A DNA stretch of 64,000 bases, taken from the NCBI GenBank assembly GCA_937968125.1, contig CALBUI010000166.1:2293-66292 (forward strand). Reading direction: 5' to 3'. Positions 1 through 64,000 of the stretch are shown here, in pieces. This DNA is from an uncultured Anaerolineales bacterium. Lineage in GTDB: Bacteria; Chloroflexota; Anaerolineae; Anaerolineales; UBA4823. Both the position numbers and the translations under genes were made by a program. Each line of letters opens with the position of its first letter. Position 1 is the first letter of the stretch. The notes under the pieces were generated by a model. It saw only the letters and a program-made list of their open reading frames with translations. It was not told the DNA's origin and did not search any database.

Positions 1-624
1 GGCTACATACAAATGCACGCTGCCATAACCCCCGATTTCGCGATCCGTATACTCAAAGCCGAATTCCTCAAATAGCGCTGGCATGTCGCGAATGATGTCC
101 CCACCCGCTTTCCAGGCATTGGTGAGAAATGTTCCCGGCCGATTACCATCTTTTGGAAAACAGATATCGACCATCACAACCCGCCCTCCAGGCCGTAATA
201 CTCGCCTCATTTCTGATAAGGCCAGCTGGCCGTCCGGGTATGCGGTGAAAGCCATGGTGTTAAGGACCGTGTCAAATGTGGCAGTATGATAAGGCAACCT
301 TTCTACATCTGCCACCTGCAGGCTGACTTTAAATACGGCCTGGCGCAGGTTGGTTAGGGCGATCTGGGCCATATGCTTGTTGTAATCAATACCGAAGGTT
401 TCGAACTGCCCAGCATATTGGGTCATCAGATAACCAGTACCAAAAGAGATTTCTAATACACGCGGTCCTTGGATCTCGGAAATAGCTGCCCCGATCCAAT
501 TGCGCCAGATGGGCAGTGTTTTGACCAGCCAATCATAAATCGGGGCAAAGCGTGTATAAAACTGGTCATACTGGGCAGTGTGATGTCCACTCTGTTCGGG
601 TTCATTGGAGTACTTGAATTCCAC
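1..624 (-). CDS. class I SAM-dependent methyltransferase (UbiE/COQ5-like), C-terminal end runs off the window
   Basis: Own translation of the minus strand from GTG at 622-624 gives VEFKYSNEPEQSGHHTAQYDQFY...PRVLEISFGTGYL...LRPGGRVVMVDI. This fits the Rossmann methyltransferase motif pattern. The frame is open to base 1, so it is absent from the ORF track. Confidence 0.7.
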   Translation of the reverse strand, partial: MEFKYSNEPEQSGHHTAQYDQFYTRFAPIYDWLVKTLPIWRNWIGAAISEIQGPRVLEISFGTGYLMTQYAGQFETFGIDYNKHMAQIALTNLRQAVFKVSLQVADVERLPYHTATFDTVLNTMAFTAYPDGQLALSEMRRVLRPGGRVVMVDICFPKDGNRPGTFLTNAWKAGGDIIRDMPALFEEFGFEYTDREIGGYGSVHLYVA

Positions 625-835
625 TTTACTTAATCTCCACTAGCAGCATAGTTTGGGAACTTGGCGTTCGGGTGATATTGGCGAACTAAACTGGTCACAT
701 CAAGTCTTATCAATTCCTAGAATTGTATCTGTAACTGTGTGCTTTTGCAGTGATTCAAATACAGGAACGCATTACTGTTTGAGTCCTTCCATCTGTATCA
801 TTTACTCTAATATATTTGTATACCAAGAGGTTGAA

Positions 836-870
836 TAAGAAAAGGACTGCTCAAAGTCTGGAGCAGTCCT
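836..870 (-). terminator. rho-independent terminator after the peroxidase gene
   Basis: 10-bp stem AGGACTGCTC (843-852) / GAGCAGTCCT (861-870), followed on the minus strand by TTTTCTTATT. Confidence 0.5.
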
Positions 871-894
871 CGTGAGTCAAATACAGTTTAGGGC

Positions 895-2160
895 TTAGGG
901 AACGAAACCATCCGAGAGTGTTTTCAAGAAAGCGACGATGGCGGCTTCCTCATCCGGGGTCAAGCCAAGATCGCCTAACTCATCCGTGTTAACGTTATCA
1001 GCCACTTCCGGTGCGGGCCAGCAATCTGCGGCTAAAGATTCCGCTTCGGTGTAATCACCAGGGCATTCATCTTTAACATCCCGAGTGTTGTAGAAGTGCA
1101 CGATGCCTTCGATGGTCTTGAAGTAACCGTTGTGTCCATATGCCTTGACGAAAGCCTCGTATGGTCTTAGGTCCACATTGCGCAGGGTGGGCACTTTCTG
1201 CTTGCCCCACTCCGATTCGTATACCTCCTCAGGATAACCAGCGCTCATAAGGAAGCCACCCAGCCCAGGATCTACAAAATCCGGGTCGACAATGTATGCC
1301 GGATTCTCAGGATTCTTGGGGATACCTAGGTTGTCGAAGGTGAAGTCGGTAAAGAGTGCCTGCTTTCCGTTGCTGATATGGCACCTGTGGCACATTCCCT
1401 TACCGCGGAATAAAGCATAGCCGCGCTGCTCCTCTTTGTCTAACTTGAGCTTGCCATCGAAGGTTAGATCATGCTTAGAGCTGAAGGCGTTTACTTCAGG
1501 CGAGTCCTCATAGACCGCGATCGATAGACCGATTTGCCCATACGCCTTGTTCGATTTGACTCGGTCTGCATCTGACAAATCGACCGTTGAACCCTCTGTG
1601 GCACATACCGTCTCAACATCAGCAGGCCAGGTGATGTCGCACGCTCCGATATCCCAAACTGCTTCAAAGGAAACAGGGTAGGATGCCGTGCAAACCCGGT
1701 AAACAACACAAGCGCTGTCCGGCAGTGCCTGTTATACAGAATTCAGGAAAGGCCCCAAAGCCTGGTCAGCGGCAGGGTTACCTAGTACTTCGCCAGTTGC
1801 CCGCCCATCCCAGAAGTTGCCGCCAATGAAAAGCCCCTTCTTATCCATGTGGAAGATCGGGCTCAGAGTGGCATAGGCTGCGCTGGGCGGTTTGCGGTCA
1901 CCGAAGCGCCCGGCGATCGAGCCCTCGTAAACGGCCCCGCCTGCATTGGTGTCCGAATCAGGCCCAGTCCATCCCCACGCAGGATCGTGACAGGAAGCAC
2001 AGGATTGATTGCCATTGATAGATAAGTTTTCGTCGAAGAAGATGGATTTCCCCAGCTGCTCCTCTGGTGTTAGATCTCCCTGTGCCATTACTGTACCCAG
2101 TGTCACCATTAAGAGAACAACTATAATACCAGTAATTGATAAAGTTTTTTTGTTAATCAT
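895..2160 (-). pseudogene. di-haem cytochrome c peroxidase (CCP/MauG family) interrupted by one in-frame TAA at 1732-1734
   Basis: ORFs 1732-2160 (signal peptide, SCASCHDP haem 1) and 895-1578 (MCHRCH haem 2) are in the same frame. My translation of 1579-1731 is open (QALPDSACVVYRVCTASYPVSFEAVWDIGACDITW...), so a single stop separates the two halves. Confidence 0.7.
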
Positions 2161-2578
2161 GGCATGCCCTCCAGTACTTGATTATTCTTTATCAAATGGT
2201 TGTCCAAATTACGTTTTTGTTTTTCACCTCCTTTTCTGACTGCCCCAAGCATTTTTCCTGCTATCGAGATTCAAATCCACCCCGGATGATTAACTACTTA
2301 AGAATTTTTCCTTTTCAGGGCTGAGTCGATGATGTGATCTGCATAGCTCCCCGGTCATCGAATGTGAAATGTATAACTATCAGATCAAGTATAGCATAAT
2401 CCGGGTTTTTTCCAAAATCTAAGACCCTCTAGTAAAAAAAACGCGAATGGATGCTGCCCTCGCTTACCGAGGGACAGGTCTGAGTGAAATTAAACAAAGC
2501 CGGAGGACGCTCACTCCGGTCAGTTTATCCAAATTATCCGGCAGCTTTAGCAAAATCTTGAATCTTTAAATAGTCTAA

Positions 2579-3739
2579 TTATTCTTTCATCAATGCCGGC
2601 AAATAAACTTCATTGAGCGGGGTTTGATATTCAAAAGCGCCAATATCACAGCGTTGGACTCGCAGGAACCCGCGCTGATCGCTGTTGAGAGGAGAACCTT
2701 GATGGTTCTTGCAGCCGCCAGGATCGCCGCGATTGATAGCCGGGCTGCCGAACTGCAAGGCATGGGTGGCAGTTAGGCCGCCATTATCCGCCAGCGGGCT
2801 TAACCGAGGGCTGTTATCCAGGCGTATACCAGTAGAGGGGGTGAAACTGCATTGAGAGACGTTCCCAACCAGGTTGAATCCTGCACTCTTGAACGTGCCG
2901 TTGCAATCTGGGCCACCGTTATTGTTTTGCGCAAGGAGGCTGTTTCTTAGTTCGATGGTCCCTCCAGCCTCGTTGTGAATACCCCCAGCAACTGGGACTT
3001 GCGAGTTCACGTTGTCGACATTGTTGGTTATAGTGGCGTTATTCAAGTAAACCTTTCCGCCGAGGTTGTTAATTCCTCCCCCGGTGCCGCGGGCGGAATT
3101 CCCGCTGAGGGTGCTGTTAGTGATGACCACGTTTCCCCAGGCGTTGAACAATCCCGCGCCGGAACTGGATTGGTTGTCGTTAACCGTGCTGCTGAAAAGA
3201 AATAATGTGCCGGTTGAACCATTACGGATTCCGCCGCCTTCACTGGTTGCATTGCCTATATCGATGTTTTCCTTGATCGTGCATCCATTCAAAGTCAAAG
3301 TCCCATTGTTTGAGACACCTGCGGCCCCATCTCCTTGCCCATGGCTGATGGTGAACCGTTCAACAAACGCGGTGATGCCATTACTGACTGAGAGGCCGCG
3401 GCGGGCATTCTCACCATCGATAATGGATGTGCCGCTTTGCGATGTGAAGGTCCCATCCCAGCTGCCCGATAGGGCAATACTCTTGCTGATTGACACTACA
3501 GGATCACTTCCGGTGCCCAGGTAGGTGCCTGAAGCAACATAGATTGTGCTGCTGCAATCAGCTTTTGCAAGGGCGCCATTGATCGTCGCACAAGCCTCCC
3601 CCACAGTTGAGCATGTCTTGAGATCATCCCCGCCTGGGGTCACATAACATGGTCCAGCGTTACTGCGCGCCTGCCCAGAAACCAGTGGAATGAGAAGAAG
3701 TGCAATGATAAAAATCCAGGTAATTCGTCGTATGTTCAC
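2579..3739 (-). CDS. secreted right-handed beta-helix repeat protein with C-terminal choice-of-anchor-Q-like domain
   Basis: Signal peptide, repeated NGG/GGGI.N beta-helix-type repeats, and a C-terminal LADNGGLTATHALQFGSPAINRGD...DQRGF...CDIGAFEY signature. Confidence 0.65.
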   Translation of the reverse strand: MNIRRITWIFIIALLLIPLVSGQARSNAGPCYVTPGGDDLKTCSTVGEACATINGALAKADCSSTIYVASGTYLGTGSDPVVSISKSIALSGSWDGTFTSQSGTSIIDGENARRGLSVSNGITAFVERFTISHGQGDGAAGVSNNGTLTLNGCTIKENIDIGNATSEGGGIRNGSTGTLFLFSSTVNDNQSSSGAGLFNAWGNVVITNSTLSGNSARGTGGGINNLGGKVYLNNATITNNVDNVNSQVPVAGGIHNEAGGTIELRNSLLAQNNNGGPDCNGTFKSAGFNLVGNVSQCSFTPSTGIRLDNSPRLSPLADNGGLTATHALQFGSPAINRGDPGGCKNHQGSPLNSDQRGFLRVQRCDIGAFEYQTPLNEVYLPALMKE

Positions 3740-4066
3740 TTGTTTACTTCCTTTCAGAAACTAATCCGAATCGAACCTTATGGAGAAAAATAGAAGACCA
3801 TTCTTTTAAATCGAAAGAATGCTTTCATAAAGAAGATAGCGAAAATTTGTCCATAAACATACTTTTACCAAGCAAGCTTCGTGCCAATTCCCCAGCTATT
3901 GGGATAATTCTTGCAACTGAACTGTCATAGTTGATTACAGGGACAAAGGATCCGCTGTTTAAAGAATTTTGTCGGCAGGTGACTGGAACAATCTTGCCCG
4001 TTATTGCGTCTATCCAGAAGATTGATTTCTGGATCGATCGCATTAAAATAGTGGAGGGCCTAGACC

Positions 4067-7000
4067 ATGGCTACAGAAAATAAATCCGCATTATCACGCT
4101 ACAAAATCCCACTGCTGATAGTGGGGGGCATCCTGTTCCTCGGCATGTTGGCTTTGGTCATCTTTGCCTTTATAATTCCAAGCATTGGGGGCAGTGAAAC
4201 GCAGGGTCAAACCAACCCTCCCTTGGTTGATTCAGCCAGCGATGAGATTGAAGGTGGAACAATGAATGAGCAAGATCCTGGCTTACCGGTCACGCTTAGT
4301 TCCGGGCAGGCTCAACCCCAAGAATCTGAACCTGTGCCAGTGGGGACCAGCGAACCGCTCTCCGATGAAGAAATCGAACAGGTGTTGGTACGGCTGCCTT
4401 CATTATTGATTGATTCAGCTGACCAGGTGGATTTCAAATTGCCCCCAGAGTCGCTCCCTCCACCGCGCACTGGCGAGACCATCGATGAACCTTTCCCACC
4501 GGACGAGGTCTTAGACGTTCCGGATCCGGTAGACACAGGCCCACTGGAAGTATTACGTTTTGCCCCCGAGGGGGAGATTCCATTGGCGCCTTTTGTCAAT
4601 ATAACCTTCAACCAACCCATGGTGCCATTAGGGACTCTCGATGACCTGGCCGATGAAGAAGTGCCTGTGCGGCTGGAACCGGACCTACCGGGAACCTGGC
4701 GCTGGTTGGGTACCAAAACCCTGACCTTCCAATTCGATTCTGCGGAAATTGATCGCCTGCCGATGGCGACAGAGTACGTTGTGACGATCCCGGCTGGTAC
4801 CGAATCAATTTTAGGGGCGACACTCGAGGAAACGGTCGCCTGGATCTTCAGCACGCCACCCCCCGAGGTTGTAAATCAGTATCCTTACGATATTCCCCAA
4901 CCCCTTGACCCGCTGTTTTTCATCGCCTTCAACCAGCGCATCGATCCCGCAGCAGTCCTGGACACGATCGAGGTGATGGCTGGTAATCAACCGGTTGGCC
5001 TCATCTTGGCCTCCGAGACAGACATCAAAGAAGAGAAAACTGTTTCTCGCTTGGCTAAAAATGCGGAAGAGGGTCGCTGGTTAGCCTTTAAGGCCCGGGA
5101 GCAGCTGCCTCCCGACACCCCGGTCTCGGTCACAATTGGCCCAGGAACACCTTCCGCAGAGGGACCGGTTGTCACTGATGAAGCCCACTATTACAGCTTT
5201 CACACCTATGCACCGCTTAAAATCGTTGATCATGGCTGTTCCTGGTTCGACGATGAATGCCGGCCCCTGACGCCTTTCTTCATCCGCTTCAACAACCCGA
5301 TTGACGTCGACAGCTACGACGATTCGATGCTCAGCATCAGCCCTGACCTGCCCGGGGCTACGGTTAACATCTTTGGAGATACGATCAATATTCGTGGGGC
5401 GTCTGAAGGCCAGACTACATACCGCCTCACTGTCAGCGGTGACCTCCTGGATATCTTTGGGCAGAAATTAGGTAGGGACCAAACGGTCACTATCCGGGTT
5501 GGCCCTGCGGAACCACTCTTGATCGGTCCGGAAAGCCTCCTGGTCACTTTGGATCCGCAGGCCAGTAAGCCCGAATTATCACTTTACACCATTAATTACA
5601 ACCGCCTGGAGGTGAAGATTTACGCGGTTGAGCCATCCGATTGGTCCGAGTTCAAGGAGTACCTGCGGGAATACCAGCGGACAGATGTAGGGCGCGAACC
5701 TCCTGGCAGATTAGTATTAGACGAAACCATGCGTCTGGAAACCCCGACCGATGTGTTGACTGAGATCGGCATCGATTTGAGCGGGGTCATGGAAGGGGAT
5801 TATGGGCATTTTGTTGTGGTTGTTAAACCGCCCAAAGGTTTTTTTGAAGAAGAGCGCTATTGGGAGACAGTCCACGCCTGGGTTCAGGTCACTCAGATAG
5901 GATTGGATGCATTTGCCGATCACAGCGACATGTTGGCCTGGACGACAGCCCTGAAAGATGGCGCTCCTTTAGCTGGTGTTTCCATCACCAGCGAGCCAGC
6001 TGGGGTGGATGAGACAACAGGTGAGGATGGTACCGCTCGATTTGCTATCCCCAGTAGCGGTGCTCAATACCTGGTGGCCAGCCTGGGTGAAGACCAGGCA
6101 CTTCTGCCGCGTTCGGTTAATTTCTGGGGCGATGATGCCTGGATATCCCGCCCGCCCAACGACCACCTGCGCTGGTATGTGTTTGATGATCGCCAGATCT
6201 ACAAGCCGGGGGAGGAGGTCTCCATAAAGGGCTGGATGCGCCGCATCGGAGGAGGGCAGAAAGGCGATGTCGGCATGGTTGGCAGTGGGGTGAATGGCGC
6301 CCGCTATCAGGTAATCGGACCGCAAGGGAACGAGCTGGGCACTGGCAGCAGCCAGGTCAATGCCCTGGGAGGTTTCGATTTCACCTTTACCTTACCGGAG
6401 AATGCTAACCTGGGCTACGCGCAGCTCATCCTGAGTGCCGAAGGGAATCTTGGCGGGATGGATGGCTACCAGCACTACCACCAATTCCAGATCCTTGAGT
6501 TCAGGAGACCGGAATTCGAAGTGACTGCACGCAATGAGACCGAAGGACCATATTTTGCTGGCGATCACGCCATCGTCGCTGTGGAAGCGAAATACTATGC
6601 TGGTGGACCATTGCCGAATGCGGAGGTCTCCTGGTTGGTGAACTCTTCCCCGACCAATTACTCGCCTCCCAACTGGCCAGATTTCAACTTTGGAATCTGG
6701 CAGCCATGGTGGTGGTATTACGAATACTCCTTTGAAAGTGTCGGGCCCTTTGGTCCCGAGTTCAGCGAGATGGAGACTTTTGAAGGGCAGACGGATGCCT
6801 CCGGCAATCATTTCTTACGCCTCGACTTTGATGAGGCAGACCTGGCACGTCCATATAGTTTGTTAGCCGAGGCGACCGTTTTTGATGTCAATCGCCAGGC
6901 CTGGGCAGGCGCAACCAGCCTGCTGGTACACCCCGGTGAACTTTATATAGGTATTCGCAGCGACCGCATATTTGTCGAACGGGGAGACCCGTTGGAGATC

Positions 7001-10000
7001 GAGTTCATAGTCACGGATTTAGACGGGAATCCCGTTGTTGACCGCCCAGTTAAAATCACAGCCGCCCGCCTAGAGTGGAAGCACCGCAAAGGCGACTGGC
7101 GTGAGGAAGAGGTGGACCTCCAGGAGTGCACCAAGGGCTCAGAAGAGGAACCAGCCACCTGCACCTTCGAAACCCCGGTGGGTGGACGCTACCAGATCAC
7201 GGCCGAGGTGACAGATCAAATGGGTCGACGAAACCTGAGCCAGTTTACCCGCTGGGTCAGTGGTGGTGACCGACCTCCCTCACGCAGGGTTGAGCGTGAA
7301 ACTGTTACCCTGATCCCAGATAAGGAAAGCTACCAACCTGGTGATACAGCTAAAGTTCTAGTGCAAGCCCCATTCAGCCCGGCTGAAGGCCTGCTCACGG
7401 TCAGCCGCAGCGGCACCCTTTATAGTGAACGCTTCGAGATGAATGAAGAATCGATCACCTTGGAAGTACCCATTGAGGAAGCTCATATTCCCAACCTGCA
7501 TTTGCAGGTGGATTTGGTTGGTTCCGCTCCGCGCCTGGATGATCAAGGGGAAGAAGTGTCTGGCGTGCCCCCAAGGCCAGCTTATGCCAGCGGCCTGCTG
7601 CAGCTGAGCATCCCACCTGCCCAACGCACCCTGGAGCTGAAGGTTGCCCCGCGTGAGACCGAGCTGGAGCCAGGTGGGGAGACCCTCATTGACTTAGAGC
7701 TCAAAGATGCCAGTGGAGAACCGGTAGCAGGCGCTGAGTTGGCCGTCGTGGTGGTCGATGAAGCGGTACTCGCGCTGAGCAACTACCAGCTGGCAGATCC
7801 AATTTCCATTTTCTACCAAAACCGTGGGGCGGATTTAAGCAGCAACTACGGCCGCGCGAGTATTGTGCTCATTGACCCGTTGGCGCTGGAGGTGGATGCA
7901 GCCGAAGCTGAAGGGATGGCGATGAGAAGCCTCTCTACGCAGACACTCGCAGATGATATGGTCATGGAGGCCGAAGCCCCAGCAGCCGCAGAGCCGATGG
8001 AGGAGACCGGAGGAGCAGCAGCCGCACCTGCCCAACCGATCCAGATCCGCGCGGACTTCAATGCGCTGGCCACATTCTCTCCTGAAGTGCGTACTGATAC
8101 GCAGGGTAGAGCCAGGGTTGAAGTCTCGCTACCTGATAACCTGACCCGCTACCGGGTGATGGTGGTGGCTGTGGATAATGGCAATCAGTTCGGATCTGGC
8201 GAGACAAATATAACTGCCCGGTTGCCGCTGATGGTCAGGCCTTCCGCGCCGCGCTTTTTGAACTTCGGTGATAAATTTGAGCTGCCCGTCGTGCTGCAAA
8301 ACCAGACTGACGAGGAGATGATCGTCGATGTGGTAGTTCAGGCTGCCAACATCAGGCTGCCTGGCAGCGCTGGGGAGCGCGTTTCCGTGCCTGCCAATGA
8401 TCGCGTGGAAGTGCGCTTCCCCGCTGTCACCGATATGGCCGGTACCGCTCACTTCCAGGTGGCTGCCGCCTCAGGAGATTTCGCAGACGCGGCAGTAATT
8501 GAACTGCCGGTTTATACGCCTGCTACAACTGAGGCATTTGCCACTTATGGTGTGGTGGACGAGGGCAGCGTGATCCAACCCGTATCCAGACCGCGGAATG
8601 TCTTCCCGCAATTTGGTGGCCTGGAGATCAATACCTCCTCCACTGCCCTGCAGGCGCTCACCGATGCCGTGCTTTACCTGGTCTCATATCCATATGAGTG
8701 CTCAGAACAGATCGCCTCCCGCATCCTGGCTGTGGCTGCGCTGCGGGATGTACTGACCGCCTTCTCAGCCGATGGCCTGCCCTCTCCCGAGGAGATGGAA
8801 GCAGCAGTAGTACGAGATATCGAACAGCTGCAGGGTTTGCAGAATTTCGATGGCGGCTTCCCTTACTGGCGCAGAGGCCAGGATTCAATCCCCTTTAACA
8901 CCATCCATGCTGCCCATGCCCTCCAAAGAGCGAGGCAGATGGACTTCGCCGTGCCAGAAAATATGTGGGCCAATTCTCTCGCTTATCTGCAGGATATCGA
9001 GAGCCATTATCCTTCTTATTACAGCAAGCGCACCCGCCAGACTCTCAGCGCATATGCACTCTATGTGCGGCACTTGATGGGAGACCGGGACGTAGACAAG
9101 GCGCGCAGCTTATTGAATGAAGATCCGCTGGAAGAGCTGCCCCTGGAGGCCATCGCCTGGATCTGGCAGGTTCTGATCGATGACCCGAGCTCCACCGATG
9201 ATTTGGAGGCCATTCGCCGGCATGTCAACAACCGTGCTGTTGAGACAGCCGGGGCTGCCAATTTCATCTCCTCATTTGACGACCAGGCTTACCTGCTGCT
9301 GAATTCCAACCGGCGGACAGATGCGCTGTTCCTGGATGCCATGATCGCCGATGATCCGGAACACGATTTGATCCCAAAACTGGTCAATGGATTGCTGGCT
9401 CACCGCACGCGAGGGCGCTGGTCCAACACCCAGGAAAACGTGTTCATCCTCCTGGCGCTTGACCGCTACTTTAACACCTTCGAAGCCGAGACGCCGGAAT
9501 TTGTCGCCCGCATGTGGTTGGGTGATACCTATATCGCAGAGCACGAATACATTGGTCGGACCACCGACCGCATTGAGACCAATGTGCCCATGAATTTCCT
9601 GGTGGAAAGCGATCAAGAAATCCAGGACCTGATCTTGAGCAAAGATGGCGTGGGGCGGCTGTATTATCGCCTGGGTCTGAGCTATGCCCCCACAGATTTA
9701 GAACTGGACCCCCTTGATATGGGCTTTGTCGTCCAGCGCAGTTATGAAGCGGTGGATGATCCCGATGATGTCACTCAGGATGAGCTCGGCATCTGGCACA
9801 TCAAGGCCGGGGCACGGGTTCGTGTCCGCCTGCAGATGGTGGCGGACAACCGGCGCTATCACGTCGCCCTGGTCGATCCACTGCCGGCTGGATTAGAGAT
9901 CGTCAATCCTGCCCTGGCAGTCTCTGGCAGTGTTCCCCAAGATCCGAACGGATCAGATTATCGTTATGGTTGGTGGTGGTGGGGAACCTGGTACGAGCAC

Positions 10001-10186
10001 CAGAATATGCGCGATGAACGGGCTGAAGCCTTCACTACCCTGCTGTGGGATGGGGTCTACAATTATTCCTATGTCGCTCGGGCAACCACACCAGGGGTCT
10101 TCACCGTGCCGCCCGCCAAGGCTGAGGAAATGTATTCGCCGGAAGTATTCGGTCGCAGCGCAAGTGATTGGGTGAGCGTAGAATGA
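4067..10186 (+). CDS. alpha-2-macroglobulin family protein (bacterial A2M, thioester type), N-terminal membrane anchor
   Basis: 2039 aa with an N-terminal TM helix. Thioester-type motif YPYECSEQ (CSEQ at 8699-8710) is followed by an alpha-helical TED-like region. Size and MG-domain-like repeats are typical of bacterial A2M. Confidence 0.8.
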   Translation: MATENKSALSRYKIPLLIVGGILFLGMLALVIFAFIIPSIGGSETQGQTNPPLVDSASDEIEGGTMNEQDPGLPVTLSSGQAQPQESEPVPVGTSEPLSDEEIEQVLVRLPSLLIDSADQVDFKLPPESLPPPRTGETIDEPFPPDEVLDVPDPVDTGPLEVLRFAPEGEIPLAPFVNITFNQPMVPLGTLDDLADEEVPVRLEPDLPGTWRWLGTKTLTFQFDSAEIDRLPMATEYVVTIPAGTESILGATLEETVAWIFSTPPPEVVNQYPYDIPQPLDPLFFIAFNQRIDPAAVLDTIEVMAGNQPVGLILASETDIKEEKTVSRLAKNAEEGRWLAFKAREQLPPDTPVSVTIGPGTPSAEGPVVTDEAHYYSFHTYAPLKIVDHGCSWFDDECRPLTPFFIRFNNPIDVDSYDDSMLSISPDLPGATVNIFGDTINIRGASEGQTTYRLTVSGDLLDIFGQKLGRDQTVTIRVGPAEPLLIGPESLLVTLDPQASKPELSLYTINYNRLEVKIYAVEPSDWSEFKEYLREYQRTDVGREPPGRLVLDETMRLETPTDVLTEIGIDLSGVMEGDYGHFVVVVKPPKGFFEEERYWETVHAWVQVTQIGLDAFADHSDMLAWTTALKDGAPLAGVSITSEPAGVDETTGEDGTARFAIPSSGAQYLVASLGEDQALLPRSVNFWGDDAWISRPPNDHLRWYVFDDRQIYKPGEEVSIKGWMRRIGGGQKGDVGMVGSGVNGARYQVIGPQGNELGTGSSQVNALGGFDFTFTLPENANLGYAQLILSAEGNLGGMDGYQHYHQFQILEFRRPEFEVTARNETEGPYFAGDHAIVAVEAKYYAGGPLPNAEVSWLVNSSPTNYSPPNWPDFNFGIWQPWWWYYEYSFESVGPFGPEFSEMETFEGQTDASGNHFLRLDFDEADLARPYSLLAEATVFDVNRQAWAGATSLLVHPGELYIGIRSDRIFVERGDPLEIEFIVTDLDGNPVVDRPVKITAARLEWKHRKGDWREEEVDLQECTKGSEEEPATCTFETPVGGRYQITAEVTDQMGRRNLSQFTRWVSGGDRPPSRRVERETVTLIPDKESYQPGDTAKVLVQAPFSPAEGLLTVSRSGTLYSERFEMNEESITLEVPIEEAHIPNLHLQVDLVGSAPRLDDQGEEVSGVPPRPAYASGLLQLSIPPAQRTLELKVAPRETELEPGGETLIDLELKDASGEPVAGAELAVVVVDEAVLALSNYQLADPISIFYQNRGADLSSNYGRASIVLIDPLALEVDAAEAEGMAMRSLSTQTLADDMVMEAEAPAAAEPMEETGGAAAAPAQPIQIRADFNALATFSPEVRTDTQGRARVEVSLPDNLTRYRVMVVAVDNGNQFGSGETNITARLPLMVRPSAPRFLNFGDKFELPVVLQNQTDEEMIVDVVVQAANIRLPGSAGERVSVPANDRVEVRFPAVTDMAGTAHFQVAAASGDFADAAVIELPVYTPATTEAFATYGVVDEGSVIQPVSRPRNVFPQFGGLEINTSSTALQALTDAVLYLVSYPYECSEQIASRILAVAALRDVLTAFSADGLPSPEEMEAAVVRDIEQLQGLQNFDGGFPYWRRGQDSIPFNTIHAAHALQRARQMDFAVPENMWANSLAYLQDIESHYPSYYSKRTRQTLSAYALYVRHLMGDRDVDKARSLLNEDPLEELPLEAIAWIWQVLIDDPSSTDDLEAIRRHVNNRAVETAGAANFISSFDDQAYLLLNSNRRTDALFLDAMIADDPEHDLIPKLVNGLLAHRTRGRWSNTQENVFILLALDRYFNTFEAETPEFVARMWLGDTYIAEHEYIGRTTDRIETNVPMNFLVESDQEIQDLILSKDGVGRLYYRLGLSYAPTDLELDPLDMGFVVQRSYEAVDDPDDVTQDELGIWHIKAGARVRVRLQMVADNRRYHVALVDPLPAGLEIVNPALAVSGSVPQDPNGSDYRYGWWWWGTWYEHQNMRDERAEAFTTLLWDGVYNYSYVARATTPGVFTVPPAKAEEMYSPEVFGRSASDWVSVE

Positions 10187-10243
10187 GCCATAAGGTATAA
10201 TGCGCTGACATCGATTTATTATTATCACTAAGGAGGTATCAAC

Positions 10244-10684
10244 ATGTATACGGTAGGTGATCTACTCAAACATCTGAAGCAAACCGGTGTCTATTTTATT
10301 TCCCCAGATGCCAGCATTACCGAGGCGAAAGACTATATGATGGAGAAGGGCATCGGGGCTGTATCGATAAAATCTGGTGAGGAGCTGGTCGGAATCCTGA
10401 CCGAACGTGACATGCTCTGGAAATGCGAACTGCGTGACGATCTCTCCCAGGTGAAGGTTGAGCAGGTCATGACTCCAGCAAAGGACATCGTCTCAGTAAC
10501 GACCGGTGTTGACCTGGAAGAATGCTTCAACCTTATGGATGTCCACCGTGTTCGCCACCTGCCCGTGGTTGAGGAAGGGAACCTGGTGGGAATGTTATCG
10601 ATTCGTGATTTGGTTAGGGCTATCGTCGACCAGCAGATATTTATTTCCTCCCAGCTCGAGAGCTACATCACTGGAAGATCTTAA
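10244..10684 (+). CDS. CBS domain pair protein
   Basis: 146 aa with two CBS-like units (GILTERDML..., HRVRHLPVVEEGNLVGMLSIRDLV). RBS AAGGAGG lies upstream. Confidence 0.85.
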   Translation: MYTVGDLLKHLKQTGVYFISPDASITEAKDYMMEKGIGAVSIKSGEELVGILTERDMLWKCELRDDLSQVKVEQVMTPAKDIVSVTTGVDLEECFNLMDVHRVRHLPVVEEGNLVGMLSIRDLVRAIVDQQIFISSQLESYITGRS

Positions 10685-10832
10685 TTTCCTGGTGATTAGT
10701 TGATTTTCTTGGACAAAATCTGTATACTAGAAGGGAGGTGGAAATCCACATCCAATAATCCGGCACAAATTATGTAATGACGGTTTATCGTCTTGTGTTT
10801 AGACGAGGTGGGGAATATTTTGGAGAAATGAA

Positions 10833-13800
10833 TTGACTAACACGGGGGGTAAAGATGGAAAATTCCAAGTCGGGAAACTTATTTTACGCGCCTCAAAATG
10901 GCATATTATTATAGGGTTGTTAGTATTATTCAACCTTATCTGGATAAACGCGAGCGTCAGCCAAGCCCAGGCTCAATCTCAACTCACCCAAGGAAGCTCC
11001 CCGGTAATTTTTGGATTGAATCCTTTTTCTTTAAAGTCCCAACTCCAGACTTACCAGCTGCATCAATCATTAGAAATCAATCTTTCAGGACCGGCATCAA
11101 GTGGAATGGGGACTCCAAATCCATTCCTGATTGATGTAGAAATAACATTTACAGGACCAGGTAACCAGACCTATGTGGTTCCGGGATTCTATGATGGGGA
11201 TGGAGCAGGGGGAATGGATGGCAGCACTTGGAAGGCACGCTTTTCGCCTGATGCAGCTGGTACTTGGACATACAACACCAGCAGCCCAAACTCATTATTG
11301 GATGGCGAATCAGGCAGCTTTGAAGTGGTTGATGGAGGGGTTTGCCAACCTTATCTACCAGGTGGCTTACCTGACCTGCCCTGCATCGGTCGGCTTGAAT
11401 CTGTTGGCGACCATTACTTGAAGTTCAAGGATGGCACCTATTGGCTGAAAGGCGGCGCCAACGAACCGGAAGATTTCCTGGCGCCAGGCCAAACTGTTGG
11501 TTTCTCGGATAAAGAGGCCGCGATAAATTACCTGTCATCGAAAGGGGTAAATTCCCTCTACATAATGCTGAACAACATTGGCGGTGATGGAAACAATGTC
11601 TGGCCTTGGGTCGGTTCAACATCCAGCCAAGCACAATCGAATCAAGAGCGATTTGATATCCAAAAGTTGACTGAGTGGGAGCAGATTTTTACCTATATTC
11701 AAGAAAAAGGCATTGTCTTACACCTGGTGCTCGAGGATGATTCTGGGTGGACTGGATTCAATCGAGACAGATATTACCGGGAAATGATCGCCCGTTTTGG
11801 TCATCACAACGGGTTGTTCTGGAATATCTCGGAGGAGTATAACGAAAACTACTCTGCCAACCAGATCAAATTATTTTCCCAATCAATTCGCGACCTGGAT
11901 GCTTACGACCATCCGATCACGGTCCACCAGCAGGGTTCGCTGGATAACTGGCTGCCATTTGTTGGGCATAGTTCGTTTGATCTCACGAGTCTTCAAACCA
12001 GTAAAAAAACGTTGAACACAGAGGCAGTTTCCTGGTTCAATCAAGTTGAAAGCTCAGGTAAGACCATCCCGGTATCTTTTGATGAAACCGGCCTGATCGA
12101 GATCAGTGATCGAGATTTGGCAAGACATATAATCTGGTCTGTTTACATGGGGGGAGGCAATTTTGAGCTGTTCACCTACCAACTTAATTCCTACCAGGAT
12201 TTTTCTGCGCACTTCGCAGATATGACCAGGGCGCGGGGATTTGTTGAACAATTCCCATTTTGGGTGATGAGACCGATGAATGAGCTTTTAATAAGCGGAA
12301 GCGGGTACATCTTCGCCCAGGCGGGGGAAGAATACAGCGCCTATCTTCCCAATGGCGGTCAAATTGAGCTCGATCTTACCGGGACGCAAGAGAGCTTAAT
12401 CGGAGAATGGTTTAATCCTCGGGACGGTTCTTCGCAGTCCATTGGGGTTGTCCAAGGAGGAGCTATTCGCCAGATCTCAGCGCCGTCCAATGATGATTGG
12501 GCGTTAATGCTGACCAAATCCAGCGGTAATCCCACGCCGACTCCAACCCTACCGGCAAGCTCAACACCTACTCCCCAACCAGGAGGAGGTGTAATTGATA
12601 TCAGGGTATCCGATAGCCTGGATGATGCTGAAGAAGCAGAGACGGGCAGCATGCGCATGGCCAGCAGCGATCTCGAACTTGTCTACGATGGGGGCAACCA
12701 GGAAGTGGGCATGCGGTTCAATGGCCTTCAGATCCCACCTGGCGCCACCATCACCAACGCTTATGTGCAGTTCAAGGTTGACGAAACGAGTTCGGGCGCG
12801 ACCGACCTGGTGATTGAAGGCGAAGCGATCGACGATGCGCCAGCATTTGTCTCGTCGCGGTACAACATATCCAACAGGTCGCGAACTTCGGCCAGTGTGA
12901 ATTGGTCGCCACCACCCTGGAACAGTCGCGGGGCAGCGGGGATTGATCAGCGAACCCCGGATCTGTCGGTGATAATCCAGGAAGTTGTCGCTCGAGCCGG
13001 TTGGGTTGAGGGAAACTCGATCGTATTGATCGTGACCGGGAGCGGAGCTCGGTGGGCGGAGTCGTATGATGGGGATCAGGCCGGGGCAGCTCTGCTGCAT
13101 GTCGAATACTCACAAGGGTCAATCACTGCGACACCCACGCTGACAATAACGCCAATTAACACGCCAACCCCCACTAGCACTCCCGTCGCCACCAATACAC
13201 CAACCTCAATTCCACCAGCCACAAATACCCCTACAGTTACAAATACACCGACCAGAACACCAAGCCCAACCAATACACCACCGGCATCTTCAACGCCTAC
13301 TCCAATTCCAACAACGACTCCATTACCAGCGGAAGGAATTATCGATGTCCGGGTGGCTGGGAGCCTGGACGATGCGGAAGAGGCGGAGTCGGGCAGCATG
13401 AGGCTGACCAGTAGTGACCTCGAGCTGGTGTATGCAGGCGGCAACCAGGAAGTCGGGATGCGGTTCAATGGCCTTCAGATCCCACCGGGAGCAACCATCA
13501 CCAATGCATATGTTCAATTCAAGGTTGACGAGACCAGTTCTGGCGAAACAATCCTGGTGATAGAGGCGGAAGCAATTGACGATGCGCCATCTTTTGCCTC
13601 GTTAATTTACAACATTTCAAATAGGACCCGCACATCATCGACGGTAAATTGGACCCCGCCACCCTGGACAACGCGTGGGGTGGCAGGTGTTGATCAGCGA
13701 ACTCCAGATTTATCAGGGATTATCCAAGAAGTCGTCGATCGACCTGGATGGTTAGAAGGGAATTCGATCGTCATTATTATCACCGGGAGCGGGGTGCGCT

Positions 13801-14654
13801 GGGCAGAGTCCTATAATGGCGACCAGGCTGGGGCACCTCTGCTGCATGTTGAATACTCTCAAGGTTCTACTGGGACCGCGACTCCTACTTCGACCCAGCT
13901 GCCCACAGCTACAGCGACTAATACACCCACTAACACACCAACACCAACCATTCCGCCAGCTGCTACGGCTACACCGACTGTGACAGCTACCCCAACATCG
14001 ACCCCACTGCCCACATTTACACCCACTGCGACCAATACCGCTACGATTACACCGACACCTACCTACACTCCCACTCCAACGATGACACCAACTGCAAGTT
14101 CAACGCCCACTCCCCATCCAGGAGGGGGGAACATCGATATTCGCGTGGCAGGGAGTCTGGATGATGCGGAAGAGTCGAAAACTGGAAATATTAGATTGAC
14201 CAGCAGCGATCTTGAGCTGGTCTACACTGGCGGTAATCAGACCGTGGGGTTGCGCTTCAATGGCCTTCAAATCCCAACAGGTGCCACTATCACAAATGCC
14301 TATGTGCAATTTCAAGTTGACGAGACCAGTTCGGGAGAAACTATCCTAAAAGTTGAGGGAGAAGCGATTGATAATGCCCCAGCCTTTGTCTCATTGAAAT
14401 ACAACATCTCGAACCGGTCCCGGACTACTGCGAACGTAGACTGGTTGCCAGCGCCGTGGACCACAGTTGGGGAAGCAGGAATAAATCAGCGGACTCCCGA
14501 TCTTTCGGTGATCATCCAGGAGATTGTCGATCGGTCCGGGTGGGCACCGGGGAATTCTATCGTTCTGATTGTGACAGGAAGTGGAACTCGCTGGGCAGAA
14601 TCGTATAATGGGGACCAGTCTGGAGCACCCCTGCTCCATATCGAGTACGATTAA
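10833..14654 (+). CDS. secreted glycoside-hydrolase-like protein (DUF5060-like N-domain plus clan GH-A TIM-barrel-like region) with three C-terminal 173-aa repeat domains
   Basis: TTG start and signal peptide. FYDGDG...[15 protein letters not shown] is DUF5060-like, and WNISEEYNE has the NE acid/base-like motif. Three repeats follow, separated by Pro/Thr linkers. Confidence 0.7.
12591..14648 (+). repeat. three in-frame 519-nt (173-aa) coding repeats at 12591-13109, 13338-13856 and 14130-14648, separated by Pro/Thr-rich linkers
   Basis: Each copy runs from (V/I/N)ID(I/V)[40 protein letters not shown] to ...GSG.RWAESY.GDQ.GA.LLH(V/I)EY. The three lengths are identical by my codon count. Confidence 0.85.
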
Positions 14655-14678
14655 CTCTTACCTGCTATAAGCCCGAGA

Positions 14679-16619
14679 TCATAGATTGTCGATTGGCACT
14701 GGCTCGATTGGATCAGCCAATTCGAAGCCAAAAACTTGCGCGTAGAAATATAGCTCACCATCCAGGGCGCGTTTAATATTCTCAGCCTTACGAAAACCGT
14801 GCTGTTCGCCCTCGAATTCCAGGTATGCCACCGGAAGACCCTTGGCTTTGACCGCTTCATACATGGTTTGAGACTGGTTTGGAGGCACGATCTTGTCTTC
14901 TGAACCCTGGAAGAGGATCATTGGGCAGTTGAGCTGGTCGGTATAATTGATCGCTGACCGTTCCCGGTACAGGTCGCGTTTTTCTGGGTATGGCCCAACC
15001 AGGTTGTCCAGGTAGCGCGCTTCGAATTTATGGGTATCTGTGACAAAGGGTTCCAGGTCTCCGATTCCAAAATGGCTGGCGCCGGCCTTAAACACATCCC
15101 GGAAAGTAAGTGCGCATAAAGTAGTGTAGCCACCGGCACTACCGCCGGTGATCATCAAGCGGTTTTCATCGACATCACCTCGAGCGGCCAAATAGAGAGC
15201 CGCATTCGTGCAGTCATCGACATCCACTACACCCCACTGGCCGTTTAATCGCTGGCGGAAATCTCGTCCATAGCCAGTACTACCCCCATAATTCACATCG
15301 ACAACGGCAATGCCGCGGCTTGTAAAGTATTGGATCTCAGAATCGTATACCGGCGTTGTTGCACCGGTCGGTCCTCCATGACTCATCACCAGCAGGAGCG
15401 GTTTCTCTCCTTGGGGAGCCTTGAAATCCTTGTTTTTTGGGGGGTAAAAGAAACCGTAAGCAACTTTATCGCCCTCAGTGGGAATTTCGACCTCTTGTGG
15501 TATAGAGGTGTAGTCAGGATCAATCTTGCTCTCGCTCGAGTAGCGCAAAACTTCTTCGGTTCCAGAACCCAAATCTCGTCTTACCACAGCCATCTTTTGG
15601 ACAGCTGACCCGGCGAGATATAAAGCCTGTCCTGGAGATGCTTTGACGCCGCTGAGATAGGTGTATTCGGTTTCAATTTCTTCTAATTCCAATGTCTCGG
15701 TATCCAGGCTGGCCAGATGGGATACCCCTCGCTGCGAATAAGTACAAATAATGCGTCTAGGGGATTCGAAAGCGTAAGTTGACATGCCAAAGACCCACTG
15801 AGGCAATCCAAATTCAGCTTCCATCGGGCACAGCGCTGCAACCTTCCCATCCTCCGAACGATATAAATTCCACCAATCTGATCGATCGGAGATGAAATAA
15901 AGAACCCCATCCGGAGACCACTCCGGTTGAAATATGGACTCATCAGAACCACCTGCTAAAGGCTTGTTGTTGGTTATTGAGCCATCCTCATTTACATCTG
16001 CGACCCACAATTCGGTTCCATCCCAGGGCAGATTGGGATGGTTCCAGGTCAGCCAAGCCAGCCTTGAGCCATCCGGGCTGAGCCGCGGGGATGAATAAAA
16101 ATCATTTCCTGAGACGAGCACCTCGCCGCCAGCCTCATCCCCACTGGCATTAACTTTAACCAAGGTATTTATTGCTTCCCCCGAACCCGTGTGATCTTCT
16201 CTCACACAATAAAGGAATCTGCCACCCGGGTCGAGGACATAATCCGCATATCTAAATTCCATTTCCGGCGTGATTGGGCGTGGAGATTCGCCGGGATCAA
16301 GCCGGTATAAGCGCTGGTCGTCATAGTTCGAGAAATAAAGCGTATTCTCCTTGACTGCATACGCATGACCACCGTATTCGTGCACCCGCGTGCGCGCATT
16401 GAACGGTTGGGGGGTAAGGTCGGATATCGTTCCATCAGAAGACCGCCGAACAACCACAATTCGCCCATCTTCTTTTGGGCGAAGTTCTTGCCAGTAAATA
16501 TCGTCGCCAACGATTTGCGTCCCACCGATGCCGATTGTCTCGGCGACGATCGAATCGGAGGTGATGGGTGATTTCCACGAGCCATAGGATGCGGTTTTTT
16601 GTTCAGACATGGTTTTCAT
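14679..16619 (-). CDS. S9 family serine peptidase (prolyl oligopeptidase / acylaminoacyl peptidase-like)
   Basis: N-terminal beta-propeller-like region, then a C-terminal hydrolase with nucleophile motif GGSAGGY. The likely start is MKTMSEQ (ATG 16619 or 16610, RBS AAAGGA). The track ORF extension to 16808 overlaps the pirin gene. Confidence 0.85.
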
Positions 16620-16654
16620 TCCTTTTAATTCAACTAGTGATAGTTGCGCTGGTT

Positions 16655-17374
16655 TCAAGCGCTGGATGGCTGCTCGGAAGCCATTTCGACCAGTAGAAAA
16701 TGGCTCTGCACTGCCGCGCTCAAATTCAAGATTTCGTCCCCCCATACTTTCAAGGCGTCGTGCTGATGCAGCTGCAAATCGTTGATGGTCAAATCCCCCT
16801 CCAGGCAAACCAGGTAGCTCTGGCGATCAACCCAATTGGTATAAACAATCTTTTCAGAATCTACCAGCCTGGCGGCATAGATGTTGGCATCCTGGGCAAT
16901 TTGGATGACACCCTCCCGGCCTAACCCTGTTGCCACGTGGAGCAGCTTATTCGAGCCTGATAGCCTGGAGAAATGCTTGCAATCATAGCTCGGATCTAAA
17001 CCGTTCTCTTCCGGTGTAATCCAGATTTGATAAAAACGCAGGGATTGATCGAGAGCTTCATTTCTCTCGCTGTGAGTGATACCAGAACCGGCAGACAGAT
17101 ATTGGACGTCACCATTGGAGATCGTGTTGCTATAGCCCAAACTATCGCCATGAGTAAGCTCACCCTGTACGCAATATGAAAGTATCTCCATCTCCGCATG
17201 GGGATGGGTGTCAAATCCGCTGTCAGGCTGCAGGACGAATTCATTCAATGCGCGCAGCACACCGAAATTCATGTTCTGCGGGTCCTCGTATTCCGCATAT
17301 GAAAAGTGAAAACGTCCGCGGTACCAGCCGTAATCAGTGGTGTAAATATCTTGGGCTGGGATTTTCTGCAACAT
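16655..17374 (-). CDS. pirin family (bicupin) protein
   Basis: 239 aa with [24 protein letters not shown], a cupin metal-binding motif typical of pirins. Confidence 0.8.
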
Positions 17375-17447
17375 TTAAGTTAACTCCGGCTCAAACAATA
17401 TCCCGATTGATATCCAGGCAGCAAAAGAATTAAACATTCGAGGTAGA

Positions 17448-17777
17448 TTATTTTGGCGGCAAAGTGAGGGCGAAATTTACCCCGGCTTCCACCCATTCCT
17501 TGAGCTCAGACTCGCTGGTGATGCCATCTGGCTCGACCAATACCCAGCCTTTCATCGCTCTGCCGGTCAAATCGAAGGGCCGGGTATTGGGATATTTCAT
17601 GGTCTCATCGTAAGCATCCGGACCGACCCGTACCATGAGCATGTCTTTGTGTACCCCGACAGCCATGTTGCCTTGGATTAAAAATGCGACCCCTCCAAAC
17701 ATCTTTTTCTCTACCAGGCCAGGCTGCTGGTCGAGAACGCCTTGGATGCGGCTGGCGAGGACTTCATCGTAAGCCAT
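17448..17777 (-). CDS. TfoX/Sxy N-terminal domain family protein
   Basis: 109 aa. The ...KKMFGGVAFLIQGNMAVGV... pattern is characteristic of the TfoX_N domain. Confidence 0.65.
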   Translation of the reverse strand: MAYDEVLASRIQGVLDQQPGLVEKKMFGGVAFLIQGNMAVGVHKDMLMVRVGPDAYDETMKYPNTRPFDLTGRAMKGWVLVEPDGITSESELKEWVEAGVNFALTLPPK

Positions 17778-17898
17778 TTATACCTCCCAAAATTTATCAT
17801 CCCAACTGGGTCAGATATATCATATCAGATTAGTTACCAGCATAAGTATATTATTGATCTGGCCGGGATCTGGTTAAATCCCGGGAAAATTGCAACGA

Positions 17899-18285
17899 TC
17901 ACTTTACACAAGGCTCGAGGAGTTCCAAAGTGGAAGCAACCGGGTCTAGCGCTGCTTTTTCTCCCACTGGTAAAACCGTATTGGGACAGTGGTATTCGAG
18001 AAAGATATCTTCGATGGGGTAATCCTCTACTTCCTTAGCGAAGCCAACAATTATGACGTTGATCTGGTCAAATAACCCCGATTGTTTAAACTGGTGGAGG
18101 CGGTTGAAGAGGATATCGGGCTGGAGGGTGTCACCACGCCGATCGTATCTCCGATCTTGAGTCTGGGTGGGATGAGGAGCATTTACACCTCCAAGGGTTT
18201 GGCTCTGACAAATTCCGGTTATATCATACCAGTATGGATAATCCTGGAGACAATTACAACCCAGAGAAAATTCTATTTCTAGCAA
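17899..18285 (-). CDS. hypothetical protein
   Basis: 128-aa ORF with no recognisable motif. It lies downstream of a terminator and is retained only as the longest ORF in a 600-bp gap. Confidence 0.3.
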   Translation of the reverse strand: MLEIEFSLGCNCLQDYPYWYDITGICQSQTLGGVNAPHPTQTQDRRYDRRGDTLQPDILFNRLHQFKQSGLFDQINVIIVGFAKEVEDYPIEDIFLEYHCPNTVLPVGEKAALDPVASTLELLEPCVK

Positions 18286-18315
18286 GCCAACTCGCTTAAT
18301 CTGTATTGAAAAATT

Positions 18316-18357
18316 CTACAAAAACACGCCTGCTAAATTCATTGAACAGCAGGCGTG
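18316..18357 (-). terminator. rho-independent terminator ending the ccm operon
   Basis: Stem CACGCCTGCT (18325-18334) / AGCAGGCGTG (18348-18357). On the minus strand it is followed by TTTTTGTAGAATTTTT. Confidence 0.55.
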
Positions 18358-18401
18358 CGGTTAATTACATTGGAAATTATAGTTATCCAGCTAGCGATCC
18401 A

Positions 18402-18611
18402 TTATTCCGCCTCATTCTCAATCTGGCTGGCATAACATGATGAACTCGGATCCTCAAGAAATTCTTTCTGGCATACAGGCAGGCAAAAGAATACCCATTT
18501 GCCTTTATAGAGCGCACGCGGTGTATTGGTGACGAATTTTTCGGATTCACCGCAAGATGTTTTTATTTCGCTGCCAATTGCTGGCAAAGGGACCGAGTCA
18601 GTATCTCTCAA
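18402..18611 (-). CDS. YHS-domain-like small metal-binding protein
   Basis: SCGES...YKGKWVFFCLPVCQKEFLEDP resembles the YHS consensus (C-G ... Y.G.tYYFCS..C...F..nP). It is the last gene before the terminator. The TTG start is uncertain. Confidence 0.45.
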   Translation of the reverse strand: MRDTDSVPLPAIGSEIKTSCGESEKFVTNTPRALYKGKWVFFCLPVCQKEFLEDPSSSCYASQIENEAE

Positions 18612-18785
18612 TTAATCCTCAACCTGTATTTCTTCCAAGACTTCAAGATCCTTGTTTAAATTTCGCTGCCGGATGAGTAAACTGATCAAATAAATCAACA
18701 TCACGCCGAATATAATAGTATATCCCGCGATCATGTAGCTGGTCGTATTTGCGGGTCCTTCTTGTAAGAGGACTGATAATAACAT
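18612..18785 (-). CDS. ccmD: CcmD-family haem exporter small subunit (57 aa, below the ORF-track cutoff)
   Basis: Own translation: MLLSVLLQEGPANTTSYMIAGYTIIFGVMLIYLISLLIRQRNLNKDLEVLEEIQVED. It has a single TM followed by a basic/acidic tail, as in CcmD. RBS AAAGGA lies 8 nt upstream, immediately after the ccmC stop. Confidence 0.6.
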   Translation of the reverse strand: MLLSVLLQEGPANTTSYMIAGYTIIFGVMLIYLISLLIRQRNLNKDLEVLEEIQVED

Positions 18786-18797
18786 AATAGTTTCCTT

Positions 18798-19499
18798 TTA
18801 TTCCATGGTTTGCAGGCGCAGCTGCTCGACATGGTCGGCTTTTCTACCCAGGCGAATGCGGTGCCAGAACAAGTCAATGAATATGAAGGTGAAGGTGAGC
18901 AGGCTGAACATGAACGTCTGCGTCATCAAGGGGGACATATCGAAGGAGCCCGTTGCACTTGGATCACCACTGCCGATCACGATCGGGTGAATTGTGCGGA
19001 AAATCCTGGCTGAGAAGTAGGTCAGCGGGACGCTCAATGAGCCGACTATGGCATACACCGCTCCAAATCGAGCCCGGCGGTCCGGATCTTCAATCCCCTG
19101 GCGCAGCATCAGGTAGGCCAGATAGATCAATAGCATGACTGTTGCGGTGGTCAACCTCGGGTCCCAGGTCCACCATGTGTTCCAGATTGGGCGAGCCCAA
19201 ATGGCGCCAGTCACGATATTGATAAAAATGAACACGATGCCAATTTCAACGGCGGCCAGACCAACAATGTCCCACTTGCGATCCTTTTTTATCAGGTAGA
19301 TGATTCCAGCCACAGCAGCACCAATGAAACCAAGCATGCCTACCCATCCAGTCGCTACGTGGAAATAAAAGACACGCTGGACATCACCCATCACCGCTTC
19401 CTGGGGTGCGTAGAAAAAAACCATGTAAGTAGCGATGAGAAACAAGGCCACGGTGAACACATCCAGAACAGTTAGTAAGCGAGGTTTAGATTCTTCCAT
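18798..19499 (-). CDS. ccmC: haem exporter protein CcmC
   Basis: 233 aa polytopic protein with a tryptophan-rich WWD motif (WARPIWNTWWTWDPRL). Confidence 0.9.
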   Translation of the reverse strand: MEESKPRLLTVLDVFTVALFLIATYMVFFYAPQEAVMGDVQRVFYFHVATGWVGMLGFIGAAVAGIIYLIKKDRKWDIVGLAAVEIGIVFIFINIVTGAIWARPIWNTWWTWDPRLTTATVMLLIYLAYLMLRQGIEDPDRRARFGAVYAIVGSLSVPLTYFSARIFRTIHPIVIGSGDPSATGSFDMSPLMTQTFMFSLLTFTFIFIDLFWHRIRLGRKADHVEQLRLQTME

Positions 19500-19532
19500 T
19501 CTTCAACTCCAATAATGAATTAATTTTGTGGC

Positions 19533-20267
19533 CTATTCTTCAACCACGTAATCAAAAACCATGAATGCGACGGCGGAAAATATTATATCGTAGACGATCA
19601 GCAAGTTCAGCCAGGGGCGGATCAGCTCCATTTCACTGCCGTCCAGGAATCCCGTGCTGGCCTTGACCGCGGCCAGGATAACCGGGAGGACAACCGGGAA
19701 GAGCAGGATCGGCAGGAGGATATCGCGGGTGCGCGCCTGGACGGCCATCGCGGCCAACAAAGTGCCAACCGCTACATAGCCGATCGATCCCAATAATATC
19801 ACTACCAGTAATCCGAGATTTAACAGGTTAACGTTGTACAGCACACTGTAAATCGGTAAGACGATGATCTCCACCATCAGCATGAAGATCAAATTTCCCA
19901 GCGCCTTGCCGAAGTAAATCGAGCTGCGGTCAACTGGGGCCAGCAGCAAGCCATCCATGCAGCCGCGATCTTTTTCAACCGCCATTGAGCGGTTCAGACC
20001 CAGCGTACCGGCAAAGACGAAAATCACCCACAGCACACCCGCGGTGATCGTGGGATCACGTCGTGTGGCAGGATCGAGGTCCAGGGCAAAGTTAAAGATC
20101 ATGATCACCAGCAAGGCAAAGACCAGCATGGCCGAGATCAGCTCCCGGCTGCGCAGTTCGGCAGAAAGGTCCTTCCAAACTACTGCGCCCATGGCGCGCA
20201 AAAAGCTAGCCACTTTGCCAGCGTTTTTTTCACTTGCCAGGTATGAGGATTCGCGTTCGACGGTCAT
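19533..20267 (-). CDS. ccmB: haem exporter permease CcmB
   Basis: 244 aa with about six TM helices. The start overlaps the ccmA stop (ATGA), and it sits between ccmA and ccmC. Confidence 0.8.
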   Translation of the reverse strand: MTVERESSYLASEKNAGKVASFLRAMGAVVWKDLSAELRSRELISAMLVFALLVIMIFNFALDLDPATRRDPTITAGVLWVIFVFAGTLGLNRSMAVEKDRGCMDGLLLAPVDRSSIYFGKALGNLIFMLMVEIIVLPIYSVLYNVNLLNLGLLVVILLGSIGYVAVGTLLAAMAVQARTRDILLPILLFPVVLPVILAAVKASTGFLDGSEMELIRPWLNLLIVYDIIFSAVAFMVFDYVVEE

Positions 20268-20965
20268 GAACTTTGAATCGCCTGGCGATAAAAAGCTAAC
20301 AGATTGTTAGTTTCAATTTCGTCGCTATGGACAGAGGCAGTAATCACACCGCGTGAGATGACATCAAATCGGGAGGCCAGGTCGGCTGCTCGAGCCAGGT
20401 CGTGTGAGGTCATGACAACTGTGCGCCCACGCGCGGCCACCTCTCTTAAAACAGTATCCAACATGGCGCTCGCATCTTGATCCAAACCAGTGTGAGGTTC
20501 ATCAAACAGCATCACATCTGGATCATGGAGTACTGCCCGGCCGATCGCCAGGCGCTGCTGCATACCCCGCGAAAATGTACGCACCAGGTCTCGCCGGCGG
20601 GGGGTTAAGCCAACCAACTCCAAAACCTCCGCCACTCGCGCGGGCAAATCCTGAACGCCATACATGCGGCCATAAAAGCGCAGGTTTTCCTCCGAGGTCA
20701 AGTCGCCATATAAGAGCGGCAGGTGCGAAACGACACCCAATCGTCGCCGCACAGCTGCAGCCTGGTCAGGCAAGCGGTATCCGGCGATATTCACCCCACC
20801 CATCGACGGGCGCGATAGGGAAGCCAGGATGCGCAAGAAGGTCGTTTTTCCCGCGCCGTTCGGTCCGAGCAAGGCAACAAACTCACCCCGCTCCACGGAA
20901 AAATCCATCCCGCGCAGCACGGTCTTCAGCCCGAAGCGCTTGACCAGCTTACGTACTTTGATCAT
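20264..20965 (-). CDS. ccmA: haem exporter ABC ATPase CcmA
   Basis: Walker A GPNGAGKTT, signature-like FSRGMQQRL and Walker B MLFDEP. ATG 20965 (MIKVRKLVKRFG) is the natural N-terminus. The track ORF starts at an upstream TTG (21031). Confidence 0.85.
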   Translation of the reverse strand: MIKVRKLVKRFGLKTVLRGMDFSVERGEFVALLGPNGAGKTTFLRILASLSRPSMGGVNIAGYRLPDQAAAVRRRLGVVSHLPLLYGDLTSEENLRFYGRMYGVQDLPARVAEVLELVGLTPRRRDLVRTFSRGMQQRLAIGRAVLHDPDVMLFDEPHTGLDQDASAMLDTVLREVAARGRTVVMTSHDLARAADLASRFDVISRGVITASVHSDEIETNNLLAFYRQAIQSS

Positions 20966-21121
20966 AGCGAGGGAGCTGCGGAGCTGGGGAGCTCGGGGGC
21001 TGGGGAGCACGAAGATTTCGGATTGTGACAAAGCAATTGGTCTGGATCTTTATTCATGATTTTTTCAATACCTACTCAAGTTTCGAAATCACAGCCGAAT
21101 TAATTTAAATTTTCTAAGTTA

Positions 21122-21219
21122 TTGTCATTTCGAGGAGTGTTCTTTGCGACGAGAAATCCCTAGAGCTTGAATTCGTTATCGCGCGTATCAGGGATTTCTC
21201 GCTTCGCTCGAAATGACAA
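21122..21219. repeat. 98-bp imperfect palindromic (REP/MITE-like) element between the di-haem cytochrome gene and ccmA
   Basis: Perfect 13-bp outer arms TTGTCATTTCGAG (21122-21134) / CTCGAAATGACAA (21207-21219). Inner arms are GCGACGAGAAATCCCT (21146-21161) / AGGGATTTCTCG.. (21190-21207). Confidence 0.6.
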
Positions 21220-21270
21220 CGGGAAAGCGCTTCTCGAAACAAAAGAATATCATCTTATATCTTGAACTCC

Positions 21271-23217
21271 CTAGCTCCCCATCTTCTCCTTAATCTGTGC
21301 CTTGAGCTCAGCCCTACGCTTAAGATACGCATCCTCGGGCAGCTCACCTGCCTTGTACTGATCGTCCAGGGTCAGAATGGCATCCAGCAGCGTATCCACA
21401 TCCGCATCATCTTCGTCGACGAAGATCTCATCTTCCGTATCATCGTCATCTTCTATCGATTTACCATTGCGGGAGCGCAGGTAAAGCCACCCACCAGCCA
21501 GTATGAGAACAACACCGAGGGCAAACGCCCCGATAATCAAGTTTGTGTTTGATCCCAACACCAATCCCGCCCCACCGGTTCGGGGACGACCAGAAATTTC
21601 GATCCCCAGTTCCGTTCCTTCTGGGACCAGGTCGCTGGTGTACATCCGGTATGGTATCCCCTGTACATCGCGAGTGCCCATATCCATCAGCTGATCACTA
21701 TTAATCCTGATCCCATCTTCTGGTAGCAAGACGATCACCGCGTTGACAGGCAGATCTAGCGGCTGGTTGAAATCATATTTATTCTTATACGGCAGGTCAT
21801 AGGAATAAATTACCTGGTGCTGGCCTGAACCCGGCCTGACAGCCGCGAGATCGCCAAATCCTTCAGATTGCTCTATATAGCGCTCTCCTACCATGCCATC
21901 TTGAAATTGCAGGTTGAGGGCATCACCCGGTACGGAATATGATAATACCGGCTGTCCATCTTCAGGAGCCACCACGATCTGCTCTCCGGAATTAGAGACG
22001 ATGTACATCTCCACCACGCGCAGGATATCGGGTTCGACATATTCAAACAGCAGGTGCAACCGATCAACCGATAAAGCTGAAGTGTCGGTCGTGGTCTCAT
22101 AATACGGGATGATCAAGACCATGTTGGAGTTTTCTGGATCGGCGACGAAAATATCCGAATTATAGGCCACGCCTTCATATTCGGTGCTGGCTAAGAAAGC
22201 GCGACCCTGGGGGATAGGAACCTCTTCAAATGTGTAGAGGCCCTCTTCATCAACTTGGGCTTCCGCTGTATAGGTTTGCTGCATTTGGTCAAATCCATAC
22301 AGGGTGACCATCAATCCAGGTGGAATTTCCCCATCTGAGGTACTGATTACCTGCCCTTCAACCCTACCAAATCCTGCAATGCTCTCGGGTGCTTGTGTTG
22401 CTTGAACGACTTCACCCGATTCAGTTGCCTCAGGTGTGGGAGTGTCGGGTACATCGCTGACTGCTAACCGGGGTGCAAAGGTGAGTGAACGGAGGTATGC
22501 CGCCAGGGTCCGGCGTTCCCCCTCGGAAAGCTGGTCATCAAAAGCAGGCATGTCTGCTCCGATCCCCTCACTGATTGATAGGTAGAGCTGCTCACCTGAA
22601 ATCCCGGCCATCATTTCCTGGTCAGTAAAATCGGTCGCCGGGGTGGAGAGCGTGGCGGCCTCTGTTCCTACCCCATCCCCAAGATCACCGTGACAGGCAG
22701 CACAGTGCTCTTCGTAAAGCATTTCTCCCGCCAGGATCCTATCCGCTGGATTGCTCAGCGAATATGCGTAAGCGACGACATCCCAGCGTTGGCGGTCAGT
22801 CAGGCTGCCGAAAGGCGGCATGCGCCGTTCCAGGTTGCCCTGGGTGACGATGGTGTACCACTCCGTTGGGGAAGATGCCCGGGCTAAGACATCTGTGCCC
22901 AGCGCGGGGGCAGGCACCGGCAGCTGTCCAGCCATTTCTCCATCACCCAGGCCGGTTTCGCCATGACAGGGGGCGCATTTCTCGAGATAGATCGGTTGGC
23001 CTGCAGATGGATCGGGGACGACAATCGGATATAGTGGGCCGCTCAGTGGGGGTTGGGTGGGTTGTTCGAAAGGCACCTCTGCACCGGGAGGCGGGGTGAT
23101 ATCTTCCGCCAGCGAAAATGAGCAGGCTGACAAGAACAATAAAACAAGGATTGAACCGGAAAAGATTTTTATAATAGGTTTGAGGGGGATTGGAACCATA
23201 CGTGATTTATTCGCCAT
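21271..23217 (-). CDS. membrane-anchored di-haem c-type cytochrome with large C-terminal extracytoplasmic domain, TM helix and acidic tail
   Basis: Two CxxCH motifs (CAPCH, CAACH) follow an N-terminal signal/anchor. A C-terminal TM (IIGAFALGVVLILAGGWLYL) is followed by a DDDDTEDE tail. The start is set at ATG 23217 because the longer track ORF overlaps the upstream gene. Confidence 0.75.
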   Translation of the reverse strand: MANKSRMVPIPLKPIIKIFSGSILVLLFLSACSFSLAEDITPPPGAEVPFEQPTQPPLSGPLYPIVVPDPSAGQPIYLEKCAPCHGETGLGDGEMAGQLPVPAPALGTDVLARASSPTEWYTIVTQGNLERRMPPFGSLTDRQRWDVVAYAYSLSNPADRILAGEMLYEEHCAACHGDLGDGVGTEAATLSTPATDFTDQEMMAGISGEQLYLSISEGIGADMPAFDDQLSEGERRTLAAYLRSLTFAPRLAVSDVPDTPTPEATESGEVVQATQAPESIAGFGRVEGQVISTSDGEIPPGLMVTLYGFDQMQQTYTAEAQVDEEGLYTFEEVPIPQGRAFLASTEYEGVAYNSDIFVADPENSNMVLIIPYYETTTDTSALSVDRLHLLFEYVEPDILRVVEMYIVSNSGEQIVVAPEDGQPVLSYSVPGDALNLQFQDGMVGERYIEQSEGFGDLAAVRPGSGQHQVIYSYDLPYKNKYDFNQPLDLPVNAVIVLLPEDGIRINSDQLMDMGTRDVQGIPYRMYTSDLVPEGTELGIEISGRPRTGGAGLVLGSNTNLIIGAFALGVVLILAGGWLYLRSRNGKSIEDDDDTEDEIFVDEDDADVDTLLDAILTLDDQYKAGELPEDAYLKRRAELKAQIKEKMGS

Positions 23218-23242
23218 CCAATAAATTAAATTTCCAAATAGA

Positions 23243-23794
23243 CTAAGCAAGAGCATTGCCGCATTTGGGGCAAAATTGGTCGGATTGCTGGACCGGACGG
23301 CCACACTGTGGGCAGAATCCTGCTGATTTGTCCTGCCTGGAGCGTCTTCGAGCGGCTAATTGAACCTCAACTTCATCATCCGCATCCACCAAAACGGGTT
23401 GTGGCTGTGGCATGGCTTCGGTCTCTGCAGCTGTGGAAGTAGTGATGCGTCGGGCGGCAATCGCTTCTTCGATTCGACGTTCAATTTCGTCCTCGCTGGT
23501 ATCCCCATTTAACTCATCCAGCCGGCGCAGGACCTCAGCCCCCTGAGCAACCAACCGTGCCCGTTGGCCGGCATAATCCTCGCTGGGGATCTTGCCCAAG
23601 GCATTATCGAAATCCAATTCTTCAAGCGCGGTCAGGACTCGATCGCGTTCCGCCAGCAGGGTTGAGAGTTCGTGTTCTTTTTGATCTGCTTCTGGAGTTG
23701 CGTTGACTGTCTCCGGGTTAAGTAAAGGTCGGGCGATAAACAAACCAATTAAAACCAGTAGAGCGAGCAGGAGTAGTACTGAGCCAATATCCAT
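23243..23794 (-). CDS. CcmI-like N-terminal module fused to a C-terminal zinc ribbon
   Basis: N-terminal TM, then LLAERDRVLTALEELDFDNALGKIPSEDYAGQRARL (CcmI/CycH-like helical motif). The C-terminus is FCPQCG...FCPKCG. It sits between ccmG and the cytochrome gene. Confidence 0.5.
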   Translation of the reverse strand: MDIGSVLLLLALLVLIGLFIARPLLNPETVNATPEADQKEHELSTLLAERDRVLTALEELDFDNALGKIPSEDYAGQRARLVAQGAEVLRRLDELNGDTSEDEIERRIEEAIAARRITTSTAAETEAMPQPQPVLVDADDEVEVQLAARRRSRQDKSAGFCPQCGRPVQQSDQFCPKCGNALA

Positions 23795-23847
23795 GATGAT
23801 GATTTCTCTTCCGTGTAAGACTGCCGATTGATCCCTTTCAGTATGAA

Positions 23848-24459
23848 TTAATTTTGAACCGCAAGCAGGGGATCGATCATGCCTTGGATTTCAGCCAGGG
23901 ATAGAAAAGGCGAAATCTTAAACGCGGCCAGTTTCCCGTTTTTATCAATAATATATGTTTCCGGAACACCGCGAATGCGAAAAGCCTGGGAGATCTTCGT
24001 GCGCAGATCCGGGCCGTTGGGGTAGGTAATATCGAACTTCTCCAGATAGATTTGTGCTTCTGTTTCGGTATCAACATAATCGACACCTAGAAATACCACC
24101 TCGCCACCTGGCTCGTAAATCCGCCAGGCAGTCTCTAAATCGGCTGCTTCCTCCTCACAAGGTTTGCACCAGGAAGCCCAAAAATTCAATACGACAACCT
24201 TATCCTTAAGGTCGGCCAGGCTGATCTGCTCACCTTCGAATGTGGTCAGCGTGAAATCTGGTACCGTCTCGCCAACCGTAACCGGGCCCTCCTGGTTCCT
24301 CAGCATCCCGACAGCCAGCAATGCTAATAAGGCAAAAAGCCCGATCCAGGCGGCTAATGCCCCTACCGAAAAGTTTCTACCAAAGATGGCTACCTTTCTT
24401 TTTGACTTCTCTGGCGATTCAACGTTTTCCGGTTCAGGTGGGGTTGGTGTATCTGACAT
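23848..24459 (-). CDS. ccmG: thiol:disulfide oxidoreductase CcmG/DsbE (TlpA/ResA family)
   Basis: Membrane anchor plus a thioredoxin fold with the WASWCKPCEEE active site. Confidence 0.85.
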   Translation of the reverse strand: MSDTPTPPEPENVESPEKSKRKVAIFGRNFSVGALAAWIGLFALLALLAVGMLRNQEGPVTVGETVPDFTLTTFEGEQISLADLKDKVVVLNFWASWCKPCEEEAADLETAWRIYEPGGEVVFLGVDYVDTETEAQIYLEKFDITYPNGPDLRTKISQAFRIRGVPETYIIDKNGKLAAFKISPFLSLAEIQGMIDPLLAVQN

Positions 24460-24501
24460 GGTGTTGCTCCAGTAAAGTTGTGCCGGTTATTGGTTGCGCG
24501 G

Positions 24502-25011
24502 CTACCGGCGCCGCAGTTCTTCCTCAATCCTGGCTGCATATTCGTCATCTTGTTCGGCAAAAGATTGAGATTCTTCCTCACTTACAGGTGGAACCTGCTT
24601 CCAGGCTTTCAGCGCCCGGTAGAGGATATATCCGCCTCCTACGATCGCCAGGGGTGGGATGATATATACCAACCAGTTCAAACCCCGAGCGGGAGGCGCG
24701 GCCAGCACCCGATCACCGTACTGGGCGACGAAATAGTTCTTGATCTCATCTTCTTTCCAACCCTCGGTCAGTTTCTCGCGAATCAATTCACGCCACTGGG
24801 TACAGGCTTGGGTGGGACAGACATCCAGGGGGATATTCTCGCAAACCGGACAGTATAGCTGCTTGGCGATTGCATTGACCTCATCATCAGTAGGACCTGA
24901 TGGAGATATTTCCTGGGCTAAGGCGCCATCCAATGGCAGTAGTATGCCTGTCAGGCTGATCAAGACCAATATCACATAAATGATGAAGAAAGAGCGTCGG
25001 TTAATCATCAT
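24502..25011 (-). CDS. ccmH: cytochrome c maturation protein CcmH/NrfF
   Basis: Signal peptide, LYCPVCENIPLDVC (CxxC) motif and a C-terminal TM. It overlaps the ccmF stop. Confidence 0.85.
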   Translation of the reverse strand: MMINRRSFFIIYVILVLISLTGILLPLDGALAQEISPSGPTDDEVNAIAKQLYCPVCENIPLDVCPTQACTQWRELIREKLTEGWKEDEIKNYFVAQYGDRVLAAPPARGLNWLVYIIPPLAIVGGGYILYRALKAWKQVPPVSEEESQSFAEQDDEYAARIEEELRRR

Positions 25012-27065
25012 GCTTTTGCCGCGGCGTACTGAGCACTACTTGTCTTAACTTTTACTCTCTCCGGATCCCGGTCTGGCCAGGCTGCCACCAGGGTCCCAAG
25101 GATAAACACGAAACCACCCAACCACAACCAGTTCACCAACGGGTTATGGTAGATCTTGAAGGTTGCTCCCGCGGTGGAGATAGGCTGCCAATCGATCAGC
25201 AGGATATAAAAATCGTCCTCCCAGGTGCTGCGTACTCCCGGAATAGTCATCGGCTGTTGGGATTCGTAGTAATAATCTCTGCGAGGATAAAGTTCGCCAA
25301 CATACTGCCCGTCCTTGGACACTGCCATCACAGCCCGGGCCACGTTGCGCCCATCGGCGGTATCGAAGACTGAGAGAGAATTAAAGGCAACTGTATATTC
25401 ACCCAAGGTGATCTGCTCACCCTGGGAGATTGTGCCCTGAGTTTCAGTTTGGAAGACCTCGATGCCGATGATACCAATCGCCATCAACACCACTCCCAGG
25501 TGGATGATATAGCCCCCATACCTGCGCCGGTTGCGACCGGCCAGGTGCCAGAGGGCTACAGGTAAGCTCTCACCCGAGCGGCGGTGCCGGGCTCTTGCCC
25601 CGCGCCAGAATTCGTAGAGCGTGACCGCGGCTACAAAAGCACACAGCCAAAATCCCAGAACCGCGGCCCAGTTGCGGATACCGCTGAACAGGACTACACC
25701 CACCACAACTAACGAGAAAATAAATGGCTTCCATATCGCTCGCCCAAGGGTCTTCATTGAGGAATAGCGCCAGGCTGCCAGCGGGGCTACCCCCATCAGG
25801 AGCAGCAATCCGGCGAACAAGGGAGCTGTGGCGCGTTCATAAAATTGCGGTCCGACGGTGACCTTCTGCCCAGTGAATATCTCGGAGATGAGTGGGAAAA
25901 TTACTCCCCAAAAACAGACGATCAAGATTCCTATAAATAGAAAATTATTTAATAAGAACAGGGCTTCTCGGGAAAAGAGGGAGGTCATTTGGGTCTTAGC
26001 TTTAAGATCGTTCCACCGCCGCAGCAGTAAGGATAACGAGACCACGAAAGTCAAGCCCATAAAGACGAAGAATGCTGGACCAATCGCGCTCTGGGCGAAA
26101 GCGTGCACGGAGGAGAGCACGCCTGAGCGGGTAAGGAAAGTGCCGAAGATGACCAGCTCGTAGGTCAAGATGATCAGGATCATGTTCCAGTGTTTTAACA
26201 TGCCGCGTTTTTCCTGGATCATCACCGAGTGCAGGAAGGCAGTTCCAGTCAGCCAGGGCATGAAGGCGGCGATCTCAACCGGATCCCAACCCCAATAGCC
26301 GCCCCAGCCCAAGACATCATACGCCCAGCGACCGCCAAGAATCAATCCGAGTGAGAGGAACAGCCAGGCGACCAGCGTCCAGCGCCGGGTGATGCGGATC
26401 CAGCGATCGTCGGTGCGCCCGGTGACCAGGGCGGCGATGGCGAAGGCATAGGGAATCACGAAGGACACGAATCCCAGGTACAGCATCGGGGGGTGAATGA
26501 TCATGCCCGGATGGCGGAGGAGGGGGTTCAACCCGCTGCCATCAGCCGGAATGAAAGGAATTGAGTTCGAGGGCTGGAGCATGGCAGTTACAATCCCACC
26601 GGAAGCGGTCTGCCAAAGGCGTACGAAGGGGTTTTCGAAGAAGATACTTAATGCCAGGAAAAATGCCAGGGTCACCAGGGAGACGATGATCACCCAAGGC
26701 AAAAACTCCTGATCGCGCTTCCATTTGCGCAACGTGACTGCGGAGGCAAATGCGGCCAGCAGCCAGGACCAGAATATCAGGGAACCGGGTTGTCCGCCCC
26801 ACAATGCTGTGACCTTTAAATAGAGCGGCATACTGTTGCTGGTAACACTGGCCACATAATCAACCTGGTAGGCGTTCGTGACCAGCAGGTAAATTATGCA
26901 CAGCGCAGATACGGACACCAGTGGGAACGTGAGCAGCATCGCGTTGCGCGCGCTGCTCACCCAGGCATGCTTATTATTGCGCGCTCCATAATACGCCGCC
27001 CCAATGCCGTATATAGAGATTAAGAACGTGATGACGAGAGCACCATAACCTAGATTAGCAACCAT
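25008..27065 (-). CDS. ccmF: cytochrome c haem lyase CcmF
   Basis: About 685 aa polytopic protein with WWD motif WGGYWGWDPVE. ATG 27065 has a GGAG RBS. The track ORF begins at TTG 27092. Confidence 0.9.
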   Translation of the reverse strand: MVANLGYGALVITFLISIYGIGAAYYGARNNKHAWVSSARNAMLLTFPLVSVSALCIIYLLVTNAYQVDYVASVTSNSMPLYLKVTALWGGQPGSLIFWSWLLAAFASAVTLRKWKRDQEFLPWVIIVSLVTLAFFLALSIFFENPFVRLWQTASGGIVTAMLQPSNSIPFIPADGSGLNPLLRHPGMIIHPPMLYLGFVSFVIPYAFAIAALVTGRTDDRWIRITRRWTLVAWLFLSLGLILGGRWAYDVLGWGGYWGWDPVEIAAFMPWLTGTAFLHSVMIQEKRGMLKHWNMILIILTYELVIFGTFLTRSGVLSSVHAFAQSAIGPAFFVFMGLTFVVSLSLLLRRWNDLKAKTQMTSLFSREALFLLNNFLFIGILIVCFWGVIFPLISEIFTGQKVTVGPQFYERATAPLFAGLLLLMGVAPLAAWRYSSMKTLGRAIWKPFIFSLVVVGVVLFSGIRNWAAVLGFWLCAFVAAVTLYEFWRGARARHRRSGESLPVALWHLAGRNRRRYGGYIIHLGVVLMAIGIIGIEVFQTETQGTISQGEQITLGEYTVAFNSLSVFDTADGRNVARAVMAVSKDGQYVGELYPRRDYYYESQQPMTIPGVRSTWEDDFYILLIDWQPISTAGATFKIYHNPLVNWLWLGGFVFILGTLVAAWPDRDPERVKVKTSSAQYAAAKA

Positions 27066-27100
27066 GAATATCTCCAACTGCGTTTTATGCAATTACATGC

Positions 27101-27139
27101 AATGCGTGAAACGTATGGTAATTTCACGTTTCACGCATT
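27101..27139 (-). promoter_or_regulatory. perfect 14-bp intercistronic stem-loop between ccmE and ccmF
   Basis: AATGCGTGAAACGT (27101-27114) / ACGTTTCACGCATT (27126-27139) with an 11-nt loop and no U-run. Confidence 0.5.
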
Positions 27140-27175
27140 AGGTAAACCAATAAAAATGCTAGCTGAGCACCTTAC

Positions 27176-27703
27176 TTAACCTTCACTTTGCCCGGGAACA
27201 GCCTCTTCATATTTCGTGGGGCATTTGAGCAGCAGTTCATCGGCGTAGAAGACCCCATCCTCCCCCATCTCGCCAGTCATGATGGCTTGTGCTTCGTGGC
27301 GCAGGAGATCGGGCTTGGGGCCGACATAAATCACTGGCATGCGCGTGCGGCCGGGATCATTGACCGCGTCATACAGGACTTTCGCCAATCCACCCTGGGC
27401 TTCGATCTCGCTGTTGTCCCCAGGTACGTGGGCGACGGTGAATTCCAGGGTCAGCGTCTCAACATCGTAGACGACCGTATCGCCGATCACCGCGCCAGAG
27501 ACGCGCACATCGCGGCCAATCTCACTGCCCTTTTTGTCCGCCAACTCATCCACAGTTAAAAAATACTGGGCGCTGGCCTGGGTGGAAGTGACGATCAAAT
27601 AAACAATTGCGGCTACAATCAGCAATCCCCCCACGATAAACTTGGCCCGCCCACCCGAACCTGCCTGGGTGGAAACGTCTTGTTCCAAATCTTGGTCTAC
27701 CAT
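27176..27703 (-). CDS. ccmE: haem chaperone CcmE, Cys-type (CxxxY) variant
   Basis: N-terminal TM and an OB-fold-like VRVSGAV...PDLLRHEAQAIMTG region. The C-terminal LLKCPTKYEE stands where the canonical LAKHDEKY sits (Cys codon at 27221-27223). Confidence 0.85.
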   Translation of the reverse strand: MVDQDLEQDVSTQAGSGGRAKFIVGGLLIVAAIVYLIVTSTQASAQYFLTVDELADKKGSEIGRDVRVSGAVIGDTVVYDVETLTLEFTVAHVPGDNSEIEAQGGLAKVLYDAVNDPGRTRMPVIYVGPKPDLLRHEAQAIMTGEMGEDGVFYADELLLKCPTKYEEAVPGQSEG

Positions 27704-27805
27704 ATATAATCCTCACTCAATAATATTATTTCTCTCGACCCTTAATTTTGTCACAAATAGATTAACACAACCTGAGATAATCACGAATATAGAATTAGAA
27801 TGAGA

Positions 27806-28498
27806 TTAATCATTCAAGTCGATCAAACCTGTGCGAATTGCGAATTTTACCAGCTCGGTGGAAGAGTGCAAATTTAGCTTGTGCATGATTCGCTCACGGT
27901 GTCGGGCGACAGTTTTTGGACTGATACCCAATTGCTCGCCGATCTCATTGTTGGTGTACCCCTCCGCGACTGCCTCCAACACCTGCAGCTCGCGTTTGCT
28001 CAACACCTCCAACCCAATCTCTCCTTCTTTTCGTTCCCTGTATTGACGCGCCTCTGGCGGCGTCTGGTTCAGCAGGCGGCGGTAATCATCCAGCAGCCAG
28101 CGGGCCAGGGCAGGCTGCAGATACACATTACCCAAGGCCACACAGCGAATGGCATTGACTAACTCCTCCGCGGCGACCTGCTTGGTGATATATCCCGACG
28201 CCCCGGCGGAGAGCATCTCGAACAGGTACTGTTTATCCTCATGCACGGTCAGGGCGATGATGTAGCATTCTTGATCCAGCTCTTTCAAACGACGCGTGGC
28301 TTCCCTACCATCCATACCTGGCATAGTAATGTCCATCACCACCACATCGGGTTGAACCTCCTGGGCTTTATCGATCGCCTCGCTGCCGCTGCTGGCCTCG
28401 GCAACGACTTGCAACCCTTCTTGCGTTTCCAGGAAGGACTTCAAGCCAGTGCGAACGATATCATGGTCGTCAACTAGCATTACGCGGATAGTGTTCAT
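27806..28498 (-). CDS. NarL/LuxR-family response regulator (REC + HTH)
   Basis: MNTIRVMLVDDHD...DVVVMDITMPGMDG receiver and a C-terminal LSKRELQVLEAVAEGYTNNEIGEQLGISPKTV LuxR HTH. The start is set at ATG 28498, downstream of the kinase stop. Confidence 0.9.
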   Translation of the reverse strand: MNTIRVMLVDDHDIVRTGLKSFLETQEGLQVVAEASSGSEAIDKAQEVQPDVVVMDITMPGMDGREATRRLKELDQECYIIALTVHEDKQYLFEMLSAGASGYITKQVAAEELVNAIRCVALGNVYLQPALARWLLDDYRRLLNQTPPEARQYRERKEGEIGLEVLSKRELQVLEAVAEGYTNNEIGEQLGISPKTVARHRERIMHKLNLHSSTELVKFAIRTGLIDLND

Positions 28499-28517
28499 CT
28501 GGCATCTCCTCAGATAT

Positions 28518-29981
28518 TTATTGTTGGGACCCATTCAAGGGAACGATGACTTCCACAAGCGTCCCCCCACTGACCGGGCTGGAAATTTGCAGCTGGCCTG
28601 CCACCGATTCAACTCGTTCACGCATTCCCTCCAGCCCCCAGCCTCGCTCAGGAGCCTGGGCAATTTCCTGGTCGATTCCCACGCCCTTATCGCGCACCTG
28701 GAGAGTAATTTGCTCGGCTGCAAAGGCCAGTTTGAGGGTGGCTTGTTCGCATTGTGCATGGCGGATGACATTGGTCAGCGCCTCCTGTGCCACGCGGAAG
28801 AGCACTGTCTCGACCAGTGGATCCAGCCGCTGGCGCTGGCCATCAACCTTCATCTCGACCTGCAGGCCAGCCAGTTTATACTCCTCCTCAGCCAAGAACT
28901 GCAATGCGGGAACCAGACCCAGATCGTCCAGCTGGGCGGGTCTCAAATCGTGCACCAGACGGTAGATGCCTTTGGACATCTGCCTGGTCTGGGATTGCAG
29001 ATCATCGATCATCTCGCGTGTTTGCGGCTCATCTGGGATCAAATTCTTTAGAGTTGCCAGGTTGAGGCTCAGCGCGGTCAAGAATTGGGCCGTCTCGTCA
29101 TGTAATTCCCTGGCAATGCGGCCACGCTCCTCCTCCTGGGCGATGACCGTGTGGCGCAGCAGCTCGCGGCGCAGGGCCTCCCGTTCTTCGAGATCTTTCC
29201 GCACCTGCTCCAGGGCTTCCAATCGCTCCTGCTGAGCAGACATGAGCTGTTCCTCACGTTCGCGGTCGACAACCTGAATGGCCTGGATCAGGTTTACAGT
29301 CACCAGGGCCGCCATCCCCGCCCGGACTAATTGAACCGGGAATCCGGCGAAGCTCACAAACACTGCCGAGTTGATCACGTTTGCAGGAAACATGTCGATC
29401 GGACCCACAAAAATCTGGGTCACCCCATACAGGCCAAAACCCAGAGCTGCCCAGCGAAAGCGGCGAGCGATAATTACGCGTCCTTCTATCTCCACCTGCT
29501 GAGCTCGTTTACGTAAACCCAGGCCAGCCAGGATGCCTCCTGGTACTGCCAGAAAATATCGTGCCAGCGTATCAGCCGGAGAGAGCAGCAAGTCCGGGCG
29601 CAGTCGGATGACGCTCAACAGAACGATGGCATACAAACCCAGCATGCCCATCAGTATGAGCAGTGGGAATTCGTAACCTCGTTCAGGCCCAATCAACATC
29701 AGCAGCCCGAAATAAATCAAGGGAATGAAGGATAGCACCAACAAAGCATAGCGCAGCCAATTGATCTGTTCCGGAAAGGGCACACCCAACCAAATGCCCT
29801 GCAGCAAGAGGATTTCGATCCATTCATGCATCCCGTGCAGCAATCCAAAGACTGCCAGCGGGCGCAGCACGCGCCTTTCAGCCAGGCGCGGGGCGCGCAT
29901 CGTCTCCAGCGCGAGGGCGATACCCATGCTGAAGAATGCCAGCCCGTAGATGAAAAAGATGACGACAATGTCCCACTGCAT
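28518..29981 (-). CDS. sensor histidine kinase (polytopic N-terminal sensor, HisKA_3, HATPase)
   Basis: About 7 N-terminal TM helices, a coiled coil, H-box ARELHDETAQ and an ATPase region (NVIRHA...DKGVGI...GWGLEGMRERV). Confidence 0.85.
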   Translation of the reverse strand: MQWDIVVIFFIYGLAFFSMGIALALETMRAPRLAERRVLRPLAVFGLLHGMHEWIEILLLQGIWLGVPFPEQINWLRYALLVLSFIPLIYFGLLMLIGPERGYEFPLLILMGMLGLYAIVLLSVIRLRPDLLLSPADTLARYFLAVPGGILAGLGLRKRAQQVEIEGRVIIARRFRWAALGFGLYGVTQIFVGPIDMFPANVINSAVFVSFAGFPVQLVRAGMAALVTVNLIQAIQVVDREREEQLMSAQQERLEALEQVRKDLEEREALRRELLRHTVIAQEEERGRIARELHDETAQFLTALSLNLATLKNLIPDEPQTREMIDDLQSQTRQMSKGIYRLVHDLRPAQLDDLGLVPALQFLAEEEYKLAGLQVEMKVDGQRQRLDPLVETVLFRVAQEALTNVIRHAQCEQATLKLAFAAEQITLQVRDKGVGIDQEIAQAPERGWGLEGMRERVESVAGQLQISSPVSGGTLVEVIVPLNGSQQ

Positions 29982-30132
29982 GGCTAATAATTATCCTTAT
30001 GACATGCAAAATGAATTGGGCTTTTCAACCCAAAGCTATTGTACAGCAAACCCCTGAAATCATGTCTCGTAGACATATGACATACATCATGTACCACAAG
30101 TTACAAATGGACTTATTTTTGATTAATCTATG

Positions 30133-30194
30133 GGGTAAAATTGTTGGGTAAAGTTACCCATATGTGAGAAATTTCCCAAATGTGAATGGGTAAA
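30133..30194 (+). promoter_or_regulatory. cluster of GGGTAAA motifs including perfect palindrome TGGGTAA-AG-TTACCCA upstream of the octahaem gene
   Basis: GGGTAAA at 30133, 30146 and 30188. The palindrome lies at 30145-30160. TACCCAT (30155-30161) matches the NarL heptamer TACYYMT. Confidence 0.4.
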
Positions 30195-30238
30195 AATACA
30201 ATTCTAAGGATCAAAGCATTATCTGAGGAGGATGGCCT

Positions 30239-31501
30239 ATGAAAATCTTGAAATACCTTTTGATGCTCGGCGTCCTGTTGGTGGTCATCGCGGGTCTAGC
30301 AGCCTGCGCTGGCAGTGAAGGTCCTCAAGGGGAAACAGGACCAGCAGGCCCACCAGGACCAGAAGGACCCCAGGGTCCACCTGGCCAGGAAGGGCCGGCA
30401 GGACCGGCAGGACCAGAAGGTGAGGCTGCAGCAGCTGGGGCAACTGTAGGCGCTGAATATGTTGGCAGTACGACCTGTGCTGGATGCCACCAGGACATCG
30501 CGGATGTCTTTATGCAGTCAGGTCACGCCTACAAGCTCAACCCAGTCGTGGATGGGCAGCCCCCCGAATACCCCTTCACCGAGGTGACCGAACTCCCAGA
30601 AGGCTACACCTGGGATGATATTCTCTACGTGATCGGCGGCTACAACTGGAAAGCCCGTTTCGTCGATAAAGATGGCTACATCATCACCGATGAACCAGGC
30701 GCCACCGGCAATGAAGAGTATCTCAACCAGTGGAACTTCGCCAACCCCAATGTTGGCAACGAAGCCGGTTGGGCGAAATACCACTCCGGCGAGGCAGAAA
30801 AGCCCTATAACTGCGGCAGCTGCCACACGACCGCCTACAGCCCGAACGGCAACCAGGACGATCTACCGGGGCTGGTGGGCACCTGGTCGGAACCGGGCAT
30901 CATGTGCGAGGAATGCCATGGTCCTGGTGGTCTACATATGCAGAATCCACAGGGAGTCCAGATGGACATCGACCGCGATGGTGAATTGTGCGGTCAATGC
31001 CACCGCCGGGGCGACATCGAATCGGTCAACGCCAGCGGCGGGTTCATCCGGCACCACGAACAGTACGAGGAACTCTTCCAGAGCAAGCACATCACCCTCG
31101 ACTGTGTGATCTGCCACGACCCCCACGAAGGCGTGGTACAGCTGCGCATGGATGAAGAAGTACCGAACACGCGCACCCAGTGCGAGAACTGCCACCTGGA
31201 GCAGACGCAGTTCCAGGACTCGGTGATCCATCCTGGTGCAACAGAGTGCATAGATTGCCACATGCCCCGTATGGTTAAATCCGCGGTAGGCAACGCCGAA
31301 AACTTCACCGGCGATATCCGTACGCACCTGATGCGCATCAACCCAACCCAGATCGAGCAGTTTACTGAAGATGGCAGCGTTTCTCTCTCCGAAATCGGTT
31401 TGAACTTCGCCTGCCGCCACTGCCACGGCGTCACAGCATCGGAACAAACCGATGAAGCACTAATCGAGAAAGCAGTGGATTACCATACACCGACGGAGTA
31501 G
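30239..31501 (+). CDS. octahaem c-type cytochrome lipoprotein with N-terminal collagen-like Gly-X-Y stalk
   Basis: Lipobox LAAC, 13 GXY triplets, and 8 CxxCH (CAGCH, CGSCH, CEECH, CGQCH, CVICH, CENCH, CIDCH, CRHCH). RBS GAGGAGG. Confidence 0.85.
   Translation: MKILKYLLMLGVLLVVIAGLAACAGSEGPQGETGPAGPPGPEGPQGPPGQEGPAGPAGPEGEAAAAGATVGAEYVGSTTCAGCHQDIADVFMQSGHAYKLNPVVDGQPPEYPFTEVTELPEGYTWDDILYVIGGYNWKARFVDKDGYIITDEPGATGNEEYLNQWNFANPNVGNEAGWAKYHSGEAEKPYNCGSCHTTAYSPNGNQDDLPGLVGTWSEPGIMCEECHGPGGLHMQNPQGVQMDIDRDGELCGQCHRRGDIESVNASGGFIRHHEQYEELFQSKHITLDCVICHDPHEGVVQLRMDEEVPNTRTQCENCHLEQTQFQDSVIHPGATECIDCHMPRMVKSAVGNAENFTGDIRTHLMRINPTQIEQFTEDGSVSLSEIGLNFACRHCHGVTASEQTDEALIEKAVDYHTPTE
30311..30427 (+). 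repeat. collagen-like region, 13 uninterrupted Gly-X-Y triplets
   Basis: GSE GPQ GET GPA GPP GPE GPQ GPP GQE GPA GPA GPE GEA, starting two residues after the lipobox Cys. Gly codons are mixed (ggc/ggt/ggg/gga). Confidence 0.85.
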
Positions 31502-31538
31502 TAACACCTTAACAGTTTCATCTTCAGAGACGACACCC

Positions 31539-31568
31539 GAAACGGGCCGGTGATCACCGGCTCGTTTC
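31539..31568 (+). promoter_or_regulatory. intercistronic 15-bp-arm palindrome between the octahaem and NapC-like genes
   Basis: GAAACGGGCCGGTGA / TCACCGGCTCGTTTC with one mismatch and no U-run. Confidence 0.4.
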
Positions 31569-31613
31569 AGTCTCAATTATAATAGTGGTAAATTTCTCAA
31601 GCGGAGTACATTT

Positions 31614-33323
31614 ATGCGTAAATTTTGGCAGAGAATAAGGTCTGGTTTAAGGAGTTTTTTCTTCCCCCCCGAGGGTTCACCCCGCTGGCAGCGCATTTTA
31701 CCGTATGCGGTTCTGGGTGTGCTGACATTGATCGTATTGTCAGGTGCAGTATATGGATGGGAATACACCAACTCCCCCGAGTTCTGCGGCACCGCCTGCC
31801 ACACCATGCCTCCAGAGTTCACCAGCTACTTAACCTCGCCGCATGCGCGCATTGATTGTGTTGACTGCCACATCGGAAAAGGGTTTATCACCACGCGCGT
31901 CACCCGCAAAGCTGGCGATATCCGCCACATCATCGCCACTACCTTCAACACATACGAGTTTCCCATCCGCGCCCACCAGCTTCAGCCAGCCCGCGAGACC
32001 TGCGAAAAATGCCACCTGCCTGAAAAATTTTCGGATGATAGTTTAAGAGAGATTAAGCAATTTTCCCCGGACAAAGACAATACACCTCTCACAACTTACC
32101 TGGTGCTCAAAACCGGCGGCGGTAGCAAGCGCGAAGGGCTTGGGCGCGGCATCCACTGGCATATTGAAAACCAGATCGAATATTTCCCCGCCGATCCGGA
32201 AGAACAGGAAATTCCTTATGTGCGGGTGCTCGAAGATGACCTTACTTACACTGAGTATATCGACATTGAATCAGGAATAGAGCCCGGCGATATCGATCCA
32301 GCAGACCTGGTGGAGATGGACTGCACCACCTGCCATAATCGCATCACCCATCTGGTGAAAACACCTGAGGCGACAGTCGACGAGCTGATGAACCGCGGCA
32401 TCATCGATCCGGAGATTCCCGAAATCCGCCGTATAGCAGTCGAGACTTACAGCCAGATCTATGACACCACCGAGGTCGGCCTGGAGGGGATCTCTGCGAT
32501 CGCCAGTTTCTACCAAACTTATTACCCCGATTATTACGCCGAAAACACGGTTAAGATCGCCAGGACCATCGGAGCACTGCGAGAGGCATACGGCCAGAGC
32601 GTCTATCCCGAGCAAAACTCAGACTGGACCACCCATCCCAATAATATCGGCCATACCGATTCCGCGGGCTGTTTCCGCTGCCACAGTGGACAGCATATGA
32701 ACGCTGATGAGGAAGCCATCCGCCTGGAGTGCAACCTGTGTCATTCCATTCCCGTCGTGGCTGGACCAGGTGACTTTATCTCCGAGATCGAGATCAGCCG
32801 CGGCCCTGAGCCTGACTCGCACAAGAATCCAAACTGGATCACCCTGCACCGGGATGTGTTCGACCCGACCTGCAGCAACTGCCACACCACCGATAATCCT
32901 GGAGGTGTTGACAACACTTCCTTCTGTTCGAACAGCGCCTGCCATGGCAATGTTTGGGAGTATGCAGGGTTCGATGCTCCTGGTTTGCGCGAGGTTTTAC
33001 TCGATCAGTTACCTCCCGAACCGGAGCCTACCGAGCTGCCTGCAGGGGAAGAGATCACCTTCAACAACACAATTGGACCCATGCTTGAGAGTAACTGCGG
33101 CGCCTGCCACAGCACTGCTAACCCGTTAAAAGGCCTCGACCTGACCACCTACGATGGTCTTGGTGAGGGTGGGGAGAGTGGTACTGTGATCATCGCCGGC
33201 GATCCTGAAAACAGTTTGATTGTCATCATCCAAACCAGCGAGGAATCTCACTTCGCCCAGTTGACTTCTGATGAAATTGCCCTCCTGGAGCAGTGGATTG
33301 CGGACGGAGCGCTGGAGGAGTAG
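31614..33323 (+). CDS. membrane-anchored NapC/NirT-like multihaem cytochrome with C-terminal PSCyt1-like cytochrome domain
   Basis: N-terminal TM, then EFCGTACH...SPHARIDCVDCH (NapC/NirT-type). There are 8 CxxCH in total plus one CSNSACH (CX4CH). The C-terminus is CGACH..GLDLTTY..GDPENSL..LEQWIADGA. Confidence 0.8.
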   Translation: MRKFWQRIRSGLRSFFFPPEGSPRWQRILPYAVLGVLTLIVLSGAVYGWEYTNSPEFCGTACHTMPPEFTSYLTSPHARIDCVDCHIGKGFITTRVTRKAGDIRHIIATTFNTYEFPIRAHQLQPARETCEKCHLPEKFSDDSLREIKQFSPDKDNTPLTTYLVLKTGGGSKREGLGRGIHWHIENQIEYFPADPEEQEIPYVRVLEDDLTYTEYIDIESGIEPGDIDPADLVEMDCTTCHNRITHLVKTPEATVDELMNRGIIDPEIPEIRRIAVETYSQIYDTTEVGLEGISAIASFYQTYYPDYYAENTVKIARTIGALREAYGQSVYPEQNSDWTTHPNNIGHTDSAGCFRCHSGQHMNADEEAIRLECNLCHSIPVVAGPGDFISEIEISRGPEPDSHKNPNWITLHRDVFDPTCSNCHTTDNPGGVDNTSFCSNSACHGNVWEYAGFDAPGLREVLLDQLPPEPEPTELPAGEEITFNNTIGPMLESNCGACHSTANPLKGLDLTTYDGLGEGGESGTVIIAGDPENSLIVIIQTSEESHFAQLTSDEIALLEQWIADGALEE

Positions 33324-33426
33324 AATACTAAACAAACTGAACATTAAGATGTAAGTACACCAGCACAAAAGAATACATTTCGTGAGCGATAGTTGGATGA
33401 GTTTATTGGTCCCAAAGGAGGCGCTG

Positions 33427-33915
33427 ATGGAAGAAAAGGAGAAAAACCAGCTCAGTCGACGAAATTTCTTAGCCATTGCTACCGGAGCGATCGGGGCGGT
33501 GATCGGTGTCGTGATGGCGGTACCTGCGGTAGCTTATGTCATCGGCCCTGCTTTGCAGAGGCGCACCGATGAAAATTGGGTCAGGCTTGGATCGACATCG
33601 AAAGTTGAACTAGGAAACCCAACACTTTTTAAAACCATCGTTGAAAACCAAACCGGCTGGATCGTGACCGAGGAGGAGGTTTCGGTCTACGTCGTCACCG
33701 AGGATGGGCGTGAGTATATCGCCCTGTCGAATATCTGCACCCACCTCGGCTGCCGGGTGCGCTGGATTTCCGATCAAGGGCAGTATTTCTGCCCCTGCCA
33801 CAACGCTGCCTTTGACGAACTTGGCCTGGTTGTGACTGGCCCTCCACCGCGACCTCTCGATCGTTACGAGACCAAGGTTGAGGATGATCAACTTTATATC
33901 TTGTTGGGAGGCTGA
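33427..33915 (+). CDS. Rieske [2Fe-2S] subunit of a cytochrome bc-type complex (Tat signal)
   Basis: LSRRNFLAIATGA twin-arginine signal, with CTHLGCRV and CPCHNAAF cluster boxes. RBS AAGGAGG lies 6 nt before ATG 33427. Confidence 0.9.
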   Translation: MEEKEKNQLSRRNFLAIATGAIGAVIGVVMAVPAVAYVIGPALQRRTDENWVRLGSTSKVELGNPTLFKTIVENQTGWIVTEEEVSVYVVTEDGREYIALSNICTHLGCRVRWISDQGQYFCPCHNAAFDELGLVVTGPPPRPLDRYETKVEDDQLYILLGG

Positions 33916-33916
33916 G

Positions 33917-34576
33917 ATGAGTGTAGGCTTTGGCAATTGGCTTGATGAGCGCATCGGTTGGCGCAAGGTTTGGGATGCAATCTTTCTGCGCAAAATCCCG
34001 AAAGTGAATTGGTTATACACCTTGGGCAGCGCGACCCTCTTCGTGGCACTCTTACAGGGCATCACCGGTATCTTGCTGACGATTTATTACGTCCCCACCC
34101 CCGATCATGCTTATGATAGTGTGGTTTTCATCACCACCCAGGTCCCTGGAGGCTGGTTCATCCGCGGTGTGCATTCCTGGGGAGCCAGCGCCATGGTGCT
34201 CCTGTCCGTCTTACACATGGTGCGAGTCATCATGTATGGTGCGTATAAATACCCGCGGGAGGTGACCTGGTTTACCGGCGTGGGTTTACTGCTCGCCACA
34301 ATGGGCTTTGGCTTCACTGGTTATCTTCTACCCTGGGATCAAAAAGCGTATTGGGCGACCATTGTCGGCACTCGCATCGCGGGAGTGGCTCCATTCATCG
34401 GGGAACCGATATTGCGCATCATGCGCGGCGGGGAGGATTTATCCGCAGTCACGCTGGCGCGCTTCTTCGGCACCCATGTCTGGGTGCTGCCGACGATTCT
34501 CTTGCTGTTTCTTGGATTCCACATGTATCTCGTCATCCGCCTCGGTATCAGCGCTGTACCTGGTAAGGAGGAATGA
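33917..34576 (+). CDS. cytochrome b (b6-like N-terminal four-helix subunit)
   Basis: GVHSWGASAMVLLSVLHMVRV and FTGYLLPWDQKAYWAT motifs with conserved His pairs. ATG 33917 follows the Rieske stop with RBS GGGAGG. Confidence 0.9.
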   Translation: MSVGFGNWLDERIGWRKVWDAIFLRKIPKVNWLYTLGSATLFVALLQGITGILLTIYYVPTPDHAYDSVVFITTQVPGGWFIRGVHSWGASAMVLLSVLHMVRVIMYGAYKYPREVTWFTGVGLLLATMGFGFTGYLLPWDQKAYWATIVGTRIAGVAPFIGEPILRIMRGGEDLSAVTLARFFGTHVWVLPTILLLFLGFHMYLVIRLGISAVPGKEE

Positions 34577-36699
34577 CCATGAACGAAAAAGAGCGACAGG
34601 AATACCTGGAGCAGTATAAAAAAGATAAAGAAAAGGGGGTGCCCTTTTTCCCGGATATCCTTTTCAAAGACGCTGTTATCAGCCTGGTGATCTTTATCGC
34701 CCTGGTGGCACTCGCTTATTTCGTCGGCGCACCATTGGAACCGCGCGCCGATCCGGCTGATACCAGCTACACCCCACGCCCGGAGTGGTATTTCTTATTT
34801 TTATTCCAATTGCTGAAGTACTTCCCCGGTTCGCTGGAAGTGATCGGGGTCTTCATCATCCCCTCTGCAGCGATCATCCTCCTGATCGCCTTACCACTGA
34901 TTGATCGATCAGCAAAGCGCCACTTTCTGCGCCGACCGTTTATATTAGGAGCTACGATTTTAAGTGTGATCGGGGTACTCTTCCTAACCATCCAATCTAA
35001 CCGGGAGATACCTCCACCTCTGGAAGTGGTCGGTGGTGACCAGACCGCACTATTGTACACAGAAAATTGCGCCCCCTGTCATGGTCCATCGATGACTGTC
35101 CCGGAAAGTGTCAACTTGCACGAAGTGATCGCCCAAAGCGAGCACGAGGGTATGCCTGCCTGGAGCGGTGATTTAACCTCAGATGAGATCGACGCCCTGG
35201 CTGGCTTTATCATCTCTCCTGCCGGCAGCCAGCTCTTCACCGATAACTGCAGTGAATGCCATGAAGTCGCCGAGCTGGTGGCCAGCAACCCAATCGCCTT
35301 GCGAGAATCGATCCAGCTCGGTTTGGAGTATGAACCTCACGCGGAGTTAGATATCCCTAACTGGAGCACTTCGATCAGCCAGGAGCAGCAAACTACCTTG
35401 CTCAATTTCCTGGTCGCACCGGATGGGCAGCGCCTGTTCGCAACCAATTGCGCTCCCTGCCACGGTCAGTCTGTCGCCTTCGCTGGAGGCGAAGAGCAAC
35501 TGTTGGAGACCATTAGCCAGGGAGGGATGCACCTGGATATGCCGCCCTGGAGAGAAATGCTGGATGATAGCGAGCTGGACTTGCTTGCCCGCTATGTGAC
35601 CGACCCTAACAGTGTTCCCGAAGGAGCGGAAACCTTTCAGGCCAACTGTTCCAGCTGTCATGGCGAGCGCATACCCTCCTCGGAGGATTTGGAGACTGCC
35701 CGTCAGATAATCGCCGAGGGTGGTGGTCATGAGATGATGCCTGTGTGGGGCGAAGTGCTTACTTCAGAACAGCTGGACGCGCTGGTCACCTACACTGTCG
35801 CCGCTGCAGAAGGCACCTCCGTTGAAGTCGGTCAGGAACTCTACAGCCAGAACTGTGCGTTATGTCATGGCGAGTTTGGTGAAGGCGGCCCCAATCCCTC
35901 CCGGGCTGGAGATATCATCTTCCCGATCAGCACCGAAGAATATTTAAAAACAAGGGATGATTTCACGATCCGGTCGATTATCGCACAAGGTCAACCGAAT
36001 TATGGTATGTCTCCCTTTGGTAGTGTTTTCGGAGGACCTTTGGATGATGAAGATATCGACGCTCTTGTAACTTATATTCGATCCTGGGAAGCCAATCCCC
36101 CGGTTGAATTACCACCAGAAATAGTTGTCGAGGTAGACGAAGATACCGTGGCCCTGGATACTGAGCAAATCTATGTTCAGCTTTGCGCACAATGCCATGG
36201 CCTCGAAGGAGAAGGCGGTATTGGACCGTCCTTTGAGGACTCTCAATTCCAGGACACGAGGACCGACACACAGCTCTTGAATGCCATCAATCTTGGACAT
36301 GAGGCAACCTCGATGATCAGTTGGGGCGACGTTCTAAGCGTCGACCAGATTAATGAAATGGTCGCCTTAATCCGGCGGTTTGGATCTCCATCGGTATCAG
36401 GTCTGCCGACACCTGAAGGCGTATCATTTGCTTCAGACGTGATGCCAATTTTCGAAGCTGAATGCGCTGCTTGCCACGGGAATTTCGGAGGTTGGGACGC
36501 AAGTACATATACATCCGTGCTAGGCACAGGAAACAACGCCCCAGTGATCATACCTGGAGATCCAGAAAATAGTCTCCTGGCTCAAAAGATGCTTGGTACG
36601 CATTCCATTGGCGCTATAATGCCGCCAGCTGGATTACTGCCGGAAGATGAGATACAAGTTATCCTTGATTGGATCGAGGAGGGTGCGCTTGATAATTAG
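34573..36699 (+). CDS. cytochrome b C-terminal (subunit IV-like) domain fused to seven c-type cytochrome domains
   Basis: N-terminal PFFPDILFKD...PRPEWYFLFLFQLLKYFPG (PetD/cytb_C) with 3 TM. Then 7 CxxCH (CAPCH, CSECH, CAPCH, CSSCH, CALCH, CAQCH, CAACH), the last in a PSCyt1-like domain. The start is 34573 or 34579. Confidence 0.85.
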   Translation: MTMNEKERQEYLEQYKKDKEKGVPFFPDILFKDAVISLVIFIALVALAYFVGAPLEPRADPADTSYTPRPEWYFLFLFQLLKYFPGSLEVIGVFIIPSAAIILLIALPLIDRSAKRHFLRRPFILGATILSVIGVLFLTIQSNREIPPPLEVVGGDQTALLYTENCAPCHGPSMTVPESVNLHEVIAQSEHEGMPAWSGDLTSDEIDALAGFIISPAGSQLFTDNCSECHEVAELVASNPIALRESIQLGLEYEPHAELDIPNWSTSISQEQQTTLLNFLVAPDGQRLFATNCAPCHGQSVAFAGGEEQLLETISQGGMHLDMPPWREMLDDSELDLLARYVTDPNSVPEGAETFQANCSSCHGERIPSSEDLETARQIIAEGGGHEMMPVWGEVLTSEQLDALVTYTVAAAEGTSVEVGQELYSQNCALCHGEFGEGGPNPSRAGDIIFPISTEEYLKTRDDFTIRSIIAQGQPNYGMSPFGSVFGGPLDDEDIDALVTYIRSWEANPPVELPPEIVVEVDEDTVALDTEQIYVQLCAQCHGLEGEGGIGPSFEDSQFQDTRTDTQLLNAINLGHEATSMISWGDVLSVDQINEMVALIRRFGSPSVSGLPTPEGVSFASDVMPIFEAECAACHGNFGGWDASTYTSVLGTGNNAPVIIPGDPENSLLAQKMLGTHSIGAIMPPAGLLPEDEIQVILDWIEEGALDN

Positions 36700-36783
36700 T
36701 TTACAATAAAATCTGTCGCAATAAATGAAATGTCGAATTATTGGTGATGAGGTTAATTCAACTGAATTACCTTACAAGTAGCT

Positions 36784-38298
36784 GTGGATTCAAAAAAAAG
36801 TTCTGGATTCTGGCCAGTCAAGGCAAATCTGCGCGCTAAGGTCACCCTAGGTGTGGTGGTACCTTTAACTTTGATCCTGGGAACCTTTACCATCATCGAA
36901 GCCTCTCGTCATCGGGAAACCGAAATCTACAACCTGACTATACTGGCATCGCAGTCTGGAAAAGTGATTGAAAGCTCCTTGCGAAACGCGATGCTGGAAT
37001 CCGATTTCTCCGAAGTGCAGAGGATATTAGATGCGGTTGGCGATGGGGGGGAATTCCGGATCGTTTACCTGCTGGATAGCGAAGGAAAAGTAATCTTTGC
37101 CCCGCATGGTGAAGGTGTTGGTAATCGGTTAGATAACAACCACCCCACCTGCCAGGCATGCCATGAATTGCCACCCAAGTCCAGGCCAAGTAGTGTCGTG
37201 GTGACTGAAGAAGATCAACGCGTCTTTCGGAGCATGTACCCCATAAGAAATGCACCGGAATGCATGGCATGCCATGATCCAGAAGAACCAATCATTGGTT
37301 TACTGCTCACGGATATCCCATTTGCGAAGGTAGAATCAGCCTTAACGGCAGATTTACGCGAGAATCTATTGTGGTGGTTAGGAACGATATTTGTAACAAT
37401 TATCGTTGTAAATATCGCCATGAGCAATATCGTAATCAGCCGATTGCAAAAATTAGCCCTGGCTTTAGTAGGTTTTGGTCAAGACCAATTAAGCCTCCGG
37501 CTGCCTGCTGATGATCCCGACGAGATCGGCCAGCTATCAAAAGCCTTTAATAACATGAGCCAACGCATTGAAGATGAGGTAGCTGAAAATCGAGCCCTCT
37601 CAGAGCACCTGTACACGGAGAGCAAACAGCGCGGCGAATTACTCAAACACCTGATCACTGCCCAGGAGGATGAACGCAAACGCCTAGCCCGGGAACTCCA
37701 CGACGACCTTGGCCAAGCTTTGGGTGCGCTTGCTCTGCAAACCGAGGCAATCGAACAGCTCATAGACAAAAATCCAGAGGGTGCCATCAACCAATTGGAC
37801 TTGACCCGAGATCTGATTACCGACACCACAGATCGCATGTATGAACTTATTTTAGCGCTACGTCCCTCCACCCTCGACGATTTAGGGTTAGTAGCTGCGT
37901 TGCAAACCCAAGCTGAGCGATTCCTCAACGGGAGTGGAATTGACTTCGAGTTAAATGCAGATGGCTTAACCGGTCGCCTTGAACCGGAAATGGAGACCAC
38001 CCTGTACCGGATCTACCAGGAAGCACTGAATAACGTCAGACGCCATTCTGGTGCAAAAAAAGTGTCCATCTCCATCTCTATGTCTGATGGCTTTCTCGTG
38101 AGTGAGATTCAGGACGATGGTCGCGGTTTTGATCTGAGCAGATATAATTCCAGCAATGATGATCACCATGCTTGGGGATTGCTAGGCATCAAGGAACGCG
38201 TCAGCCAGTGGGGTGGAGAAGTGGAAATTATCACGAAACCAGGCAGAGGTACCCTCATCCATCTTTGTTTCCCAATCGCGGAGCTTAATGGTGGCTGA
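36784..38298 (+). CDS. sensor histidine kinase with di-haem (2 x CxxCH) periplasmic sensor domain, HAMP, HisKA_3, HATPase
   Basis: TM1 at about aa 20-40. The periplasmic domain has CQACH (37150-37164) and CMACH (37261-37275). TM2 and HAMP follow, then H-box ARELHDDLGQ and an ATPase with GWGLLGIKERV. GTG start. Confidence 0.85.
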   Translation: MDSKKSSGFWPVKANLRAKVTLGVVVPLTLILGTFTIIEASRHRETEIYNLTILASQSGKVIESSLRNAMLESDFSEVQRILDAVGDGGEFRIVYLLDSEGKVIFAPHGEGVGNRLDNNHPTCQACHELPPKSRPSSVVVTEEDQRVFRSMYPIRNAPECMACHDPEEPIIGLLLTDIPFAKVESALTADLRENLLWWLGTIFVTIIVVNIAMSNIVISRLQKLALALVGFGQDQLSLRLPADDPDEIGQLSKAFNNMSQRIEDEVAENRALSEHLYTESKQRGELLKHLITAQEDERKRLARELHDDLGQALGALALQTEAIEQLIDKNPEGAINQLDLTRDLITDTTDRMYELILALRPSTLDDLGLVAALQTQAERFLNGSGIDFELNADGLTGRLEPEMETTLYRIYQEALNNVRRHSGAKKVSISISMSDGFLVSEIQDDGRGFDLSRYNSSNDDHHAWGLLGIKERVSQWGGEVEIITKPGRGTLIHLCFPIAELNGG

Positions 38299-38941
38299 TC
38301 TTATCTCCGTGCTCATAGTCGATGATCATACAATTGTTCGCTCCGGCGTGCGCATGCTGCTGGAAGCCGAATCGGATATCAAGGTTGTTGGCGAAGCCCT
38401 AAATGGCCGAGAAGCTCTTGAATTAGTCGAAACACTCCACCCTGATGTTGTGCTAATGGATATCACTATGCCTGAGATGGATGGGCTAGAAGCTACCATG
38501 CAGCTCAAAACGCGCTTTCCCGATATCAATGTTCTCGTCCTAACCATGCACAGGTCAGATGATTACTTTTTCGAAATGCTCAAAGCAGGAGCCTCTGGAT
38601 ATATTCTCAAGGGGGCCAAGACCAGCGAACTCATTAATGCGGTCCGTATTGTTCAGCGTGGTGAGATCTTCCTGTATCCTTCGATGACTCAAAAACTCGT
38701 CCAAGGATATCTTCAGTTAGCAGATTGGGAAAACGAGGCTGAACCTTCATTGAGTCCTCGTGAAAAAGAGATTTTCCGATTGTTAGCTGAAGGCTATAGC
38801 AACAAGGAGATCGCCGAAAAGCTCGTAATCAGCCCAAGTACTGTCCATTCTCATCGCGGTAATTTAATGGAAAAGCTTGGACTCAATAATCGACGTGAAT
38901 TGATTCAATACGCTAGGAAGCGCGGTCTGATCCAGAATTAA
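38288..38941 (+). CDS. NarL/LuxR-family response regulator
   Basis: ISVLIVDDHT...DVVLMDITMPEMDG receiver and LSPREKEIFRLLAEGYSNKEIAEKLVISPSTV HTH. ATG 38288 overlaps the kinase stop. Confidence 0.9.
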   Translation: MVADLISVLIVDDHTIVRSGVRMLLEAESDIKVVGEALNGREALELVETLHPDVVLMDITMPEMDGLEATMQLKTRFPDINVLVLTMHRSDDYFFEMLKAGASGYILKGAKTSELINAVRIVQRGEIFLYPSMTQKLVQGYLQLADWENEAEPSLSPREKEIFRLLAEGYSNKEIAEKLVISPSTVHSHRGNLMEKLGLNNRRELIQYARKRGLIQN

Positions 38942-38978
38942 TTTATAGTCGGATTACTGTAATATATAGTGCGAGAGT

Positions 38979-39009
38979 AAAACGCCAGATTTTTGGCGTT
39001 TTTTTTTTG
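38979..39009 (+). terminator. rho-independent terminator after the two-component operon
   Basis: Stem AACGCCA / TGGCGTT followed by T9. Confidence 0.7.
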
Positions 39010-39090
39010 TAATTTGGCAATTTCAATGATTCACAAACGTGTGATATTTCACTAATATTCTATTAAGGTTTCAGGCGAGAAATTGGAGAC

Positions 39091-39429
39091 ATGATGGCCA
39101 ATCATCAGGTGTACGTGATTTGGAAACACCCACTTGTCCGAGATTCATTGCGTCAATTATTGGATCACACCAATATCTCCTGGGTAGGTGATGCTTCAGA
39201 TTTCTCAATCGCGGTTGAAGAGATATCTCGCTTACATCCAGACACAATTCTAATCGAAGAGCTGGAAGGTGAAACTAGCACACCCGCTTTTTTGGAGATT
39301 GTAGAAAAGTTTCAGTGGAAATTGCGCGTGGTTGGAGTAAGTTTAAATGATAATCAATTGAACATCTACCAACACGAGCATCAAACGGTGGGGCATCCAG
39401 AGGATTTGATTCGTTTGATAGTTCAGTGA
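39091..39429 (+). CDS. stand-alone degenerate receiver-like (pseudo-receiver) protein
   Basis: 112 aa with VYVIWKHPLVRDSLRQLL...HPDTILIEEL...RVVGVSLNDN. This aligns by eye to NarL-type REC, but the DD pocket is WK and the phospho-acceptor Asp is Glu. Confidence 0.45.
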   Translation: MMANHQVYVIWKHPLVRDSLRQLLDHTNISWVGDASDFSIAVEEISRLHPDTILIEELEGETSTPAFLEIVEKFQWKLRVVGVSLNDNQLNIYQHEHQTVGHPEDLIRLIVQ

Positions 39430-39571
39430 TTATCCTCAGATTGTCTCTCCGGGACAATTTAGTTGTACGTCATGATCATTTTTTACCTAGGAGGTCATCT
39501 ATCGGACAAAAAAAATTCGTTATGTGCATTCGAGAATCTGTATAAATTGATAATTTCTGAGGAGGTGCAAA

Positions 39572-40906
39572 ATGCTTCGAAAACTTATATTAATAACATC
39601 AATGCTTATTCTAGCATCATTGTTCTTAGCCGCTTGTGCCGGTGATGAGGGTCCCGAGGGGCCTCAAGGACCCCAAGGACCTGCAGGACCAGCAGGAGCT
39701 CAAGGTCCCGAAGGTTCACCAGGAACCGAATTGACTGAAGAACAAGTAGCGGCGATAGCAATTGCTGAAAATCTAGGTGGTATTCAGTTCCCAGGCTTAG
39801 ACGAAGTACGTCGTGGTTGTCCCGCTTGTCATGTTCTGGTGGATGAAGAGACCGGGCAATACACACTACCTTATGAGGCTCATGAAAGGGCAGAAGCCCG
39901 CGGTGAAGAACATCCAGAGACTGCCCCAGACGGTACTTCGCTGGCAGCAACAGAAGAAGTTAATGTTACTACCTGTTTGCAATGCCATGCCGCCGGAACT
40001 GGTGACCGTGCTGGAAAAGGGGTCATTGCACCACTCGCCTTGCGTGATATCGTCCATCCTGCCCATATGTACAGCCAGTGGTTCAAGCTCCATTATGGTG
40101 GAAACTGCTTCACCTGCCACAACGTTGATGGGGAAGGAAATTGGGAGCTGCTAACGGAAAAGGTCGAAGTAAATGAGAAAGGTGTCCCCGATCCTGATGC
40201 GCTGCCGATCCCGGGTGCTGTACCAATCGGTGCAGGAACGGCATCAGGCTCAGCGGCCATTGGCGGCAGATTATATGACAAGTGGTGGAAAGAAGCTGGG
40301 GTAGATGAACCCAGTTCAGACCAACCCTTATGGGCAACTCAAACCACAAACACCCGCAGTGGTGGTGATACCTGGCGCTGCAAAGAATGCCATGGATGGG
40401 ATTACCAAGGGGCCGCGGGAGCATATGGTTCCGGTTCCCATTTCACCGGGTTCCCTGGCGTGTTCGATGTCCAGTCCGAATCCTTTGACACGATCGTTGC
40501 ATTTATTAATGGAAGCGCCAATTCAGATCACGACTTTTCTGCGATGGGCGACGAAGCCATTAACAACCTGGCTACCTTCCTGAAATCCAACCTGATCGAT
40601 GTCTCACCTTTAATTGATTCCGAGACGAAAGCTGCCATCGGAGGAGACACAGCCAACGGTGAATCTCTTTATGCTGCCTGTTCAGCCTGCCATGGTGAAG
40701 ATGGGCGCTTGATCAACTTCGGTGACGATGACGATCCAACATATGTTGGCACGGTCGCTTTAGACAACCCATGGGAATTCCTGCACAAGGTGCGCGCTGG
40801 CCAGCCTGGTACTGCTATGCCCGCTTCCTTAGATGCCGATTGGAGTATGGATGATTTGCTTGATTTGCTGGCTTTCTCCCAGACTCTACCCACCGAGGCA
40901 CCATAG
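39572..40906 (+). CDS. pentahaem c-type cytochrome lipoprotein with collagen-like Gly-X-Y stalk
   Basis: Lipobox LAAC, 10 GXY triplets and 5 CxxCH (CPACH, CLQCH, CFTCH, CKECH, CSACH). RBS GAGGAGG. Confidence 0.85.
   Translation: MLRKLILITSMLILASLFLAACAGDEGPEGPQGPQGPAGPAGAQGPEGSPGTELTEEQVAAIAIAENLGGIQFPGLDEVRRGCPACHVLVDEETGQYTLPYEAHERAEARGEEHPETAPDGTSLAATEEVNVTTCLQCHAAGTGDRAGKGVIAPLALRDIVHPAHMYSQWFKLHYGGNCFTCHNVDGEGNWELLTEKVEVNEKGVPDPDALPIPGAVPIGAGTASGSAAIGGRLYDKWWKEAGVDEPSSDQPLWATQTTNTRSGGDTWRCKECHGWDYQGAAGAYGSGSHFTGFPGVFDVQSESFDTIVAFINGSANSDHDFSAMGDEAINNLATFLKSNLIDVSPLIDSETKAAIGGDTANGESLYAACSACHGEDGRLINFGDDDDPTYVGTVALDNPWEFLHKVRAGQPGTAMPASLDADWSMDDLLDLLAFSQTLPTEAP
39641..39730 (+). repeat. 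collagen-like region, 10 uninterrupted Gly-X-Y triplets
   Basis: GDE GPE GPQ GPQ GPA GPA GAQ GPE GSP GTE, starting two residues after the lipobox Cys. Confidence 0.85.
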
Positions 40907-40930
40907 TTAGTAGCAAGATTGTAATCAGAA

Positions 40931-40956
40931 GGGCCGGAGATTTGTCTCTCCGGCCC
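40931..40956 (+). promoter_or_regulatory. intercistronic 10-bp perfect stem-loop between the pentahaem gene and actA
   Basis: GGGCCGGAGA / TCTCCGGCCC with a 6-nt loop and no U-run. Confidence 0.4.
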
Positions 40957-40988
40957 AAATCGTAATTCATCTCGCCTTTGAGGTTGGA

Positions 40989-41504
40989 ATGAAACGGTTT
41001 TGGTTGATTGGTTTATTTATATTAGTTGTGGTCGGTGTAATCGCTGGGGTAATCCTCACCCGTGTCCAGGTTTACGCAGCCCCCGAGCAGCCTATCGCAT
41101 ACAGCCACCAGGTTCATGTTGAGGCGGGTATCCAGTGTTTGTTTTGCCATCCGAGCCCCCTAAAGTCTCCGTTAGCAGGCATCCCATCTGTGCAGAAATG
41201 TATGGGATGTCACAATGTCATTGACACAGATAACCCAGAGATACAGCAGGTTGCCAGCTACTATGAAAGTGGAGAACCGATCCCTTGGATACGGGTTAAT
41301 TTACAACCTGATTTTGTTTATTTCAATCACCAGCCACACCTTGGTGCAGGTCTTAACTGTGAAACTTGTCACGGCGATGTTGGTCAGATGGATGTGACCA
41401 GACAAACCGTAAAAATGGATATGGGTTGGTGTCTAGATTGTCACATTAATCAATCGGATGAAAAAGTGGGCCGCCTTGCTGACTGCCTGGCCTGCCATAA
41501 GTGA
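40989..41504 (+). CDS. actA: ACIII subunit ActA-like membrane-anchored pentahaem cytochrome c
   Basis: N-terminal TM and 5 CxxCH in 171 aa (CLFCH, CMGCH, CETCH, CLDCH, CLACH). It is the first gene of the act-like operon. Confidence 0.8.
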   Translation: MKRFWLIGLFILVVVGVIAGVILTRVQVYAAPEQPIAYSHQVHVEAGIQCLFCHPSPLKSPLAGIPSVQKCMGCHNVIDTDNPEIQQVASYYESGEPIPWIRVNLQPDFVYFNHQPHLGAGLNCETCHGDVGQMDVTRQTVKMDMGWCLDCHINQSDEKVGRLADCLACHK

Positions 41505-41509
41505 TAAAA

Positions 41510-43723
41510 ATGACCAAGCGTGTATCTCGACGTGATTTCCTCAAGCTTACCGCAGGTGCAACAGTGGTCACTGGCCTCGCTCCGAGTGTCCGGCGAATGG
41601 TCCTTGAACCTTATGTGCAACCGCCTGAAGAAGTATTGCCAGGCGAGGCTACCTGGTATGCCAGCACGTGCCGCTTATGCCCAGCTGGATGTGGCATCAT
41701 CGTACGGGTGATCAACGGGCGTGCAAAAAAGATTGAGGGTAATCCTCACCACCCCCTCAATCAGGGAAAACTATGCGCCCGTGGGCAGGCAGGACTCCAG
41801 ATCCTCTATAACCCAGATCGCCTTAAAAACGCTGTCCTGCAGAGTGGAGGGCGGGGATCACTAAAGTTTGAACCCCTGTATTGGTCGGAAGCATTAGATA
41901 TCTTAGTTGATAAACTCGAAACCCTAAGCAACCCAAATCGAGTTGCATTCTTGGGTGGTTTGATGCCTTCGCATTTATACAAGTTAACTACTCGTTTTCT
42001 TTCGTCGTTTGGATCGTCATCGCCAATTATTTACGACTTGCATTCTGCACTTGAGGGTCGAAATTCTACGGTCCAGCTATCTGAGTCCCTCTTTGGATCC
42101 CCCGAATTACCAATATATGATCTGGCGAACGCTGAAGTGATCTTCTCATTTGGCGCAAACTTCTTGGAGACCTGGATGTCGCCAGTTTCCCAAAGCCATG
42201 CTTTTGGCACGATGCGTCAAGGGCAGCTTGGGGGTCGTGGATTTCTTGTCCATTTTGAGCCACGCCTCTCCGCTACCGCTGCTTCTGCTGACGAGTGGAT
42301 TCCTATAAAACCAGGTGCCGAGGGTTACGTCGCTTTGGCGATTGGCCGCATTATCCTTGAGGAACGCCTTGGTCAAGCAAGCAGTCACCGCCCATATTCA
42401 ATTCTATATCAAAACGTGGATGTGCAAGAGATGGCGGATGCCAGCCAGATTCCGGTCGAAGTTTTGCACCGCTTTGCACGTATTTTCGCCGATGCCGACC
42501 AGGCCATTGCAATTCCCGGTGGGGGCTTAGCTGGGCAGCACAATGGAGGCACCAGCATGCTGGCCGTACAAGCCCTCAATTTGCTGAGCGCTCAAATCGG
42601 AAGGGTGGGCGGAGTTTTCCTGTCTCAACCCGGACCCACAGCTGGCTTTCGCCAGAATCCAAATCCAGGATCGTTTGAAAATCTATCGATCTTAATTGAA
42701 CGCATGAAATCCGGAGAAATCGACCTCCTGTTGATCTACGGCACAAACCCGGTGTTCGAACTGCCAACCTCAGCGGGATTTGCTGAGGCGATCGCTAGCG
42801 TGCCTTATGTTATTTCTTTCAGCCAATTTGTCGATGAGACTGCGGCGCGAGCTGATCTGATCCTGCCTGACCACACTTACCTTGAATCCTGGGGCTATGA
42901 AGTGCCTGCACCCGGAGCTGCGAAACCTGCAGTAAGCAGTCAACAACCTGTTGTGCGACCACTTTACGATACACGATCCACTGGAGATGTTCTCCTGGCA
43001 GTTGCCGAACGGTTGGGAGGTCAAGTTGCCAATGCACTGCCTTGGTCCGATGAGGTAGATTTCCTGCAAGAATTAGCCACTGAATTGCATGGATCCTCCT
43101 TGGGTGCTTATGATGCTAAGACTCCGAGTAGTTTCTGGGCCCTCTGGCGGCAGTATGGTGGCTGGTGGACTGAAAAGGAAATCCCTCGCGAGCCTGATAT
43201 CTCCACAATTGTCCAGGAGCCTATACCTGTGTCCGAGCCTGTTTTCGATGGAGAGGAAAATTCATACCCCTATCACCTGCACCCATATCCATCGATAACG
43301 CTCTCTGATGGAAGGGGTGCCAACCTGCCCTGGTTGCAGGGAGCGCCAGATCCGATGACCACCGTATGTTGGGGAACTTGGGTGGAATTAAATCCCGAGA
43401 CTGCCAGCTCATTAGGGGTAAGCGAGGATGATGTTGTGCGAGTGATCTCACCCCATGGTGAATTGGAAGCACCTGTCGTCATCTATCCTGGAATTCGACC
43501 TGATGTCGTCGCAATCCCGGTTGGGCAGGGACACGAACAATTTGGTCGATTTGCAGAACAACGCGGGAGCAACCCCATTGCACTGGTAGCTTCAATTACC
43601 GACCCAGAGACTGGCTCACTTGCTTGGGGTGCAACCCGCGTACGAATAGAACCAACTGGACGTAAAAAGAGCCTGGCCAGATTAGAGAGTCTAGCCGGGG
43701 AAGGACGTGAATCTATTGGCTGA
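41510..43723 (+). CDS. actB: ActB1/QrcB-like molybdopterin-oxidoreductase-family subunit (Tat signal), separate polypeptide
   Basis: SRRDFLKLTAGA Tat signal and CRLCPAGC-x27-C (CX2CX3CX27C FS0-type motif). About 737 aa. The start is ATG 41510, or GTG 41501. Confidence 0.8.
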   Translation: MTKRVSRRDFLKLTAGATVVTGLAPSVRRMVLEPYVQPPEEVLPGEATWYASTCRLCPAGCGIIVRVINGRAKKIEGNPHHPLNQGKLCARGQAGLQILYNPDRLKNAVLQSGGRGSLKFEPLYWSEALDILVDKLETLSNPNRVAFLGGLMPSHLYKLTTRFLSSFGSSSPIIYDLHSALEGRNSTVQLSESLFGSPELPIYDLANAEVIFSFGANFLETWMSPVSQSHAFGTMRQGQLGGRGFLVHFEPRLSATAASADEWIPIKPGAEGYVALAIGRIILEERLGQASSHRPYSILYQNVDVQEMADASQIPVEVLHRFARIFADADQAIAIPGGGLAGQHNGGTSMLAVQALNLLSAQIGRVGGVFLSQPGPTAGFRQNPNPGSFENLSILIERMKSGEIDLLLIYGTNPVFELPTSAGFAEAIASVPYVISFSQFVDETAARADLILPDHTYLESWGYEVPAPGAAKPAVSSQQPVVRPLYDTRSTGDVLLAVAERLGGQVANALPWSDEVDFLQELATELHGSSLGAYDAKTPSSFWALWRQYGGWWTEKEIPREPDISTIVQEPIPVSEPVFDGEENSYPYHLHPYPSITLSDGRGANLPWLQGAPDPMTTVCWGTWVELNPETASSLGVSEDDVVRVISPHGELEAPVVIYPGIRPDVVAIPVGQGHEQFGRFAEQRGSNPIALVASITDPETGSLAWGATRVRIEPTGRKKSLARLESLAGEGRESIG

Positions 43724-44420
43724 GATTGAACCACGCTGGGTGTTAATCGTAGATCTTGACCGCTGTACTGGCTGCCAGGCATGTGTGGTCGCTTGCCAGG
43801 CAGAAAACAATGTGCCTACGGTAGGTGAGCATGAGACGATAGAAGGACGTTGGTTGCACTGGATCCATATTGAGCGCTATTGGGAAGGTGAATATCCAAA
43901 TATCAAGGCGCGTTTTATGCCGGTCATGTGCCAGCAATGCACCGCAGCCCCTTGTGAACCAGTATGTCCCGTGTTTGCTACCTATCACACTCCAGAAGGC
44001 CTGAATGCCCAGATCTACAACCGCTGCATTGGCACGCGCTTCTGTGGAAGCGCCTGCCCATACAAAACTCGTACTTACAATTGGCTGCGACCTGAATTCC
44101 CTGAACCATTGCACGAGCAGCTCAATCCCGATGTGACCGTCCGCTCTCGTGGTTTGATCGAGAAATGCACGTTCTGCGTCCAGCGCATCAGGCGAATTGA
44201 AATTGAAGCCCATGCCCAGGGACGAGAACCAGTTGATGGCGAGATTCAACCAGCCTGTGTGCAAACCTGCCCACCTGATGCATTAGTCTTTGGTGACCTG
44301 AATGACCCAAGTAGCCGGGTCAGCCAGCTGGCGACGAGCCATCGATCTTTTAAACTCTTGGGCGAGCTTGGTACAGATCCGGGCGTGATTTACTTGAAAG
44401 GAGGCGAGACGAATGTCTGA
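43707..44420 (+). CDS. actB: ActB2/QrcC-like 4Fe-4S ferredoxin-type subunit
   Basis: CTGCQACVVAC, CQQCTAAPCEPVCP, CIGTRFCGSACP and CTFCVQR...C cluster motifs, typical of the CISM FeS subunit. Confidence 0.85.
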   Translation: MNLLAEIEPRWVLIVDLDRCTGCQACVVACQAENNVPTVGEHETIEGRWLHWIHIERYWEGEYPNIKARFMPVMCQQCTAAPCEPVCPVFATYHTPEGLNAQIYNRCIGTRFCGSACPYKTRTYNWLRPEFPEPLHEQLNPDVTVRSRGLIEKCTFCVQRIRRIEIEAHAQGREPVDGEIQPACVQTCPPDALVFGDLNDPSSRVSQLATSHRSFKLLGELGTDPGVIYLKGGETNV

Positions 44421-45834
44421 ATCAGAGGTATTAGCGTACCCTGAGGATAGTAGCGCTGCAGAATTCGAAGATCGCTTGCTGCTCGCCGAACGGACAAGCT
44501 CAGAGATCAATCAAGCTGTGCTCCAACCTATGTTTCGCACAAGTTGGAAGTTTTGGGCACTGGTGATATTTCTAAGCTTATTGGTGCTGTGGGGCCTTTT
44601 TGCCTGGGGATACCTAATATATTGGGGAATGGGCACCGCGGGTATCAATCGACCGGTTTATTGGGGCTTTTTTATCGCCACCTTCGTTTTCTGGGTCGGT
44701 ATCAGCCACGCAGGAACGATGATCTCCGCTGTGTTGCGCTTACTTAAAGCAGATTGGCGCAGACCCATCACGCGGGGCGCGGAGGCGATGACTGCTTTCG
44801 CGCTGATGATGGCTGGGTTGTTCCCATTCATCCATCTGGGCAGGGTGTGGAAATTCTATTGGATGCTCCCCTACCCCAATAACCGCTTAATGTGGCCAAA
44901 TTTCCAATCGCCTCTGATGTGGGATATGGTTGCCATCTTCACCTATTTTATTGGTTCGACCCTTTATCTCTATCTTGCTTTGATCCCGGACCTTGCTATG
45001 GCCCGCGATCACACAGGTAAATGGCGCCAGAAATTGTATCGAGTTTTATCTCTCGGATGGCGCGGCACGGAGGCAGAATGGCACAAGCTCCACCGTGCCT
45101 TGAGCATCTTTTCCGTGGCGATTATCCCGATTTTCCTCTCTGTCCACTCCATTGTGTCCTGGGATTTTGCAGTTACGATTCAACCTCGCTGGCACAGCAC
45201 AATATTCGCACCATACTTCGTGGTCGGTGCAATTTATTCAGGACTGGCTGCCCTTGCCTGCATCCTGGTCATCGTTCGCAAGGGAATGCAGCTGCAGGAA
45301 TTTTTGCGTTCTGAACACTTCGACGCATTGGGTAAATTGGTCCTGGTGGCAGGAATGGCCTGGGTTTATTTCTGGTTCGCCGGATTTATTGTTGAATGGT
45401 ATGGCAACGAACCCGTGACCCGCGAACTGATCCATGAGGAAGTCGCTGGGAGTTTGGCACCCCTCTTCTACCTGCAGATGTCTGCCAACCTGATTCCTAT
45501 CGTCATGCTTATTTTCAAGAAAGTTCGCACCACGCCTTGGTTATTGCTGGTGGCGACACTATTAGTGAATGTCGGCATGTTTACTGAGCGCGTGTTAATT
45601 GTAGTTGGCAACTTGCAGCGAAATTTCATGCCTTTCAATTGGGGTGAATACAGCCCAACTTGGGTTGAAGTGAGCATCGTGGTGATGACTTTCGCAGGAT
45701 TTGCGCTCCTATATACAATATTTTCCCGTATCTTCCCCTACGTACCGGTCTGGGAGATCAAGGAAGGCCGCCTGCGGTACACCGTACGCCGCATCGGTCG
45801 ATTATTAGTGCCAACCGCTGCTGAGATCGAGTAG
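44413..45834 (+). CDS. actC: ActC/NrfD/PsrC-like polytopic quinone-interacting membrane subunit
   Basis: 473 aa with about 10 TM helices. It immediately follows the FeS subunit with an overlapping start. Confidence 0.8.
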   Translation: MSESEVLAYPEDSSAAEFEDRLLLAERTSSEINQAVLQPMFRTSWKFWALVIFLSLLVLWGLFAWGYLIYWGMGTAGINRPVYWGFFIATFVFWVGISHAGTMISAVLRLLKADWRRPITRGAEAMTAFALMMAGLFPFIHLGRVWKFYWMLPYPNNRLMWPNFQSPLMWDMVAIFTYFIGSTLYLYLALIPDLAMARDHTGKWRQKLYRVLSLGWRGTEAEWHKLHRALSIFSVAIIPIFLSVHSIVSWDFAVTIQPRWHSTIFAPYFVVGAIYSGLAALACILVIVRKGMQLQEFLRSEHFDALGKLVLVAGMAWVYFWFAGFIVEWYGNEPVTRELIHEEVAGSLAPLFYLQMSANLIPIVMLIFKKVRTTPWLLLVATLLVNVGMFTERVLIVVGNLQRNFMPFNWGEYSPTWVEVSIVVMTFAGFALLYTIFSRIFPYVPVWEIKEGRLRYTVRRIGRLLVPTAAEIE

Positions 45835-45852
45835 CGGCTGAGGAATTTTCCA

Positions 45853-46380
45853 ATGAGTGAAAATGAAATTTCTCTGGTAGCCCTCTTTGAAAAAAGCACT
45901 GACACTGCCAAGGCGATTGACGATTTGCATACTCTGGGTATCCCGGATGACAGGATGGTGGTGATGACCGATGTACCTTATCCTGAACAGGCCTTAGGGA
46001 GAACCCGAGAATGGTCATCCTTACCCTATATCGTACTTGCAGGAGCAATCGTTGGGTTGCTTATAGGATTGTTCCTATCGGCCATCACGCCACATCTTTA
46101 TCGTCTGGACGTGGGCGGTCATCCTCCAGTCGGTTTTCCGCCCGCAGCGGTGATCACTTTCGTTTTCACGATGATGGCGATCATTGTATCGACATTTCTT
46201 GGTGTACTTTGGGAAATGGACTTCCCCAGTTTTGGTCCAGCCCCTTATCACAAAGCCGTCACAGACGGCCAGCTGGCGATACTCATAGAATTCTCCCCTG
46301 ACCTGGATGATAAAGTCAACCAGGTGCTTAAAGCCAACCAGGCTGATTACATCGGCGAACCGGAGATGATTTCGCTATGA
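45853..46380 (+). CDS. actD: ActD-like (DUF3341) membrane subunit
   Basis: 175 aa with a soluble N-domain (LVALFEKSTDTAKAIDDLHTLGIPDD) and two TM helices. The position after actC supports the call. Confidence 0.6.
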   Translation: MSENEISLVALFEKSTDTAKAIDDLHTLGIPDDRMVVMTDVPYPEQALGRTREWSSLPYIVLAGAIVGLLIGLFLSAITPHLYRLDVGGHPPVGFPPAAVITFVFTMMAIIVSTFLGVLWEMDFPSFGPAPYHKAVTDGQLAILIEFSPDLDDKVNQVLKANQADYIGEPEMISL

Positions 46381-46886
46381 GTCCTCGTTTGCAGCGTGGA
46401 TTACTCATAATTGCCGTCTTACTGACCCCGTTCATCGTCGGACTCTTGTTCACCTACGAGATCTTAAAAATCCCCTTTACCACAGACATGCAAAACCAGA
46501 TCTCAATAAATTACCAGGAAAGCCCTCGGATTTTGCCTCCTGATGGTGCCGTTCCCGTGCAAGGGCTGGCAATTATTCCTGATGAATTTCCAGTAAATCC
46601 GATTCCAGCGGATCCGGTCTCGCTGCAGCGCGGCAAAATTCTCTATGATATTCACTGTCAGTTATGTCATGGAGAAATGGGGCATGGAGATGGACCATTA
46701 GCGAAATATTTTGACCGCACACCCCAGAATTTGACCAGCTCCCAGATCACCACAGAATTCGATGGGGCAGTCTATTTAACGATATTGAATGGTTTTGGTC
46801 AGATGCCAGCCCTATACGAGAACCTGTCCCCTCATGAAACTTGGGACGTGGTGAATTATCTTCACACTCTGCCTGCGAGGGAATAA
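46377..46886 (+). CDS. actE: ActE-like membrane-anchored monohaem cytochrome c
   Basis: N-terminal TM and a single CQLCHGEMGHGDG class-I haem site. ATGA overlap with actD. Confidence 0.7.
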   Translation: MSPRLQRGLLIIAVLLTPFIVGLLFTYEILKIPFTTDMQNQISINYQESPRILPPDGAVPVQGLAIIPDEFPVNPIPADPVSLQRGKILYDIHCQLCHGEMGHGDGPLAKYFDRTPQNLTSSQITTEFDGAVYLTILNGFGQMPALYENLSPHETWDVVNYLHTLPARE

Positions 46887-46892
46887 GAAAAG

Positions 46893-47939
46893 ATGACAAA
46901 TAAAATCGCAATCTTATCCTCAACCATTATTTTGTTATTGACTGCTTGTGCCGCTCCTCAAAGCCTTCCTTCAGGTCCGACACCAATACCAACCCTCATT
47001 CCAGCCACGGAGCCAAGCGATCCTTTGACAGCAACAGCGGTGCCATCGTTTTCCATCCAGAGCTACCCTGCCGGGCTTCCCTCAGCTGAACTCGGCCAGG
47101 AGCTTTATCAGACAAATTGTGCAAGTTGTCACGGCGAGGACGGGAATGGAGTTGTGCCTGGTGCACGCAATTTTGGTGATTTGGATTATATGCGCGGAGA
47201 AACCCCCGCCTCTTTTTATTCAACGGTCACAGAAGGACGAGGTGAAATGGAGGGCTTTCGCGACTTAATGACCTCGGATGAGATTTGGGATGTCATCTTT
47301 TATGTATGGCGTTTTTCTACGGATGCTGAAACACTTGCCCTTGGAGGACACCTGTACGAAGCAAATTGCCAGGTTTGCCATGGAATGGATGGTACCGGGG
47401 AAGTATTGGGGGCCGCTGATCTCTCCGACCTTCGTTTTGTTGACAACCAGGCTCCCCGAGATTTCTACTTGATCACCACCCAAGGCAAAGGCTCGATGCC
47501 AGCCTGGCAGGGACGGCTTTCCCAGGAAGAACGCTGGGCAGTAATTGACTATGTGCGCACATTCTCTTATGACCCAACCATCCCAGGAGAAACTGTTGCC
47601 CAACCTCCTCCGACAGCAGCTGTCGAAGAAATCGTATGTGACCCGAATTACCTGGCACAAACTAACCCCTTTGATTGGAGTGATCCAGCTGTTTCCATCG
47701 CTGGTCAGGTGATTTATGACCAGGCCTGCGGTATGTGTCATGGAGTTGATGGCTCAGGCGGTATCCCAGGTACCCCTGATTACACCAAACCCGATATCAC
47801 GGAGGATTTACGCACCAATAGCGGTGAAAAATTATGTATTGTTGCTGAGGGCAGTAAATCAATGCCTGGATGGAAAGAGACGCTTACCGATCAGCAAATG
47901 TGGGAGGCGCTAACTTACATCTATTCATTCGGAAAGTAG
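46893..47939 (+). CDS. trihaem (3 x class-I cytochrome c domain) lipoprotein
   Basis: Lipobox LTAC, then CASCHGEDGNG, CQVCHGMDGTG and CGMCHGVDGSG, each followed by a distal Met region (SMPAW/SMPGW). Confidence 0.8.
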   Translation: MTNKIAILSSTIILLLTACAAPQSLPSGPTPIPTLIPATEPSDPLTATAVPSFSIQSYPAGLPSAELGQELYQTNCASCHGEDGNGVVPGARNFGDLDYMRGETPASFYSTVTEGRGEMEGFRDLMTSDEIWDVIFYVWRFSTDAETLALGGHLYEANCQVCHGMDGTGEVLGAADLSDLRFVDNQAPRDFYLITTQGKGSMPAWQGRLSQEERWAVIDYVRTFSYDPTIPGETVAQPPPTAAVEEIVCDPNYLAQTNPFDWSDPAVSIAGQVIYDQACGMCHGVDGSGGIPGTPDYTKPDITEDLRTNSGEKLCIVAEGSKSMPGWKETLTDQQMWEALTYIYSFGK

Positions 47940-47985
47940 GATTCAATGATCTTTCAACTGTCGATTGTGGAAAGATAGGAAAACC

Positions 47986-48093
47986 AACTGGATCTACATC
48001 GCTCACGAGGATGGCAGCCTGGGAGTCCACAACCCGGCTTACACTAGGGACTTGCTCGACGCATCACTGGAAACATTGGGGTTATGGGGATAG
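47986..48093 (+). pseudogene. 36-codon remnant of the 3' end of a paralogue of the hexahaem cytochrome gene
   Basis: About 93 percent nucleotide identity by eye to 49622-49730. It translates to NWIYIAHEDGSLGVHNPAYTRDLLDASLETLGLWG*, against NWIYIAHEDGSLGVHNPAYTRALLDASLETLGLGGQ* in the intact gene. The frame is closed by TAG at 47977 with no start. Confidence 0.75.
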
Positions 48094-48488
48094 TAATAGT
48101 CCCTTCTGACGAAAATTTAGTTCGGCAACCACACATTATCACATAACTGTTGTGCAAGTTTCTATCATCAGCTTGCACAGTATTGTTTTAATAGTGTGTC
48201 CTTTTTCAAACCCAGGTGAACTAACCCAATGCGAACGAACAAATTGGAATTGCAACGGGCAGCTTCAATTGACAGCTACACCTTTGAGTTTAATGACCCT
48301 AACATGATAACAAATAGGAAAACCGTGCGCGACAAAGAATACCCCTCCCGGATCGGATCGAATCAGCCATACTGAAATTACACAACTTAGTTAAGTGCTC
48401 TTCCTACTTCTTCTGAAGGATGAGAGGAGAAACTCAATACATTTGTCACAGCGGGAAAAGTGACATATAATACTAATACTATATTCAT

Positions 48489-48654
48489 AATTGGGTTATA
48501 AATCTTATGTAAAACTACCCAATTCGTAACTGACATCATAGGGGGGTAGCGGGTAGTCGTATTCCCATTGAAAAACAGAAAGGAGGTTGCCTATCAGCTT
48601 ATAGAAGAAAAAGATCGCCCCCAATATCATTGTAGAAAGTGTATCCGGATACAC
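48489..48654 (+). promoter_or_regulatory. conserved upstream/leader region of the hexahaem gene (inverted repeat, TATAAA box, 16-bp palindrome)
   Basis: AATTGGGT (48489-48496) ... ACCCAATT (48517-48524) flank GTTATAAATC. GTGTATCCGGATACAC lies at 48639-48654, 14 nt before the ATG. The block is duplicated at 50230-50395. Confidence 0.5.
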
Positions 48655-48667
48655 ACAAGGAGAATGC

Positions 48668-49730
48668 TATGAAACATAAACATCTTTTGGTGGTGCTCTT
48701 GCTGCTGGTAGTCATGGCTCTGGCTGCCTGCGCAGGCTCCCAAGGCGAGCAGGGCGAGCAAGGTCCTCCCGGTCCCCAGGGTGAGCAAGGTTCCCCAGGG
48801 CCTGAAGGCCCTCCTGGACCTGAGGGTCCGGCAGGCGCCGCCGGTGCCGATGCCGAAATGGGCGACCTGACCTGCACGGAGTGCCACAACGACGGCACGG
48901 AGCTTGCTGGGAGGGCAACCGCCTGGGCTGATTCCGTGCATGGAATGGGTGAAGCTTATGTGCGTGGAACCCGTGCCAGCTGCGCTGGTTGTCACTCCGG
49001 CGGCGGCTTCAGCGCCAAGGTGGCTGCAGGTTTGAACCCGGACGAGGTTGAAGCAGGGGATCCAAACCCCACTCGCCAGGACTGCCGTGCCTGCCACCAG
49101 ATCCATGTGACTTACACAGGTGAAGACTGGGCATTGGAGACCGAAGACCCGGTGGATTTCTATGCTTTTGAAGGTGTGACCTACGATGGCGGCGATGGCA
49201 ACCTGTGCGCCAACTGCCATCAGCCAAGGCGCGGAATTGCTGAGCCAGATGCCGATGGCAATATCGAAGTCACCAGCACGCACTGGGGACCCCACCACGG
49301 TGGGCAGGGCTCCATGTTGATGGGCGTGGCTGGCTCGCCTGATGTCGAAGGCAGCCCCAGCTCGCATGCCACAATGGTGGAAGATACTTGCGTTGCCTGT
49401 CACATGGGAGAGGAATATAACCACTCCTTCGAACCTGAGGTGGAGCGCTGCCAGGAATGCCACACTGATATGGAAAGCTTCGATGACACCGGCTTGCAGA
49501 CCGAGGTCCAGGAGAAGCTGGATCAACTGGAAGCAGAGCTGCTTGCCAGGGGTTGGCTTGATGAAGAAGGTCACCCGGCGGTAACGTTCGTTCCCGCTCC
49601 AGAAGCTTACGCCCTATGGAACTGGATCTACATCGCCCACGAGGATGGCAGCCTGGGAGTCCACAACCCGGCTTACACCAGGGCATTACTCGACGCATCA
49701 CTGGAAACATTAGGGTTGGGAGGGCAGTAA
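48668..49730 (+). CDS. hexahaem c-type cytochrome lipoprotein with collagen-like Gly-X-Y stalk
   Basis: MKHKHLL signal, lipobox LAAC, 13 GXY triplets and 6 CxxCH (CTECH, CAGCH, CRACH, CANCH, CVACH, CQECH). RBS AAGGAG precedes ATG 48668. The track ORF start at 48639 lies inside the conserved leader. Confidence 0.85.
48734..48850 (+). repeat. collagen-like region, 13 uninterrupted Gly-X-Y triplets
   Basis: GSQ GEQ GEQ GPP GPQ GEQ GSP GPE GPP GPE GPA GAA GAD, starting two residues after the lipobox Cys. Confidence 0.85.
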
Positions 49731-49881
49731 AAGAGGCAATTGATTCTGGCTTTTTTGCTATATTGTAATCAGGCCAAATCTCCTCGACATCAATTTACTG
49801 GATATCGGTGGAGATGTCTCCGGGAACATGAAACCGGCAGTAACACTGTAACCAACAACACTATCATCACCCACTGAATCA

Positions 49882-49913
49882 ATAACCGGGCAATGTTAGA
49901 ACTGCCCGGTTAT
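49882..49913 (+). terminator. possible terminator downstream of the hexahaem gene
   Basis: 11-bp stem ATAACCGGGCA / TGCCCGGTTAT with an 11-nt loop, followed by TTCCATTT (a weak U-run). Confidence 0.35.
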
Positions 49914-50229
49914 TTCCATTTCACTCTTCGGAAACCGAATTCTCCTTTAATTGTACATCTCTAATACAAATCATTTTTCTTTGAACTTGTATTTTAGGAT
50001 GAATTGCTTGGAATGTTGCACCAACAAATTCAATCCTCTGCCAAAGTAATGATTGGCATTGCAATTGGTTACACCAATTTCATCCACAAGGATTGGATCT
50101 AATCAAGTACTCTCAAAACTAAAATTCAACCTGACCCAAAATCAATATTTCCTGTTTCATAGAGGATGAAAGTTACAATACATTCGTCACATCTTGAAAT
50201 GTGACGAAATTCACTAATTTAATACTCAT

Positions 50230-50395
50230 AATTGGGGTATAAATCATATGCAAAGTTACCCAATCTAGACCTGGCAGCGAATGGGGGTTGCCGGGTGCTA
50301 GCTGCTATTGTTGAAGAACAGGAAGGAGGTTGCTTATCAGTCAATAGAAGAAGGAACGCCCTACATCTTATTGTCAGAAGTGTATCCGGATACAC
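50230..50395 (+). promoter_or_regulatory. conserved upstream/leader region of the decahaem gene (paralogous to 48489-48654)
   Basis: AATTGGGG ... TACCCAAT flank GTATAAATC. GTGTATCCGGATACAC lies at 50380-50395, 15 nt before the ATG. A further upstream palindrome TCGTCACAT-CTTGAA-ATGTGACGA lies near 50184-50207. Confidence 0.5.
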
Positions 50396-50409
50396 TCAAG
50401 GAGAATGAT

Positions 50410-52608
50410 ATGAAACACAAACATCTTTTGGTTGGGCTCTTGCTGCTGGCAGCTGCCATGGCTCTGGTAGCCTGCGGCACCCCCAGCCCGACTGCAGAGG
50501 CCACACCCTGTCCCGAAGCACCGCCCTGCCCGGACTGTCCTGAGGCACCAGCTTGCCCGGACTGCCCAGAATGTCCAGAGCCGGAAGTTGCGTTGGTACC
50601 CTTCGAGGAAGAGTGGGCCAATTCCCCCCACAACGATGCGGAAGCGGAAGCTTTCACCCACTGGGATGAGGATGATCCTGCCGAGATTCCCCCCAACTGT
50701 GCCAAGTGCCACAGCACTCCGGGCTACATTGCCTTTATGGGCGCTGATGGCAGCGAGTTTGGCGTCATTGAGGGACCCGCCCCGATCGGCACCACCGTCG
50801 AGTGCGCGGCCTGCCACAATGAAGCTACCTTGGATCACGACAGCGTGGTCTTCCCCTCCGGTCTTGAATTGACCGATATGGGCGACCAGGCACGCTGCAT
50901 GGAGTGCCACCAGGGTCGTTCGTCCAAGGTGACCGTGGATGAGAACATCGCCGAAGCAGTTGGCGAGGATCTCGACACGGTTAGCGAAGACCTGGGCTTC
51001 ATCAACATCCACTACTACGCGGCCGGCGCAACCCGCTACGGAACCGAAGTGAAGGGTGGCTATGAGTATGATGGCCTGGAGTACGATCCCCGCTTTGACC
51101 ACGTCGAAGGCTACCAGTCCTGCATCAACTGCCACGACATGCACACCCTCGAGCTCAAGCTTGAAGAATGTGCAGTCTGCCATGAAGGCGTAGCCAGTGT
51201 CGAAGACGTTAAGGCGATCCGCTTCGTCGGCTCGCTGAACGACTACAACGGCAACGGCAACGTCGAAGAATCGATCATGGCTGAGATGGCTGGCCTGCAG
51301 GAACTACTCTACCAGAACATCCGGGCTTACGCCGCGGAAGTAGCTGGCTCGCCGATCGTTTATGATTCGCACGCCTATCCATACTTCTTCATCGACACCA
51401 ACGCCGATGGCGAAGCCGGTGAAGATGAAGCCAACTACGGAAACCAGTACGCTTCCTGGACCGGACGCCTGCTGCAGGCCGCGTATAACTACCAGGTCTC
51501 GCAGAAGGATCCCGGCGCATATGCCCACGGCGGCAAGTACATCATCCAGCTGCTCTACGACTCGATCGCCGATCTGAACGATCAGGTCGCCAGCCCGGTT
51601 GACATGACTCCCTTGCACCGCGAGGACCCGGGTCACTTCGCCGCATCTGGTGAACCCTGGCGCCACTGGGATGAGGATGGTGAAGTTTCGGCCAGCTGCT
51701 CCAAGTGCCACTCGGCTGAAGGTCTACCCACCTTCCTGACTACTGGTGGAGATACATATCCACAGCCGGTCGCCAGCGGCTTGAACTGCGCTTCCTGCCA
51801 CGACGATCTGACCACCTTCACCCAGTACCCCTCTGAGGAAGTTGAATTCCCCAGCGGCGCAGTGGTGACGTTTGAGGATCCCACAGCCAATCTGTGCCTC
51901 AACTGCCACCAGGGTCGCCAATCCGGGCCGGGTGTGGAGGCGCGCATCGTTTCTTCAGGTGCTGCTGATGATGAAGTATCTGCATCGCTTTCATTCAGCA
52001 ACCCGCACTACTTCGCTGCCGGAGCAACGCTGTTCGGCACCGAAGTTCAGGGCGCCTATGAGTTCACGGGCCAGTCCTACAACGGCCGCTTCATGCATGT
52101 CCAGGGTTTCCAGGCCTGCATCGAATGCCACGACACCCACGAGCTGAAGGTCAAGGTCGACCAATGCGGTACCTGCCACGGCATCTCCAGTGAAGAAGAA
52201 CTGCATGATATCCGCATGACGGATGTCGACTTCGATGGTGATGGCGACACTTCTACAGGTATCGCAGTGGAAGTGATGAACGTCAATGATGCCATCTTGG
52301 ATGCCATCTACGTCTACGCTGCTGAAGTAGCCGGTACACCGATCGTCTTCGAAAGTCACTCTTACCCCTATTGGTTCGTTGATACCAATGGTGATGGCGT
52401 GGCTGACCCAGATGAAGCTCAATATGCCAACCAATACAATGCATGGACCCCGCGCTTGCTGCGGGCGGCATACAATTACACCTGGGCTCTCAAGGATCCC
52501 GGCTCGTACGCTCACAATGGGCTGTATATGCTCCAGGTTCTCTACGACACCCTGCAGGATATCGGTGGTGATGTCTCTAGCATGACCCGCCCCGCAGTGG
52601 CCCAGTAG
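50410..52608 (+). CDS. decahaem c-type cytochrome lipoprotein (2 x pentahaem internal duplication) with N-terminal Cys-Pro hinge-like repeat
   Basis: MKHKHLL signal, lipobox LVAC, and CPEAPPCPDCPEAPACPDCPECPE. 10 CxxCH (CAKCH, CAACH, CMECH, CINCH, CAVCH, CSKCH, CASCH, CLNCH, CIECH, CGTCH). The two halves are alignable by eye. Confidence 0.85.
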   Translation: MKHKHLLVGLLLLAAAMALVACGTPSPTAEATPCPEAPPCPDCPEAPACPDCPECPEPEVALVPFEEEWANSPHNDAEAEAFTHWDEDDPAEIPPNCAKCHSTPGYIAFMGADGSEFGVIEGPAPIGTTVECAACHNEATLDHDSVVFPSGLELTDMGDQARCMECHQGRSSKVTVDENIAEAVGEDLDTVSEDLGFINIHYYAAGATRYGTEVKGGYEYDGLEYDPRFDHVEGYQSCINCHDMHTLELKLEECAVCHEGVASVEDVKAIRFVGSLNDYNGNGNVEESIMAEMAGLQELLYQNIRAYAAEVAGSPIVYDSHAYPYFFIDTNADGEAGEDEANYGNQYASWTGRLLQAAYNYQVSQKDPGAYAHGGKYIIQLLYDSIADLNDQVASPVDMTPLHREDPGHFAASGEPWRHWDEDGEVSASCSKCHSAEGLPTFLTTGGDTYPQPVASGLNCASCHDDLTTFTQYPSEEVEFPSGAVVTFEDPTANLCLNCHQGRQSGPGVEARIVSSGAADDEVSASLSFSNPHYFAAGATLFGTEVQGAYEFTGQSYNGRFMHVQGFQACIECHDTHELKVKVDQCGTCHGISSEEELHDIRMTDVDFDGDGDTSTGIAVEVMNVNDAILDAIYVYAAEVAGTPIVFESHSYPYWFVDTNGDGVADPDEAQYANQYNAWTPRLLRAAYNYTWALKDPGSYAHNGLYMLQVLYDTLQDIGGDVSSMTRPAVAQ
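50509..50586 (+). repeat. Cys-Pro-rich hinge-like segment (six CP dipeptides in 26 aa)
   Basis: CPEAPPCPDCPEAPACPDCPECPEPE, located where the paralogues carry the collagen-like stalk. Confidence 0.8.
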
Positions 52609-52643
52609 ATTTTTCTACCGAAGTTGTTCGTTAGCAAAAAAGG

Positions 52644-52676
52644 ACCAGGTGCTCACAAGAGCACCTGGTTTTTTGT
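52644..52676 (+). terminator. rho-independent terminator after the decahaem gene
   Basis: 11-bp stem ACCAGGTGCTC / GAGCACCTGGT with loop ACAA, followed by TTTTTTG. Confidence 0.75.
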
Positions 52677-52734
52677 TACCTATATCAGCTGTAGTATAGT
52701 TCCTTGTGGGCGTTTTTCGCTCGGTGGGTTTCCT

Positions 52735-53004
52735 CTTTGACTAGGCTCAAAGGGGATTTGGGATCCCCGTCTTCTCAATTCAAATTCGTCCCAACTTAAT
52801 CAAATAGGCGATCTTCCTCCAACCAGTCCGCAGGATTGCAAATCCTGCTTGAGCAAAAGATCACTGGAAGGGTTTACCCTTTGACCTGGGTTCGAAGGGA
52901 ATTTGTAATCCCCGTCCTCTCCCCATCCTATTGCACAGTAACAGGGCGAAGCATTCTCTATTCAAAGAACCTTAGAAACGAGCTACAAAGAGAATGCTTC
53001 GCCC
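52735..53004. repeat. cluster of short hairpin-forming intergenic repeats (REP-like)
   Basis: Two related about-42-bp units (52735-52776 and 52879-52921: CTTTGAC..GG.T..AAGGG.ATTTG..ATCCCCGTC.TCTC). Palindrome GCAGGATT-GCA-AATCCTGC lies at 52830-52848. 16-bp inverted repeat GGGCGAAGCATTCTCT (52944-52959) / AGAGAATGCTTCGCCC (52989-53004). Confidence 0.5.
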
Positions 53005-53021
53005 CTACAAATAACTCCTAC

Positions 53022-53050
53022 AAAAAACCGAGTTTCACCAAGAAACTCGG
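53022..53050 (-). terminator. rho-independent terminator for the minus-strand gene 53063-53992
   Basis: Stem CCGAGTTTC / GAAACTCGG. On the minus strand it is followed by TTTTTT. Confidence 0.6.
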
Positions 53051-53062
53051 TTTCTAAATTAC

Positions 53063-53992
53063 TTATTCAGTTCTCAACCGCGTCCCGCAGGAGCGGCAGA
53101 AACGGTCACCTGGTCCAGCCCGTTTTCCGCACTGGTGGCAGTAAATGGCGCTTCCCATGGCTACCTCACCTTCCTCCCGACTAGGTGCCTTGTGGTGGCG
53201 GCGCTTCGTCGGTTCTGGCTCTTGTCTGCCCATGCGCCAATACCAGAAGCCACCACCACCGATCAGTACTAATCCAAGGCCAACCAACATCCATACCCAC
53301 CACTGTCCCAGGTTGAGCAGGCTGCTGGTCCCAGGCGTGATCGTCGCGCTGGGCTGGATCTGGAAGTTCTCCACGCTCAAGGCATCGGATTCTTTCTGAT
53401 AACTCATTAAGATGTCAAAAACTGAACCTTGATCCAGCGCTCCAACATCAATTATGTTGTAGGTGAAACCATTGGAATCTTGAATTATCCTGCCCTGGGT
53501 GGGTGTCACGGTGACATCCGTTGCCCCCAGGGGGTGCTGGACCTGGAGTGTCAGCGCGTCCACCACGTAATCTCCCGGCCAGGTGAAATCAAAGCTGCGC
53601 TGCGCCCCGTCCTTTACCAGCCTGGGATCATAATACTCAAACTGGATCGCAGGTGTGGTGGCGATAAAAGATACATCCATCCAATCGCCCATCACCTGGG
53701 TATCGTAAACAACATCGGCTACCGACCGGGCATCCGGACCGACTGCGACCACTGCTGGAGCGCCAGCCTGCACCGGCATACGGAATGTGATCTCCGCAGG
53801 CAAACTCACCTCTGGTGACAGCATAGCTTTGTAAATCACCAGCATACTGGGATTGTCATATTCCGGCCAGAGATCGACGACTAAAGTTTCTAGACTGGGT
53901 GACTCTTGTGCTTTTGTTGCGGGGACAAAAATAATTAAGGTGAATAAACAAATAAAGACGATTTTCTTTACCAAGCGCCGTTCTCCATCCAT
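53063..53992 (-). CDS. hypothetical single-pass membrane protein: signal peptide, about 200-aa extracytoplasmic domain, TM, cytoplasmic zinc ribbon
   Basis: N-terminal signal, TM WWVWMLVGLGLVLIGGGGFWYW, and C-terminal YCHQCG...FCRSCG. Confidence 0.55.
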   Translation of the reverse strand: MDGERRLVKKIVFICLFTLIIFVPATKAQESPSLETLVVDLWPEYDNPSMLVIYKAMLSPEVSLPAEITFRMPVQAGAPAVVAVGPDARSVADVVYDTQVMGDWMDVSFIATTPAIQFEYYDPRLVKDGAQRSFDFTWPGDYVVDALTLQVQHPLGATDVTVTPTQGRIIQDSNGFTYNIIDVGALDQGSVFDILMSYQKESDALSVENFQIQPSATITPGTSSLLNLGQWWVWMLVGLGLVLIGGGGFWYWRMGRQEPEPTKRRHHKAPSREEGEVAMGSAIYCHQCGKRAGPGDRFCRSCGTRLRTE

Positions 53993-54094
53993 TGATTAAA
54001 TGATGCCGAATCTTACCATGCCAGAATCAACAAGATGCGATTCGTGCCCACCTACTAATATTAGATTAAGCATCTACCAGCAATGGGGATCGGA

Positions 54095-54901
54095 TTACCC
54101 GATGGCGTATCTCAGCCTTTTGGCGATTTCTCCAAATTCGACCGAATAGCGCATGCCTTCTTCTCTCGGCCGCGGTAGATCCACCGGCATATCCAGGCGG
54201 ATTTTCCCCGGGCGGGGGCTGAGCACCAGCACCCGGTCTGCCAGGAAGACTGCCTCGGGGATGGCGTGGGTGACCATGAGCACGGTTTTCCGTCTCGCTT
54301 GCCAGATGCGCAGCAGCTCGCTGCCCATCCTTTCGCGCGTCAGCGCGTCCAAGGCGCCAAATGGTTCATCCAACAGCAGGATGCGCGGATCGTACACCAA
54401 AGCCCGGGCGATTGCCACTCTTTGCTCCATGCCTCCTGACAGGTCCCTGGGTAACGAGTCTTCGAAACCCTCCAAGCCAACCAGGTTGACCAGCTCCTGC
54501 GCCTGCTGATCGGCTACTGATTTGGAGATATGCTGAAGTTCTAATGGCAGGGTGATATTTTCCCGGACCGTCCGCCAGGGCATTAAGTTCGCCTTCTGAA
54601 AGACAAACCCGATCTCACGGCGCGGCCCGGCTAAACCGCGGCCCTGGTAAATGACCTCACCCGTGGTGGGAGTCAACAATCCAGCCAACACACGCAGCAG
54701 GGTGCTTTTCCCGCTGCCAGAAGGTCCCAGGATGCAGACAAAATCTTCCGGATCCACCAAAAACGAGATGTCCTTTAAAACATGCAGTCCCTGGTCTCTA
54801 TCCGGAAAGGTCAGGCTGAGGTTATTCACCACCAGATCTGGACCGTTCCCGTGAGGTTCGGGTGCAGTTTCAAGCACCAAACTGCTATTCGATAAATTCA
54901 T
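54095..54901 (-). CDS. ABC transporter ATP-binding protein (NitT/TauT family; RibXY/ThiXYZ-type system)
   Basis: Walker A GPSGSGKST, signature LSGGMEQRV and Walker B LLLDEP. The start is set at ATG 54901 (MNLSNSS). The track ORF extension overlaps the SBP gene. Confidence 0.85.
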   Translation of the reverse strand: MNLSNSSLVLETAPEPHGNGPDLVVNNLSLTFPDRDQGLHVLKDISFLVDPEDFVCILGPSGSGKSTLLRVLAGLLTPTTGEVIYQGRGLAGPRREIGFVFQKANLMPWRTVRENITLPLELQHISKSVADQQAQELVNLVGLEGFEDSLPRDLSGGMEQRVAIARALVYDPRILLLDEPFGALDALTRERMGSELLRIWQARRKTVLMVTHAIPEAVFLADRVLVLSPRPGKIRLDMPVDLPRPREEGMRYSVEFGEIAKRLRYAIG

Positions 54902-55907
54902 TCGTATAAGCCTGTTGTAAATCAAGTGGTTGGGAAAGCAAACCCATGTCCAGCAGGATCTCCTGCATGTTCTGCCAGGCTTCAGGAGCTGTGTATCCCA
55001 ATTGCTCAGCTTTCCAAAAAGCGATCGAGGCCTCCAGAACCTGTCTCTGGATTTCCTGGTCAGCTTGTGCCAGGTTTTCGACGTACTTCTTGCTGATCTC
55101 GAAGGCTTGATCCGGATCAGCAAGCGTATCTTCCAGCCCGCGCAGGGTGGCCTGGATCATCCTTCTCACCAGGTCTGGATTTTCAGTGATCGTGGCTTCA
55201 TTCGTGATCAGCCCATTAGAGGCCAACTGGACGAAATCAGCCACCTGGATCAGGTCAATGTCATACCCCAGAGATTCCAATTGGATCGGTTCGTTGTTGG
55301 CATAAATCACTACCGCCTGCTCCTGATCGGTGGCCAGCGCCTCCACCTGGTTGAAGCCGATCGAATCCAGGGTGACGTCATCCTCTTCCAGCCCGGCCTC
55401 ATTCAACAGCGCCCGTAGACCGATGTAGTTCGCCCCGAACAATCCCGGTAGTCCAATTTGCTTTCCTTTTAAATCGGCCGGGGATTGGATGCCCAGTTCT
55501 TTCTTGGCAACCACCCCAACCGGGTAATCCTGCCACCAACCCAGGACATATACCACTGGCAGTTCCTGGGCCCGGGCTAAGAGCACCTGCTCCCCGGACA
55601 CCAGGGCGAACTGTAGGTCTTCCGCTCCAACCAGGGCCACGCCGTCCGTTTCGAAACTGTAATCAAATTCGAGTTCAATACCGTTATCCTGGTAGTATCC
55701 TTTTTCGACTGCTACGTAGAACGGTGCGTACTGCACATTGGGGATAAAACCCATCGGCAGGCGGATGTGATCAATTTCCTGCACGACAGTGGTTGGCTCG
55801 CTTTGGGCGGCGCTGCAAGCCGCAAACAAGATTACGAACACTGGAATTGCAGCCCACCTCCACAAGCGAATCGATCTTCTGTGATAAATATTATTGAAAG
55901 TCATCAT
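54885..55907 (-). CDS. ABC transporter substrate-binding protein, NMT1/THI5/SsuA-like (RibY/ThiY-type)
   Basis: Signal/lipobox (LFAACS) and a periplasmic binding fold, with the FIPNVQYAPFYVA motif typical of the NMT1/SsuA-like family. Confidence 0.8.
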   Translation of the reverse strand: MMTFNNIYHRRSIRLWRWAAIPVFVILFAACSAAQSEPTTVVQEIDHIRLPMGFIPNVQYAPFYVAVEKGYYQDNGIELEFDYSFETDGVALVGAEDLQFALVSGEQVLLARAQELPVVYVLGWWQDYPVGVVAKKELGIQSPADLKGKQIGLPGLFGANYIGLRALLNEAGLEEDDVTLDSIGFNQVEALATDQEQAVVIYANNEPIQLESLGYDIDLIQVADFVQLASNGLITNEATITENPDLVRRMIQATLRGLEDTLADPDQAFEISKKYVENLAQADQEIQRQVLEASIAFWKAEQLGYTAPEAWQNMQEILLDMGLLSQPLDLQQAYTNEFIE

Positions 55908-55939
55908 TCCAGAATGTAAGTCTCCAATCTAAAACACTT

Positions 55940-56755
55940 CTAGCGTGAATTATCTGGGCGCTGCTGCCAGGACAGGAGGCGCATCTCGACCAACACCACC
56001 AGCCCATACAGCGCCAGGGCCATGGCTACCAGGGTGAAGATGGCCACAAATACCAGCGCCGTATCGTACTGGCCGCGCCCGATATTGATCAAGAAACCCA
56101 GGCCGCGGTCCGCGCCGACAAATTCACCGACCACGGCGCCGATCACGGCCAAAGTCGCCCCAATGCGCAAACCTCCCAGGAACACTGGCATTGCGGAGGG
56201 CACCTCTAAATACTTGAAAGTTTGCCATCCGGTGGCCTGCAGCGAGCGCATTAAGTCGCGCAGCTCATCAGGCACCGATCTCAAACCAACGATGGTGTTG
56301 ATCAGGACCGGGAAAAAGACGATCAAGGCGCAGATCAACACCTTGGAAAGCAGCCCTGGACCAAACCAGATCACCAGCAGTGGGGCAATGGCCACGATGG
56401 GGATCGATTGGCTGGCGACGATATATGGCGCCAGGAACCGTTCGAAGGTCTCTGATTTTGCCAGCAGATAACCTAATGTCGAAGCTGCGGTCACCCCGAA
56501 TGCCAATCCAGCCAGCACCTCACTCAAAGTCACCGCAATGTGATAAGCCAATCGTCCTTCCAGCAAAGCGTTGGTGAAGCGTTCCCATACCAGGGTGGGA
56601 GAGGGGAGGATGAAAGCAGGAAATCCGCCATACCGGGAAACAAGATGCCACACGAGGATCGCCAGTCCGGCTGAGACTGGGACCAGGTAAACACCTCGGC
56701 TCCAAAGCCACCGGTGGGAGGCACGAGCGGTTTTACGCGTATTTGTTAAGTCCAT
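55940..56755 (-). CDS. ABC transporter permease (binding-protein-dependent transport family; RibX/ThiX-type)
   Basis: About 6 TM helices and an EAA-like loop (LRDLMRSLQATGWQTFKYLEVPSAMP). The start is set at ATG 56755. Confidence 0.8.
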   Translation of the reverse strand: MDLTNTRKTARASHRWLWSRGVYLVPVSAGLAILVWHLVSRYGGFPAFILPSPTLVWERFTNALLEGRLAYHIAVTLSEVLAGLAFGVTAASTLGYLLAKSETFERFLAPYIVASQSIPIVAIAPLLVIWFGPGLLSKVLICALIVFFPVLINTIVGLRSVPDELRDLMRSLQATGWQTFKYLEVPSAMPVFLGGLRIGATLAVIGAVVGEFVGADRGLGFLINIGRGQYDTALVFVAIFTLVAMALALYGLVVLVEMRLLSWQQRPDNSR

Positions 56756-56833
56756 ACAATTTTCTCGGGATACAAAAATACCCCGGTTGTTGTCGGGGCA
56801 GGCGGCATGATCCCAGGCTGGCATACCAGGTCA

Positions 56834-57090
56834 TAAAACAAAGCCCGAAAACTGTACAGTTTTCGGGGCATAGAACATGATAAACCGCGCCTGATCAGGC
56901 GAGATTCTACTAACCTTCTTTCATCCGGACTATACCGTCGGCCCCGGAGTTTCACCGGATCATGCGCTGGTCAGCTCATCCTTATTGGCCAGGAGAGATT
57001 GACCTCGCTCGTGGGCTTTACCACCGGTCGGGACTTACCACGCAAATTTCATCCAATTAAATTTGTGTGTTCACCCTGCCCCGAAGGTTC
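56834..57090 (-). promoter_or_regulatory. FMN riboswitch (RFN element) with intrinsic terminator expression platform
   Basis: Minus-strand RNA: ACCTTCGGGGCAGGGTGAA[38-nt hairpin insert]TAAGTCCCGACCGGTGGTAAAGCCCACGAGCG...GATCCGGTGAAACTCCGGGGCCGACGGTATAGTCCGGATGAAAGAAGGT. P1 is ACCTTC/GAAGGT. The terminator stem lies at 56843-56869 followed by TTTGTTTTA. The 5' TTCGGGGC can pair with the terminator arm GCCCCGAA, giving an anti-terminator. Confidence 0.85.
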
Positions 57091-57140
57091 TATTCATTTG
57101 TGGTAATTATAACTTGAGGGGGGTAAAAAATCAATTTATT

Positions 57141-57434
57141 CTAACGGGAGACCAGGTACAGGAGGATCAACAAAAGAATGGGAATCCCCAAACCTATTCC
57201 CAAGTTCAGCGCTCTATTATCTCGCCGCGTCAGGGCGGCGCCAGCCTTCTCAAAACTGTCCAGGCTGACCACCGCTGCGCCAATAGCACCTCCCCACAGT
57301 ATTGCAGAAAATAAGCTGAATCTTTCCTGGAGGCCTGGGAAAATGACCAGCAGTCCCCAGGCCACTGCTGCACCAGCAAAGACACCCACCCACTGCCGAC
57401 CCCACTTCTTATTACTCCGTTTGAAGGATGACAT
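57141..57434 (-). CDS. hypothetical small membrane protein (3 predicted TM helices)
   Basis: 97-aa ORF with hydrophobic segments GVFAGAAVAWGLLVIF, LFSAILWGGAIGAAVV and LGIGLGIPILLLILLYLV. Confidence 0.4.
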   Translation of the reverse strand: MSSFKRSNKKWGRQWVGVFAGAAVAWGLLVIFPGLQERFSLFSAILWGGAIGAAVVSLDSFEKAGAALTRRDNRALNLGIGLGIPILLLILLYLVSR

Positions 57435-57476
57435 ATTACGAAATTGATAACTCTAATTCAGACTAGGGATATCCCA

Positions 57477-57505
57477 TTGACATTCATTTCAATTCATGTG
57501 ATACT
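57477..57505 (+). promoter_or_regulatory. sigma-70-like promoter (TTGACA-17 nt-TGtGATACT)
   Basis: TTGACA at 57477-57482, a 17-nt spacer ending in TGT, then GATACT at 57500-57505. Confidence 0.35.
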
Positions 57506-57568
57506 TACCAGCACATGGTGGAATGACCACCCTCACCTTGCTATCCCACTGACAAGGAGGTGATGCCG

Positions 57569-57622
57569 ATGATTGATAGTACCAAACTTAGCGCTGCGGC
57601 ATCCCTCCTCCTTCGTGGATAA
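57569..57622 (+). CDS. candidate 17-aa small ORF (MIDSTKLSAAASLLLRG) with strong RBS
   Basis: AAGGAGG at 57554-57560, 8 nt before ATG 57569. An alternative ATG lies at 57563. The sORF is followed by hairpins and a terminator. Confidence 0.25.
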   Translation: MIDSTKLSAAASLLLRG

Positions 57623-57640
57623 GGAAGCCGCAGCGCGCCG

Positions 57641-57676
57641 GGAAGCCATCACAATTTGATGGCTTCCTGTGTTTTT
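57641..57676 (+). terminator. rho-independent terminator (plus-strand orientation)
   Basis: 11-bp stem GGAAGCCATCA / TGATGGCTTCC with loop CAATT, then TGTGTTTTT. It abuts the stop of the convergent hbd gene. Confidence 0.55.
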
Positions 57677-58520
57677 AATACGCATAGAATCCCTTACCAC
57701 TTTTCCTGCCTAAATATCCCGCATCGACCATCTTACGCAGCAGCGGCGCCGGACGATATTTATCCTGCCCCAGGTCGCGCTGCAGCACCTCCATGATGAA
57801 GAGCACCACATCGAGCCCAATCAAATCGCATAACGCCAACGGGCCCATTGGGTGGTTCATGCCCAACTTCATCACCTCATCGATGGCTTCTACCGTGCCT
57901 ACCCCATCCTGTAGGGTAAAGATAGCTTCATTGATCATCGGGCATAAAATCCGGTTGGAGATAAAACCCGGTGAATCATTCGCCTCCACCGGTTCCTTGC
58001 CCATTTTTCTTGCTAGCTCAACTGTTGTATCCATCGTTTGATCCGAGGTCGCCAGACCGCGAATCACCTCTACCAACCGCATCAAGGGCACCGGATTGAA
58101 AAAATGCATTCCAATCATTTTATCGGGGCGGTCTGTGACAGCTGCGATTTTGGTTAAGCTGATCGAAGAAGTGTTTGAAGCCAGGATCACCTCTGGTCGG
58201 GCAAGGCTATCTAGTTCAGCATAAATCTTTAACTTTAATTCTGGGTTCTCGGTCGCAGCTTCAATCACAAAATCGGCGCCCGGCACATTTTCAAAATTTT
58301 CTACATAAGTGATCTGATCGATCCCGACCGATTGCTGCTCATCAAGCATGCCTTTAGCTGCCAGCTTATCGACCGATTTAGCGATTGCCGCCTTGGCCAG
58401 CGCCAGCTGCTCCGGAACCACATCCATCATGGTCACCTGGTAGCCCGCCACGGCAGCTGTTTGAGCGATCCCGCTGCCCATTGTCCCCGCTCCAATCACA
58501 AATATATTGTTGATTTCCAC
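57675..58520 (-). CDS. hbd: 3-hydroxybutyryl-CoA (3-hydroxyacyl-CoA) dehydrogenase
   Basis: NAD-binding [15 protein letters not shown] and the C-terminal dimerisation domain pattern. GTG start at 58520 with RBS GGAGGAG. The track ORF extension overlaps the thiolase gene. Confidence 0.85.
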
Positions 58521-58584
58521 TTTCTCTCTCCTCCGAGATTTCCCCTTCAAGCTTGTCGCACAGCAGGCATCCAGAATTTTGTGA

Positions 58585-59796
58585 TCAAGCTGGCTCCATC
58601 TCGATCGCCATCGCCACCGCTTCAGCCCCTCCCAGGCAGAGCGAGGCAATTCCTCGCTTCAATCCTCGATCTTTTAATGCATGAATCAACGTGACCAGGA
58701 TGCGAGCACCGCTGGCACCGATTGGGTGCCCCAGTGCAATCCCGCCGCCATTGACATTGACCTTCTCCCAATCCCAACCCTTATCAGCCAAGGCATAGCC
58801 GTTCGCTAAAACTTGAGCTGCGAAAGCCTCGTTGAGCTCGATCAGATCGACATCGGAGAGCTGCCAATCGATCTTCTCCATAAGCTGGGGGATGGCACGC
58901 GAGGGTGCGTCAAACAGGTACTTGGGTTCCACTGCAGTCTGGTGGTAACCAACGACGCGCGCCAGGGGTTTCACTCCCAGCTGGTCTGCCCTCGCCCGGC
59001 TGGCGACCACCACCGCGGAGGCTCCATCATTCAAGCCTGGTGCGTTGCCAGCAGTTACCTTGCCATCTTTCCTAAAGACCGGTTTTAATTTGTTAAGCGC
59101 TTCAAGGGATGTGTCCCGGCGAAAAGTCTCATCGCCATTGAAGATCGTTATCTTCCCCTTCCGCCCGGTTACCTCAACTGGAACGATTTCCGCCTTAAAT
59201 TTCCCATCGTCATGGGCCGCAGCCGCTTTTCGGTGGCTGCTCAGCGCCAATTCATCCATTGCTTCGCGGGTGACCTCGTACTCTTCGGCGATGAATTCCG
59301 CCGCATCTCCCATTCCCCAGTCTTCGAAAGCATCCCACAATCCATCTAGTAATAGCGCATCGGTCAGCTGGGCATGCCCGTAGCGTAGTTCTCCCGTTCG
59401 TCCAGGAACAAGGAAAGGCGCCCGGCTCATATTCTCCATCCCACCTGCCACATATAGATGACCATCCCCGGCTTTTACAGCCTGGGCTGCTGTCATGACC
59501 GATTTGAGCCCAGATCCACACACCTTGTTGATCGTCGTTGCCCCGACACTCGCTGGTAAGCCTCCGAAAATAGCCGCCTGTCGAGCAGGATTTTGACCCA
59601 ATCCTGCCGAGACCACATTGCCCATCAGCACCTCATCGAAATCACCATGCTCATTTACCCCGGCTCGATCTACCGCAGCTTTTACCGCAACCGCCCCCAG
59701 ACGTGGGGCCGGGATACTGCTCAAAGATCCTAGAAAGCGACCGGTGGGTGTTCGGGCGCCGCTCAGAATTACAGCTTCCTTATCTTGATTAGGCAT
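58585..59796 (-). CDS. acetyl-CoA C-acetyltransferase (thiolase II)
   Basis: 403 aa with active-site context NKVCGSGLK, and C-terminal [19 protein letters not shown] and [10 protein letters not shown] thiolase signatures. Confidence 0.9.
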
Positions 59797-59849
59797 ACTG
59801 GTTCTCCTAGCTAATTATGCATTTTTTGATATTGTGGATCTTGAAAAGT

Positions 59850-60356
59850 TCATTCCCAGGCCTTTTTCAGCCGCTGATAAGTTTCTTCAAGCGTTTCAGG
59901 GAGCACACGTGTTTCCCCCAGAGAAGACATGAAATTCGTGTCTCCTGTCCAACGCGGGACGACATGCAAATGGACATGCTCTATGATTCCTGCGCCGGCT
60001 GCTTCACCAACGTTTACACCCATATTGAAGCCGTGGGCATTATATTCCTTACCCACCACCGTCATGATGTGTGCAGCCAATTCCATCAGTTCAGCTCGTG
60101 CCGCCGCCCCCAGGCCTTCTAAAGAGGCCTCATGTTTATAAGGCACTACCATCAGGTGGCCGCTGGTATATGGGTAGCGGTTTAAGATCACAAATGACTC
60201 CTCACCTCGATAAAGGATCAGATTTTCTGGGCCATCCGTCATACCCAAAGCTTCGCAGAACACGCACCCTTGCTCTTCTTTGTGTTTTTGAATGTATGTC
60301 ATGCGCCAGGGGGACCAGAGATATTTCATTGGATGTAGCGTAGCCGGATTTTGCAC
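59850..60356 (-). CDS. HIT (histidine triad) family protein
   Basis: HVHLHVVPRW histidine triad motif. Confidence 0.85.
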   Translation of the reverse strand: MQNPATLHPMKYLWSPWRMTYIQKHKEEQGCVFCEALGMTDGPENLILYRGEESFVILNRYPYTSGHLMVVPYKHEASLEGLGAAARAELMELAAHIMTVVGKEYNAHGFNMGVNVGEAAGAGIIEHVHLHVVPRWTGDTNFMSSLGETRVLPETLEETYQRLKKAWE

Positions 60357-60474
60357 CTCCCTCCGGGAGGGAACGTCTTTATTGTAGCAGAAAACACCAC
60401 CTCAAGGAATAGTTGACAACCCACCTGCGAAAGGGTATCCTCATACTCGGATTTCACCCAACCAAAGTCGATAA

Positions 60475-61698
60475 ATGATGCAGATGCCGATGTTCCAACC
60501 CCCTACCTGGTCGGTCACAGATCTGACGCGATTCCTGCGCGATCTACTCGAGGCTGAAGAGGATTTGCAGGATTTATGGGTGGAAGGCGAGGTATCCAAT
60601 TTATCCCGTCCCGCCTCCGGACATCTATACTTCACATTAAAGGATAGAAATGCATCCCTGCGCTGTGTGATGTGGCGCAATGCGGTCATGCAGCAGGCTT
60701 ATTTACCCAGTAATGGGGAGGCAATTGAAATCCACGGCATTATCAGCATCTACGAGGCCAGCGGGAATTACCAGCTCTATGGAGACCTGATCCGTCCCGC
60801 TGGAGAGGGGGCGCTATACCAGGAATTTCTGCGCCTGAAATCACAATTAGAAGCTGAGGGAATATTTGATCCCCAGCACAAGCAGCCGATTCCAAGTTGG
60901 CCGCGGACGATCGGGATCGTCACTTCACCCACTGGGGCAGCCTTACAAGACATGCTCGACACGATCCGGCGTCGTTTCCCACCGCTGCAGGTCGTCCTCT
61001 CACCAACCCAGGTCCAGGGGGGGCAGGCACCTCAGGGAATTATCGCAGCCTTGCAGGGTATTATCCGCAGCGCAAATCCGGATGTGATCCTGCTGGCGCG
61101 AGGCGGCGGGTCGCTGGAAGATTTGATGGCGTTTAACGACGAGCAAGTTGCTCGCGCTATCGCCAGCTCACCGGTCCCGATCATCACCGGAATCGGTCAT
61201 GAGACCGACTTCACCATCGCTGATTTTGCAGCTGACTTGCGCGCCCCGACACCGACCGCTGCGGCAGAACTTGCCACACCCGACCAGGCTGACCTGCGCC
61301 TATCCCTCGGCGAATTAGGTGGTTTTCTCCGTCAGTTGACGCTGAATATCTTAAACACACAGAGCAGGCATCTCGAGAGTCAACGGAACCGGCTAAATGT
61401 GCGCACGCCAAGCGCACAAATTCGCCGCGACCTGCAGCGCCTGGATGGTCTTTCTGCTCGTGCGGCGAGGTCGTTGTTTCACACCCTCCAAATTAATAAA
61501 ACTCGTCTGGCTGGATTGGATCTGCGCCTCAATGCATTAAGTCCACAGGCAGTCCTCGAACGTGGTTACGCTATCGTTACCCAAACCAGCGGGGAACTGG
61601 TACGTTCCACCAACCAGGTTCAACCCAGGGAGGATTTGCAGGTAAAGGTCAGCGACGGAAAATTTGACGTGACTGTAAAGGAAGCGAGCAGTGAGTAA
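60475..61698 (+). CDS. xseA: exodeoxyribonuclease VII large subunit
   Basis: N-terminal OB fold (VWVEGEVSNLSRPASGHLYFTLKD), catalytic region (IGIVTSPTGAALQD...ARGGGSLEDL) and a C-terminal coiled coil. Confidence 0.9.
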   Translation: MMQMPMFQPPTWSVTDLTRFLRDLLEAEEDLQDLWVEGEVSNLSRPASGHLYFTLKDRNASLRCVMWRNAVMQQAYLPSNGEAIEIHGIISIYEASGNYQLYGDLIRPAGEGALYQEFLRLKSQLEAEGIFDPQHKQPIPSWPRTIGIVTSPTGAALQDMLDTIRRRFPPLQVVLSPTQVQGGQAPQGIIAALQGIIRSANPDVILLARGGGSLEDLMAFNDEQVARAIASSPVPIITGIGHETDFTIADFAADLRAPTPTAAAELATPDQADLRLSLGELGGFLRQLTLNILNTQSRHLESQRNRLNVRTPSAQIRRDLQRLDGLSARAARSLFHTLQINKTRLAGLDLRLNALSPQAVLERGYAIVTQTSGELVRSTNQVQPREDLQVKVSDGKFDVTVKEASSE

Positions 61699-62221
61699 TC
61701 AAACGACGGCATCTGAGCTGGAATTTACCGTTCAGTGTGCATACTGCCGGGGGATCGTGCCCAGTGATGAAGTGGAATGTCTCCGCTGTGGCGCCCCCCT
61801 TCCAGATAATTCCTTGAGTGAAGTTGATGAAGATGAAGCCATCGAGGAATTCGTTGAGAGGATCCACGAAAAATTGATCAAAGCTGGCACCTCAGGCGCT
61901 GAGCTGGCTTTTGGTGTCGGCTGCACATTAGAGGTATTGGCTGTGGGTCTGATCATGCTGGTAGTCTTCCTGGCATTTACCAAAACTTGGACCGTCTTAG
62001 CTGTGATCCTCTTCATTTTGACCTTGATATCTGTACTGATCTCCTCCATCCTCGCCATCCGTGCCAGAGAGGCAGCCACCCGATCGACTTATGAACGGGA
62101 AGTAAAACCAGAGATCGAGCGTTTCAATGAATCCCATGGGTTGAGTGAATCTGAATTCAGAGCCCAGGCTGCAGCGATACTCCCAGAAGATTCCCCTGTG
62201 CTCCTGTATAGCTCCGGGTAA
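61691..62221 (+). CDS. hypothetical membrane protein with N-terminal zinc ribbon, inserted between xseA and xseB
   Basis: CAYCRG...CLRCG zinc ribbon and two TM helices. The GTG start overlaps the xseA stop. Confidence 0.45.
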   Translation: MSNQTTASELEFTVQCAYCRGIVPSDEVECLRCGAPLPDNSLSEVDEDEAIEEFVERIHEKLIKAGTSGAELAFGVGCTLEVLAVGLIMLVVFLAFTKTWTVLAVILFILTLISVLISSILAIRAREAATRSTYEREVKPEIERFNESHGLSESEFRAQAAAILPEDSPVLLYSSG

Positions 62222-62254
62222 AGCAGCTAATTTTTTATATTATTGGAGTCGAGT

Positions 62255-62503
62255 ATGAATCCGCCCAAAAAAACATCCGCAGAATCCACACCTATCGAGG
62301 ATTTGACCTACGAACAGGCCCTTCTCGAGCTGGAAGAGATAATTCAAAATCTGGAGACGGATGAGCATACCTTAGAAGAGACCCTGGCTATGTTCGAACG
62401 CGGTCAGAGCCTCGCCCAATACTGCACCAAGCTGCTAGAAGATGCCGAACTTAAAGTACAGGAACTATCCGGTGATAACTTGGTGGACTTTGATCCCTCG
62501 TGA
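62255..62503 (+). CDS. xseB: exodeoxyribonuclease VII small subunit
   Basis: LTYEQALLELEEIIQNLETDEHTLEETLAMFERGQSLAQYC is typical of XseB. ATG 62255 has a GGAG RBS. Confidence 0.85.
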   Translation: MNPPKKTSAESTPIEDLTYEQALLELEEIIQNLETDEHTLEETLAMFERGQSLAQYCTKLLEDAELKVQELSGDNLVDFDPS

Positions 62504-62528
62504 TCCATCAGGCTGATTTTCCCCTAGA

Positions 62529-64000
62529 TTACGCGGCTTTCCCGCGCATATATTGGCCAACTGTGCTCAGCATGTCGCGCGCCTCTTTCACTCCCATCAC
62601 TAACACCATCACGCCATAAACGCCTGCGCCAATGACTACTCCACCAATCACAACCAGCCAGATTGGTTGTGAAATGGTCTGATTCATCCAGGCGATGAGA
62701 ACTATGGACATGAGGAATGTCGCAATTGCTGCCTGGCCAAATCCAATCATCACCTTTCTCCCCTCGAGTCCATTCAGGCGGCCGCGCATCATGTATAACA
62801 AGGCGATCATTTCCAGCATCGTCGCCAATGAGTTCGCCAAAGCCAAACCCCCATGCGGCATCCATCCCAGCCGGGAAAATACCGCAATAAAGAGCACTGA
62901 AAAGACGACGTTTAGACTCATGGCTGCAACGCCGATGATGACCGGTGTCTTGGTATCATGCATGGCGTAGAAGGCGCGCACCATGATCTCAACCACAGAA
63001 TGTCCCACCAGACCAACTGCATACCAGAGCAGCGCCCAGGCCACTAATTGGGTCGATAGCTCAGTGAATTCACCTCGCTGGTATAGCAACTCAACCAGCG
63101 GCTGACGCAGGATTATCAACCCCAGCATGGCCGGAATAGAGAGCAGCATCACGCTGCGCAGGGTTGAAGCCAGGGAAGACCGCATATCATCCAGCTTGTT
63201 TTCCGCAAATTGGGCAGAGAAGGTCGGCAGGGCTGCGATGGCAATTGATTGGGCGATGATAGCTTGCGGCATCAGCATCAAGGTAAAGGCAAAATACACC
63301 GCCGATGCGCTACCCTGAGATATCCGCGAAGCTAACGAGATATTGACCCAGAAATTGAGCTGCACAAATGCCAGCCCAATCAGCCTGGGGACCATCAGCC
63401 GGCCGACTTCCCTGACCGCAGGTAATTTCAAACCCAATATCGGGAAATACTGCCCTCCCAGGCGCAACAAGGCTGGCAGCTGGATCAGCAGGTACAGCCC
63501 TGATCCGAGCAGCACCCCCCAGGCCAGGCCGTAAATCCCCATCCTTTCTGAGAGCACCAGCACGCCAAAAATCATTCCCAACTGGTACATCGCCGGGGCA
63601 AGTGCGGGTAAGAAAAATACCTGCTTGGAATTTAAGATCCCTATCGCCAACCCGCTCATCCCGAAGAGAACTGCGGATGGCAGCATCAGCCGCATCAGGT
63701 CAACAGCCAGCGCTTCTTGAGCTGGATTTGCAGCAAACCCCGGCGCCAGGATATAACGCACTATCCACGGGGCCAATATGGCTGCCAAAAGGGCCGCGAA
63801 GGTCAAGATTAATAGGATCAGGTTGGCGATGGCCGAAGCCAGCTTCCAGGCGCCGCGCTGGTCATCTTTGACCAGCAAGCTGGTAAAGGTGGGGATAAAT
63901 GCAGAGGCTAATGCTCCCCCAGCCACCAGGGTGAATAGGGTCTCTGAAACGCGGTTGGCGGCGATGAATGCATCCATATCCCCGCTGGTGCCAAAGGCAT
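62529..64000 (-). CDS. murJ: lipid II flippase MurJ (MviN), N-terminus beyond the window
   Basis: Polytopic MOP-superfamily protein. The frame stays open upstream of the tracked Met to base 64000 (..AFGTSGDMDAFIAANRVSETLF..), matching the conserved MurJ N-terminal region. Confidence 0.85.
   Translation of the reverse strand, partial: AFGTSGDMDAFIAANRVSETLFTLVAGGALASAFIPTFTSLLVKDDQRGAWKLASAIANLILLILTFAALLAAILAPWIVRYILAPGFAANPAQEALAVDLMRLMLPSAVLFGMSGLAIGILNSKQVFFLPALAPAMYQLGMIFGVLVLSERMGIYGLAWGVLLGSGLYLLIQLPALLRLGGQYFPILGLKLPAVREVGRLMVPRLIGLAFVQLNFWVNISLASRISQGSASAVYFAFTLMLMPQAIIAQSIAIAALPTFSAQFAENKLDDMRSSLASTLRSVMLLSIPAMLGLIILRQPLVELLYQRGEFTELSTQLVAWALLWYAVGLVGHSVVEIMVRAFYAMHDTKTPVIIGVAAMSLNVVFSVLFIAVFSRLGWMPHGGLALANSLATMLEMIALLYMMRGRLNGLEGRKVMIGFGQAAIATFLMSIVLIAWMNQTISQPIWLVVIGGVVIGAGVYGVMVLVMGVKEARDMLSTVGQYMRGKAA

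Follow-up and report, generated by a model that had tools for sequence, protein, structure and literature searches.

A 64,000-nucleotide stretch of DNA from an uncultured Anaerolineales bacterium, referred to below as the window, encodes a ten-haem protein that is joined to its predicted lipid anchor by a short, acidic, Pro-rich stalk in which each Cys is followed by Pro. Tethers of this kind are apparently undescribed so far. Among the 98 unique Cys-Pro linkers found in this protein and its homologues, the number of Cys is even in 96. The overall account that we prefer, to which we assign a probability of roughly one half, is that of a lipid-anchored decahaem wire, carried on a stalk with Cys paired within the same chain, that works beside paralogues with collagen-like stalks.

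Architecture of the Decahaem Lipoprotein

The open reading frame at 50410−52608 on the plus strand is translated into a 732-residue lipoprotein, which opens with the signal peptide, continues with a short spacer and the Cys-Pro stalk, and ends with two haem-binding units (Table 1). Minus-strand open reading frames that overlap the gene (50374−51183 and others) were rejected as unsupported, while homologues of the plus-strand gene number in the thousands. The signal peptide displays a positive n-region, a hydrophobic h-region and a lipobox of the form [LVI][ASTVI][GAS]C, i.e., it has the features of a lipoprotein signal. The Cys at position 22, which is predicted to be the lipidated N-terminus of the mature protein, is invariant across 57 aligned homologues. 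The signal peptide does not harbour a twin-arginine motif, which suggests export via the Sec pathway.

The original prediction of a decahaem lipoprotein that arose from a duplicated pentahaem unit is borne out by the translation, where ten CxxCH motifs are found in two groups of five behind the lipobox LVAC. The two halves (residues 61−397 and 398−732) align over 339 columns with 44% identity (E 7e-99), and the pairs of peptides that had been quoted from them are present. The Cys-Pro segment, as originally delimited in nucleotides, corresponds exactly to residues 34−59, with Cys at positions 34, 40, 43, 49, 52 and 55 and a Pro after each of the six. All Cys of the protein are confined to the lipobox, the stalk and the ten CxxCH motifs. 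Unit 1 contains, at its C-terminal side, a helical sub-domain with two DxDxDG-like loops.

Table 1. Features of the decahaem gene and its surroundings (positions in the window)
Feature	Residues	Nucleotides	Strand	Remarks
Promoter and 5' leader cassette		50175..50409	+	second copy at ~48435-48668, before the hexahaem gene
Perfect 16-bp palindrome GTGTATCCGGATACAC		50380..50395	+	15 nt 5' of the start codon; second copy at 48639-48654
Ribosome-binding site AAGGAG		50398..50403	+	read from sequence
Lipoprotein signal peptide MKHKHLLVGLLLLAAAMALVAC	1-22	50410..50475	+	ends in lipobox L-V-A-C
Short Pro/Thr-rich spacer GTPSPTAEATP	23-33	50476..50508	+	from translation; pLDDT <50
Cys-Pro stalk CPEAPPCPDCPEAPACPDCPECPEPE	34-59	50509..50586	+	six Cys, spacings 6, 3, 6, 3, 3
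Pentahaem unit 1	60-400	50587..51609	+	CxxCH at residues 97, 132, 163, 238, 254
Pentahaem unit 2	401-732 and stop codon	51610..52608	+	CxxCH at residues 430, 460, 496, 570, 586
Hexahaem lipoprotein paralogue		48669..49730	+	same leader and signal peptide; collagen-like stalk
Membrane protein with cytoplasmic zinc ribbon		53063..53992	-	convergent; Pfam Zn_Ribbon_1

In addition to the ten CxxCH motifs, ten His residues outside these motifs are invariant in the 57 homologues, five per unit (74, 201, 231, 245 and 373 in unit 1; 409, 533, 563, 577 and 702 in unit 2). This number makes bis-His ligation of all ten haems probable and suggests, in consequence, that the protein is a wire rather than an enzyme. 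A catalytic haem, identified by a CxxCK motif or an open distal site, was not found: all ten motifs are CxxCH and are matched by the ten further invariant His.

Relation to Known Multihaem Cytochromes

The AF2 models (pLDDT 87; haems absent from the models) are composed of helices and, according to DSSP, only short strands. In each unit a globular haem domain is followed by closing long helices (residues 289−312, 352−366 and 375−390). A Foldseek comparison of the model of one unit yielded a single meaningful match, to OcwA, with an E value of 6.4e-3, a probability of 1.00 and a modest TM-score of 0.45. On this comparison, the protein would consist of two tandem OcwA-like pentahaem units.

OcwA, an outer cell-wall cytochrome of Thermincola potens (PDB 6I5B), serves this monoderm bacterium as a terminal reductase at the cell surface. 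It has an NrfA-type fold and holds nine haems, of which two have open distal sites and one is ligated by His and Met (PMC6703420). Both OcwA and, presumably, the decahaem protein are surface-exposed multihaem cytochromes of bacteria without an outer membrane, and both combine a globular haem domain with a C-terminal helical bundle of the NrfA type. However, there is no detectable sequence similarity between the two proteins in addition to the modest structural score, and the nine haems of OcwA differ from the tandem 5+5 arrangement found here, where ten distal His are invariant. Furthermore, the OcwA paper (PMC6703420) makes no mention of a lipoprotein anchor or of a Cys-Pro stalk, and the decahaem protein has a predicted anchor and the stalk.

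The original assignment of the protein to the MtrC/OmcA type was not supported. Like MtrC, OmcA and UndA of the outer surface of Shewanella, the decahaem protein combines a lipoprotein signal with ten CxxCH motifs arranged as five plus five, and it is likewise presumed to act in extracellular electron transfer. However, these cytochromes belong to diderm Proteobacteria rather than Chloroflexota, and the family scores remained below threshold: there was no match to TIGR03507 (NCBIfam), and PF22113, which covers domains II/IV of MtrC−MtrF in Pfam, reached 27.3 bits, below its cut-off of 30. The β-barrel domains I and III, which alternate with the haem domains in the MtrC family, are absent from the AF2 models, no MtrC-family chain was found among the Foldseek PDB matches, and the protein does not contain a CX8C disulfide of the MtrC type. 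As regards an MtrA/MtrB partner, no porin-like family was found among the Pfam matches of the scanned open reading frames of this window. When the PDB was searched by sequence, the single protein and a profile alike retrieved only haem-motif noise (OmcS, E 0.0037, and ribosomal S14).

Collagen-like and Other Tethers in the Family

The window encodes three multihaem lipoproteins with collagen-like stalks, at 48669−49730 (the hexahaem paralogue), 30239−31501 and 39572−40906; the collagen motif exceeds the Pfam cut-off in the first two and falls below it in the third. In the hexahaem protein, the stalk comprises 13 Gly-X-Y triplets (residues 23−61, nucleotides 48735−48851; Pfam Collagen 30.8 bits, cut-off 27.2), and the haem core is distantly homologous to the pentahaem unit (27% identity, E 5e-12). 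In the hexahaem family, each of the 102 lipoprotein members carries 7−23 Gly-X-Y triplets in a Cys-free stalk with a median length of 38 residues. The Cys-Pro segment was originally proposed to take the place of the collagen repeat of these paralogues, which agrees with its identical position and its median length of 41 residues. The two types of stalk are never mixed between the hexahaem and decahaem families.

The similarity to bacterial collagen-like stalks, i.e., those of Scl1/Scl2, BclA and the paralogues, comprises the location directly after the lipobox, the approximate length and a period of three residues. The difference is that the collagen-like stalks are composed of Gly-X-Y without Cys, whereas the decahaem stalk is composed of Cys-Pro-X without Gly, and uninterrupted Gly-X-Y repeats are absent from it. 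The idea of a collagen-like helix in which Cys takes the Gly position was also considered and was ruled out as sterically impossible. Acidic, Pro-rich rods that distance a domain from a membrane anchor are known from the (Glu-Pro)n/(Lys-Pro)n spacer of TonB and the EP repeats of trypanosome procyclin; these differ from the Cys-Pro stalk in having no Cys and a period of two rather than three.

In lipoprotein forms from Chloroflexota a tether is always present, with a length of 25−76 residues and one of several chemistries, while homologues from MAGs of Planctomycetota, of Aminicenantes and with the label "Eubacteriales" have only short leaders without a lipobox. This distribution fits with a role of the tether as a spacer. 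Absence of the Cys from orthologues, which the original prediction would have counted against a role of these residues, is seen outside the Cys-Pro lineage, where the tethers are EVTR repeats, PT-rich, poly-Gly or Big_2; inside the lineage the Cys are strongly conserved. The Cys-free tethers of the other lineages indicate that the Cys are dispensable for the cytochrome as such.

The decahaem and hexahaem genes are also related in their upstream regions, where ~290 nucleotides of DNA together with the signal peptide are paralogous. This relation of signal peptide and leader had been noted in the original prediction. The last ~250 columns of the alignment are 84% identical, and the similarity stops just past the lipobox codon. 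The leader cassette contains an inverted repeat (GTCACA..TGTGAC at 50183−50208) and a hairpin (AATTGGGG..CCCAAT), the motif TCATAATTGGGKTATAAATCWTATG occurs only twice within the window, and in the hexahaem copy a promoter-like element, TTGTCA-17-TATAAT, is found at 48443−48471. The palindrome close to the start codon is a candidate operator: a search of the window that tolerated three mismatches found it just twice (chance expectation 0.13), and its core, GTATCCGGATAC, is kept 5' of the same genes in three related loci (L001, L002 and L003). Regulators of the LuxR type are encoded nearby. An Rfam search with the shared leader gave no match, and the fold energy of the leader is unremarkable (z = −1.8).

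The Cys-Pro Stalk

About 100 decahaem homologues bear a Cys-Pro stalk. In these linkers, Pro follows Cys in 476 of 501 cases; Pro accounts for 34% and Glu plus Asp for 21% of the residues, with nearly no Lys or Arg. The spacings between Cys are limited to 3, 5, 6, 8 and 9, never 1, 2, 4 or 7, and 85% of them are multiples of 3, compared to 29% in shuffled sequences. In a polyproline-II helix, Cys with this period would fall on one face, an ideal arrangement for an interchain ladder, and an intrachain bond between residues i and i+3 would require an exit from the helix.

The distribution of the stalk was investigated in a local sample composed of the window and 51 related genome loci (~0.9 Mb in total). 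Among 6379 open-reading-frame segments of at least 60 residues, four or more Cys-Pro per 30 residues were found only in decahaem orthologues, and no other open reading frame of this sample has such a stalk; the segment is thus neither a product of chance nor a generic lipoprotein linker. The tethers of the remaining lipoproteins in the window are plain or collagen-like. In a HMMER search of 1.84 billion representatives, the 31-residue stalk retrieved one fragment of the same protein, and a word-indexed search with a 72-residue composite stalk gave seven insignificant matches; in both cases the low complexity of the query defeats the tool.

Part of the stalk is encoded by a 27-nucleotide tandem repeat (50508−50571). 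It is conceivable that the segment is a plain low-complexity spacer, with Cys that are functionless by-products of slippage in this repeat, and such a reading would fit with the very different tethers of other lineages and the low AF2 confidence for the segment. We consider it highly improbable: the Cys are kept in about 100 distinct linkers while their codons alternate between TGT and TGC among orthologues, parity and spacing follow strict rules, and the motif is confined to this family in the local sample.

Even Numbers of Cys and Their Probable Pairing

The number of Cys per linker ranges from 2 to 14, and even numbers also prevail among the spacing architectures (29 of 31, where one of the two odd ones is an artefact of lipobox parsing). 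One of the two odd linkers, that of L074, is balanced by an additional Cys in the globular part. Across a tree built by neighbour joining from 107 globular domains, the number of Cys changed at least 25 times and its parity once. Parity was kept through point substitutions without insertions or deletions; for example, C49 and C52 were lost together in P0005/L001 and the first and last Cys were lost together in P0013.

In exported proteins, a bias toward even numbers of Cys is an accepted signature of disulfide bonding (PMC2823432). The CPSC core of the IgG4 hinge readily forms an intrachain bond, and the rigid CPPC core of IgG1 favours interchain bonds (PMC4202688). The common cores of the Cys-Pro stalk, CP[ED]C, resemble that of IgG4, while CPPC is avoided (2 of 213 CxxC, in spite of the high Pro content), which points to intrachain pairing. 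Together with the parity rule, this avoidance suggests that the stalk Cys are disulfide-paired, probably within one chain, a redox state and a connectivity that we infer from these sequence patterns. The patterns of joint loss imply conflicting connectivities, where losses of the fourth and fifth and of the first and sixth Cys fit CxxC pairs combined with a long-range pair, and others fit sequential pairs. A gene for a Dsb or VKOR oxidase was not seen in the window.

The original prediction emphasized interchain bonding as in immunoglobulins. The core hinges of IgG, i.e., CPPCP in IgG1, CPSCP in IgG4 and repeated CPRCP in IgG3, resemble the stalk in that CPxCP is located in a Pro-rich connector between an anchor and a globule, and in a CxxC chemistry that permits interchain or intrachain bonds (PMC4202688). 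In contrast to these hinges, the stalk is bacterial, acidic and lipid-anchored, and the residue between Pro and Cys is Glu or Asp, almost never Pro. To our knowledge, immunoglobulin hinges also do not follow an even-number rule for Cys, unlike the Cys-Pro stalk.

A hinge-like covalent oligomer would be composed of two parallel lipid-anchored chains, connected by an interchain disulfide ladder to form a rigid homodimeric stalk. In addition to the CPxCP motifs in a Pro-rich segment, such a structure would agree with the prevalence of spacings in multiples of three, the polyproline-II repeat that lines up the Cys on one face, with the collagen repeats of the paralogues, which form an oligomerizing stalk, and with OcwA, which crystallizes and partly elutes as a dimer (PMC6703420). 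In a hot-spring lineage, a single Cys ("AVCPF") is found in a PT-rich tether just before the globular domain, and this Cys could form a bond only between chains. However, parity would not matter to a ladder in register, and the number of Cys changed at least 24 times without affecting it; the rigid core that favours interchain bonds (PMC4202688) is the one that is avoided. Furthermore, many orthologues do without any Cys. Stepwise oxidation of adjacent Cys by DsbA during export would also favour intrachain pairs. Thus, the original proposal of a ladder is weakened by the parity and the scarcity of CPPC and retains the period of three and the single-Cys lineage in its favour; we regard it as unlikely.

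Somewhat less likely in our estimation is a thiolate array that is kept reduced, where an acidic (C-P-[ED])n face would chelate a soft metal or sulfane sulfur, or serve as a redox-active dithiol/disulfide relay or switch beside the haems. The Cys are paired, many as CxxC or CxxCxxC, with flanking Asp or Glu, and the type CPxC is also found at the active site of CcmH in the window (CPVC). In two 15-haem homologues, P0023 and P0030, an acidic Cys array has the same 3/5/6 spacing but no Pro, which suggests that the pattern of Cys rather than Pro is the conserved element. Many of the hosts are likely anaerobes; many Anaerolineae are anaerobic, and exported Cys may stay reduced there. What argues against such an array is that the number of Cys varies widely and is not fixed at multiples of four, that two-Cys forms (CPEAPPC, CPEVPEAPEC) would be poor chelators, that the membrane-proximal position is far from external substrates, and that no homology to metal-binding families was found in Pfam or NCBIfam. 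Export of the Sec type also speaks against an Fe-S cluster that is assembled before translocation, and binding of an Fe-S cluster by CxxCxxC was rejected on the basis of this signal, the variable number of Cys and the Pro after every Cys.

A homotrimeric stalk with interchain cystine knots, matching the trimeric collagen stalks of the paralogues, seems very improbable: full pairing in an oligomer of odd order needs an even number of Cys per chain, in agreement with the parity rule, the period of three and the stalk length resemble those of collagen stalks, and cystine knots occur at the ends of some collagens, but a collagen triple helix does not tolerate Cys in place of Gly, we know of no three-stranded Cys-Pro bundle, and the models, which are single-chain predictions, hint at no trimer interface.

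Genomic Context and Proposed Function

The window contains Ccm system I, a NapC/Rieske/cytochrome b complex, ACIII and the three collagen-stalked cytochromes, i.e., it is a respiratory island. Synteny is kept in L001−L003. The gene for the zinc-ribbon membrane protein adjoins the decahaem gene in 13 loci. Family-wide, neighbouring genes encode class-I c and b561-c proteins, Rieske proteins and NOX/FRE-like transmembrane reductases. The decahaem family comprises more than 4900 homologues, mostly from uncultured Anaerolineales of sediments and mats. Ardenticatena and similar Chloroflexota have been reported to be monoderm and able to perform extracellular electron transfer (PMC5808234). The host of the present protein is probably monoderm as well, and the gene context suggests a role of the decahaem protein in extracellular electron transfer.

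In the account that we prefer, i.e., that of an intrachain-paired stalk, the ten-haem electron-transfer protein would be exported via Sec and anchored to lipid. The acidic, Pro-rich stalk of ~40 residues would hold the haem domains ~10 nm off the cytoplasmic membrane. Paired stalk Cys would most likely be oxidized into short intrachain disulfide loops (CPxC, CPx3C, CPx4C), which would stiffen and protect the tether and would not cross-link two chains. The three collagen-stalked multihaem paralogues, with stalks of similar length, would act alongside the decahaem protein and make up, with it, the outer section of an extracytoplasmic path for electrons that is supplied by the neighbouring quinol-oxidizing complexes, ACIII and one of the bc type. 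This path would run to or from an external redox partner, where both the direction and the partner are presumed.

The passage of electrons through the cell wall of bacteria without an outer membrane is poorly understood, and OcwA, the known example, tells little about how such cytochromes are positioned. In the family described here, the haem module sits on exchangeable, yet family-specific, tethers of ~40 residues, composed of collagen, Cys-Pro, EVTR repeats or Ig-like domains. The even-number rule provides a simple and testable mark, readable from sequence, of disulfide-paired Cys in a tether and gives a handle on whether the hosts oxidize exported Cys. A more speculative idea, to which we give little weight, is that the tether is redox-responsive: CP[ED]C pairs with potentials in the range of those of the haems could switch between reduced, intrachain and interchain states, as in the IgG4 hinge, so that the redox state of the envelope would set how far the decahaem wire reaches, how stiff it is or whether it oligomerizes. 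Together with the length-matched collagen-stalked paralogues, the decahaem protein would then form a layer of stilted cytochromes that carry electrons across the wall of monoderm Chloroflexota. If the stalk is redox-switchable or oligomerizing, it would represent a new design principle for the placement of electron conduits and for the engineering of tethered cytochromes.

Architecture of the Decahaem Lipoprotein

The decahaem gene encodes a protein of 732 aa with the N-terminus MKHKHLLVGLLLLAAAMALVAC and a lipobox, L-V-A-C, that ends at Cys22. The lipobox is followed by a spacer (GTPSPTAEATP) and by the Cys-Pro segment CPEAPPCPDCPEAPACPDCPECPEPE (aa 34−59), in which each of the six Cys residues precedes a Pro. 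Ten CxxCH motifs are located at aa 97, 132, 163, 238 and 254 (unit 1) and at aa 430, 460, 496, 570 and 586 (unit 2), and the two halves align with 44% identity (E = 7e-99). Translation and half-versus-half alignment thus confirm the lipobox, Cys-Pro segment, ten CxxCH motifs and duplicated halves of the original prediction. Beyond the lipobox, stalk and CxxCH motifs, there is no Cys in the whole protein.

The window and 51 related loci together gave 6379 ORF segments, in which a density of at least four Cys-Pro per 30 aa was confined to decahaem orthologues; the segment is thus no product of chance. The CPDCPExxx stalk unit is encoded by a 27-nt tandem repeat (2.4 copies, 78% matches), which provides a ready mechanism for length change. 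Each unit also harbors two DxDxDG-like loops with invariant Asp and Gly (DYNGNGNVEE, DTNADGEAGEDE, DFDGDGDTSTG and DTNGDGVADPDE), which look like structural calcium sites.

Features of the window and their positions
Feature	Position	Strand	Remark
Alpha-2-macroglobulin homologue, bacterial	4067-10186	+	2039 aa; apparently unrelated to the cytochrome island
DUF5060 + collagen-binding-like domain protein	10833-14654	+	1273 aa; apparently unrelated to the cytochrome island
Ccm system I	18798-27703	−	
Smaller zinc-ribbon membrane protein	23243-23794	−	within the ccm cluster
HisKA_3/LuxR two-component system	27806-29981	−	
Collagen-stalked lipoprotein	30239-31501		8 haems
NapC-like, Rieske and cytochrome b genes	31614-36699		
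HisKA_3/LuxR two-component system	36784-38941	+	
Collagen-stalked lipoprotein	39572-40906		5 haems + class-I c
ACIII	40989-47939		ActA-E + trihaem c
Cassette, hexahaem copy	48435-48731		
Inverted repeat and promoter-like site	48443-48471		
Palindrome GTGTATCCGGATACAC	48639; 50380		
Collagen-stalked hexahaem gene	48669-49730	+	
Cassette, decahaem copy	50175-50475		
AAGGAG, ribosome-binding type	50398-50403		upstream of decahaem ORF
Decahaem gene (feature studied)	50410-52608	+	
27-nt tandem repeat	50508-50571		
Cys-Pro segment	50509-50586		
DxDxDG-like loops	about 51235-51270, 51391-51429, 52222-52257, 52378-52416		aa 276-287, 328-340, 605-616, 657-669
Zinc-ribbon membrane protein	53063-53992	−	extracytoplasmic domain, C-terminal cytoplasmic zinc ribbon

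Stalk Types

More than 4900 homologues were scored. Most of the named genomes belong to Anaerolineales or other Chloroflexota, with outliers in Planctomycetota, Myxococcota, Aminicenantes, "Eubacteriales"-labelled MAGs and Abyssubacteria. Homologues occur with one, two or three units, i.e., 5, 10 or 15 haems, and the identical decahaem protein was found again in several metagenome assemblies.

What links the lipobox to the conserved VPFEEEW depends on the lineage. Most Anaerolineales-type decahaem lipoproteins carry Cys-Pro repeats, while other Chloroflexota orthologues have (E)VEVTR(V/I)VE(V) repeats in their place (loci L004, L005, L006, L008, L011, L015 and L018; proteins P0016, P0027 and P0095). 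Tethers are PT-rich in a hot-spring lineage and poly-Gly in Abyssubacteria, and further homologues display Big_2 arrays or Gly-rich segments with an extra domain; those from Planctomycetota, Aminicenantes and "Eubacteriales"-labelled MAGs have short leaders only, with no lipobox. All 102 hexahaem-family lipoproteins, on the other hand, have collagen-like linkers of 7−23 Gly-X-Y triplets (median 38 aa) without Cys; the hexahaem paralogue itself has 13 triplets and scores 30.8 bits against Pfam Collagen (cut-off 27.2). Stalk type is therefore tied to cytochrome family. The similar length of the Cys-Pro linkers (median 41 aa, range 25−62) fits a spacer of defined reach, which as an extended helix would span about 11−13 nm, given standard rises per residue. 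The decahaem stalk mixes traits of immunoglobulin hinges and of TonB-/procyclin-type proline rods. In the window, Gly-X-Y stalks start directly after the lipobox in three multihaem lipoproteins, with 8, 5 and 6 CxxCH motifs in gene order.

The Stalk Cysteines

Pro makes up 34% of the Cys-Pro segments, Cys 25% and Glu+Asp 21%, and basic residues are nearly absent. Of 501 Cys residues, 476 precede a Pro, and Glu or Asp mostly comes after that. Successive Cys lie 3 (202 cases), 6 (96), 5 (44), 9 (15) or 8 (11) residues apart, never 1, 2, 4 or 7; 85% of these spacings are divisible by three, compared to 29% in shuffles (maximum 37%). An even number of Cys (2, 4, 6, 8, 10, 12 or 14) was found in 96 of 98 unique linkers, the exceptions being P0008 (Cys-to-Tyr) and L074, where the globular domain holds a compensating extra Cys. 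The same holds for 29 of 31 spacing architectures, one odd case being an artefact of lipobox parsing. A neighbor-joining tree built from 107 globular domains shows at least 25 changes of Cys number against one of parity, so shared ancestry does not account for the even-number rule. Indel-free point substitutions keep parity as well, with C49 and C52 replaced jointly in P0005/L001 and the first and last stalk Cys in P0013. Orthologues use differing synonymous codons for the stalk Cys. The only consistent exception to the even-number rule is the hot-spring lineage, in which a lone Cys directly precedes the globular domain (AAVCPF; L012, L059−L062, L068).

An antibody-style, parallel in-register interchain ladder does not require parity, while intrachain pairing does.

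In exported proteins an even-number bias is an accepted mark of disulfide bonding (PMC2823432). In IgG the rigid CPPC core favors interchain bonds, while CPSC of IgG4 readily closes an intrachain bond (PMC4202688). The decahaem stalks use CP[ED]C and avoid CPPC: the inner dipeptide of CxxC is PE (79), PD (69), PT (18) or PA (14), and PP in just 2 of 213. Parity and this preference place intrachain disulfide loops first among the readings; such loops would stiffen and protect the acidic, proline-rich tether. Several observations speak against them: an ideal polyproline-II helix does not allow an i,i+3 bond, the co-loss cases disagree on connectivity, a lone Cys is found in one lineage, no oxidase gene is found within the 64-kb window, and the period-3 layout would suit a ladder. 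That layout favors an interchain dimer, which is nevertheless unlikely given the even linkers and the avoidance of CPPC. Of the original proposal, a disulfide ladder or metal site in place of the collagen stalk, disulfide pairing is thus retained as the probable state and the interchain ladder is weakened. Slightly less likely is an array of thiolates kept reduced for metal, sulfane or redox chemistry, which receives some support from the 15-haem proteins P0023 and P0030, which have Big_2 domains. Their N-terminal array (aa 30−82, CTGGECAECEQCTEGEVCDQCTEC...; 15 Cys) is nearly Pro-free, yet acidic and with spacings of 3, 5 and 6 as in the Cys-Pro stalk. A trimeric cystine knot, which also demands even Cys numbers, and a functionless repeat are both very improbable.

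Fold and Haem Ligation

The original assignment to the MtrC/OmcA type did not hold. Matches in Pfam and NCBIfam were all of a generic multihaem kind; the score for the MtrC/MtrF domain model, 27.3, lay under its cut-off of 30, and the OmcA/MtrC NCBIfam model did not match. CX8C is absent, as are beta-barrels in the AF2 models, such that the likeness to MtrC is restricted to haem count and lipidation. Neither a single-sequence query nor a 57-sequence profile retrieved a solved structure related by sequence. The AF2 models (full length, pLDDT 87, pTM 0.81; single unit, pLDDT 87, pTM 0.86) are confident in the globular parts and unconfident over aa 23−62; in each unit, a haem-binding region is followed by a helical sub-domain. 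Essentially the sole Foldseek match in the PDB was OcwA (one unit: E = 6.4e-3, probability 1.00, TM 0.45, 349 columns; full length: E = 0.098); NrfA entries trailed by a wide margin, and no MtrC, OmcA or UndA chain was among the matches. OcwA, a nine-haem cell-surface reductase of Thermincola potens, is by structure a member of the NrfA rather than the MtrC family (PMC6703420).

Outside the motifs, 57 homologues share ten invariant His residues (74, 201, 231, 245 and 373 in unit 1; 409, 533, 563, 577 and 702 in unit 2), which gives each haem one candidate distal ligand. The protein would therefore carry ten bis-His haems and, as judged from sequence, probably conduct electrons instead of acting as a catalyst. 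The haem core of the hexahaem paralogue, which has one further haem at the N-terminus, is homologous to the pentahaem core (27% identity, E = 5e-12).

Genomic Context

Upstream alignment substantiates the predicted paralogy of the decahaem and hexahaem leaders and signal peptides. Promoter-like site, leader and signal peptide form a cassette of some 290 nt that is present in two copies, 84% identical over the last ~250 aligned columns, and the likeness ends just past the lipobox codon. In the cassette, the inverted repeat GTCACA..TGTGAC overlies a TTGTCA-17-TATAAT site, the hairpin AATTGGG..CCCAATT is conserved, and the perfect palindrome GTGTATCCGGATACAC of 16 bp occurs just twice in the window. 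The core of the palindrome is conserved in L001−L003, and it may be an operator for LuxR-type regulators travelling with this cytochrome family. HisKA_3 kinase/LuxR-type regulator pairs adjoin decahaem or pentahaem genes in many genomes (L003, L004, L007, L008, L010, L012, L013, L023, L029, L033, L042, L046).

The window is a respiratory island around the decahaem gene. The order trihaem-hexahaem-decahaem is kept in L001−L003, in L002 also with ACIII upstream. Among 105 surveyed loci, recurrent neighbors are class-I c and b561-c proteins (34), LuxR regulators (20), HisKA_3 kinases (15), a zinc-ribbon membrane protein like that beside the decahaem gene (13), NOX/FRE-like transmembrane reductases (11, beside single-unit forms) and Rieske proteins (8). 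The single-unit pentahaem homologues, mostly N-terminally membrane-anchored, adjoin NOX/FRE-like genes in L036 (99-1463, −) and ten further loci (examples in L033−L036, L041, L043, L046, L089−L095). These reductases consist of a ferric-reductase transmembrane domain with FAD and NAD domains, and the adjacency suggests that cytoplasmic NAD(P)H could pass electrons directly to the pentahaem protein.

No paper that links "collagen-like" to "multiheme cytochrome" came up in full-text searches, and the papers found on Chloroflexota cytochromes describe neither this decahaem family nor its stalks. The family is large but uncharacterised. Neither the Cys-Pro stalk nor its parity rule seems to have been described; the stalk function is what we infer here. 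Chloroflexota such as Ardenticatena are reportedly monoderm and electroactive (PMC5808234). The recurrent redox neighbors and the respiratory island support a role of the decahaem family in extracytoplasmic electron transfer, where the protein would work in the manner of the OcwA-type surface cytochromes of monoderms.
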